A stretch of 63,756 nt of DNA, the filler included, from Stramenopiles sp. TOSAG23-2 (taxonomy: Eukaryota), in assembly GCA_900128395.1 (NCBI GenBank). It is 6 parts of 6 records of this genome, joined end to end, with 100 filler letters (N's around TTAATTAATTAA, not from the genome) between each part and the next. Parts side by side here need not be neighbours in the genome. Positions count along the whole stretch, not along the records: positions 28,563 to 56,950 come from LT649402.1; 5 more parts are not named here. One strand, written 5' to 3'. Positions 1 through 63,756 of this stretch are shown here, piece after piece. How positions within the stretch are numbered: the first letter of the stretch is position 1; every line of letters begins with the position of its first letter. The position numbers were made by a program, and so were the translations under genes. The notes below the pieces were generated by a model. The model was not told where the DNA came from and ran no database searches. It worked only from the letters and a program-made list of their open reading frames with translations.

Positions 1-747
1 CTGGCCAGGTTTTTGGCGTATTATTGGCTGGTAGTGTCACCTCTTTTCTTTTTGAAAAAAGGTCAAAATCCAACAATATAATAATCAATACCAATGCTAT
101 GTCCATGGATCATATTATCATCCCCCTCTCGCATGCACGGCTGCCATCTGCAATGATGTGTTATTGTAGCTATAGCGGTGTTTCCAGAGTGAGGTGCCAG
201 ATTGCATTATTAATATTTTATTACTGAATTCTTTCCTGGGAAACATGTGGAGAAACATCACAACAAGTGAAACACACAATAATAGCAGGCTAGTACTATT
301 GTAGATAAAATCAATGTCTTATTTTTATTTATATAAATCGAGTAATGTTCATTAAGTATTATAATATAACTATAATAGTCTACTACTTGATTCATTAAAC
401 GTCCATCTAGACTTCTAAAATATATTGAATAGCAGTCCAATATAGCAGTCCAATAATAATAATAATAAAATGAATAATAAATGCAAATAATATTGATATT
501 GAAAACAATTCGATGAACTAAGATGTGTGACATTACAGTGACAGTGTGAATACCGTGTCTATCAAGTGAACGATCAAAAATATCATCATCAATCGTCTCC
601 TATTATTATTATTAACCTATTTCGTATTAATAATTGTGTAGATAGATATCGATCAATCAAACGATACACACACACACACATATATACGAAAGCGAGAAAA
701 AAAAAAATAAATTTAAAATCAAAATAACAATAACATAATACATAATA

Positions 748-3700
748 ATGGACCCATCTACTTTTTTACAATTATTACATAGAACAGATGATGAAGCTGC
801 TATCTATCATTTTCAAATATTGGAACAATTGAATGAAGTATTATTACGTGCTATGGATTTTGGTATTGTAGAGAAATATCCACCATCTGAATTTTTACCT
901 GCATTATGTAAAATTTTAAAACGACCCGTACATATCCTTGCAGAGACACCTGTGTTATGTTGTCGTGCTATTAAACAATTTTTAAAAATTGACCAAAGTA
1001 GACAATGTTTACGTATATTATTATCACAAAATATCATTGGTGCATATTTAGATGGTTTAAAAGTCAACCGCAACAACCCAGACCAAACCGCTAAAGATTT
1101 AGCAGAGGAATGCATCAAAACGCTGGAAATATTTTCACGAACGTTTCCAAGTGCCTTGTATAAAGAAAAAGCATTGCAACCAATTTTACAATTTAAAGAA
1201 ATTTGTCCACCACATTTTCCAGCAGATGTGAAATTATCCGCTTTAAGTATTATATCAAGTATATGTGGTTGTATGAATCCATTTGGCGATTCCAATGAAT
1301 TTTTAAGTTTATTAAAATCATTTGTACATGAATTGAAAAGCACGAAAATGAATGGTGGCAAAGGTGTAAATAAAATACGTGAAAGTTGCTTAACTAGTTT
1401 ATCCCTTTTATGCGATCGTGGTTGTTTTTCCATACCACAATATGATAGTCAAATTTTTGTAACAATGAAAACGGAATTGTTTCCAAATTTATTACCAATG
1501 TTAATACGTAGTGAAGATGTTCAATTACGTTCACAAGTTGCTATTTTATTATCGAAAGTTTTATCAGCATCTGAACATGTATTACGTAGTATGATACAAT
1601 CAAATATTATTGAAATTGTTAATCAATCATTAGGTGGACATGTATTGATTACTACTACTACTACTAATAATAATAATAATAATAATAATTATGATATTGG
1701 TAATAATAATAATAATAATGAAAACATGAAAGGGAATAATAACAATGAGAATAATAACATTGATAGTAATAATACTATCAACGCAACGATGACGACAACA
1801 ACTGCAAAAACAACTGCTGCTGCTTCTATTTCATTAGAATCATTAGCATTATGTGAAACATTAATGAATTTATTATTTACTGGACATCGTATGGCTGCAT
1901 TACGTTCCTCTCCATTACAAACTTTATTACGACGAAATGCGGGGATACACGTTGGTGATGCAATTGTTGGTTTACATCCAGAACAAGGACAATGGTATTC
2001 CGGCCATGTATTGGCAGATAATGGTGATGGCACATTTGCTGTTCAATATGATGATGGTGAATTTGAAGCAAAATGTAACTCTGTGAAACATATTGGCCAA
2101 GCATCGGATAGTACACAAGTACGGCTTTTACGTGCAATACAAGAAAATAATGTAACATTAGTTGATCAATGTTTATCTAAGAAAGGAAGACCGATTGATC
2201 TATTGCAATGTGTGGATGGGCAAGGGACACCCACCGTCGTATGGGCATTGGCATTGGGTGGTTCTGAAATTATTGAACGATTACTCGTACATGCAAAAAA
2301 ATTGCCAAAAATATCACGAGAACGATTATTGGGTATAGCATTGCGGACAGCAGCTGCATTTGGGCGTCCATGGGCAATTCAAAGGCTACTGGAGGAAGGA
2401 GCAAAAGCAGAGGAACGTTCTGGAACAGGTACATCAACATATGACGCTGTTTTAATTGGAAAATTTTGGGCGGAACGATGCAAAGTATTGATCAAACGAG
2501 GTGGAAAACACGATCAAGCATTGAATTTATTGAAAGAATCGTTTAAACCAAATTTGGAAAAAGAAAAACAAGCATTTATAAACATTTGCGAGAAACAATT
2601 ACAGATTTATAATAATCAAGATCATCAAAAGAAAAAAATGAATGATGATATGACTATAAAAGATGTTGAACTAGGCGATGATATTGTTGTTGCTGCTGCA
2701 ACTACTACTACTACTAACGAAGAAAAAAAGAATAATGTTATATCACTAGATATGCAGAAAAAAACTAATGATGATAATGATGTAAACAAAAACAATGATA
2801 AACAAACAAATAATGAAAATAAAAAATCTGTTGAAAAAACATTGGAATTCTTACATACAAGTATAGTAAAATGCCAAAGTGCATTTGTTGGATCCATCCT
2901 ACAAACGTTGTGCAATTTATCAAATGATCCATCATGTGAAGCGTCATTACGTTTACATACAGTACGTTTAATATTAAGCTTATGCCAATATGCACCAAAG
3001 GAAATGTTGCGGAAATCAATCATAGAAGATAATAAAGAACAATCACCATTTTTAAATGAAGGTGAAGTAAGAAGAAGAGATAGTAGAAACAATATTAGTA
3101 GCAGAAATAGTAATAATAGCAGCAGCACGGAAGAAAAAAATCATGGTAACGATAATAATAACACCAATAATAGCACCGACAACGCCGTGAGTAAGAGCGA
3201 CGATGATGCAGATTTAGACATGGATGAATTTGCAATGTTTCAACCACGGCCAAAAATTACAATAAGCGCAATATTAGCAACGTTATTAGAACAATTGCTT
3301 GTTCCGCAAGGTGATCAAGATTTACTTGGTATGGCATTGCGTTTAACATGGTCGTTGTTGAAAAAAGATTTAGATTATTTTCACCCCGAATTTTTACGCC
3401 GAGGGATAATTGAAAAAGTTGAAGTCATTTATGATCAAGAAGCTCATTCAAAAAATTTTCTTGGTGCATGTTGCAGCGCAATTTTAGAGCTAGAGATTGA
3501 AGAAGAAGAATTGATGGCAACTAAAAATGAGAATGATCTCTTTCTCAATAAGTTAAATGCTATTCCACTATCCCCTTTATCCCCATCAAAGCGAAAAGGA
3601 ATTCTGGATGATTCACCTGGAACATCATCATCTTTGTCTGGAAGAAAAGGTAGTATTCGGGATGGTTCACCATCGCTCAAACGGTTGTTAAGATCTGGTA

Positions 3701-6700
3701 GTGCGTATGATGCACTTGTTAATGCCGTTGGTGATTTGCAAGCTATCTGCATGGCGAAATCGTATGAATCATTAACCGTAGTAGAAAGCCAAGAATTTGA
3801 TCATGCAATTGCAGTGTTAACAAATACGTTCACAAACAATGATTTTACCGCATATGAGTTTGAACAAAGTAATTTAGAAGAATTATTAACATTTGTATTT
3901 AATGATGATAATGAAATTGGTAAAACATATGTCCCACATTTTAATAGCGCATTTGGATTGTCAGATATATCATTGATTTCACCAGATGGAAAAGAAGATG
4001 ATGAAGATGACGATGCACTTGCCAGAAGACGACGTAGTTCATCAAAAGGAGGTGGGTCGTTTAACCATCAAGATGAATCGTTTTTCAAATTGATTACAGC
4101 TTTGCAAACATCATTAGCGAAAGAGGTAGAATTTTTATGTTCAAACGCTACCAGTCCAGAAAAAAAAGATGGCAACAATCAAAATGGCACCAGTAGTGCA
4201 AAAAAACAAAATGATTATAATTCTAATTGGACAAAACCCATCAGAGTGTGTTTAAAACGATATGATAATGATGATACAACAAAGGCCAACATCGTAGAAG
4301 TGGAAGGAGATAGAGATTTAACGGTAAATGATAGCAACAATATTGGTAAAATTGAAGATTTAGATGGAAAAGTATTTCCAGTTGAATCTTTAGTCCCTAT
4401 TGCAGATATCGAATCTGAAATATTAAAGCAAGCATCGTTCAATTCTCCAAAGTATAGAAGATGGTGCATGTGGTTAGTCGGTCGTCGCGTGGAAGTGTTG
4501 AAATCAAATGGATCCTGGGCAGTTGGAGAGGTATTGTCATGGAATAAACGGAAATCCTCTCATAAAATTGTTTATAATGATGGAGAAACACAAGATCATG
4601 TTATGTCAAAAATGTATTATCGTGTTATAAAGATGGATGAAAATGCAAATTCATTAGGTATTGAGCCTTTGATAATTGGATTAACGCGCGATGGCAAAAC
4701 AGAGGAGGTAAAAGAATGCCTTGGAGTAGGCAATAATAGTAACACTATTCCAGTAAATGCAAGTAATGAGGAAGGAAAAACAGATGTAGAAACAGAGGAG
4801 ATTCCATGGGATGAAATTTACGATGTCAACATACAAAATTCATTTGGAAATACAGCTTTACATATTGCAGCTTCATGGGCACGGACAGATATTGCAACCA
4901 TGCTTTTAGAAAAAGGCGGCGATTTAAATGCAAGAAATAGCGTCGGGGGCACACCATTGCATTGGGCTGCACGTTACGGAAAAGTTATTTCGATAGAATT
5001 ATTAGCAAAAGCCGGTGCGGATATGAGTGCAGTGGATAACGATGGCAAAACACCCGCAGATGTGGCAGAAAGCTTACGGGTTTCGGAAGCTGTTATAGCT
5101 AATGGTGGGAAAATTACCGAAAAGTTCTACAATGTTGGAGATTTAGTGCGTATTCGAGACAATGTGTGGATACATGCTGATGTTCATAATAATGATAATA
5201 CAGATGAGGGTAGTAAAAGTTTTCCAACGTATGGGTGGCCAAAAGGGACTAGCGAGAAAGATATTGCTTTGTTGAAAAGTGCAAGTGACAGTGGCTTGAA
5301 AGAAAATGCGACTGCTCCAAAATATATTGTAGGTACTATCGTGGAAATTGTACCGTCAACAGATTCGAAGGATGGCAAGCTTGTTATCGACTTTGCTGAA
5401 GATGAAAGTATGGAAATGACTGGGTGGAATGCAGCACCTTGGGAAGTAATATCAGTTGTTAAGCCAAGCTTCTTAATTGGCAGCGATAAATTAGCAGATG
5501 CCGCATCATGGAAGGCACCATTGTCAATTATTGATGATGCAGCTGAGAAAAGTGGTTATGTAGAATCTATTTCTTGCATTTTCTCACGCTCTCCAACGTA
5601 CTCCAAATTGAAAGTAAATGTCTTCGAGCGCATTCGTGATCGGCAATTTGCGTTGATCTCTACCGTTTCCATACCAATTGATACAACTGTTCTTACTCCT
5701 CAACTGCAAATGATTAAATTACCCAAATCAGAACGTCCAAAAATTGGAAAAGGTCAATACTTAGGATTGTCTTGCGTCCGAGGCCATCATTTAAATATTC
5801 ATAGTCGTTCCACGAAAGGATACAAAACAAATATATTTTATGGTGATCCCCCGACGCGCCGTGGGCAAATTTCAACTTTTAAATCATACCTTGGAAGCGA
5901 CAAGAGAGGGACGACTGCGGCAGGATGGTTTGCAACGATTGTAGTGGATCAAGATGACGATGTGGATGTTCAGGACAAGGGAGCAGTAGGAGAAACAGTC
6001 TATGCAAATAATCTTAAAAAAACAGCATCTACGTCATCAAAGGAAAAGTTTCGACAGGGAGATCGAGTAATGGCCATGTGGAAAGAAGGCCGACAGGCAA
6101 AATATACAGATTTTTATCCTAGCACGATTATGAGTGTAAATAAGGATGGTACATATGTAGTGAAATATGACGACGGTTATTCCGACAAAGCTGTTAAGCC
6201 TAAATTTATACATGCAGTTGAAAAGGCAGATGTAGAGAAAAACGTTGTTGCGAAATTTAAAGCCGCAAGAGCGGAGAAGTTACGCCGGAATCAACGCAAA
6301 TCATCAACAAATGACGGCAGCTCGCAGTCATCATCACGTCGTTCATCTCGATCGGAATCGGCTGATATGTTAGCTAAAATGAAAGAACGTGTAAAATCGA
6401 TGAGAAGTCGTTTGGAAAATTCTGGATTGAGGCCACCGCCTGCACCTGGTAGTGGATGGGAAGAAATGATGCGCGGCGAGTCGGAAAGGCCCACGGGTAC
6501 GCCTGGGAGTTCTACGCCATTTTCATCAATACGCGAATTAAGACAAAAACAGACACGGCCAAAGAAGCCACAAAAGCCCCCAGAGCCGCCAGCTGCTATG
6601 GTAGCACAATTAACAGATATGGGATTTCCAGAAGATCAAGTCAAGCGTGCCTTGCTGGCAGCAGGAAATGATCCAAATCGTGCTGTTGAATATTGCATGA

Positions 6701-9700
6701 ATCCAGATGCAATGCCATCATCCGCATTTAGTGAAATGGCACAACAAGTATTTGGTGGAGGAAGTGATAACAATAATGAAGGGACACCAAGTGGCATGTT
6801 GCAAAGTCGTTCAAGCAATAATCCAACTTCACAAACAACGTCGGCATCATCTTTTCAATCGGAACTTGGTCAGATGTTTGGTGGGTTGATGAGTGAAATG
6901 GGAAATGCACTCGGTCGAAGCCGTGGAAACTCGGAAAATGAGACAGATGAGGATAAAGCTGGCCCACCTCCAACAGATGAATTTACAGATTCATTGAAAG
7001 TCGGAATGTTTGTTGATGCAAAGGATTCATATGGAAAATGGTATGAAGCTGCTGTGAAGGAAGTGATACCGGAAAGTCCAAATGGGAAACGTGTTTTCAT
7101 TCATTTTTTTGGTTGGAGTGATAGATTTAATGAATGGATTGATGTTAATTCTGGGCGTGTTCAGCCATCATATTCGATGATCGAGCCATGGAGGGAAAGC
7201 TTGTTATCACCGGGAACCATGGTTGAATGCAAAATTGCATCAGGTGGGGAAAATAGTGGCAGCCGGGAGTGGAATATTGCCAAGGTAGTCGATGTGAATG
7301 AAGATAACGAGGAGATTAAAATCCAATCATTAATGTCCAACGAAACCAATGATCCAGTTTTGCGAGCTGAAGAATGGATATCGATCGAATCAGAACGTTT
7401 ATGCAAACAAGGAACACATATTGTTGCCATTTCTACAGATCCAGATAAATTACTGAATGATCCAAGAGCTTTGGCACAACTATTGCAAAATCCATCGTCT
7501 TTACGCGGCGCATTGTCTGCCATGGCTCGTGAAACGAGTGGAGATAGCGAACATGCAGGGGCATTGTCTGCATTGCAGAAACAATTAGGATTTCTAGCAA
7601 AGAAGATAATTCGAAGTGGGCCACAGCGCGAACCAGAAACAGTTGTCGATCCTACGCCATTGTATTGGTGCTGTTTTAATTGTACATTTGAAAGAAATCT
7701 ACCATCTGAAAGATATTGTCGATTATGTGGAATGAGAGGTATAGTTCCAAGACGTGAAATGGTTGAAGATTTGCAAGTTGTAGTGCAAAACAAAGATACT
7801 GGAATGTGGGAAGAAGGTAGAGTATCCAGTAGCAATGAAGATGGATCCATTACGATTACGTTTGTTAACGGCATTAATGAATGCGTAGTAAAAGATCCAG
7901 TAGGAATTACTAGTAAGATGGGCGAAGATGACACTGTAGTACAAGTTAGCAGTTTAGCAGCTCGTCAAGAGGATGAAGAGTTTGAGCAAGATAAGGCAGA
8001 GCAACGGGAAGAACGGCGCCAGCATTCTGAAGGTGAAGTCATAAGATTGAAAGGTACAAATATTTTACAAGATGCACGTGCAGAGAAAATTTTATATAGC
8101 AGGCATAGTGACACAGAATCATTTCAACGCGCGAAGGCATCGGAGTTATTTATTGCTTTGCCCAAAGAGTACAAAGTTGGAAATACTGTTGGAAATCGTG
8201 GTACATTGATTCAACCTTTTAAAATACAAACTTTTATGTCAAACGAACATTTGTATAATGCTCACTTTGGATCATCTTTATCGAAACGGGATCACTATCT
8301 TCGCATGAAATCAACAGTAGATTCAAACATACACACGTACAATCCGGTGTATTTAATCGGCCAGCGTGTTGAGTTTTATTGGGTACTAGAGTCACAATGG
8401 TTTGAAGGGACGATATCTAATTACGATCCCATCTCCAATATGCATACGGTCTTGTATGATGATGGGGAAGTGAAACAATATAATTTGAAAAAGAAGACGT
8501 GGCGGGTATTGCGAACATATGCATTAGGTGATATTGTCGAGTGTTGGAAATCAAGCAAATTGATGTTTGTTCCTGGAAAAATTGTGAAAGTTGATAAAAA
8601 AAATGGTTATTACAAAGTAGAATTATTTGAGAAATTGAACGTGAAGCAGAGAAAAAGTCCAAAAGTAAGTGGTAAAAAAGGCAAGAAAAAGGATATAAAC
8701 AACAGCAAAAGTACTACAAATACAACACGTAAGAATGGCGTATCGCTACGCCCTGGCGCATTTTACTTGGGTACATTTGCAAAAACGGATGTTGTCAATG
8801 TTTTAAGTAATGGTGGTTTAAATAACTCTGCGAATTATGAAATTGTTGGTATCAATAATGCTCCAAGCAACGACATGGAGGTGCAAGATGACATCGTTAA
8901 CGACGACAATAATGCAGTTACAACTACTGCAATGAATAGATTAGTTTCGTTGGCGCAGTTTAACAGTGAAGACCGAGCCAATCAACAAATCTTATCACCA
9001 GTAGTACACCCATTGCATTTACGATTCAATTTATTTGTTGAAAATGAAGACAATACCAAATATATTTTTAATCCAATGTATGAACATGTTTTGCAAACTT
9101 TATTTGCAAAGATTGTCTCCTTTATAGATAGCAATGATGGTTTGGCAATACCTAATGAGCAATTTCAAGCATTGGCAAAGGTATCCGTTGTATTCAGACG
9201 AGCATTTGAAGCATCTAGTGCCACAATGAATAACACAAGTAAAGCAAAAGGAGGCGATAAAAATAGCAACAAAACTGGTGAGATATTCAGTTCCTCCGAT
9301 GTTGTTATTGACGAGGATGGTGATGAGAATTCTTCTACTCGTAACCTTTTAGAGTACGAATATATTGATTTTGGCATATTTAAAAACATATTAAACTTAT
9401 TGCGCGTTGAAATTTTATCAAGAGCTCTTTGGACAGATTTGACATGCATTTGCAATTATAAATATGATTTAGAAGAATTTGCGGAGGAGACAGAAGAAGC
9501 TGTTGAAGAGTCGAAAGAGAAAAATATTTTCGATGTGAATGGGGTAACAAAATTGCAATCAGACCAAACTTTATCTAGTGTTGTCGCGGAATGGTGGGAA
9601 ACATTTGGAGAGCCTAAAGGTGAAACATATGAAGCTGATAAAGTTTACACGATATTTTATAAACTGGGGTTTGTACCAAATAAATTTACTACAGGCAAAA

Positions 9701-12063
9701 ATAATGTTGTCGTTACAAATATTTTAGCTGATACTAGTGGAAATACCAATTCAATTATAAATAGCAAAATAACAGAAGGAAAAAAAACAAATGTTGTGAA
9801 TTATAATAACGATATCAATGTAAATGCTAAGCTAGTTTTATTGCGTAAATTTAAAGAAGTGGCATCCGGCAAATCGTTTGGAATCAATTGGCAAAATAAA
9901 AGTTTAACACGACGATTTTTAATGAGTTTGAATGACAAGTTTTGCTTAGCATCTGATTCTTTGCCAATAACATTACGAACTTTGTTAAATGTGGGATATG
10001 AAAAAGGTGCATTTTTATTCCCATATGACCTACGCCGACATTATTTCTTAGCGACTGCGTTTGGTGTCCGAAGAGCTTTGTATTACATACAACGCGAGGA
10101 TAATGCAAATGTGGGATTAGGTGGTGGTTCGAGACCGACAAGCCGCGGTTCACCATCGCCAATTCGAAGTTCCGCAAATCGCACTGAAGGGCGTTTTCGC
10201 TTGTCTAAGTTGAAGAAAGAACTAGTAATGATGTCTCGTGAGCATATTGTTAGTCATGCTACTTTGTTTTTTGGACAACATGCAAATAGGAAAGCGGCTT
10301 TAGAAGTTCGATTTTTAAGTGAAAAAGGAACAGGTTCAGGGGTTACACGTGAATTTTACAGTGTCTTGGCGTCTGCATTGCAATCTCGTGAAGGAAGTAA
10401 ATGCTCTGTACATACCGATAAACATTCACTGCTATCGTTAGTACCATGTGAATTAACAGTCAGCTCTGGCTACATGGATGTCACACATTCTGGTATAATT
10501 TCAACACAATTTTCTGGATTTCCAACAATGATTGCTAATAAAAATATTGCATTAAGCGATGGGAAATGGTATTATGAAGTTGAAATTACGAAGAAAGGGT
10601 TGGCACAAATAGGATTTGGCAGCTCCGTATATAATGGTGGTGACTCTGAGAAAGGAGATGGAGTCGGTGATGATGATGACAGCTGGTCGTATGATGGTGC
10701 ACGTGTATTGAAATGGCATGGTGGTTCAAATGATGGTTTCGGTCGAGGATGGAAAGTCGGAGATGTAGTTGGCTGTTGCGTAGATATGGATTTACGGGAG
10801 ATTAAATATAGTTTAAATGGATCCTTCACCGCTCCGATGGGAGTTGCATTTATCAATATTAGCGAAGACGTTAAATATGTTTACCCAGCACTGACGATTA
10901 ACAGTTCCTTTGGTGGCAAAGTATGTTTTGGCGGTGGAATGCATGGTACAACAAAATACGACCCACCAGAAGGTTATAAATGTATTTTTGAAGCATATGA
11001 TCTCCCTGTATTAAATGAAAGTTCCGATGCAAGTAAAGATTTAATACAGAAAAGTGTTAGTAATAACAATTCAGAATTTGATATGTGGGTGGATGATTTA
11101 AAACAAGAAGGCCAGTACGTAATGAACCCGATTGGTTTGTTTCCAACACCACTGCCAAATGGCCATGAAGCGACTAGAATTATTTGCAAGCGTTTCCAAT
11201 TGATTGGTCGCTTAGTTGGTCGAGCATTGATGGACGAACAAATTTTACCACTTCCTTTATCGTATGATTTCTTAAGTTTAGTTTTAGGGGAAACTATACC
11301 AATAGAACGATTACCTGGAATATTCGTTGATTCTCCGACACGAGGTAAATTAATACAAGATTTACTTAATAGTACCCGGGAAGATGAAAGCGAAACAATT
11401 TCTGTTAAGGATAACAATAGTAAGAAATTGCAAAGGCAGCTAAGTGCTGAACTGTACATGGAAGATATGGTTACTGGCGTACCATTGATCGAAAATGGTA
11501 ATGATATTTTAGTAGATGAAACAAACTACATGCAATACGTCCAATTAATGCATAAGTTTTTATGTACAGATGGAACGAAAAAGCAAGTAGAGGCATTTAA
11601 GCAAGGTTTAAACGATGTTGGCGAAAATGTCTTGAAGAAGTTAAGAATGTTTAGTCCAGCTGAGATTCGACAATTAATATGTGGAAATGAAACTATTGAT
11701 TGGACGGAAGATGTCATATTTGAATGTATCAATGCAGAGCATGGGTATCAAAAAGATAGCAAAGAAGTTCATGATTTAGCAACTGTTTTATGCGAGTTTG
11801 ATCAAACAGAGCGGAAATCGTTTTTAACATTTTTAACTGGATGCCCACATTTACCTGCTGGTGGATTGAAAAACTTATCTCCTCAAATATGTGTATATAA
11901 GAAGAAGCCATCAGATGAAGTTGGCGATATCGATAATGCATTGACAAGTAGTAGAACGTGCAGGAATCAATTGCATTTACCACCATATAGCAATGTAAAT
12001 ATTATGAGGAAAAAATTGAAGCAAAGTATGGAGGAAAGTTTAGGTGCTATTGATTTGGCGTAG
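748..12063 (+). CDS. Giant HECT E3 ubiquitin ligase (TRIP12/UPL3/HECTD1-like): ARM-like N-terminus, several Tudor-like domains, ankyrin repeats, UBA, RanBP2-type Zn finger, SPRY, HECT
   Basis: 3771-aa intronless ORF. Ankyrin GNTALHIAA/GGTPLHWAA; UBA LTDMGFPEDQVKRAL...NRAVEY; ZnF WCCFNCTFERN...CRLCG; SPRY GKWYYEVEI...WKVGDVVGC; HECT EKGTGSGVTREFY, FLTFLTGCPHLP, catalytic SRTCRNQLHLPPY. Confidence 0.93.
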   Translation: MDPSTFLQLLHRTDDEAAIYHFQILEQLNEVLLRAMDFGIVEKYPPSEFLPALCKILKRPVHILAETPVLCCRAIKQFLKIDQSRQCLRILLSQNIIGAYLDGLKVNRNNPDQTAKDLAEECIKTLEIFSRTFPSALYKEKALQPILQFKEICPPHFPADVKLSALSIISSICGCMNPFGDSNEFLSLLKSFVHELKSTKMNGGKGVNKIRESCLTSLSLLCDRGCFSIPQYDSQIFVTMKTELFPNLLPMLIRSEDVQLRSQVAILLSKVLSASEHVLRSMIQSNIIEIVNQSLGGHVLITTTTTNNNNNNNNYDIGNNNNNNENMKGNNNNENNNIDSNNTINATMTTTTAKTTAAASISLESLALCETLMNLLFTGHRMAALRSSPLQTLLRRNAGIHVGDAIVGLHPEQGQWYSGHVLADNGDGTFAVQYDDGEFEAKCNSVKHIGQASDSTQVRLLRAIQENNVTLVDQCLSKKGRPIDLLQCVDGQGTPTVVWALALGGSEIIERLLVHAKKLPKISRERLLGIALRTAAAFGRPWAIQRLLEEGAKAEERSGTGTSTYDAVLIGKFWAERCKVLIKRGGKHDQALNLLKESFKPNLEKEKQAFINICEKQLQIYNNQDHQKKKMNDDMTIKDVELGDDIVVAAATTTTTNEEKKNNVISLDMQKKTNDDNDVNKNNDKQTNNENKKSVEKTLEFLHTSIVKCQSAFVGSILQTLCNLSNDPSCEASLRLHTVRLILSLCQYAPKEMLRKSIIEDNKEQSPFLNEGEVRRRDSRNNISSRNSNNSSSTEEKNHGNDNNNTNNSTDNAVSKSDDDADLDMDEFAMFQPRPKITISAILATLLEQLLVPQGDQDLLGMALRLTWSLLKKDLDYFHPEFLRRGIIEKVEVIYDQEAHSKNFLGACCSAILELEIEEEELMATKNENDLFLNKLNAIPLSPLSPSKRKGILDDSPGTSSSLSGRKGSIRDGSPSLKRLLRSGSAYDALVNAVGDLQAICMAKSYESLTVVESQEFDHAIAVLTNTFTNNDFTAYEFEQSNLEELLTFVFNDDNEIGKTYVPHFNSAFGLSDISLISPDGKEDDEDDDALARRRRSSSKGGGSFNHQDESFFKLITALQTSLAKEVEFLCSNATSPEKKDGNNQNGTSSAKKQNDYNSNWTKPIRVCLKRYDNDDTTKANIVEVEGDRDLTVNDSNNIGKIEDLDGKVFPVESLVPIADIESEILKQASFNSPKYRRWCMWLVGRRVEVLKSNGSWAVGEVLSWNKRKSSHKIVYNDGETQDHVMSKMYYRVIKMDENANSLGIEPLIIGLTRDGKTEEVKECLGVGNNSNTIPVNASNEEGKTDVETEEIPWDEIYDVNIQNSFGNTALHIAASWARTDIATMLLEKGGDLNARNSVGGTPLHWAARYGKVISIELLAKAGADMSAVDNDGKTPADVAESLRVSEAVIANGGKITEKFYNVGDLVRIRDNVWIHADVHNNDNTDEGSKSFPTYGWPKGTSEKDIALLKSASDSGLKENATAPKYIVGTIVEIVPSTDSKDGKLVIDFAEDESMEMTGWNAAPWEVISVVKPSFLIGSDKLADAASWKAPLSIIDDAAEKSGYVESISCIFSRSPTYSKLKVNVFERIRDRQFALISTVSIPIDTTVLTPQLQMIKLPKSERPKIGKGQYLGLSCVRGHHLNIHSRSTKGYKTNIFYGDPPTRRGQISTFKSYLGSDKRGTTAAGWFATIVVDQDDDVDVQDKGAVGETVYANNLKKTASTSSKEKFRQGDRVMAMWKEGRQAKYTDFYPSTIMSVNKDGTYVVKYDDGYSDKAVKPKFIHAVEKADVEKNVVAKFKAARAEKLRRNQRKSSTNDGSSQSSSRRSSRSESADMLAKMKERVKSMRSRLENSGLRPPPAPGSGWEEMMRGESERPTGTPGSSTPFSSIRELRQKQTRPKKPQKPPEPPAAMVAQLTDMGFPEDQVKRALLAAGNDPNRAVEYCMNPDAMPSSAFSEMAQQVFGGGSDNNNEGTPSGMLQSRSSNNPTSQTTSASSFQSELGQMFGGLMSEMGNALGRSRGNSENETDEDKAGPPPTDEFTDSLKVGMFVDAKDSYGKWYEAAVKEVIPESPNGKRVFIHFFGWSDRFNEWIDVNSGRVQPSYSMIEPWRESLLSPGTMVECKIASGGENSGSREWNIAKVVDVNEDNEEIKIQSLMSNETNDPVLRAEEWISIESERLCKQGTHIVAISTDPDKLLNDPRALAQLLQNPSSLRGALSAMARETSGDSEHAGALSALQKQLGFLAKKIIRSGPQREPETVVDPTPLYWCCFNCTFERNLPSERYCRLCGMRGIVPRREMVEDLQVVVQNKDTGMWEEGRVSSSNEDGSITITFVNGINECVVKDPVGITSKMGEDDTVVQVSSLAARQEDEEFEQDKAEQREERRQHSEGEVIRLKGTNILQDARAEKILYSRHSDTESFQRAKASELFIALPKEYKVGNTVGNRGTLIQPFKIQTFMSNEHLYNAHFGSSLSKRDHYLRMKSTVDSNIHTYNPVYLIGQRVEFYWVLESQWFEGTISNYDPISNMHTVLYDDGEVKQYNLKKKTWRVLRTYALGDIVECWKSSKLMFVPGKIVKVDKKNGYYKVELFEKLNVKQRKSPKVSGKKGKKKDINNSKSTTNTTRKNGVSLRPGAFYLGTFAKTDVVNVLSNGGLNNSANYEIVGINNAPSNDMEVQDDIVNDDNNAVTTTAMNRLVSLAQFNSEDRANQQILSPVVHPLHLRFNLFVENEDNTKYIFNPMYEHVLQTLFAKIVSFIDSNDGLAIPNEQFQALAKVSVVFRRAFEASSATMNNTSKAKGGDKNSNKTGEIFSSSDVVIDEDGDENSSTRNLLEYEYIDFGIFKNILNLLRVEILSRALWTDLTCICNYKYDLEEFAEETEEAVEESKEKNIFDVNGVTKLQSDQTLSSVVAEWWETFGEPKGETYEADKVYTIFYKLGFVPNKFTTGKNNVVVTNILADTSGNTNSIINSKITEGKKTNVVNYNNDINVNAKLVLLRKFKEVASGKSFGINWQNKSLTRRFLMSLNDKFCLASDSLPITLRTLLNVGYEKGAFLFPYDLRRHYFLATAFGVRRALYYIQREDNANVGLGGGSRPTSRGSPSPIRSSANRTEGRFRLSKLKKELVMMSREHIVSHATLFFGQHANRKAALEVRFLSEKGTGSGVTREFYSVLASALQSREGSKCSVHTDKHSLLSLVPCELTVSSGYMDVTHSGIISTQFSGFPTMIANKNIALSDGKWYYEVEITKKGLAQIGFGSSVYNGGDSEKGDGVGDDDDSWSYDGARVLKWHGGSNDGFGRGWKVGDVVGCCVDMDLREIKYSLNGSFTAPMGVAFINISEDVKYVYPALTINSSFGGKVCFGGGMHGTTKYDPPEGYKCIFEAYDLPVLNESSDASKDLIQKSVSNNNSEFDMWVDDLKQEGQYVMNPIGLFPTPLPNGHEATRIICKRFQLIGRLVGRALMDEQILPLPLSYDFLSLVLGETIPIERLPGIFVDSPTRGKLIQDLLNSTREDESETISVKDNNSKKLQRQLSAELYMEDMVTGVPLIENGNDILVDETNYMQYVQLMHKFLCTDGTKKQVEAFKQGLNDVGENVLKKLRMFSPAEIRQLICGNETIDWTEDVIFECINAEHGYQKDSKEVHDLATVLCEFDQTERKSFLTFLTGCPHLPAGGLKNLSPQICVYKKKPSDEVGDIDNALTSSRTCRNQLHLPPYSNVNIMRKKLKQSMEESLGAIDLA

Positions 12064-12171
12064 GGAGGGACACGTTAAAAAAGTATATGAACTTTGTGTA
12101 TTTAATTTATAATGTGTAAAAATAAAGGTCAAGAAGGAGAGTGCCGAGTAGTGAAGGAGAGTGAAACATGT

Positions 12172-12699
12172 GATGAGAGAGTTGTGAAAAAAGGAAATTA
12201 ATACGTCGGTACTCGTAGGAGAGTGTGGAGAAAAATGAATGTCCCACACATAATAAAAATTAATATTTCGATATTTCGAACACGCTTCGTCGGGGTATAT
12301 CTCATATTCACATGAAAAAAAAATTACGAAGGTACGTCGTACGTAACAAAAATATTTTAATATTACGTCATACTTTTATATTTTCAGTATTTTTACCCTC
12401 TAAAAATGTACACCCTTTTTACAATACTCCACAAACGATGAGAGAGTTGTGAAAAAAGGAAATTAATACGTCGGTACTCGTAGGAGAGTGTGGAGAAAAA
12501 TGAATGTCCCACACATAATAAAAATTAATATTTCGATATTTCGAACACGCTTCGTCGGGGTATATCTCATATTCACATGAAAAAAAAATTACGAAGGTAC
12601 GTCGTACGTAACAAAAATATTTTAATATTACGTCATACTTTTATATTTTCAGTATTTTTACCCTCTAAAATGTACACCCTTTTTACAATACTCCACAAC
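12172..12699. repeat. Tandem duplication of a ~265-bp intergenic unit (12172-12436, 12437-12699)
   Basis: The two copies are identical apart from homopolymer-length differences. They lie between convergent genes. Confidence 0.9.
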
Positions 12700-12728
12700 T
12701 CCCTGCCTGCTGCCTGCCTGTTCCCTTT

Positions 12729-14924
12729 TTATTGTTCACTTTCTTTCATCTCATTTTGATTGTGTTCCGCTCCACTGCTGTTATCATCCACCACATCTTC
12801 TACAACAACATCGTTATTTTGTTGCTGCTGTTGCATCTGCTCATTATTATTCTGTATTCCTTGATTTTCTTCATCATCAATATCATTAGATGATGTATTA
12901 TTATTGTCAGTAGTGAAATATCCAATCGAACCATTATTATCTGGATTTACAAATACTATACTTTGTTTACTAGTAATATTATTATCATCGTTTGATGACG
13001 TAGTGCCTTCTTCATTTGATGGTACTACTTGACTGTTATTAATATTAAATCGAGCCATTAAAACGTCATTCAATGTAACAATGATAATATTGAAATTTCT
13101 TGCTCTAAATATGATTAAAATCATTAAAAGGAAGATAAATTCAATAGTATCATCTATTATTTGCTTTACATACGGCGAGTAAACTCGTACACTTACTTCT
13201 ATATTGATGTAAAACCATGTTATGGCATTTAAACACAAATATATTGTAAATGCCCATCGATAATATAAGAATAATCTTAATTTAATATCTTGAGGTGTAT
13301 TTGTTAAATCCACACCTGGCTGAATGTCTTCTAATGCTTCTAATTGCAACGACATTTCCCCACTTCTATTTACACTGGCAATCCATACAACAACTAAAAT
13401 GAAGGCATAACTAACACCGAGGCTTATAACTCCCATAACATATATAGCAGTGTTTAAACCATTTACAGTACCACTGTATCGGCGATAATATGGTTCTATG
13501 AATTGGCTCCCAGAGAAATAGGTACTAAATAATTTTCCTAAAAAAAATACAAATAAAACTAAATACATTTGAACTGTCTCTTTTCGTGTAAAGGATTTCG
13601 TAGTAATCATCCATCCTTTTGCTATTCGTATCATCATTTCATATAATAATGTTTCAAATATTACTTCCACAACAACATTTACTAATGGTGTAGTTGGCTT
13701 GTTTAAATTTGAATTTACCCAATATTGCCAATTTCTATAGATGTATAATAATATCATTTTTTCATCGTATGAATGTGTGTGTGTGTGTGTTTAAAAATGT
13801 TAGAAAACACATGAAAAACAAAGATTGAAAATGATATATATATATATATATCTCCAATATACTTACAAATATTGTACAAATGATTTTAACACTAATATTG
13901 GTGCGATATGCCATTGTAATAAAATACCATTTGCATTTCTAAAAATAAATGTATTAACAATCCATACGATTGCCAATGCAGCATATATAAGCATTATTAC
14001 AAAATAAACTGTGATATATGGCACTTCAGATGTAGAAAGCCATCCATTTGGATTTTTATATGTATACCAAAATTCTAAATCAAAATCATTAAAATCTTGT
14101 ACATACATGGTGCAATTAATATTATGTATTTTGTTCCAATCATTAACATATGTAAAAGAAGAAATATGATCTCCACCATTATTACCATTATTAGTTTCTA
14201 CATATGTGATTAAATTAGTAGATGGACATGATCTTAATGCAGCACCACGATAACCTCTCATTTCACAATTTGTAAATGTCTATTATGGAACGTAGCGTAG
14301 GATATATATATATATATAAAGGGAGAGCGAGAGATGGTGTTAGAGAGAGGACATCATTTGTATTATTAAATTTAAAGGAAAAAGGAATTTACTTACAAAT
14401 ACATAAACTTCCGGTTTTGTAAATGTTATATTAAATTGTAAATTAGCAGTATATGTCCCACCTAAATCTTTTGTCGTATCTGGCGTTGCAATTAATGGAT
14501 ATGCAATACAATCTGGTGCATTTTTATGATACCAATCTAATACACACATAGATCTTGATTCTTTTGGAAGGGAACGTGCAATACTTGAATAATACCTAAT
14601 TGCACTACGATAGGATTTATATGGGCATAAATTGACATAAAACATAATACGATCATTTCGTGTTGGATTATTAAATGAATCATATTGCATCATTTGATTA
14701 TATGAAGATGTTTTTGGATCTGTCATTTTTACTTTAATTTGCATATCTGCATGACCATTAATATCAAAACCATATAAATTCATATTGACCAAATCCGACG
14801 TACCAAGTACTGCATATGGTTTCGAATATTTATCTTTTGTTTTTGCTTGTGCATTTACATGTGAAATATTATTATAAAATATATTAGTAATAATAATCAT
14901 AAATATGTAATAATATTTTATCAT
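12729..14924 (-). CDS. GPR107/GPR108/TMEM87-like (GOST, lung 7TM) membrane protein, 3 exons (14924-14397, 14279-13867, 13734-12729), ~648 aa
   Basis: GTAAGT...AG introns at 14396-14280 and 13866-13735 join three ORFs in frame. Signal peptide, YVF|TFTNC, YKNPNGWLS..EVP motif, IAKGWMIT, seven hydrophobic segments. Confidence 0.8.
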
Positions 14925-16006
14925 ACTGATGATATATATATATATATATAATATTATTATCTATCAATATATATATATGATCTACAAAATGGATTAATTT
15001 AAATAAATATTTTATAATCTGATAATGATGATGTGTTATGACAATACGTATATATATATATATGTCCATCCATCAATGTGTTTGTGTCCCACACATGTTT
15101 ACATTATATATATTGGGCTGTATCTGGTATATATATATATTATAGGGAGACGAGACGATTTTTATGAGTGTATAGGCCAATATAGGGATGTAGGGATCGA
15201 GTAGACTGTAACTATGCACCTATCACCATATGTAGAGACGTATTGTAGACGACTATAGATCTATGTCAATTTTGTCAAAGTAGCATGTGTATTAACGTGA
15301 TAAAACGTGATACGTGATAACTGCCTCTCTGTATTCTGTGTTCTGTGTTCTGTGTACTACGTACTACTGTACACTCTGAGTGAGCCAGTGAGACTCTCGG
15401 AGGCACAAAGGGAAATATTCTAAGATCGTTGCTCTTGATCTCTTGATGCTGCTGCTGATGCTGCTGCTGTTTTCCAGTGTCTGCTACGATATATATAATA
15501 TTCCATGGAATTATATAAATTCAATATATATAAAGAAGTACTGAGTAATACGTATAGAATAAAAAGCACAAAAAGATAAAATAAAACCTTCCAGATTTCC
15601 GATAGAACAAAATTTTCCTCTCTCTACAAACCATATTATTAATATTATAATATATTACAATATTTAATACTATATTTACTCTACATCTGTATACATCTGT
15701 ACATATCATTATACAATTTGTAGCTGCTTTTTGTGTTTTTCAGCTTTTTTGTGATGAGCCCGTAAACCTAATGAGCTAATAATGCTACCTATGCGCCTGT
15801 TTTTAAAATGATGATTCCATTTTCCTCATTCCCATCAGGATATTTTGATATATCTATTAGAGTTTATTAATATTAACACTGCACACTATTGGATTTATGA
15901 ATGAATAAAACACCCCATAAAAAAATATGAATATAGATATGAATATACAGAGAGAGAGATGGATACAAGTGAACAACAACACAAGAAAGATCAGAAGAAG
16001 ACAACA

Positions 16007-16988
16007 ATGGAACAACAACAATTTCAACCACCACCTGGTAATCAATTTCAACCACCACCTGGTAATCAATTTCAACCACCACCGTAAGTATTATTATTAA
16101 CACAATATATAGATACCAAATATTATAATTACGTAATTTATTATTTATTTATAAATTAATTTATATTTATAAATAAATAAAATACTATCTATCTAATAAT
16201 ATTAATAACTTTACATATCATATAAAAAAAATATATTTTTCTAACATCATTTTACATACATATTCATATATATATATATACGAATGCACAGTGGTGGACA
16301 ATTTTATCAACAACCACCACCACCACAACAACAACAACAAAGAGAACCACCACCATTGGAAACACCAAGTCAAACTATTTATGTAAACCACATAAATCAA
16401 AAAATCAAACCAAATGTATTAAAAGAACATTTACAAACTATTTTTTCAAAATATGGTACTATATTAGAATTACATGTGCGGAAATCATATAAAACAAGAG
16501 GGCAAGCATGGGTTACATATGAAAACATGGACGATGCAAAAAAAGCAATTGATAATTTAATTATTATACAAACTGAATTTAACGATTTAAATATTAATAA
16601 TACAAGACCAATACAAGTGAATTATAGTAAAAATAAAGCAATTACAATCGCAAAAAAAGATGGAACGTATAAAGAAAGAAAACGTGTATTTGATAATAAT
16701 AATACTAATCAAAACGGTAATGATGGTAACAACGATAATAATAATAAAAGGATGAAAATAGATAATCCACCGCATAGTACATTATTAATACAAAATATAC
16801 CAAAAGAAATGGAAGAACAACAATTAATTGAAATATTTAATAAATTTCCAAAATTTAAAAAATTTCGTTTTATACGTATACGTGATGTTGCATTTGTTGA
16901 TTTTGATAATGTTAGTAGTGCAACACATGCTATAAATGAAATACGACGGGTGGAACCATCGATGCATTTAAATTATGCAAAGCAGTAG
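16007..16988 (+). CDS. U1A/U2B''/SNF-family snRNP protein with two RRMs, 2 exons (16007-16083, 16292-16988), ~257 aa
   Basis: PSQTIYVNHINQKIK...RGQAWVTY and NPPHSTLLIQNIP...VAFVDF. A GTAAGT...CAG intron joins an upstream exon of QFQPPPGN repeats in frame. Confidence 0.88.
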
Positions 16989-17681
16989 CGAGAGAGTGTG
17001 TGAGGTGGGGATGGAGTAATGAGAGAGAGAGAGAGAGAGAATGGTTATGGAGTAATAAAGCGTTGATGTGTATTTATTTTTTTTGTTCAAAAATATACAT
17101 AAACTGCGCACTTGTATTCTGGTATTGCTATATGAGCTACGAATCGTATGAAGTAATACGAGTATGGAGTATGCTGGTAATGCTCCTGTATTCTACTGCT
17201 TTTTAATCTTTTACATCACCTTGCACTTCTCTTTGGAATTTTATACATAAATTAATTATCGTAAATCAATACGAATAGTATATGAAAAGTTCACATGATT
17301 AAATGTAAATTTTCGATATTATACACTATCACACGACAGTCTTTTTTTTTTAATCTTTTAGCAAAAAGGCTGGAAATAGTATAGTAATTTTAAAGTCTTC
17401 AATAGTACATAGTGTTATTTACAAAGTCATAAAAGAAGGAAAGTCCTCCTCCTTTTTCTTGACTTTAAAAATGGAGGAGGGGATTTTATCTTTTTTATAT
17501 CTTATAATACACTAAACTCGTTAAAAGACAAGAGTAAGGCGAAGGGAAGAAGGTATGCGAAAGATAGACTTTGTTATACAACACGATTGAAGAGGAACGA
17601 CTGTCTTGTAGAAATATATATATACAGAGGCATATTTAGAATAGTAGATTTTAGAATACTTTTATTAAGTTTTGTTTAAAA

Positions 17682-18170
17682 ATGAAAAGGAGGACGTTGT
17701 TAACATTGATATGTTTTTTATCAATAGCTATAGATTCTACAAATTTTGTTATTAGTTTAAAGTGTAAAGCTGGTGAACGTGTAATAGGAGGTATAGTTAC
17801 ATCTGGTTCTGCATCACAATGTAGTGGTCTATTTAAAATAACAACATGGCAAGAATGTAAATTAGCAGCTGAATATAATAGGGAGAATAATATTGATAAA
17901 AATGTAGGATATGGAGACGGAACGAGTTCGTCGGGTTGGCCACCTGGATGTATTTATGATAGTGGTTATAATAATAAATATTATTGGAATATATACACAA
18001 AATCAACAAAAAAATGTAGTAATGGTATTAAATGTATATGCAAAACAAAAACATGTATCAAATGCCCAATCAATACATATAGTGAAGGTGGTACCAATCC
18101 AACATGTACAGCATGTCCACCAAAGACTCCATATACATATGATCCTCTTCTGGATCAAACCTCAAAATAA
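17682..18170 (+). CDS. N-terminal part of a secreted Cys-rich protein; truncated at an apparent rearrangement junction
   Basis: Signal peptide and ECKLAA...PPGC...YYWN...KCICK module, then CPINTYS repeat. Paralog at 62156-62538. Its last 55 nt before the stop recur inverted at 28408-28462, where the frame continues. Confidence 0.75.
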   Translation: MKRRTLLTLICFLSIAIDSTNFVISLKCKAGERVIGGIVTSGSASQCSGLFKITTWQECKLAAEYNRENNIDKNVGYGDGTSSSGWPPGCIYDSGYNNKYYWNIYTKSTKKCSNGIKCICKTKTCIKCPINTYSEGGTNPTCTACPPKTPYTYDPLLDQTSK

Positions 18171-19518
18171 TATTGAGGAAGGAGAAAAAGAAGAAGGAGA
18201 AGAGGACAAATCTACTGAAGGAAAACCTGAACAAGTTGAAATTATCAAGGATTCGTCTAAGAGAAAAACAGCCAATTGGTTAAACGGAGATGCAGAAGAA
18301 ATCAAAGAAAAGATTCATAAGAAGGTTGCCAATTATTTCAAAAAGAAGGAAGATGAAACCCCAGGTAAAAAAAAGATAGAAAACATTAATAATAAAGTAG
18401 ACAATATTGTAAGCAATTTAAAAGAAGATAAGGATGATGAACACATTAATAAAGAATTAGATAAATTTCGTAAAGAAATCCACGACTTTTACACAAAACA
18501 TAGTGAAGATGACACTAAAAAATCAGCGTTACAAACTGGAAATGTGAAAGTAAAATCAAATGAGGATGCAGAATTTTCAATTGCTTTAGAAAATTATTAC
18601 AGATCATATCTCCGAAGAAATAGATTAACACATACTGCAAATGGTTTAGATCTACGTTTGGCTAACTTTTATAGATATAATGCTGGTGATGATGAAGATG
18701 ATAGTGCAACTGGTAGTGAGGATGATGAGGATGATAGTGGAACTGGTAGTGGTGATGATGAAGATGATAGTGCAACTGGTAGTGAGGATGATGAGGATGA
18801 TAGTGCAACTGGTAGTGAGGATGATGAGGATGATAGTGCAACTGGTAGTGAGGATGATGAGGATGATAGTGGTAATGTCGTAGATTTAGATGGATCACCT
18901 GGATCAACTGGATCAACTGGATCAACTGGTGATGAGGATGATGATGCAACGGGTAGTGCAACTGGTAGTGATGATGAAGATGATAGTGCAACTGGTAGTG
19001 AGGATGATGAGGATGATAGTGCAACTGGTAGTGAGGATGATGAGGATGATAGTGGTAATGTCGTAGATTTAGATGGATCACCTGGATCAACTGGATCAAC
19101 TGGATCAACTGGTGATGAGGATGATGATGCAACGGGTAGTGCAACTGGTAGTGATGATGAAGATGATAGTGCAACTGGTAGTGAGGATGATGAGGATGAT
19201 AGTGGTAATGTCGTAGATTTAGATTTAGATGGATCAACTGGATCAACTGGATCAACTGGATCAACTGCTACAACTATTGGATCAACTGGTTCTACTGCTA
19301 CAGGTATTGCATCAACAGGAGGTATGTCTCCTCCTGTAACTCCTAAACACCTTTGTCCATTAAGCGTCACAACATGTTCCATCGGTTTTACAAGAATGAA
19401 ACATGGTATACATATTACAGGTTGCCCACCAACATATATATGTACACAAGTAGGCCTTGCTCATTGGAGAGCATATTTAGATGCAATTCATAAACATGAT
19501 AGTAGATATATGAAATAG
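18166..19518 (+). CDS. 5'-truncated acidic Asp/Ser/Thr/Gly-repeat protein with a small C-terminal Cys module
   Basis: The frame of ORF 17911 looks protein-like only after ~18166. (DDEDDSATGSE)n and (GST)n repeats; C-terminal CPLSVTTC...GCPPTYIC. Confidence 0.65.
   Translation, partial: NNIEEGEKEEGEEDKSTEGKPEQVEIIKDSSKRKTANWLNGDAEEIKEKIHKKVANYFKKKEDETPGKKKIENINNKVDNIVSNLKEDKDDEHINKELDKFRKEIHDFYTKHSEDDTKKSALQTGNVKVKSNEDAEFSIALENYYRSYLRRNRLTHTANGLDLRLANFYRYNAGDDEDDSATGSEDDEDDSGTGSGDDEDDSATGSEDDEDDSATGSEDDEDDSATGSEDDEDDSGNVVDLDGSPGSTGSTGSTGDEDDDATGSATGSDDEDDSATGSEDDEDDSATGSEDDEDDSGNVVDLDGSPGSTGSTGSTGDEDDDATGSATGSDDEDDSATGSEDDEDDSGNVVDLDLDGSTGSTGSTGSTATTIGSTGSTATGIASTGGMSPPVTPKHLCPLSVTTCSIGFTRMKHGIHITGCPPTYICTQVGLAHWRAYLDAIHKHDSRYMK
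18688..19266 (+). repeat. Coding tandem repeat: 33-bp unit (DDEDDSATGSE) and 9-bp GGATCAACT unit, with a 183-bp higher-order repeat
   Basis: GGTAATGTCGTAGATTTAGAT recurs at 18871, 19054 and 19204. Confidence 0.9.
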
Positions 19519-20721
19519 ACCTCACAATATAATATTATACTCCGTAATATATTCATATATATACGTTCGTACGAAAAGCATAATTACATATATACGAGAG
19601 TAAAGTTTGCGCGCGTAATATAATTGTACTTTTTTACTAAAATATTTTAAAAATGTGGATCTAAAAAATTCCCTTTTATCAAAAATTATATGCAACATAT
19701 ATTAAAATATATACATTTGAGAATATATAAATATTTTTTTACAATTGTAAGCTATACTATTTCATACTTTGCCTTGTTTCTTTTGCACTTGTATAAAACC
19801 TTATAAATAGTAAATAGCACTGCAATAGCATTATATATATATAGCCATCCCATTCTAATTCGTGTATTTTCGTTCTGTTGTTTCAGCCACACTATCTAAA
19901 GCTATATAAAATAGTTCGTAGAAAATTCAATTTTATATATTAAATTTCCGCCTATGTCACATTGATCGATCAATTTACAATTATAGTACTATTAACAAAT
20001 ATCTTTATTATAATAGACTAATATAATACATATTTTTCCACTATATTTATATCGTCTAATACTTCCCATGGGCCACAAAACAGGCGATCGAATGGTATCA
20101 TACTATTCCTATAATTAGAAATTTAAATTCCCAATCAGGAATTTTATTAATTATATTTATGTATTATATTTATCTTTAATCAATATTGTGTTATTAGTAT
20201 CAATAATTAAACAATATGGAAATTCTTTTATTCTATGATGTAATAATTGATATTTTAGTGTGAAGGTGATTGCATCATCATCATTTGTACATCACTTTTT
20301 TGATGAATGTTTTGTATTCAGAGTGTGTAGATTGTAATAGGCATGTTTTTTTATATACTAATTATAATATATACTGTGTCCATATTAATTATAAATATAG
20401 TTTGTACTTAATAAAATGATCTGCCACACACACCACCGCCGACCAAATGAATAATAATAAATAATTGAATAATAATTATTATTACATATATAAAAGAGTG
20501 ACACACCATGTAAGAATAGATCAATTAAATCAGATAACAACAGACTTCATTTATTAATTATTTAGTTATTTTATATTTAATAAGAATAATCAACAATCAC
20601 AAAAAAAAATAAAAACGAATTCAATTCATTCCCGTTCAATTATTATTATTATTGTTATTACATCATCAAAAGTTTAATATATATATATATATATATTAAT
20701 TATAACAAATAACACACAACC

Positions 20722-21939
20722 ATGTTACGTACATTAATAACAAAAACAGCAAAACGTTGTAATATCACAGCAACAACAACAACACGTAGTTTTTCATCAT
20801 CGCATACATTCGATTTATCTGGTAAATTTGAAGTACATAATTTGCCATTTGAAGAAGGTACGACTGAAGTACCATGTGTATCACCAGAAATTAGTGCAAC
20901 AACGGATCGTGAAGAATTAATGCATTGTGTACGTGAAATGATGACAATAAGACGTATGGAATTAACGTGTGATAAATTATATAAAGATAAATTCATACGC
21001 GGTTTTTGCCATTTATACGATGGTCAAGAAGCGATTGCTACTGGCATGATGGCAGCATTGACCGATGAAGACGCATTGATCGGTACCTACCGTTGCCATG
21101 GGCATCAATTAGTACGTGGTGATACCGTCGAAGCTATCTTAGCGGAAATGTTTGGTTTCTCACAAGGTTCTAGTAAAGGTAAAGGTGGTTCCATGCATTT
21201 ATATAGAAAAGATACCAATTTTTTTGGTGGTGCTGGTATTGTCGGTGCGCAAGTGCCATTAGGTGCAGGTTTAGCATTTGCAGCGAAATATAATGCAAAG
21301 GAAGGTGAATTAATGAATGTTGGGGTAACGATGTATGGGGATGGTGCAGCAAATCAAGGACAAAATTGGGAAGCTGCAAATATGTCGAAATTATGGGGTT
21401 TACCAACTATCTTCGTATGTGAAAACAATCAATATGGTATGGGTACTAGTATTGAACGTTCCAGTGCAATTACAGATTATTACAAACAAGGTGGTGTTGC
21501 CATTCCAGGCATTAAATGTGATGGTATGGATTATTTAGCAGTTCGAGAATGTTTTAAATATTGCAAAGAATATAGTGGTAGTGGAAATGGTCCAATATAC
21601 GTGGAATTGAATACGTATCGATACCATGGGCATTCCATGTCGGATCCTGGTACAACATATAGGAACAGGGATGAAATTGGTGCAATACGTGAATCACGTG
21701 ATCCAATTGAAACCGTGAAAAATTATTTAATTGAAGCTGGATGGAGCGATGAGAAAGAATTGAAACAATTGCAAAAAGCAGTAACAAAAGAAGTGAACGA
21801 AGCTGCAGAAAGAGCAAAACAAGGTACTTTACCAGAAATGCAAGAATTACATACGGATATTTATGATGATGGTACTGGTAAAAGTGAAATACCAAAATTT
21901 GTACGTATGCCCGTATATGAACATAGTGTTGGTGTTTAA
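20722..21939 (+). CDS. PDHA1: Pyruvate dehydrogenase E1 alpha subunit, mitochondrial
   Basis: IRGFCHLYDGQEA, GKGGSMH, YGDGAANQGQ TPP motif, TYRYHGHSMSDPG; N-terminal transit peptide. Confidence 0.97.
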   Translation: MLRTLITKTAKRCNITATTTTRSFSSSHTFDLSGKFEVHNLPFEEGTTEVPCVSPEISATTDREELMHCVREMMTIRRMELTCDKLYKDKFIRGFCHLYDGQEAIATGMMAALTDEDALIGTYRCHGHQLVRGDTVEAILAEMFGFSQGSSKGKGGSMHLYRKDTNFFGGAGIVGAQVPLGAGLAFAAKYNAKEGELMNVGVTMYGDGAANQGQNWEAANMSKLWGLPTIFVCENNQYGMGTSIERSSAITDYYKQGGVAIPGIKCDGMDYLAVRECFKYCKEYSGSGNGPIYVELNTYRYHGHSMSDPGTTYRNRDEIGAIRESRDPIETVKNYLIEAGWSDEKELKQLQKAVTKEVNEAAERAKQGTLPEMQELHTDIYDDGTGKSEIPKFVRMPVYEHSVGV

Positions 21940-22424
21940 ACCCGCTGGTTAAAGAGAGAGAGAGAGAGAGAGAAATTGGCTGAAGGCGCATGTGGTACAT
22001 ACACGGTACATGGAAGAAATGGGTGGGAGTGGTAGAAGATAGGAAAAAGGAAAACGTGCACCACCCCGCCAGCTCGCGTTTAAAAATCAACACACTTTTA
22101 AAAAATAAATAAATATATTTTTAATATTTATTACTATCATACTCTGAAAAAATTAAAAAAAATAATATGCATATATTTTACAAGCCCAGGCAAGAGTTAA
22201 AAAGTTAAATTTATATTTTCATCAATGTCTTATGCCTCCTGACTTTCCTGATCTCTGCACTCTGCACTCTGCACCTCTCTCAACTCTCTAAAAAATCTAA
22301 AATGCAATTTACGTCATCATAGCAATTTCGCCAATTTTCGCCAATTCAGTCGCCATTCAAGGCCAATTCCGCTAACATTCTCTGCTACACATATACATTT
22401 TTAACTTGCACATATATTGCCCTC

Positions 22425-23837
22425 TTACAACTTCGATGATGATGATATTGAATTATTACTACTACCACCACCACCACCACCACCACCACCTGCTGCTGCC
22501 AACCTTTCATCGCGTAAACGTCGTATATATTGTGCATCGTATATATCATCACGTTTTGTTACATTATTCCGTTGATTAAATATATTACTAACTTCCTCCT
22601 CTGTTAAACCATCTTTTAACCACATGACTTCTTGTTTCAATGTTTCACTACCTATTAATTCTTGTTGTTTTAAAAATGTTTCTAATGTTTCAACTGTTGG
22701 ATATTGTTCTAATTCACATAATACTTGCATTGTTATAAATAATGGATCACGATTTTTAATATGGTATTTATTAAATTGTTCTTGTTGATATTTATTTATT
22801 ATAAATAAATCACGATTCATTGATGTAAAACTATATCGTATACCAACATCCAATGGTAACCAATTCACTTGATGCATTTCTGGACTTATTAATTCTTTTT
22901 CTTCGATTGGTATATCATTATTAAAAAATCGATCTTGCATTGTTTTATCATTATTATTATTTAATATAATATTTTCATAAAAATACATTTCTTTATCATG
23001 CAATGATTGATTAATGGAATCAATTGATGGTAACCATTTATTTTCATTTGCAAACATTATAAAATTATACATAATATTTGATGTCCCACGTACAGGTCTT
23101 GTTTGTTTCACAGAAAATAATTTTAAATTTGCTTCTTCCAATGGTATTTGTGGTATATTGATTTCTTCACATAATTCACGTAATGCAGTTTCTTCTATTG
23201 TTTCATTTGTTTCACAGGTACCACCAGCAAAATTATATTCACATGGATATCGCATTTGTGTAGTATTAGTAATCGATTTTGAACGTAGCCAATTAATCGC
23301 TTGTCTTTGGCACATTAAAACTTCCCATGATGATATAAAAGCAACTTCATTTGCATTACCAAAAACTAATTTCGTTCTTAAATCCATATTTGTACGTGTA
23401 TCTGCATTATTTGGTATTTTACATGATTCACGTGTTAAAATACTTTTGTTTTGTTTCTTATTTGTTGTGTTTTTTCGCAATACAATAACTGTACATGATT
23501 CTTTTACTTTTAATAAACTACCATCACCTTTCATCCCTGTTGTACTACCAGCTGCATCACGTACTGTACCTAATGATGAATCTGTTGTTATTCTAGTAGC
23601 TTCTTCTTGTTGTTGTTGGTTTTTATCGGTCATGTTGGTAGTCGTACGATAATAATAATATTTTGATAATAATATTGTTGATTTGAATTGTTGTTTTGTT
23701 CTATTCTTTTTTGTTATAATATGTTGTTGATATGGTCGTCGTGAATTAATTGATAATAGTTGATGATAATATTTTATATATTTCTTCTTATTATTATTAT
23801 TCCTGTTATAAATGATGTTTCTTATTAATAACAGCAT
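22425..23837 (-). CDS. NUDIX hydrolase domain protein
   Basis: Nudix box GGTCETNETIEETALRELCEEINI. The start codon is uncertain. Confidence 0.8.
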   Translation of the reverse strand: MLLLIRNIIYNRNNNNKKKYIKYYHQLLSINSRRPYQQHIITKKNRTKQQFKSTILLSKYYYYRTTTNMTDKNQQQQEEATRITTDSSLGTVRDAAGSTTGMKGDGSLLKVKESCTVIVLRKNTTNKKQNKSILTRESCKIPNNADTRTNMDLRTKLVFGNANEVAFISSWEVLMCQRQAINWLRSKSITNTTQMRYPCEYNFAGGTCETNETIEETALRELCEEINIPQIPLEEANLKLFSVKQTRPVRGTSNIMYNFIMFANENKWLPSIDSINQSLHDKEMYFYENIILNNNNDKTMQDRFFNNDIPIEEKELISPEMHQVNWLPLDVGIRYSFTSMNRDLFIINKYQQEQFNKYHIKNRDPLFITMQVLCELEQYPTVETLETFLKQQELIGSETLKQEVMWLKDGLTEEEVSNIFNQRNNVTKRDDIYDAQYIRRLRDERLAAAGGGGGGGGGSSNNSISSSSKL

Positions 23838-24638
23838 TAATTAAATAAATGTTTTACAAACGAAGACTAATATAGTACATTCGATATTGAAGTTTTATGA
23901 ATAAATGAATAAGTAATTGCTACTACTTCCCTTTTTTCTATAAATAATAAGTGACTTACGCCGGCATGCAATTATTAGCTACAGTAATATTATTGGGGAG
24001 GGGGGACAGTGGTGAACAAAAGGTAATAATAAATACTTGTAGAAAGATATATATATGATGAGTGATAGAAGGGTTCGAACGACGACGACTTCTTCTATAT
24101 TTCAAACACACCAGATGATTTATTGGATTAAGGGGAACTAAATTATGTACTTTATACAGTTATAGTGAACTGAAAGTACGAGAAGGTGTATATACTGTAT
24201 CCCGTTTATTAAAGATTAAAATATAGTAATATAATATTATTTCCCTTAATTTAGAGTAGATATTGTCAAATATGGTATATAATTATTATTATTATGTTTT
24301 TTTTGTTTTTTGCTTTTTACTGAAAATGTGCAAATCTCGTGTGTATATATAACAATGTTCTCATACTATTATAGAAATAGATAACAAAATATAAAAAACA
24401 AAAAAAATAATAAATATAATTTCACGGTCAAACGTCTCTACCATTATTAACCCCGTTTACTGTAGGTAGTATAAAAAGATCAAAAGATACATATATATAT
24501 TCGAATATCTATCTATCTACATGATTAATTGGTATAGATAGATAGATATATATACAACAAATATTATTATATCATACAACATTTAACCATCTTAAATAAT
24601 CCGTATTATTGAAACAAACAGACACACACACATACAAA

Positions 24639-26186
24639 ATGTCAGCATTAACAAAAATACCAGGTAAAGTTGGTTTTGGAAATATACGTATCAATCAAAA
24701 TTCCATGCCAAATTTATTAAAATTAAAAGAAAATTTAGAAAATATATTATTACAACAACAACAACAATCGAGTTTAAATTCTGCATCATCTTCTTCTTCT
24801 TTAAAAGTTGCTGCACAAGTGATTGATACTGCAAATATATTTGATAATGGTGATTCAGAACGGGCAGTTGGTGAAATTATTAATAAATTAAATATTCAAG
24901 AAGATTTAAATTATTTTTATATCAGTAAATTTGGTTATTTTAATAATAATAATAACAGTGGAAACCAAAACAACAACATGAATACAACCGTTGAACATTC
25001 TGGTGATGCAGATTTTATGCGTAATGAATTATCAATTACGTTGAAAAATTTAAATAAAACATCATTAGATTCATTTTTAATACATGAACCAGAAGAACAA
25101 TTACGTAAAGAATTTCCATTTATTATTGATGATAGTAATTCATCATCACAACCACAACAAGAACAACAACAACCAAATATCATACCACCATCATGTACAC
25201 CATCTCAACGTGATGAATTTTTATATGAATATTATAAACCATGCATTGCAGCATTGGAAGAAGAAATACATTTATCAAATCGTATACATTCATATGGTAT
25301 TAGTACAAATACAATTGGATTACCACCTTCCCATCCACATCATATTGATCCAACATTATTTATGAATTTATCAAATGATGTTATTAAATCACATGGAACT
25401 ATTTCACAAAAAACAAAAAGTGGATTGCAAATTATACAAACACCATTTAATATATGTGAAACAAATAGTTTAAATATTTTAAATCAATTACAACAACAAC
25501 AAAACAATGATAATAATGATTTATATATCATGGCATTACGTCCATTAACCGTTGTTGATGATCGTTCGATATGGAATTTAGAAGGTATTGTAGATCATAC
25601 TATTTATTCAAGTGGGAAATGGAGTACATTGGAAGAAATAGAAGAATTAAATGATGTATATGAAGCAACGATTAATTATTTTACACCACCGGAACCATTG
25701 GATGCAACAAATCCAACACAAGATGAACAAGATACCATTGAAGCATGTAGTTTATTAAAATCATTATTAAATGATTTATTAACTGAATTTCCAAAATTCA
25801 TATCTGTAGAAATGTATGAAAATAATTTACAACAAAGTATTATACCAATGATACATAAAACATTTGACGGTATTGATGATCAATCGATTGAAATGATACA
25901 AGTTTTTTTTGATAAATATGGTAAAGCAGTAAGAGCAATGGCACCATACCATATGCAATCTTATGTTGAATCGACTATGAATCCATTTAGTAATAGTAGT
26001 AGTAGTAGTAGTAGTGATGGTGGTGGTGAGGATGATGGTGATGACGAAGAAGATGAAGGTTCATATGATGTACAAACAACACATGAAATTCCATCAAATA
26101 TGAAAATTGAACAATATAGTTTAAAATGGTTATTAAATGAAGAATCACCAATTCATACAATATTATTAGATGAAATAAATTTGTGA
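24639..26186 (+). CDS. Aldo/keto reductase-fold protein (divergent)
   Basis: KVGFG, VIDTANIFDNGDSERAVG, ISKFGY, LDSFLIHEPE, SYGISTN, IIQTPFN. First ATG at 24639. Confidence 0.7.
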   Translation: MSALTKIPGKVGFGNIRINQNSMPNLLKLKENLENILLQQQQQSSLNSASSSSSLKVAAQVIDTANIFDNGDSERAVGEIINKLNIQEDLNYFYISKFGYFNNNNNSGNQNNNMNTTVEHSGDADFMRNELSITLKNLNKTSLDSFLIHEPEEQLRKEFPFIIDDSNSSSQPQQEQQQPNIIPPSCTPSQRDEFLYEYYKPCIAALEEEIHLSNRIHSYGISTNTIGLPPSHPHHIDPTLFMNLSNDVIKSHGTISQKTKSGLQIIQTPFNICETNSLNILNQLQQQQNNDNNDLYIMALRPLTVVDDRSIWNLEGIVDHTIYSSGKWSTLEEIEELNDVYEATINYFTPPEPLDATNPTQDEQDTIEACSLLKSLLNDLLTEFPKFISVEMYENNLQQSIIPMIHKTFDGIDDQSIEMIQVFFDKYGKAVRAMAPYHMQSYVESTMNPFSNSSSSSSSDGGGEDDGDDEEDEGSYDVQTTHEIPSNMKIEQYSLKWLLNEESPIHTILLDEINL

Positions 26187-26658
26187 TTTTTGTGTGCGTG
26201 GTGTGAGATGTGGTTGAAAATATTTTTTACTTTCCTCTAAAAAAGGAGAGAGATTTGAGAGAGGTGGGGGGAGACCGCGGGAACGGGTGGAAATGGAGTG
26301 TTTAATTGATAAAAATGGGGAAGACGACAGACGACTTTAAATTAAAAAAAATTTTATGCCTTTTTTCCTTTTTGTTTATTTGAAGTTATTCTGCATTCTG
26401 GTATTGTAAATTGTTATAAAACACTACATACGCATACACACCAGTATTAACCATTACTTCGTTAATATCACATATCATTACCCCATATCATATACCATAT
26501 ATATCATACTTTGTATATCAAACAAAACCTTCTACAAACCTTCGTACGACAGTTGAAAGTTCGTACACGTAGATCATACGAGCGTAATTTTTTTACGTAT
26601 AAAAGATCAAAGTCGCACACGCACGCACGCCACAAATACCCCACACCAAAATTTCCAC

Positions 26659-28462
26659 TCACGAACTCCCACGATTACCATTAGGTGATCCAGCTGATGT
26701 AAACAATCTTCTTCTTCTTCTTCGTCGTTTCTGGTAATGATGTCGATGTGTATCATCCACATAATATTGAGAACCGGTTAATGTTACATCTCTTGAAAAT
26801 TGTCTTTTATGAACATCAAATACGTTTTCCAAAGTATCTTCACAACCATTATATTTTTTACACATATTATAATCACGATAATCTTTACAACAATTGTTAT
26901 TATCAACATATGCTTTCACTTGTACATTTGCACCGATTAAATATTTTTTCGCTTTGCAATATGGTAATTCACTTTGTAAATATCCATCATCTGATTTAGT
27001 ATTTAAATTTACAACTGCAACCCATTCTTTTTTTCCCTTTATTCCATTTGTATCCATTGCAACTTGTTGAATAGAAATATCTTTTGCATCAAATAATTTT
27101 GATGGGCATGATTTATCGACAACATCATATCGTATGAACTGTTTCAAACTAACCATATGTTTTTCATATTTTGTTGAAATTTCATCTTTTAAATAATACA
27201 ATGCAATATTTTTCACATTTGTATTTGATAAATCTACACGATTGGAACCTTTACAAAAAGTATCTTGTTTTGCAAGTAATTTAGTAGGTTTTGTACCACC
27301 TGAACATGTTGCTTTCTTTGCTTCTCCACCATTTCTTTTACCTTTTGATTGCATAGCAGTAGCAAATGGAGGTACGACATGTTGAGTCGTACTTCGTTTT
27401 TTTCCTAAACGATAATTCTTTTTACTTGACAATTGTCGTTTGACTAATAAATTTTCCATTCTTTCTAGAAAGGATGATTCTTGTACTCGAATTGGTGTTG
27501 CATATAAATCTTCAATTAAATTATAAAATCTTGTCATGGAATGTTCATATGGAATAAATAATTCACATAATTTCTTTTTATCGTTTCTACCTGGTTCCTC
27601 CACAATACGTGGACCACATAAAGAGACATCACGGAAGAATGCATTAACTAATTTCTTTGCATTACGTATTTTTCTATTTTTTTGACTAAAACGAAGTGAT
27701 TTTAATAATTGAAGCATACCTCGATGTATATATCCATTTCTTTTAATTGCGTCTGTCACTTCAACATATAAATTATGACGATTATAATTTCCACCTTGAG
27801 ATAATGCAAATGGTATAATATCACCACGATTTAATTTACCGGATGGATCTTTGCATTTTTCTAATGTTTTTAAAGTCTCATCATTATCATCATCATTACG
27901 TTCTTTACAACATATATTTGGCCAAAATGTTTTTGCTTCTTTATCAATACTTTGTATTTGAAATAAATTATCTAAATCCATTCTAAAAGAACAAAATGCT
28001 TTTAATAATTCATCACGATTTGTATCAATACATGTTGTATCTTGATTCTTTTCAATTTCATTTGAAATTTCAATTGCAGGAAAAACAACTGTACCTTCCT
28101 TTTGTTCATTTTTACAAAAATCTTTTTCTTTTTGGTTATCTTTCTTTTTACGTTTTGCCAATAATTCATCATGACGTTTTCTAATTTCTTTGCTTTGCCA
28201 TAACCGTGAATTTTTTATTGATAAATCATTAGTATCTTCTTTTTGTTCCTCTAATTGTGTCTTGATGGCAGTAAATAGCTTCGAAGGATCAATACATTTT
28301 GTTAGTTTTGTATCAGTTATTTCACCGCGAGGACATGGTATGCATTCGTCTTTTTTATTTGTCGTTTTTTTAATGAAGTTATTTTTTGGACATATTGCAC
28401 ATGATTCTTTTGAGGTTTGATCCAGAAGAGGATCATATGTATATGGAGTCTTTGGTGGACAT
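26659..28462 (-). CDS. C-terminal ~600 aa of a secreted Cys-rich family protein; open to the contig end
   Basis: The frame extends upstream of the called ORF to the N-gap (CPPKTPYTYDPLLDQTSKESCAICPKNNF...CIPCPRGE). Coiled coil; C-terminal KRRRRRRRL. Confidence 0.75.
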
Positions 28463-28562
28463 NNNNNNNNNNNNNNNNNNNNNNNNNNNNNNNNNNNNNN
28501 NNNNNNTTAATTAATTAANNNNNNNNNNNNNNNNNNNNNNNNNNNNNNNNNNNNNNNNNNNN
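28463..28562. other. Artificial contig linker N44-TTAATTAATTAA-N44 (also 56951-57050, 58653-58752, 60355-60454, 62056-62155)
   Basis: Identical 100-nt spacers with six-frame stops. The last four contigs are 1601-1602 bp, consistent with size-sorted concatenation. Confidence 0.97.
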
Positions 28563-28913
28563 TGGACGAAAATTCGATCCATTTAACACTAATAACAATG
28601 AATGGTACGCACTTTAATTAATAAAAAAAACGCACACATTTATAATTTTATATATGATACACACAAATTTAAAAAAATACAAAAAATGTGTTCAAATTAT
28701 GTATAAAAGAAATACGCACCACACAAATAATATATTATATTATTATATCGCAATAGCTGAGCTTCATTTTAATACAGTACACGGATTAAATCCATGTCTT
28801 GGATCGAATATTGAGCATAGATCCGATAAAACAAATTGACCAAATATTTTAGTAAAATACAATATAATTTTTTATTTATATATGAATATTACATATAAAA
28901 GTAAGAAACATAT

Positions 28914-29690
28914 ATGTACCCAACAAGATTAAATTTGCATAATAAACATTTACCACCAACAAAGAAAGAAATTGTTCATGATAAATTACGAGTTGGATAT
29001 GGTGAACCTAAAATATATGGACAATCAAAAATAAATATGTCCGTGGAAACGGCAGTTAATTTAAAACATGATGAAAAAAGACGGTATCAATTAGATTATC
29101 GTGGCATAGCCGATGCAAAAGGATTAATATATTTTATAGGAACGGATGGTATGCAACATCCATTTGAAAATCCATCCCTGAAAAATTATGGTTTGACCTT
29201 GACTGTGACAAAAGGTTCTAATAAATATGGCATTCCCGCGAAAATTGTAAATAGAGATCCAAATGGATATCAAAGTTTAACTGATTGGAAAGATATTAAA
29301 AAATCATATATAGAGATAGATTTAAACAAAAAAGTAAGATTACGCCCAAATAGGTACATGATCCGCTCTGGATCATGTGGACCTAATTTCACTGCAACAG
29401 ATTGGGTATTAGAAGGCATAGAATGTGATAAAAGTGGGACTGAAAATACACAAGGTTGGAAGATTTTAAAAAAACATGAAAACGATCAAACATTATTTAA
29501 AAAAAGCTGCAGTTGTCCGCATAAATTTAATGCGTTATCATACACAATAAATGATGATATGAATTTTGGCAAAACAGATGGTGGATTCTATTCTAAATTT
29601 AGGATACGTTTAACTTCTAACAATGTTAATGGGAATGCATATTTATCCATAAGCAGCGTAGAATTCTGGGGAGTATTAGAGATGATATGA
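28914..29690 (+). CDS. Stand-alone HECTD1-type SUN-like/galactose-binding-fold domain protein
   Basis: GLIYFIGT...FENP, LRPNRYMIRSG, DWVLEG, W.ILKKHENDQTL, FRIRLT..N.NGNAYLSISSVEFWG. Confidence 0.7.
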   Translation: MYPTRLNLHNKHLPPTKKEIVHDKLRVGYGEPKIYGQSKINMSVETAVNLKHDEKRRYQLDYRGIADAKGLIYFIGTDGMQHPFENPSLKNYGLTLTVTKGSNKYGIPAKIVNRDPNGYQSLTDWKDIKKSYIEIDLNKKVRLRPNRYMIRSGSCGPNFTATDWVLEGIECDKSGTENTQGWKILKKHENDQTLFKKSCSCPHKFNALSYTINDDMNFGKTDGGFYSKFRIRLTSNNVNGNAYLSISSVEFWGVLEMI

Positions 29691-30121
29691 AAAAGTATGT
29701 AGATGTGCCTGGTATAGCTTAACTTGAAATATTATTACCAGGTACTTTATTTTTTTGAAGAAAAAAAATTATTACCATATCCTAATAATTAATATTAAAA
29801 TTAATATTAGCTACCACACAGGCCAGGCTATTTATATAAGCGAAGGCAGTTTTTTACATGATTTCATTTTGGAAATAATCACAATTCAATCCCAATAATC
29901 AAGAAAAGAGCAAAATTATCATGCATGCCCGGCATTAGCATGGGACAAAAGATATGCTTATTGTATATATCTACATACATATATATACATATATATATAT
30001 TCATTTATCTTTCTTCATCTCTATATAATTTATACTTTTATTATTTTTGACACAATAGAAAGATTGTATATATATATACGTATATGCATATATATATATA
30101 TATGTATACACACAATAAATA

Positions 30122-41472: not shown

Positions 41473-42018
41473 ATGGTACCGAAGCCAGACCCATTGGTAG
41501 ATCGTATATGTGGTAAAACCGATATTGATACCCTCTTCCGTATTGCCGAGACTACCCATAAGGAAACTGCTCTTATGTTGAAGATCTTATTCTGGACAGG
41601 GATTCGAATAAGCGCATGCTGCAATATCTTAACTAAAAATATTACGATGGGTGAATCCATCTCCATTAAAGTATTATCCAAAGGGAATTGCTGGAGGACC
41701 GTCCATATCTGCAAAGTCAAAGCAGATACGATACGCGACCAGATCAATTCTATCCATACGAAATATTTATTTGCTGGAAGATACCGAAATACTCCTATTT
41801 CCCGATCTGCTGGTCACAGACGTATTAAAAAAATTGCAAATAAAGCAGAATTACACCATGTGACAGCTCACGTGTATCGACATTGTTTCGCGACATTCTC
41901 GTTAGCTGCGGGAGCTCCATTGACTGCCGTACGCGATGCAATGAATCACAAGAGCATCTCTACAACGTCTTTATATCTACATTCCACGGAAAAGGACGTA
42001 TCCACTTATATATGTTGA
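41473..42018 (+). CDS. Tyrosine recombinase/integrase catalytic domain (XerC/D-like); N-terminal domain apparently disrupted
   Basis: TGIRISA (R), SKGNCWR (K), TAHVYRHCFAT (HxxR), MNHKSISTTSLYLH (H, Y). The frame is open upstream to 41380. Confidence 0.9.
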   Translation: MVPKPDPLVDRICGKTDIDTLFRIAETTHKETALMLKILFWTGIRISACCNILTKNITMGESISIKVLSKGNCWRTVHICKVKADTIRDQINSIHTKYLFAGRYRNTPISRSAGHRRIKKIANKAELHHVTAHVYRHCFATFSLAAGAPLTAVRDAMNHKSISTTSLYLHSTEKDVSTYIC

Positions 42019-42993
42019 CATCGGTGGCGTCAGATATAAGTAGATACATACTATTCACAATGAAATATAATACCCATACATAAATACAAGCTTACATACG
42101 ATATCTAGGGATATCTAGTAAATGGAAACCTTTTCATTGAATTCTTATTAAAAGAATATTCTGCATATCGTATTGGTTCTGTTGTTGTATTCTCATTTTG
42201 AAGTTTTAGTTGTCAATTTTAGTTATTCATTGTTATTAAAAATATATTTTAAAAGTTAAAAAAAAGTAAGACAGAAGTAGTATCTTATGGGAATATTATT
42301 ATAGGAGTTTCGTCCTAGAGTAAAAGCTATGCTATTATTATTCATTATAATTTAGTAATTGTTATTCAGTTATTAATACTCATTTTATTATGTTAAAATA
42401 TATAGGACCAATATCCAAAATATACTACAAATATATCACTCAAGTACAGTTATTTTTTAGTCGAACGTCAGAAAAATAATAATAGAGATTAATAAAAATA
42501 GATTTAATGAATGAATACAATCTATTAATATAGAAGGGAGTCACCAAGACACTTCACCTCTTCATTGATATCTAAGAAACATAATACTCCATTCACGCGA
42601 TATTCATTCTGTAAGAGTTGTATACACGCGTCATATTCCACATAAAGCTATCTGTTTCGTTTGTAGTCGTATTATTTGCGTTTAGGTGTTGCCTGATTAT
42701 TTTGGAAGGAAAATAAACCACTATTTTAAATAGATAGATAAATTTCACAGAACTGTCTCTCTGTTCTTCATCGAACTGAAAAAGAGAATATCGACGCGCG
42801 CCTTGTATTCCACGTATATTCATCTTGTTATTTGTTTCCCACAGACAGATTCTGTAGGTTTTACTTTGTGTGAATACAATAAAGTAAAGATCGTATTAAA
42901 ACGAAGTAGTATATCAGGAAGAGGTAAATTATAAACAAATTTGACACCGAGAACATATCCTAGCGATATATATAGATACCGTCAAAATAGAAC

Positions 42994-45900
42994 ATGAGGA
43001 CATATACGAATCTATTATCCATTCTCATTTTCATATCATTCGCCAATTTGAATGTAGCCATGGATGGAATATGTGATGTACGTATCAATATGTTGCAATC
43101 ATTAGCAAAAGATGGATTTTTACGAAATCATCTTTATTTATCACAATGGTTTCATAGGAAATATCCAAGATGCTCTCCTTCTAATTATGCAAATATTATA
43201 ATAGGCGAAATAGAAAACGTAAAAGAGAATAATGGGGTATTGCAGAATCATTTGATGAAGGATGGCAATTTTGATAGAAACAAAGAAATTAGCGTTAAAA
43301 CAAATGATGATGAGGTATACCATCAACGTTACGATGGCGATAAAGTAAATAAACATCTTTTTACGTTGAGTAGAAAAGATAATAATGTAAATGTTGATTC
43401 AAATAAAAAGGCTGTTATATTGAAAAAGATCATTAATAATGGAATGAACGAGAAAGATGACGGTAGGTATAATATTGAAAAAAGACGACTGAATATTGGT
43501 AAATCATTGATAGGTGAATGGAATGAACAATCATCTGGAACGTATATATTATCAAAGGATGTGAATACATCAAAATCGATTATGGTTTTAAATGCATTAA
43601 CTATTACAGGTATTGTTGGTATGGATGGTAAACGACCTGCAATTGATGGTGGTGGGACACCAGGGTGTACGGATTATAATGGTTGTCCTGGTCATACAGT
43701 ATTTCAAGTTAGTGATTATATTGTTTATTTAACGTTGACAAATGTGACGATTAGAAATGGATTTGTATGTATATATATATATATATATTTCACTTTCAAA
43801 GTTATTATTAATAATAATGGTTAACTTTCTACATGTATTAAATTCAAATCAAAAACTAACTGTAATTTATATATATTTGATGATGATCTACATAATATAG
43901 TCCAATAATGTAAGTGTTGTTTTGCTATGGTTATGAGACATTGATTTTTTATTTTCTTCTTCTTTCTTGTATTTGATACTAACTGTAATTGATTTGTACT
44001 TTTGATAATGTTCTATGTGATGAAAACGATATAGATTGTAAGTAGTTTTTGTTTGCATCGAGAATAATACATTGATTGTATTTATCTTCTTTTTTCTTCT
44101 TTTATACATACAAAATAATGAATGTACTAACTGTATTTGATTTGCATTTTTGATATTGGTCTACATAATGAACGCGAACGATGTATGATTAATGTAACTC
44201 TGTGCATGATATTATGAAATACGTATTTATAGGGTGGTGGATTGGACATTGATTTAAACGCTGTAGTCGTATTAACAAGTTGCACTTTGACAGGTAACAC
44301 TGCGGTAAGTATGTTGCATTGATCATAATACATTGATTGTATTTATGTATTTTCTTTTTTATGTTGAAGTATATGAAGTAATAAATTTACTAATATTGTA
44401 ATTGATTTGTACTTTTGATAATGTTCTATGTGATGAAAACGATATAGACTGTCAGTAGTTTTTGTTTGTATCGAGAATAATACATTGATTGTATTTATCT
44501 TCTTTTTTCTTCTTTTATACATACAAAATAATGAATGTACTAACTGTATTTGATTTATATGTTTGGTGATGGTGTATGTAATGAAAACAATATAGCAATA
44601 TGTAAGTATTTGTTTGCTTTAATAATAATACATCAATTGTATTTATGATTTACATATATCAAGTACTAACCATCTAACTTTTTATATAATTATTTAATTA
44701 TGTAATTTATAGGGAGGAGGAATGCACATTGATAAAGGCGATGTAACAATTATAGATAGCCACTTTGGTTCTAATACTTGTCGGAAGGTAGTTGAAGGTT
44801 GTGGCAGTGATATTTACACCGTATCACCAACTATCATCATCAATACCACCTTTAGCATTGCAAATTCAAATTCAATACAAGGAAACCCACATCAATGTAC
44901 ACCAGGTATTTGCCAACAAATCTTTCAATCATATCCAAATGATGGAATTGATTGCAAAAACAATCCATATAAACAAGGGATGAAATGTTTCCCATGCCAT
45001 CCAGGCAAATATTTAACTGAAAATGCTCCATATCCATCATGTTTACCATGTTTAGCTGGGAAAGCAACGAATAAATATGGTAGTGCTTCATGTGATACAT
45101 GTTCACCAGGAAAAATTCAACCTATAAATACAATTGCAAGTTCGTGCAAATTATGTGGAGCTGGAACATATTCAAACAATAGCATTGCATGTATTGACAT
45201 CCCGCCTGGTATGTATCCGTCCAATTGTCACGATACAAGTAACAAAAAAGGTTGTAGCGTAATCAAACCATGTCTACGTGGATTTTATTGCCCATTGAAG
45301 ACTACTATACCAATCCAATGTTTGCAAGGATATTATTCCAATATTACTGGTGCACCAATATGTTTAAAATGCAATAGTGGTCGAGCAAGTAATATACTAC
45401 AAGCGACTGAATGTACAGAATGTAAAATGGGACAATTTGCTACCAACGAAGGTATGAAACATTGCGAATCGTGCACAGATGGTCATACTACATATAATAA
45501 AGGTAGTACTACTTGCAGTGAGTGTACTATTGGTAAAGCTGGTACAAATGGTATTTGTAGTCCATGTATAACTGGAAAGTATCAAGATGAAGCTGGTACT
45601 ATAAATTGTAAAGAATGTCCTTCAGGCAAGCAATCGGCTAAAACTACTTGTACGTCATGCAATGCAGGTAAATATCTTGATGGTAGGAATTGTAAATCGT
45701 GTAGTAGTGGTAAATTTTCAATTGCAGGTTCAGCAAAATGCTTAGATTGCCCAAAGGGAAAGTGGGCAAAAAGTAAGATAGCATCTCCCAGTTGCATCGA
45801 TTGCCCAGCTGGTTTCTACGGTTTAGTAAAAGGACAAACAAATCAAAGTGATGCATGCAAAGTATGTGGTAAAGGTAAATTTAGCTCTGCTATTGGTGCT

Positions 45901-48426
45901 GATTCAGATAAATTATGCAACGATTGTCCATTAGGTACTGCAAGTAATGTAGAAGGTGCGAATACCAGTGATGTTTGTAAACTGTGTAAAAAGGGTAAAG
46001 TAGCAAATGTAACTGGATCAGAGCAATGCTATTATTGCAAAATGGGTTATATCCCAAGTAAAGGAGGCACCCAATGCCAAGCATGTAGTACAGGGACCCA
46101 TGAAGTTAACGATAAATGTGAACCTTGTAGCAAAGGTAAAAGTCAAAGCAACATAGGTAAAAACATATGTAACATTTGTTTACCAGGACAATATTCCAAT
46201 TTTAAAGGCTTACCAACATGTTTACAATGCTCACCTGGACAAGCAATTGATAGTAAAAATAATACACAGTGTTCGTTATGTGAAAAAGGCAAATTCACCA
46301 ATAGTGCTGGCAGTTTAAAGTGTACCACATGCGAAGCTGGTATGACTACTTTTGTTGAAGGCAGTGTCCAATGTTCCGATTGTCCAAAGGGTAAAGTAGG
46401 ACGGAATGGTAATTGTGATGTATGTCCATTCGGAAAAGTCGCACGAACAGACGGCACTAAAGTTTGTCAACCATGCAATGTAGGATTTCAACCTGGTAAA
46501 TATAATATTTCATGTGTTAAAATGGATGTAAATGGATCCCCGCCAACAAGTCTTTCAATTAAAATGGGACCAAATCGCACTACTTTATTTGTGAAATGGA
46601 AATTACCAAGCGATGTTATTACTCCAGATGATAGAGTTGTTATTGTTCCTGTAGATCGAGTTACAAATGATGATGTGTATCAATCTGTATGGTATGGACC
46701 AGCAGTTGCGTTAAATGCGATGTTACTAAATGTAGATGTATATAAAAAAGTATATACGTTGAAAATTTCCATTTTGCATAAAAAAGACGGATCAACAAGC
46801 CCAAACACGACTTATAGCGAAACGTGGCAAACAACAAGTGATTGCAGCACAGATGGTACATATTTAAATGCTACTAGTCATGATTTAGCTGATTGGAAAT
46901 GCAATAAATGTCCTCGTGGTGCATCTTGTCAAGGTCCAATAACATGGAATGATGTAAAAGCTCGATTTGGTAATTGGCATGTACCAAATACATATAATTT
47001 TAATAAATGTATACGTCCACAAAGCTGTTTAGGTGCAGCAAATAATTTATATTATGAACGTTTTCCAACATTAGCAAAGCATGATCATAATGTTTCGTGT
47101 GCCGCACCAGGTTTTGTACAAGGAAGCCGCCTTTGCGCAACATGTGCTAGACCAGAATTTGCACGTGGTACCAGTAAAGGCAGTTGTGTGAAATGTCATA
47201 AGACATGGAATATAATTATTTTGATTGGTTCGATTGTATTTGGTTTGGTTGGATTTACTTTATTGTTACGTATGACATTATTCCAACGAAAAGACATTAA
47301 ATTGTCAGATGGTATCAAGAAAATTGCCATCAATTATTTACAATTTGCATCATTAGCATTAAATTTAGATATGCCATGGACAGATGTATTGCGTGAATTG
47401 TTTAAATGGCAAAGCTATGGCGTCGGTGTATCCAATGCATTGATATCGTTGGATTGTGTATTAGCAGATACACATACAACATGGCAAGTATTTCAATGGA
47501 AGTTTTACGGGACATTACTGATGCCTATTGGTTTTATACCAATTGCGTATATGATTGTGAAAGGTGTGTTGCGTGGTGGTCGAAAGGAATTTATAGCATC
47601 GTTGATTTTATTTTGGTATTTGATGTATCCACAGATTGTAAAAATACTTACCAAATTGGTATCATGCACAGATGTAAACGGTACAAAATATCTCATTGTA
47701 GATCCAGAAGTAGAATGTTTCGCCTACAATGCATTTGTATGGTGCGGGATTCTGTTTGGTTGTGTAGTTTACGTAATCGGTATGCCATTGATAGGTTTTT
47801 CTATTGTGAAACATTTAGATCGCAATGCACCTGATAATCGATTAAGATTTGGTATTTTGTACGATGGGTATGACAGTACGCATTACTGGTGGTGGGAAAT
47901 AGTCATTCAAGTGCGAAAGTTAGGCGTGATATTGATAAGTGCGTTGGTTGAAAGTCGTGTACAACAAATACTATTAGTGTTGTTTGTAATCGTTATATCA
48001 TTGTTCTTTACAGCATGGTTACGTCCATTTTATGATGATCGTTTAGTGAGAATGGAAATGCTGTCGTTGATCGTTTGTTTTTTAACCTTCTTCTTCGGTT
48101 CAATGCTTTTGAGTGATGAAAAATGTGTTGAAAATGAAGAATTTCTATGTGTTTTAGCGCAATGGCTGGTGATTTTCATAAATGCGGCTTGTGTGTTGTT
48201 TCTCGGTATAAATTTCAGCCAAAATTGGTTTGTAGAAAAACGAGATATGTTTGGTAAATTGGTTCGCAAATGCAATTGCTGTTGTAAAGATGAGGAGGGG
48301 AGGCTACAGCGTCGTGAATCTTATTTTGAAATGCAACAAAGCTTCGATGAAGGCGATGGAGGTGATGTTGGTTTATTTGGTGATGATGCATTGGAGCAAC
48401 GCGATGGGGAATACCATCAATTGTGA
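42994..48426 (+). CDS. ~1525-aa surface receptor/adhesin: signal peptide, POMP-like beta-helix GGG repeats, many CxxC (GCC2/ephrin-receptor-like) repeats, FN3-like domain, 7TM. Exons 42994-43764, 43901-43909, 44035-44037, 44233-44304, 44448-44450, 44596-44601, 44713-48426
   Basis: Every predicted intron is GT..TAG and phase 0, with a CTAAC/CTAAT branch-like motif. The spliced product reads IRNGF-SNN-I-GGGLDI...GNTA-T-QY-GGGMHI. The 7TM region has INYLQF, SLDC, GILYDGY, WWEIV..RKL. Confidence 0.8.
43984..44556. repeat. ~160-bp intronic direct repeat (43984-44143 and 44397-44556), each copy spanning a 3-nt microexon
   Basis: Near-identical sequence around gatatag|ATT|gtaagtag and gatatag|ACT|gtcagtag. 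Confidence 0.9.
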
Positions 48427-48618
48427 ACTTGGTCTAGCACGGTTGTATTGGATACCCCCCCTCCCCATTAGGACTTCCTTTTGTCTTGTAATAGATAATA
48501 TTTAATCAATATTCTCAAAAAAGAGAATATTCTTAACACATTATAGTATATTATTTATTTTAAAAGTATTTGTTGGTCAAGCAAGTATACCCCCACCATA
48601 ATGTCATTCTGTTTGTGT

Positions 48619-49173
48619 GATATCACCTGATAGGACATTCTGATGCATAGAAAATCTATGTCGAAGATAATTCTTTTGCAGTGGAATCCACAATGTCTGC
48701 ACCTATGTGTGATAAGCTTGCGTATATTTGTTCTATATAACATGATTTACACAAGGGAAAATTATGATATGCATGCGTTCCTTCGTTTGAACATGATGTA
48801 TGGGAACAACGCGGGTTGTTGGTGGTTCCTGTGTGTGTGTATGTGTGTGTTTCAGATGATCTAGATGTATCCATTTATGGTATGTCTTTTTGATATATGT
48901 TTACTATAAAATAAATATTTTTTTATATATTTCCTATATATCGAGATGGGTGTAGACAGAAAGTTCGTAAAGTTTTTTACGAATTATTTTTCAGGTATTC
49001 TGTCGGTGTTCGTAACTGTCGGTGTTCGTAATGTCTTACGAACTCATCTGTTGTTTTATTATTGCATACTTATTACCTTGTCTTTATTTTTACTTGCGAT
49101 ATCACCTGATAGGACATTCTGATGCATAGAAAATCTATGTCGAAGACAATTCTTCTGCGGTGGAATCCACAAT
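48619..49173. repeat. 76-bp direct repeat (48619-48694, 49098-49173), 3 mismatches
   Basis: GATATCACCTGATAGGACATTCTGATGCATAGAAAATCTATGTCGAAGA...GTGGAATCCACAAT occurs twice. Confidence 0.9.
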
Positions 49174-49240
49174 AAGCAAAGTGAATTTTATAATAGGTTA
49201 TATCTATATGTCGTCACCCCACGCTTTTTCTTTTTACAAT

Positions 49241-49403
49241 ACTTATACCCTCTGATACTCACCAATCGTCTGTGGTGATATCGCATGAGCTGTCGTAACA
49301 CAGTAAGTGACGACTTTGCGTCGAATTCATTCGTCGCTTTCAATTTGAGGGTATAGTCATACGGACCACCCTGGTAACTTTTTAGATCTTTTACAAAGAT
49401 CTA
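49241..49403. other. Putative structured non-coding element (four-way cloverleaf plus 3' hairpin)
   Basis: Closing stem TATACCCTC/GAGGGTATA encloses three hairpins, followed by a TAGATCTTT/AAAGATCTA hairpin. Confidence 0.4.
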
Positions 49404-50315
49404 CCGTTTCTTTATGTTTGTCGTAAGGGTTTTCATTTTTGAAAGAGTTTTCTGGGGTGTGTTTTAAGAACAAAGGGTAATTGGCCTTGGTTGGTTCTAC
49501 GAATTCATCAAAATTATATCAACACAGAGGAGTGTTCAAGGAAGAAATTGGGTAGTCAATGTATATATATATATATAAATGGGATAGATTTACCCTTCGT
49601 ATCTGTGTCTTAAGAAATTGGGTAGTCAATGTAGATCCAAATTCATAAAAACTTTTTACTTGCATGCCCAAAAAACGAAAAAAAATTAATTAAAAAATAT
49701 AAAAATCAATATTATGAAACATATGTATGGTTTCAAAATTTGAGAACTCATAGTGATGGCAATGCATGCCAACCAATGAGAATTATTTATGTATCAGACA
49801 GAAATAAAAAATATATATGAAAAAAAAGGCCGTAGAACGGCAATATTCCAAAGTTTGTATTATGTGCAATTTGGATTAAGAAAAGTATATTAATGCAGGA
49901 AAAAAATCATATACGTGAGTTAAAAATTATTAAATAATGTAAGAATAATAAGTTTTATACTAAATTTTAAGTAGTTTTGATAGGAGCCCCTAGCATAGAA
50001 TTGGCCCCAGCACGAACATCTGTCTCTCACTCTTTTAAAATTTTATCATTTTATCATACGCACACACACGTAAAATATCGAATAATGTAAATGTACTCTC
50101 GCTCTTTGATGCGGCCCAGGGGAGTGTATATGAGAACCCAAAAAAATATCCTCCCCAAAAACCAAACCTACATTACACCATTGTACAAATCAAATTCTCT
50201 CTCATGAATACGTCGTACCAAAAAAATATATTACGAGTCGTATATATATATATATATCATATAAAAAGCATAGGCATAATATATTACGACGTATTAAAAA
50301 AGGTATGTTTCTCTT

Positions 50316-52510
50316 CTACATCTTTCCTTGTTTTTCTTTCTGTGCTTCTTCTTTCCCTTCTTCATCAACTGTGCGTAATAATCTTGATGAATACGTTGGC
50401 CCAGTGAATCCACCTTCCATTGCCATATCCAATACTTTAGCATTATCACTTGTACCAGAATCTTGTACTTTTCCAATATTATCTAAATAATTTTGATATA
50501 CTTCTTCCCTAATTTCATCTTTATAAGTTGCCGTATGATCCCTCCCACGCCCTTTCCATGCATATTGGTTCCTAACAAGGCCACCTGGCAAAGCACCAGT
50601 ATGTTTACCATCTTTGTAAGTCATAACACCACTTACAAATGTGTATTTGTAACCATCAACGGTTTGGTACCACCTTGGTGCATTAGCAGGCAAATCGTTT
50701 TTATATTCATAAGGATTAATTTTTAAGTTTTGATAATCAACAACATTAATATCAGCTTTCATTCCAACTTCCAACGTACCACGATCTAATAAACCAACTG
50801 TACGTGCCGTATCATGTGTATGCTTCTTCACGGCAAGTTCAATTGGGATAGTCCCACTTCCACGTTTCCTATCCCTAGCCCAATGCGTTAACATGTATGT
50901 AGATGCAACAGCGTCTTGAAACAACGCAAGATGTGCACCAGCATCTGAAATGCCCGGTACAACAAAATCTTGCATAAGCCAATCTTTCGTGACTTCGTAG
51001 CTTCCTTCATAATATGCTTCCATTGGCCTCCACAATTGCCCATGTCCATCATACGCATTCAATTGATCATACATGACTTCAACGAATCTTTTACCTGTTC
51101 TTTTGCTAATATTTAAAACAGAATGTTCTGGACCTGGTTCGAAATCAAAATCATCATTAATTACATATGTCCAACCCATAAATTCTTCTCCATACCAAAA
51201 TTGTTGCACAACTTTGCTTAAACGTGTCGTACCATTGGCTATTTCATCCATTTCACTTAAAATGGATTTGCGGATATTTGGATCGCTTAAAGCTTTCATT
51301 CTTTGTTCACGGGGTACATCATCCCCAGCAACACCTCGGAATGTTTTTGTCCTTCGGAAATAGTTTGAGCGCGAATCCCAGTTTGTAATCATTGCTTGGG
51401 AGCGAACGTAGGTTTGAAACGTTACATCAGTGCCAGCATCTTGCCATATTTTAATATGTCTGCCACCAGATTTATGCATATCATTTGCATCTTTCATATT
51501 GTTTTGTACCGCAGAAGATTTTAAAACTTTTACTCCATAATTTGAACCAATAAAACCAATAACGTCCCTTTCCGACAGATAATGCCGGCGTTGTTTGCTG
51601 TTTTCACTTTTTCCTCCAGCAGGCGCAAAATCATCATACGATCTCATATCAGAAACCATTTGGTAAACACCGCCACCACCTTCAGCCATACCTTTACAAA
51701 TCTCTGCCTGTTCATAATCAGTGGAACAAGTACCTGGAATTAATGTTCCATGTGTATCCCTATGCCCTTGAAAACGGTTTGTACTAAATCCTAATGCACC
51801 AGCTTCAATTGCTTCTTTCACAGTTCGTTTCATCTTTTCAATATCAGAATCACTTACGTATGCTTTTGTTCTTCCACCTGGTTTATCCGTAGCATTGCAA
51901 TCTTCTCCCATGCAATATGCTCGTAACGGTCCGTGTGAAATGAAAAAACCAATATCAAGTGCTAAAGGTCTACGTGCAACAGCATCTAAATATTCAGGGA
52001 AGCTTTCCCATTCCCAAGGCATTCCAACAGCAAGGGATTCATGTGGTATATCTTCAACACCTTCACATAAATCAATTGTCCAATCGCGCATACTTTTTCT
52101 GCATGGGGCAAAACCTACACCACAATTGCCACCAACACAAGTAGTCACCCCAGCGTTTGATGATGGGCTTAATAACGGGTCCCAAAAGACTTGCCCATCA
52201 AAGTGTGTGCTGTATTATAATTATTATAATTATTTGTGTGTGTGTGTGTATGTGTGTTGTTAGTTGTTATAATATATGTGTGTGTGTGTTTATATATGTA
52301 TTATATATATGATCAAGATCAAACGTACTGCATATCTACCCAACCAGGTAATACGTGCAAACCGTTTACATCAATTGTTTCTTTTGCTTGTACGTTTAAC
52401 GTTGTTCCTATAGCATATATTTTCCCATTTTTGATTGCCACATCACCAAGATATGGTTTCTTTCCTGTACCATCGACGATGGTGCCATTTTTTAATAATA
52501 AATCTGCCAT
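50316..52510 (-). CDS. N-acyl-D-amino-acid deacylase-family amidohydrolase, 2 exons (52510-52329, 52209-50316), ~691 aa
   Basis: LLKNGTIVDGTG; spliced PGWVDMHTHFDGQVFWDP; GNCGVGFAP; SDAGAH; DRGTLEVGMKADINV. GTACGT...CAG intron. Confidence 0.9.
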
Positions 52511-53288
52511 GTTTTATTGTTGTTGTTGTGTTATTCCTAATGATCTATCTTTGAAACGTATATATACGTAGACGATGATAACGAGGACTAGAATACATAC
52601 AGTAAATGCATCATCCTCTCTTTTAACTTACAACATATTTTATTTTATAAATGAATGAAGAAATATTATTATGCGTGTGCCATTCTTTCCATCTTTGTTA
52701 TTGTTGGCAAAACGAACAGAGATGGAGGAGCTTCATGCTATGCCCTTGCTAAACCACCATATTTATTCCGTGGATACTCTGTCTAACGAATTATCAAAAA
52801 TGTTTATCTCCCAGATCTCGTATACATCTCGCAGAGCACCTTAACCTAAAGTAAGGTTTTTTTTTAACTCACACAATCTGGAAAAAATTAGCTAATATTT
52901 AAGTGAAATTACCTGATGTATAATAATGAAATTTAAAGTAAAATTTAAAAAATCTCGAAAGGACGAAAGCGGAAATTTGTTGTAAAGTAATACCTGCTGT
53001 GTCGATACTTCCGCCACTAAATGTTCAGAGCTTTTCCTAATAAAAATAATAGCGCCGCGTGTCGCATCATTTCTCTCCTCATCAAAGCCAATAAAAAAAC
53101 ATAGAATTATTATTATAAAAGAAAAAAGGGAAGAGCGATGATGTAGATGCAAAGGTACAATTAGAGTTTGAAAAGATTTATATATTTATTTAAATTTGCA
53201 AAAGAGAAGAAAATTATAAATATACATATATACTACTTATATATATATATAAAAAGAAACTAGAAAAAAACAAAAGAAAAAAAAAAAG

Positions 53289-54704
53289 ATGATAAAAAAA
53301 ATTATTAATGTTATGGTAATATTCACATTATTAATATGTGTAACAAATGCTATTAATTTTAAACAATGGAAAAATTGTAAGGCATGTACAGGTGCTGGAT
53401 ATGGATGGTGTCCAATTCGACGTATGTGTGGTGGTTTTGCAAATAAAAATTGCAGAGGTGACCATACGGACAATGCAAAAACTGCAGATGAAGTTGCCGA
53501 GGAGGAAGAAGAAGAACGTAGGCGTTTAAAAGCACAACAAGAAGAAGATGCAAACTCCGATGTAGTAGCACTTACTGATGATACGTTTGATGATTATTTA
53601 TCAAGCCATCCAGTTGCACTTGTTGAATTTTATGCACCATGGTGCGGCCATTGCAAAGCATTGAAACCAGCATACGAAGAGGCAGCGACTATCTTGAAAA
53701 AAGAAGGTAGTAAAGCAGTCATGGTCAAAGTTGATGCAACTGCTGAAAGAAAAATTGCTCAAGAACATGGTGTTAGTGGTTTTCCAACAATACAATTTTT
53801 CAGAGATGGAGAAATGGAAGAACCATATGAAGGTGGGAGAGATACATATGATTTGGTAGATTTCATGAGAGAAAAAGCAGCGGAAGCTAGTAAACCACGA
53901 CCAAAATTACCGCGTGTTGTTAGTTTCAATATGAACATTGCCAACAGTTTGTTGAAACATAAAGTGAAACGCCAATTGATGATTTTCGCAAATAAAAAAC
54001 AATTAGCATCAATTCAAGATGAATTAGATAAAGCTGGTGAAATTTTGAGTAATGATGGGCCAAATATGTTAATTTTAACATTAGATACTACGGATAGTTC
54101 ATTGAATCCAGTAATCAAACGTTTCGAAGTGAAATTACGTACCAAAGGACCGATTTATCGTGTTGCAGATTCCAGTGGTGTTGGTGGATTACAAGCATTG
54201 CAACCAAAAAATTTCAAAGATGGTGAGAAACAAAAAGGATTAACTGCAGCAGATTTTGTACAATTATGCCAAGATTTCATGGATGGAGGATTCGGACGTA
54301 TATTACGAAGTGCTGCACGTGTACCTACACCATATATTGGTAAAAAAGGCAAAGAGTTAATTGGAAAACATTTTGTGAAAAAAGTATTGGATGATGATAA
54401 AAATGATGCAATCGTCTTTTTTTACATGCCTGGATGTGGTCATTGCAAAAAATTAAAGCCAGAATACAAAAAAGTTGCAAGTTACATGCCAATTGATTAT
54501 CCAAATGTGAAATTTTTCACTATTGATGGTACTTCGAATGAAGTCGAAAGTTCACCAGTAGCTGGTTATCCAACAGTTTATTTCTATCCTGCTGGTGATA
54601 AACGCAATCCAGAAGTTGTTGATGTAAGAGATGAAAAAGGATTAAGACGTTTCATTGCAAGCCGTGCAACAAATTTTGATAATACAGGAAAGACTGAATT
54701 GTAA
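53289..54704 (+). CDS. Protein disulfide isomerase with an N-terminal Cys-rich (PSI-like) module
   Basis: Signal peptide, FYAPWCGHCK, FYMPGCGHCK, C-terminal KTEL. Confidence 0.92.
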   Translation: MIKKIINVMVIFTLLICVTNAINFKQWKNCKACTGAGYGWCPIRRMCGGFANKNCRGDHTDNAKTADEVAEEEEEERRRLKAQQEEDANSDVVALTDDTFDDYLSSHPVALVEFYAPWCGHCKALKPAYEEAATILKKEGSKAVMVKVDATAERKIAQEHGVSGFPTIQFFRDGEMEEPYEGGRDTYDLVDFMREKAAEASKPRPKLPRVVSFNMNIANSLLKHKVKRQLMIFANKKQLASIQDELDKAGEILSNDGPNMLILTLDTTDSSLNPVIKRFEVKLRTKGPIYRVADSSGVGGLQALQPKNFKDGEKQKGLTAADFVQLCQDFMDGGFGRILRSAARVPTPYIGKKGKELIGKHFVKKVLDDDKNDAIVFFYMPGCGHCKKLKPEYKKVASYMPIDYPNVKFFTIDGTSNEVESSPVAGYPTVYFYPAGDKRNPEVVDVRDEKGLRRFIASRATNFDNTGKTEL

Positions 54705-55098
54705 AAAAAAACGATATATTATATTTATATTTTTTATATTACACGAGAAGGAAAAGTGCAAAAGAAGTGTGTGTGTGTGTGTTGTGAGTGTAAAAGTTTC
54801 TATTATTATATATATATAGTAATATATTATTTGAACTTTTATCTTCTTGATTTATTATTATTATTATTTCTAATTCTTATATTACCTATTAATAAATTAT
54901 ACAACATAAATATAGATAACACATATAGCATCTAATTAATCAAAAATTGACATAAAACATAATACTATTACTATTTATCACGATATAGAACAATAAGTAA
55001 TAAATACCACAACGTAATACGCATATATATATATACATTTACGTACACACACACTATTATTTTCATAAAAATATATTTAATATTTAATTAATAAATAA

Positions 55099-55755
55099 AT
55101 GAATTTATACAAGAATAGACGAGATGATTATGTTAGAAAACGACTACAGTTTGATATAGATACTATTTTGATTTATCGAATATTTGCGACTTTTTTTTTA
55201 TTATGGCAAACATATGCATCAATACAATTTCAACCTTACACGTTTTACCATATGTACACAAATTGGACTCTGTTTTTAACAACAATATTTTATTGCATGA
55301 TATTATATGACGATATTTTTGATGTGAAATATCAATGGTTTCATTCATTATTATTCAAAATGAATATTGTATTGATAAATGCTACTTCAATAGTAGTTTT
55401 TTTTTATTGGGTAACAGGTGCAAATGATTTTGCTAAAGCACCATGGTTAATGTTTGCAAACCATTCATGGACGATGTTTACAACACCATTTGAAATGTTA
55501 TTGTCATCTAATTCAAAACATCTCACGATGAAGCATTATTATCAATATTTTGTATTATTTCATTTTTCATGGTGCTTTGGCCTTTTGCCATATCATAACC
55601 CATATAAATTACCAATTTCATTCCAAGAAAAACCAATTGGGAGTACATTGCTTGTATTGATCACAAGCATTGTTTTTTCTGTTATACATTATGTATATTT
55701 AAAATTTTTTAGAAATGTCAATAACGTCATCAATAAAAAAAAGAAAGATCAATAA
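55099..55755 (+). CDS. Multi-pass membrane protein (FAR-17a/AIG1/rolling-stone-like)
   Basis: About 6 TM segments; YTNWT, VVFFYW, NH motifs; C-terminal di-lysine. Confidence 0.55.
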   Translation: MNLYKNRRDDYVRKRLQFDIDTILIYRIFATFFLLWQTYASIQFQPYTFYHMYTNWTLFLTTIFYCMILYDDIFDVKYQWFHSLLFKMNIVLINATSIVVFFYWVTGANDFAKAPWLMFANHSWTMFTTPFEMLLSSNSKHLTMKHYYQYFVLFHFSWCFGLLPYHNPYKLPISFQEKPIGSTLLVLITSIVFSVIHYVYLKFFRNVNNVINKKKKDQ

Positions 55756-55990
55756 GAGGAACATAATAAAGAAAAAAAGGGAGGGAGAAGTGTGTGTGTG
55801 TAGATTAAAATGTGATTTTTATAATTTTGTCGGTCAATTTATTTTTTAGTACTTCGTAAAAAAATATTTTTTATAAAAACACCTGTAAATTTAGAGCGGA
55901 TCCTCTCTATGTAAATTAGCTATCATATTGAATTATAAATGTATTATAGTCTAGTATATAAATTATACCCCTCTCCTTTCCACGCAACAA

Positions 55991-56929
55991 TTATTTTGCT
56001 GTTCCAGCTACACCACCAGGATTTCCTCCTACTTGTGGTCCTTTTTGCATTGGTATTCCTTTATTACCCATATGATATTCTTGTTGTTCCATTGCATCAG
56101 CTTCTATTATGGCATGCACAAAACTATACAAAGTACAAGATATGCATAAAAATATTGAAACAAGTAAACATACCCAATCAAGTAACTTCATTGTTGCACG
56201 CATATCTTTAATATCATTACTAGGAGTACTTTCTATGTTGCCATTAACAATATTTCCACGTTGAACTTCACCACGTTTATACGGAAGGAATACATATTTA
56301 ATGCACCAACAACACCATATAATACGTGTTACAACTAACCATAAGCCAACAACACCTTCCCATGCACCTGGATGTTGAAATAAATGTTCAGCAATCCATA
56401 CAAATGTTCCAATTTCATAAAAAAACAAATGTGTACATATTAATTGAATATATTTTCCACTTGTAACAACATATCCAAAAAAAAATACACAAATACAATT
56501 AAATAAGATTGGTTCCCAATCCTCGTAATAATGTATTATTGTAAGAAAAAATGTTGATGCAAAGATCATTAAAACCGTCATAAATGGTTTTCGATAGTTT
56601 TCACCTTTCCACCATGCTAATCTTAAATTTTTATGCGTATCATACAATAAATAACTTGCACCAATTAAACATACCAGTGAATGGAAAAATACCATTTCAT
56701 TATAATCCATAATAGAATCTTTTGGTACAAACAAGTGCAAACATGGCCAAAATACCAATGCAATCACTAAAGCTTGTAAATTTAACCACGTTGCCCAGTA
56801 TGCCTGATTTATATATCCTAAAAATTTCGAGCTAGCATCATTAAAATTATTGGTTATAACATTATCACGGAATATATTATTAGAAGTTTGGATAGTAGCA
56901 GGTTGAAAACCATCTGGTAAACTGGACAT
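55991..56929 (-). CDS. Multi-pass membrane protein, possibly TLC-domain-like
   Basis: About 7 hydrophobic segments; FFHSLV, FFYEIGT, VTRI. Confidence 0.5.
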   Translation of the reverse strand: MSSLPDGFQPATIQTSNNIFRDNVITNNFNDASSKFLGYINQAYWATWLNLQALVIALVFWPCLHLFVPKDSIMDYNEMVFFHSLVCLIGASYLLYDTHKNLRLAWWKGENYRKPFMTVLMIFASTFFLTIIHYYEDWEPILFNCICVFFFGYVVTSGKYIQLICTHLFFYEIGTFVWIAEHLFQHPGAWEGVVGLWLVVTRIIWCCWCIKYVFLPYKRGEVQRGNIVNGNIESTPSNDIKDMRATMKLLDWVCLLVSIFLCISCTLYSFVHAIIEADAMEQQEYHMGNKGIPMQKGPQVGGNPGGVAGTAK

Positions 56930-57662
56930 TTTTTATATACCTCTACGGTANNNNNNNNNNNNNNNNNNNNNNNNNNNNNNNNNNNNNNNNNNNNTTAATT
57001 AATTAANNNNNNNNNNNNNNNNNNNNNNNNNNNNNNNNNNNNNNNNNNNNACATTGAAACAGAAAAACAAGCAAAACATATATTCGTAATCAAATCAATG
57101 ATTTTTACAAAAATAAAAATCATTCAAAAAATAATAAACCATCAGCTGATGTTTAGATATATTGATATATGTATTCGTATCTAAATACTATCCTATCATA
57201 TTACCGGCGGTGCTCCATACTCGATTATGAGAATATCAACACACTAGTGTGAGATAGATTATTTTTCAGTTATTTTATTCTTTTGAAGAGAGTAGGAATT
57301 ATCATGAGTAAATTAAAAATAAATTAATGCGTCGTAAATTAAATATATTATAATATTATATCATCTTTTTATATAATAATTAACCATCAATATATCATAT
57401 TTAAATAAATAATATCATATATTTAAAAAAATATAAATAAAAAATGATTTATATAATTTTAGAGATAGTATAAATTACGAATTAATATTACTTTTTTCAT
57501 TCACGCTACACCCTCTTGTCAAAAATTTTTGTTTACTCCGAAAAATACGGATGACGTAATGCTTTAGAAGCCGTAATACGTTTTGATGGTGAAAANNNNN
57601 NNNATTACGAATTAATATTACTTTTTTCATTCACGCTACACCCTCTTGTCAAAAATTTTTGT

Positions 57663-58559
57663 TTACTCCGAAAAATACGGATGACGTAATGCTTTAGAAG
57701 CCGTAATACGTTTTGATGGTGAAAAAATTAACATTTTAGAAAATAAATCTGTCCCTTTATCATTTAATCGCGATACAATACGCGCTAAATTTTGTGGTGT
57801 CCACCTTGGAAATTTATCTTTCATGTCAGGTAATTTACCAACACCTGGCCATATTTGTTCTGTAGGCGTACCTTTTGTACGAAAAATGCGAAATAATTGA
57901 TCAATTTCTGAATCACCAGGGAAAAGCGGTGAACCTTTGGCCATCTCTGCAAATATGCAGCCAATTGACCATAAATCTACGGGGGTTGAGTAGTGTGTTG
58001 CTCCTAATAAAATTTCTGGCGCACGATACCATAAAGTAACAACCTCATGCGTATATGCGCGTACGGGAACTCCAAAAGCTCTGGCGAGACCAAAGTCCGC
58101 TAGTTTTAAAACACCTTTAGCATTTATCAACAAATTTTGAGGTTTCAAATCACGGTGTAGGATACGGTTTGAATGACAATACGCAATTCCTTGGAGCATC
58201 TGTTTCAAATACGATTGGACTAAGTCTAATTTCATGGATTCGCACAGTCTATCCATATATTGCTTTAAATCTTGATCTAGGTGTTCAAATACAAGAAATA
58301 ACTTGTGCTCTGTATGGACAACTGTCATTAAAGATACAACATTCTGATGCCTCAACTCTTTCAATAGTGCGATTTCTCTAATTGCAGTGCTTGGTACCCC
58401 TTCATCTTCTGACTCTAGACGTATTTTTTTCAATGCGACAAATGTATTTGTAACTTTGTCTCTTGCTTTGTAGACCACACCATAAGTGCCTTCCCCAATT
58501 TTAGCAATTCTTTCATATCGACTTAGACCTACACCTTCTCTTATTGCTATTTCTGCCAT
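57663..58559 (-). CDS. CDK1: Cyclin-dependent kinase, PSTAIRE type (CDK1/CDK2/CDKA)
   Basis: [60 protein letters not shown]. Confidence 0.95.
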
Positions 58560-58752
58560 GGTATTTATAGTTTATTATGGTTCTGTTATTAATATATATA
58601 TATTATATAATGTTACTACTATAATGTTTGTATATATATTATATAATGTTACNNNNNNNNNNNNNNNNNNNNNNNNNNNNNNNNNNNNNNNNNNNNTTAA
58701 TTAATTAANNNNNNNNNNNNNNNNNNNNNNNNNNNNNNNNNNNNNNNNNNNN

Positions 58753-60288
58753 AAAAAAGAGGAGGAATCAAAAGTGTCAAAATTACGTATGCGAATTTCA
58801 TTTTTAAACACTGAACGTGGTAAGCTACAGAAAGATATTGAGGAGACACATTTTGAATTGAAAAAGTTAGAATTTGCAAATAAATCACATACAGATGATA
58901 TTGAAAAGTCAAAAGAGGATTTTAAAGTAATGACGGAAACATATCAAAAGACATTGCAAACAAAAATGGGGGAAGTTGCTTCTCTATACGAGGAAGTGAT
59001 CTCGAAGAATAATCAAATTGCATCCCTTAGCAAAAAATTACAATTGACAGAAGAAAAAAATAGTTTATTACAAAAAAAATTAGATCATAGTCTTTCAAGA
59101 AAAACAAATGATATACTCCATAATTCATATAATGATAATAATAAACAGGTAGAAGTATCAAAATCACATGAACGCACATTATTAAATGGTGGTGATGGTG
59201 GTGGTAGGGAAGAAGATCATAAGCAACAAGAACAAGAGGAGACAATAAACAGGTTCAACGATGCAAAAGATGATTATGACAATAATAATAATGAAGAACA
59301 AAAATCTACGTCATCAAATAAGAAAAAAACAACTATTCCCCATACCATTACGAATAATAATAACAACAGTGCTACAACATTACCAACCACCACATCGATA
59401 GCATCAAGCGTTCCTTCGGAAAAAGTAACTAGAAAACCAAATACTACGAATACTTTGAGGAAAAAGAAGAAAATATTCCAATCAACATTATCAGCAGCAT
59501 CTTATAACGAAGAAATATTAACTGCAGCCCAACCATTGGTAAATAATTTAAATGTGCATAATCTTGAAAACATTTTCCGACAAATTCAACATATTAATAT
59601 CCAAGCAAGCAAAGATCTACGAAGTGTTTTGAAAAGTATAATTAGTAGCTCTATGCTAAATGCTGATAAAGGGCATTTGTATATAGCATTGATGGAGAAA
59701 CTTTTTGCTAGGCCAATTGTAACAAGATGGCAACAAGGTTTCATTCGTACAGGTTTAATTGATGGTGAATTTTTTTGGCAAGATGGTGCGAATGGGCAAA
59801 TCTATGGCCCATTTTCAGATTCACTCGAAGCATTACGACATGCTGTACAAGAGACAAACCCAAAAATGTTGTTACATCAAATATGTTTAAAGGAACTAGA
59901 AAACACCCACGTTGACGGATTTGATAATATTGAAATGGTTAATTTGATCATATTTATGTCTAAAATGTTTGATCATGAAATGTTACCAGCAACTGTAATG
60001 CAACAATTGTTGCTCCAGCTTATTCAAGATAATAATACGACGAAAAGGACGGATAAAGGTAGTATGTCGCTTACATCAGTTATTTTAGAAATAGCATATC
60101 GTTGTTTAATGGCAGGTTCTGTTAAATTAGGAAATAATGTTGTTACATATTTAAAAATGTTAAAGCGAAGGACGCAAAGTATGCAATTATCAAGACGAGA
60201 TACATTTTTAATTAGAAAATTATCATCATCGATACATTTATCAGGATTTGAAGTGAATAGTAAAAAAGTATCGTCGAAAATACGTTGA
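58753..60288 (+). CDS. 5'-partial coiled-coil protein with a helical (possibly MIF4G-like) C-terminal domain
   Basis: The frame is open from the contig start. Heptad-rich N-terminus, low-complexity linker, helical C-terminus. Confidence 0.55.
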   Translation, partial: KKEEESKVSKLRMRISFLNTERGKLQKDIEETHFELKKLEFANKSHTDDIEKSKEDFKVMTETYQKTLQTKMGEVASLYEEVISKNNQIASLSKKLQLTEEKNSLLQKKLDHSLSRKTNDILHNSYNDNNKQVEVSKSHERTLLNGGDGGGREEDHKQQEQEETINRFNDAKDDYDNNNNEEQKSTSSNKKKTTIPHTITNNNNNSATTLPTTTSIASSVPSEKVTRKPNTTNTLRKKKKIFQSTLSAASYNEEILTAAQPLVNNLNVHNLENIFRQIQHINIQASKDLRSVLKSIISSSMLNADKGHLYIALMEKLFARPIVTRWQQGFIRTGLIDGEFFWQDGANGQIYGPFSDSLEALRHAVQETNPKMLLHQICLKELENTHVDGFDNIEMVNLIIFMSKMFDHEMLPATVMQQLLLQLIQDNNTTKRTDKGSMSLTSVILEIAYRCLMAGSVKLGNNVVTYLKMLKRRTQSMQLSRRDTFLIRKLSSSIHLSGFEVNSKKVSSKIR

Positions 60289-60861
60289 GATAGTGATTAT
60301 TGTACGGTTGTATATAAATTTACACACACACACACGTAAAAAATAGTTTTTTCANNNNNNNNNNNNNNNNNNNNNNNNNNNNNNNNNNNNNNNNNNNNTT
60401 AATTAATTAANNNNNNNNNNNNNNNNNNNNNNNNNNNNNNNNNNNNNNNNNNNNCATAATTAAAGATGTCTAATATATATATATATATATACAATTGTAC
60501 AAATAAAAACGTATCTATGCAATGATGCAATAATAATAATAATAATTGGTAGGAGCTACTAATCATACAAAAAAGACGATGCGGTAATATGTTTTGTTCT
60601 AGCGGTATCTATCTATTTCTCTTAATCTCACACAACATCTTCTGTATACTTTTACAACAACAATATATAAACCACAGGTAAAACAACACAACACACCCCA
60701 CTATAGGTCATTTTTACAGTTAAAAATAAAGTATATACTAATGATAATATATATATATATTATATGATGAATAAAAAACATTCCCACTTTAATACAACAT
60801 TGCATTTGTTGAATTGTACCTGGTATTTATATAAATATATTCAATTACAGATAATAATAAA

Positions 60862-61638
60862 ATGAACAAGAAAAAGACATTATTTACAATAATATTTCTT
60901 CATCACCATTTATTATTAAATGTATTATTTATTAATTTATTATCATTATTCAAGGATAATGCGTCTTCTGTTGCATCAGCTGCAGAACAAGAGAAATTTA
61001 CATTCAAACCACCAGTATTGAATGAAGAGGAGCGACACTCGAATTTTTTGCCCGATAATATGGTATGTGATGGCTGTCGTGCTGTAGGTTATCATTTGTT
61101 CAATGCCTTTAATAAAAAAACAAATGGTAATAAAATCCGTATCGATGAAATTGCTATTTATGATTTAATTGAAACAACATGTGATCAATTTAGTTTTAAA
61201 GATTATGGAATTAAAGGTATTGGAAATGAAAATTTTCTATCAGGTCCTGGACTAGCTGTTGCAAAAACACCTGGTGTGATGCAAGGTGGTGGTAAAAATG
61301 GTGAGCGATTGGCGCGCATTTGTTTAGATGCGACGGAAGATAAGGAAATGACAATTTATTATACATATATTAAATATTTGAAAAAGAATAATGAAAAATC
61401 ACGTCGATTATTTTCAAAAGATTTATGTGTCAAAATGAATTTATGTACAGGTAATGAACATGAAGGTAGGTATGATATGGAAGATAAACTACCAGATATA
61501 TTAAGTGAAACAGGGGGAAAGAAGAGGAGGAAAAAGAAGAAAAAGAATAAGAAGAAAAAAAAAGGAAAGAAGAAGGGGAAAAAGAATAAGAAGACAAAAT
61601 TACCAAAAAAAGGTGTAAAGGTAAAGAATGATTTGTAA
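60862..61638 (+). CDS. MZB1/pERp1-like saposin-fold ER protein
   Basis: Signal peptide; PVLNEEERHSNFLP..MVCDGCRAV, C...FKDYGIK, LSGPGL, GG...RLARIC follow the MZB1 motif order; Lys-rich tail ending KNDL. Confidence 0.8.
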   Translation: MNKKKTLFTIIFLHHHLLLNVLFINLLSLFKDNASSVASAAEQEKFTFKPPVLNEEERHSNFLPDNMVCDGCRAVGYHLFNAFNKKTNGNKIRIDEIAIYDLIETTCDQFSFKDYGIKGIGNENFLSGPGLAVAKTPGVMQGGGKNGERLARICLDATEDKEMTIYYTYIKYLKKNNEKSRRLFSKDLCVKMNLCTGNEHEGRYDMEDKLPDILSETGGKKRRKKKKKNKKKKKGKKKGKKNKKTKLPKKGVKVKNDL

Positions 61639-62155
61639 TATCATTTTTATCATACTAAATATTTGCACATTTGATAATATTGTGAAAAAAAAACATTTTG
61701 GGGCGGCTGGGAGAGAGATGGGGAGAGAAGAAGCGAAGCGGTATAAGCTGGTAAGAGGAAAGTGCATGACGAAGAAGAATAAAAATAGTCATATCCTTGT
61801 ATCGAAAAAGTATTTTTACGTATATATATATATATACTTGTGCTTGTAGAGTATTAGTTTGCAGAGGTGCATTAGAGCTTTACTATAGTAGGATAACATA
61901 TTATTCTTGCGATTGAGTATTGAGCATTATTACTTTAACACGTAGAAGTGTAAAAATATTATAACTTAGATTTTAACCATCATTTTATATTAAAAAAGGA
62001 AAAAAGGATACTCTCTACAATTGATTACGTAAATTTTTCACAATTTGTGCATGTANNNNNNNNNNNNNNNNNNNNNNNNNNNNNNNNNNNNNNNNNNNNT
62101 TAATTAATTAANNNNNNNNNNNNNNNNNNNNNNNNNNNNNNNNNNNNNNNNNNNN

Positions 62156-62538
62156 GTATTGATTGGGCATTTGGTACATGTTTTTGTTTTGCATATACAT
62201 TTATAACTATTACTACATTGTCTTGTTGATTTTGTGTTGGGATTCCAATAATATTTATTATAATCATTCCAATAATAACATCCAGGTGGTCTATCCGACA
62301 AACTCCATCCGCCTCCAAATCCTACATTTTTATCAATATTATTCTTTCTATTATATTCAGCTGCTAATCTACATTCTGCTCCTGTTGTTATTTTAGATAG
62401 ACCACTACATTGTGATGCATACCCAGATATACGAATATCTGTTGGTATCATACCATCACCAGCTTTACAAGTAATATCCTCACCACGAACAGTAGATAGT
62501 AAGACCAAACAAAGTATAAATACACGAACTTGTTTCAT
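62156..62538 (-). CDS. 3'-partial secreted Cys-rich protein, paralog of 17682-18170
   Basis: Shares ASQCSGL.KITT..EC.LAAEYNR.NNIDKNVG, PPGC, NKYYWN..TKST..CSN..KCICKTKTC.KCPINT. Runs into the contig end. Confidence 0.8.
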
Positions 62539-63250
62539 CGTTATCAATATATTTTCGATCGTCTCGATCAAAAATATTCTCAACCTTTGTTTGAAAATAT
62601 TCTCGTACTTCTTATTGAAACTTCCTTGATTGTTTTAATTCTTCTTTCGCTTTTCTTTCTTTTATTTTGACGTTTCTGCTGTAGTCAAGTTGTTCCTTGT
62701 GTAAATATATATATATTGTTGTTGTTGTTTCTATTTAAAACAGGGTGCCCTCCCTTTACTGTGGTATGATACTTTTTTTAATGCTGTGCCGTTTTATTCG
62801 TTCAATTTCAATAATTATTTTCCTTCGCCCCCTTTTTTATTTTCCACTGCTGCGTTTCTTTAAACAGAGAGAATCTCTCTGCTAATGCTGTGTCTATGTA
62901 TTTTAAAATAAAATAAGGTATGTTACGGAACAGGTTTTTGTGCCATCAAAAGTAGATGGACATAGCATTAAGAGTTAAGAGTCACCTCTTTTCTCTTTGG
63001 CTTAAAGTATTATATCTAAATACCTTAACATAGAACAACTCTCCACAAAATGAAAGACGACACTCAAATATATATATATATATACACAAATCTATAAAAA
63101 ACAACAACCATCTATATTTTTATTTTCCATTTCGAATATATATTCATATATACATACCATACCATATTCAACTCATTTGCACACGATCACAAAAAGAAAT
63201 TTTAACTCCGAAAAAAGACAATTTTCTTTTTTTCTTTTTTTTTATAAATC

Positions 63251-63756
63251 ATGGATGATGATGATGATGCTCCATTATATGTACCATTAAAACGTAGAAG
63301 GAAAATGCTTAATAATAATAAGAAGAAGAATAATAATAATGTAAATAATAGAACAATAAATAATAACGGATCAACAACAGAAAGTAACAATACATCCGCC
63401 ACCAGCAACAATATGATGCTGAGTAAAATGATATCGACCTCAAAAAATATCATGGATAAACAATCAACCATACAACCAATCAATGATAATAATAACAAAC
63501 CAAAACAATCTTTATTGCAAATGGTAGTCTCCGAAGCACGTGCTTCTAATTTAACACCACGTGAACGACGTTTACAAAAAATAAAAGAGGAAGAACAACG
63601 TTTATTAGAAGAAACAAAACGTGCACAGAAAACAGCATTATTATCACATGCAGAGAAAGCAAAAGGATTGAAATACACAGAACCGATGCCATCAACATGG
63701 AAACCACCAAGTCAAAAACGTAAAATAACGGAAGAAGAAAATGATAAAATACGTAA
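63251..63756 (+). CDS. DDX41: DEAD-box helicase DDX41/Abstrakt, N-terminal fragment
   Basis: Not in the ORF track because it is open at the window end. MDDDDDAPLYVPLKRRR...EEEQRLL...ALLSHAEKAKGLKYTEPMPSTWKPP matches the DDX41 N-terminal signature. Confidence 0.75.
   Translation, partial: MDDDDDAPLYVPLKRRRKMLNNNKKKNNNNVNNRTINNNGSTTESNNTSATSNNMMLSKMISTSKNIMDKQSTIQPINDNNNKPKQSLLQMVVSEARASNLTPRERRLQKIKEEEQRLLEETKRAQKTALLSHAEKAKGLKYTEPMPSTWKPPSQKRKITEEENDKIR

Follow-up and report, generated by a model that had tools for sequence, protein, structure and literature searches.

Putative single-codon microexons between tandem intron copies in a surface-protein gene of a marine protist

Introduction

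Among the closest described counterparts of the gene reported here are the schistosome MEGs, in which consecutive symmetric (3n) microexons lie between ordinary terminal exons. As portrayed in 10.1101/2023.06.21.545858, their exons measure 3-81 bp, with 10-20 microexons mostly of ~15 bp, their introns range from 0.1 to 5 kb, and their alternative splicing is documented. The marine protist gene that we describe shares this layout, with consecutive 3n, phase 0 putative microexons (9, 3, (72), 3 and 6 nt) between conventional exons, although here at the DNA level only, and such exons encode in MEGs, and would encode here, the variable portions of proteins that are exposed or secreted. However, MEGs encode small secreted proteins specific to the Schistosomatidae, whereas the present gene is predicted to encode an Ephrin_rec_like/multi-pass membrane protein of >1500 aa. 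Its putative exons, unlike those of MEGs, are mostly of one codon, and its short introns repeat one another in tandem.

The splicing of 3-nt exons, and of a few consecutive microexons, has been reported for Drosophila homothorax micro-Ex8, MAP4K5 and RPS24 (3/18/22-bp) (PMC7392893, PMC8632122, PMC12207440). These animal 3-nt exons are single, conserved and found in long-intron genomes with exon definition, and do not form arrays between paralogous introns.

Repeated introns are known from several sources. Tandem genomic duplication has been described to yield extra functional introns (PMC4974935). In the classical duplication model an exonic AGGT segment is copied and the new intron is the former exon, whereas here what is repeated is an entire intron that was already there, together with about one codon, and it has been amplified several times. 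Introners, which are families of alike introns carrying their own splice signals, are treated in a paper whose main text uses the words 'tandem' and 'microexon' 0 times each (PMC9860276); they are transposon copies dispersed genome-wide, while the copies here are local and tandem. The SNORD115/116 host genes carry dozens of consecutive homologous introns (PMC11608373). There, a snoRNA sits in each intron and the exons of the host genes are non-coding, whereas an Rfam search of our units for snoRNA or other RNA found none, the best score being 20.1 bits where the gathering score is 60. The spider flagelliform silk gene consists of iterated intron-exon modules, with introns more alike than exons, and undergoes concerted evolution; its repeated modules of intron plus exon are comparable to those described here, but its exons are large. 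In the full-text literature searched, outside which subscription journals and supplementary files lie, we found no array of single-codon exons between paralogous introns.

Results

Gene organization and predicted product

The stretch of DNA that we analysed (63,756 nt, hereafter the window) contains a gene that is open from its ATG to its stop through all of its parts (Table 1). Exon 1, which ends in phase 0 directly before GTATGT, encodes a signal-peptide-like N-terminus, a family-specific N-domain and the first beta-helix rungs, while the last exon encodes the final rung (GGGMHID...), the beta-helix cap, Ephrin_rec_like Cys repeats and 8 hydrophobic segments with a TRP-like match. Between them lie a 72-nt exon, whose start is 78 % like that of the next exon (repeat D5), and spacers of 9, 3, 3 and 6 nt, each flanked by TATAG and GT[AC]AGT. 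A preliminary description had given coordinates and letters for these five elements, which proved exact, and had called the spacers phase 0, multiples of 3 and stop-free. The pattern T-N-Y-A-G followed by 1-12 nt and GT[AC]AGT has 5 matches in the window, both strands counted, and 4 of these fall in the array, a density far above chance. Our spacer count leaves aside loose-pattern matches within exons (43755-43764, 44294-44304 and several in the related locus L003) and weak GTTTGT donors, which are not unit junctions.

Table 1. Features of the window gene, with the spacers of three related metagenome loci
Feature	Position	Strand	Size	Signals and remarks
Exon 1	42994..43764	+	257 codons	ORF from ATG 42994; ends ...TNVTIRNGF
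Intron unit i1	43765..43900	+	136 nt	GTATGT, (TA)n, CTAAC 41 nt from TATAG
Spacer/putative microexon TCCAATAAT (S-N-N)	43901..43909	+	9 nt	tatag/TCCAATAAT/gtaagt
Intron unit i2	43910..44034	+	125 nt	GTAAGT...CTAAC...TATAG; 3' part duplicated in i4
Spacer/putative single-codon microexon ATT (I)	44035..44037	+	3 nt	tatag/ATT/gtaagt; inside repeat D1
Intron unit i3	44038..44232	+	195 nt	first ~135 nt 94-96 % identical to i5
Exon GGGLDIDLNAVVVLTSCTLTGNTA, one beta-helix rung	44233..44304	+	72 nt	phase 0
Intron unit i4	44305..44447	+	143 nt	GTAAGT...CTAAT...TATAG
Spacer/putative single-codon microexon ACT (T)	44448..44450	+	3 nt	tatag/ACT/gtcagt; duplicate of the ATT junction
Intron unit i5	44451..44595	+	145 nt	weaker donor GTCAGT; CTAAC; TATAG
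Spacer/putative microexon CAATAT (Q-Y)	44596..44601	+	6 nt	tatag/CAATAT/gtaagt
Intron unit i6	44602..44712	+	111 nt	GTAAGT, CTAAC x2, TTATAG
Last exon	44713..48426	+	1237 codons + stop	ORF begins directly after acceptor TAG
Spacers, locus L001				GCT/AAT/TCT
Spacer, locus L002				GAT
Spacers, locus L004				CGT/GAT/TAT

The predicted product is a large (>1500 aa) Cys-rich multi-pass membrane surface protein of an AT-rich marine protist. Pfam Ephrin_rec_like (PF07699) matches it in 4 stretches (94.8 bits against a cut-off of 23.1), and the first 800 aa of the last exon contain 73 Cys; the score of NCD3G lies under its cut-off, and exon 1 matches no Pfam family. The product had been described as a 7TM receptor, a view that these data do not support: a Kyte-Doolittle scan, which is a crude measure, gives 8 hydrophobic segments instead of 7, and the sole Pfam match in this part is TRP, at its cut-off (28.6 against 28.5 bits), with no GPCR family. 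Membership of the rungs in Pfam Chlam_PMP (PF02415) is not supported either: on L003, whose rungs are continuous, this family reached 12.5 bits (E 0.19) where the gathering cut-off is 20.6, and it had no match in the window exons or in the relative P0032, and the Atlas neighbours carrying PF02415 score 0.79-0.80, under 0.9, which makes them leads only. The GGG...N-x-A rung motif is like that of chlamydial Pmp repeats, but here it is combined in one protein with Ephrin_rec_like repeats and a multi-pass membrane domain.

Tandem copies of one intron

When the units were aligned, the six introns turned out to be copies of one unit of ~111-195 nt, which the preliminary description had overlooked, as it had the fact that ATT and ACT lie inside one duplication (189 nt, 94 % identical). 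ATT and ACT are not independent because of this shared duplication. TRF gives the array a period of 148 nt, and self-comparison yields offsets of 123-561. The periodicity of ~123-152 nt passes through the junctions, every copy starting with GTAAGT and ending in TATAG, so that the boundaries of direct copies provide donor and acceptor, as is characteristic of intron gain by tandem duplication. BLAST identity among the array copies is 69-94 %, and identity among the six units, averaged over alignment columns, is only 55 %. Near-identical intron copies within loci are 93-98 % alike, while the codons between them differ. (Values for unlike units are from BLAST; the gap-cheap pairwise table, which overstates unlike pairs, was used for near-identical pairs only.) The tail of i3 probably contains a decayed junction at ~44174-44182, which aligns with the 9-nt spacer (73 % over 60 nt) and whose acceptor is lost. 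In L001 and L003, the first intron corresponds to i1. We also considered a dispersed intron family, and rejected it: over its first ~50 nt, i1 shows a weak likeness to one intron in the neighbouring gene, but the match consists of low-complexity (TA)n and a short motif.

Units resemble ordinary introns of this genome

A branch-site-like CTAAC or CTAAT, already noted upstream of each acceptor in the preliminary description, is found 35-102 nt before the acceptor in all window units. These units all end in TATAG (6/6), contain CTAAY (6/6) and start with GT[ACT][AT]GT (6/6). The same layout is seen in two introns of a neighbouring gene, one of 117 nt and one of 132 nt, which carry GTAAGT and CTAAC and are free of AG for 65-70 nt ahead of atag; the array units, at 111-195 nt, are of comparable length, while the arrays, if removed as single introns, would measure 468 and 408 nt. 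In the bodies of 9 non-redundant units the sense strand contains 8 AG against 42.8 expected, a count that 0/2000 shuffles reach, while GA occurs 52 times. No depletion is seen on the antisense strand (58 against 57 expected) or in intergenic controls (151 against 163; 167 against 179), and the 13 AGs remaining in 14 units are all at unit position <=73. From its letters, each unit thus resembles the ordinary introns of this genome, and its exclusion of AG is specific to the sense strand. There are exceptions, namely the weaker donor of i5 (GTCAGT) and unit 3 of L001, which has no CT[AG]A[CT] motif. Recursive splice sites are not matched, with 3-9 nt separating AG from GT, and the end of exon 1 joined to the spacer start recreates no GT, unlike at recursive sites.

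Spacers in related loci

Among at least 4 related metagenome loci (L001-L004), the same architecture is present in three of the four listed, L001, L002 and L004 (Table 1); scans of genome contigs and viral contigs for more loci found none. Over the window and these three loci, all unit-flanked spacers (11/11) measure 3, 6 or 9 nt and all (11/11) end in T, position 3 being invariant within each of three junction groups. This T may reflect a donor -1 preference instead of a synonymous site. The most variable junction column is spacer position 1 (0.83 in L001+L002 and 1.0 in L004); position 2 reaches 0.67 in both alignments, a value that several flank columns equal. Within loci, both positions vary more than the majority of the columns beside the spacers. 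In L004, the 20 nt upstream of the spacers are identical in 3/3. The T share at spacer positions 1-2 is 18 %, compared with 26 % at coding positions 1-2 (P=0.24) and 44.5 % in introns (P=0.003). Since copies inherit splice signals and spacer length, intron likeness, AG exclusion, conserved signals and shared architecture are only partly independent; with ~5 independent spacer classes, the chance that all are 3n is roughly (1/3)^5 = 0.004. L004 also has an 11-nt out-of-frame remnant, GTAACACTGCT, and runs into unrelated DNA, so that this locus could be a mis-join or a pseudogene. Repeats can also be collapsed when metagenomes and single cells are assembled.

Rung loops and predicted fold

The spacers had been placed exactly at the turn from one rung, ending in N-x-A/NG, to the GGG that follows, a position that we confirmed. 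At the equivalent loops of the four relatives with continuous rungs (L003, P0032, P0050 and P0051), 2-12 residues are present in 19/19 cases, as read from alignments, while the window gene would have loops of 4 and 3 residues with the spacers and of 0 and 0 without them. A structure prediction had been proposed as a means of placing these residues. The AlphaFold model of residues 71-362 of P0032, whose coding is continuous and which stands in for the window's own product, has a pLDDT of 76.8 (84-96 over most rungs) and is a parallel beta-helix, in which the loop residues form coil between strands, in the inter-rung turns. With this model as query, the top Foldseek matches were all parallel beta-helices, the best being 9cdu_A (E 8e-4, TMq 0.50), which was the only match with E<=0.001. 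The model resembles pectin methylesterases, chondroitinase B and tailspikes, and the GGG...N-x-A rung motif is as in parallel beta-helix repeats. Judging from the model of this relative, the spacers probably encode exposed beta-helix turns.

Transcript and protein searches

The RNA search covered X5, X15 and X19 (RNA or possibly RNA) as well as X3 (DNA), at 88 % likeness, and among the 21 runs listed the locus itself is present only in the probable source runs, X1 and X2. None of the X5, X15 and X19 contigs covers or bridges 43835-44769, nor the array itself (43765-44712), which leaves them silent for or against spacer inclusion. RNA pieces lie at 43603-43669, where unlike sequence on both sides makes the match paralogue-like, and at 45257-48439. 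A DNA contig of another sample, X3, joins 44508 back to 43864, a single joint that hints at a variant in unit copy number.

In protein databases, exon 1 had 24 homologues of similar length, 19 of which were aligned; all but one of these (18/19) read on into V[CS], i.e. GTATGT/GTAAGT, at the exon end or 2 residues after it. The start of the last exon gave 4 matches, all beginning at an internal Met ('MYI'). Exon 1 had 2 matches among longer proteins, and a representative library search returned 24 matches and one long relative, P0032. The similar-length homologues (24 + 4) are thus ORF fragments that stop at or start after introns, and longer run-through relatives number only 3; the exon 1 and last-exon searches did not find a transcript-derived protein of a close orthologue.

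Discussion

We consider it probable that an ordinary short intron together with 1-3 codons was locally amplified in tandem within the beta-helix-coding part of the gene, the spacers being putative microexons. Every ~111-195-nt unit has retained a full set of donor, branch site and acceptor, and each could be removed singly by intron-definition splicing, with the 9-, 3-, 3- and 6-nt spacers staying in the mRNA as microexons. They would add 4 residues (SNN-I) at ...NGF/loop/GGG... and 3 (T-QY) at ...NTA/loop/GGG.... One difficulty is that two spliceosomes cannot occupy introns 3 nt apart simultaneously, and splicing would therefore have to be sequential. Gain or loss of units, or junction decay as is probable in i3, would alter loop length codon by codon, and such turnover could drive the very variable loops of the family.

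The array could also be read as two long introns with an internal minisatellite, in which 43765-44232 and 44305-44712 are each removed in one step, from first donor to last acceptor. The spacers would then never enter the mRNA, and would owe their 3n lengths to a single founding duplication. Recent inheritance among tandem copies could indeed account in part for the intact signals and the equal length of the spacers, ATT and ACT count as one event, 3-nt exons are hard to define, and the RNA contigs examined show no inclusion. However, such introns would be 3-4 times as long as the two verified baseline introns and would leave loops of 0 residues where all those of the continuous relatives have some. 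They would also leave unexplained why every internal unit excludes AG specifically on the sense strand and why spacer position 1 varies most while nearby flanks are alike, as well as the conservation of signals despite 55 % body identity and the coding-like composition of the spacers. We therefore regard this reading as unlikely. Combinatorial skipping of real microexons, by which one gene would yield up to 16-32 loop isoforms in frame, has a precedent in schistosome MEGs (10.1101/2023.06.21.545858). Any skip would stay in frame, all spacers being symmetric (phase 0, 3n), and near-identical donors and acceptors could pair promiscuously. The strong AG exclusion and nearby branch site of each unit nevertheless favour the nearest acceptor, and differences between paralogues already explain loop diversity at the DNA level, which makes such skipping doubtful. 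Indeed, the finding that the introns are tandem copies points to gain and loss of intron-plus-codon modules in the DNA, over splicing, as the main source of loop diversity.

Insertion of a mobile, introner-like intron between pre-existing different codons would fit the copies within loci, which are far more alike than the intervening codons, and introners are documented in marine protists (PMC9860276). Yet core-motif matches in the 63.7-kb window all fall inside the array (4/4) and none outside, and BLAST elsewhere in the window gives only TA-rich or short matches. No terminal inverted repeats or target-site duplications were detected at the unit ends, the only two inverted repeats being weak and lying elsewhere; the spacers on either side of a unit differ from each other, and the periodicity through the junctions resembles tandem duplication. 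We regard mobility as quite improbable. An assembly artefact or a decaying pseudogene might be suspected from the seemingly very small source data set, the truncation of L004, with its out-of-frame remnant, and the backward joint in the X3 contig, but the copies are diverged (69-94 %) instead of identical, the layout is found in four independent assemblies and the window gene is open throughout; we give this explanation very little credence.

If the spacers are spliced in, as local tandem amplification of intron and codons would have it, the gene would contain, in succession, coding exons of the smallest possible size, one codon each, separated by full introns, and such arrays recur in several members of one protist surface-protein family. 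It would probe how far intron-definition splicing can go, since neighbouring spliceosomes cannot form at a distance of 3 nt, and it would mean that a simple DNA mechanism, the gain and loss of an intron-plus-codon module, alters the length of an exposed loop residue by residue. It is also a warning that gene predictors and ORF callers lose such residues. More speculatively, and we think this rather unlikely, the array could act as a codon-resolution loop-length generator. Since neighbouring units hardly differ in their donors and acceptors, and all spacers are symmetric, any donor could pair with any downstream acceptor to give stochastic in-frame turn variants per cell. In the DNA, unequal exchange of units could insert or remove single residues at a far higher rate than point mutation does. 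If this were true, it would represent diversification of a eukaryotic surface protein from the smallest possible exons.

Organization of the intron array and of its gene

When we re-read the sequence, the letters between the two ORFs matched exactly those given in the preliminary description, which had parsed them into introns separated by tiny exons; phase 0 holds at every junction of the array, and CTAAC or CTAAT is found in every unit, 35-102 nt ahead of the acceptor. A multiple alignment further showed a point absent from that description, that a single unit is copied in all six introns. Tandem Repeats Finder gave a period of 148 nt for the array (43765-44712), and self-comparison gave offsets of 123, 148, 152, 261, 271, 300, 413, 480 and 561 nt, continuous across the junctions. 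The segments 43984-44172 and 44397-44585 align ungapped over 189 nt with 94% identity and, since this duplication spans both the ATT and the ACT spacers, these represent a single copied event and not two. The third unit (195 nt) probably holds a dead junction, judging from its alignment with the first: the 3′ end of the latter, together with the 9-nt spacer and the GTA that comes after it, aligns to 44126-44185 (73% over 60 nt), where the acceptor is gone.

Features of the window gene, its intron array and their surroundings
Feature	Position	Strand	Remarks
Open frame	739-12063	+	3774 codons, unbroken
Neighbouring-gene intron	14396-14280	-	117 nt
Neighbouring-gene intron	13866-13735	-	132 nt
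ORF	36285-40598	-	1438 codons, unbroken; SPRY, SAM, CHAT protease-like and NB-ARC/STAND NTPase domains
ORF	41314-42015	+	234 codons; Phage_integrase (tyrosine recombinase) match, E 2.6e-26; ~1 kb upstream of window gene
Exon 1	42994 (ATG)-43764	+	ends ...TNVTIRNGF, then GTATGT
Spacer	43901-43909	+	tatag/TCCAATAAT/gtaagt, 9 nt
Spacer	44035-44037	+	tatag/ATT/gtaagt
72-nt exon	44233-44304	+	GGGLDIDLNAVVVLTSCTLTGNTA
Spacer	44448-44450	+	tatag/ACT/gtcagt
Spacer	44596-44601	+	tatag/CAATAT/gtaagt
Last exon	from 44713	+	1237-codon ORF, start GGGMHID
Paired 44-nt N runs, 12 nt between	28463-28562, 56951-57050, 58653-58752, 60355-60454, 62056-62155		
N run	57596-57603		8 nt

The conserved core of the unit has four matches in the window, all four inside the array (0 expected), and BLAST of the units against the rest of the window returned nothing beyond TA-rich or short matches; with matches so confined, this is a local tandem array within the window and not a dispersed element. 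The pattern T-N-Y-A-G, 1-12 nt, GT[AC]AGT has five occurrences in the window, both strands counted, of which four fall in the array. In a DNA run from another sample (X3), a contig joins 44508 to 43864 ("goes back 645", side 33 nt), which could mean that a related strain carries its units in another number or order, or else that repeats caused a mis-join.

At 27-42% GC, the window is rich in AT, and it looks intron-poor, with unbroken ORFs of 3774, 1438 and 1237 codons. These long ORFs suggest a very intron-poor genome, in which six introns within 950 nt stand out. As for neighbouring features, the tyrosine-recombinase ORF may be part of a eukaryotic mobile element of Crypton or DIRS type, the domain set of the 1438-codon ORF is a death- or immunity-type architecture, unusual for a protist, and the N runs resemble traces of masking or scaffolding and not a biological feature.

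Exon 1 matched no Pfam family. The last exon carries Ephrin_rec_like repeats (Pfam, 94.8 bits) and 73 Cys in its first 800 residues. We could not confirm the "7TM" label attached earlier to the protein, as a simple hydropathy scan gave eight hydrophobic segments in the last exon, where the Pfam match to TRP lies right at the cut-off (28.6 vs 28.5 bits).

Related loci

Among metagenome ORFs, exon 1 has 24 homologues. When 19 of these were aligned, 18 read on into V-C or V-S, the translations of GTATGT and GTAAGT, at the ...NG[YWFV] end or two residues past it; the phase-0 intron position is thus common to a multigene family. Arrays resembling that of the window were found in three of the four loci fetched. 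L001 reads exon 1, unit, GCT, unit, AAT, unit, TCT, unit and onward, L002 reads unit, GAT, unit and onward, and L004 reads unit, CGT, unit, GAT, short unit, GTAACACTGCT, unit, TAT, unit. The fourth locus, L003, has a single 85-nt intron, then six rungs (beta-helix repeats, GGG...N-x-A/NG) in one continuous exon. Counting only spacers with units on either side, all 11 are 3, 6 or 9 nt long. Because copies inherit their length, only about five independent spacer classes were counted, on which spacers that are all multiples of three have a chance of about 0.4% without frame constraint.

The 11-nt piece GTAACACTGCT agrees at 10 of 11 positions with the 11 nt that end the 72-nt exon of the window and is out of frame; at L004 7026-7068 it is fused to a truncated unit, followed by one more unit and then by an unrelated ORF from 7331. 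By this layout, L004 would be a family member that is deleted, truncated or pseudogenised, or else a product of mis-joined assembly, and it is not relied on alone. Between L001 and L002 (compared at 1030-1204 and 1186-1304, respectively), the first introns are 98% identical, with GCT and GAT respectively as first spacer. The second unit of L002 is 97% identical to the third of L001 and 93% to its second, and such likeness hints at a change in unit copy number between close relatives. Family members also differ in how many GGG rungs follow exon 1 (two in the window gene, three in the related proteins P0032 and P0051, six in L003 and seven in P0050), so that whole rungs, besides loops, have been gained and lost in the family.

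Splicing signals of the units

The two introns of a neighbouring gene share the layout of the units, namely GTAAGT, CTAAC and 65-70 AG-free nt before atag. Their branch-site-to-acceptor distance is unusually long, and their donors are preceded by T at -1 (...TT/GTAAGT), an atypical exon-side context. AG occurs 13 times in 14 unit bodies against 75 expected (GA, 89 times), and all 13 lie at unit position 73 or before. When one representative was kept per near-identical group (nine units, 1204 nt), we counted 8 AGs against 42.8 expected, a value reached by 0 of 2000 shuffles. No depletion was found on the antisense strand of the units (58 vs 57 expected) or in intergenic AT-rich controls (151 vs 163 and 167 vs 179 expected). 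TATAG, CTAAY and GT[ACT][AT]GT are retained in all six window units at a mean column identity of only 55%; the exceptions are the donor GTCAGT in the fifth intron and the third unit of L001, without CT[AG]A[CT]. AG depletion and retained signals together are what selection on each unit's own acceptor would predict.

Among sequencing runs, the locus itself is present in just two very small ones, which are probably its source. Contigs of four further runs (three RNA or possibly RNA, one DNA) were compared with it at 88% likeness, and no RNA contig covered or bridged the array; a few RNA pieces fell on other exon parts and, most being 88-95% alike, may come from paralogues or relatives.

Spacers and loops

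Near-identical pairs of intron copies within a locus are 93-98% alike, and yet spacer position 1 varies more than any other column when the junctions are aligned (0.83 in L001+L002, 1.0 in L004), position 2 (0.67 in both) being level with several flank columns. All three junctions of L004 have the same 20 nt upstream of the spacer. Position 3 is invariant in each of the three junction groups, all 11 spacers ending in T; this could be a donor -1 preference, the two neighbouring-gene introns likewise following ...TT. At positions 1-2, the 14 spacer codons are low in T (5/28), a content compatible with codon positions 1-2 of the gene (P=0.24) and not with introns (P=0.003), with a log-likelihood ratio of 3.1 nats. 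The residues are mostly polar (S N N I T Q Y A N S D R D Y). Their variability could reflect selection for differing residues, or codons that already stood between spreading intron copies.

In four relatives with uninterrupted rungs, we parsed loops by eye from N-x-A/NG-x to the next (G/A)GG. Their lengths are 3, 3, 7, 4, 4 and 2 in L003 (P0049), 8-9, 2 and 4 in P0032 (1066 aa), 11, 7, 2, 3, 12, 9 and 3 in P0050 (1073 aa) and 6, 5 and 7 in P0051 (1046 aa, a EukProt gene model); all 19 have at least two residues (range 2-12). In the window gene, the two loops would have 4 (SNN-I) and 3 (T-QY) residues if the spacers are included, and no residues if they are not. A structure predicted for residues 71-362 of P0032 from a family alignment of 14 rows had a mean pLDDT of 76.8 (rung blocks 84-96, longest loop 68) and a pTM of 0.72. 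By DSSP, strand triplets repeat and loop residues are coil, leading from the last strand of one rung to the first of the next. The top Foldseek matches were all right-handed parallel beta-helices, namely Rhombotarget A (E 8e-4, TMq 0.50; the one match at E <= 0.001), pectin methylesterases, chondroitinase B and phage tailspikes. The proposed likeness to Pmp proteins thus stands for the beta-helix fold only, since Pfam Chlam_PMP scored 12.5 bits with 20.6 needed.

Origin of the array

The repeat structure shows local amplification of introns, each with about one codon: one ancestral phase-0 intron following ...NG[YF], and the one after a rung exon, were amplified in place. We think it probable that each copy is spliced separately, each spacer adding 1-3 residues to an exposed inter-rung turn. 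If the regions were instead single long introns, whose interior units are not spliced separately, interior copies would not be expected to keep AG exclusion and their own splice signals, and we consider this unlikely. Combinatorial skipping, as first proposed for these exons, is a sub-case of separate splicing and, like the single long introns, unlikely. A mobile intron (introner) is less probable still, given that neither terminal inverted repeats nor target duplications were seen at the units, nor dispersed copies within the window, while an artefact or pseudogene seems very improbable. Recursive splicing is not consistent with the spacing of 3-9 nt between AG and GT.

No Rfam family was detected in the units (best 20.1 bits, gathering score 60), which sets them apart from the tandem snoRNA-host introns described in PMC11608373. 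Isolated 3-nt exons (PMC7392893, PMC8632122, PMC12207440), schistosome micro-exon genes (10.1101/2023.06.21.545858), tandem duplication as a source of intron gain (PMC4974935) and introners (PMC9860276) are already known. Literature searches on introns in tandem arrays, exons of a single codon and microexons in succession yielded no series of one-codon exons between paralogous introns.

With separately spliced copies, unit gain, unit loss and junction decay would shift loop length by one-codon steps, which agrees with the 2-12-residue loops of the family.
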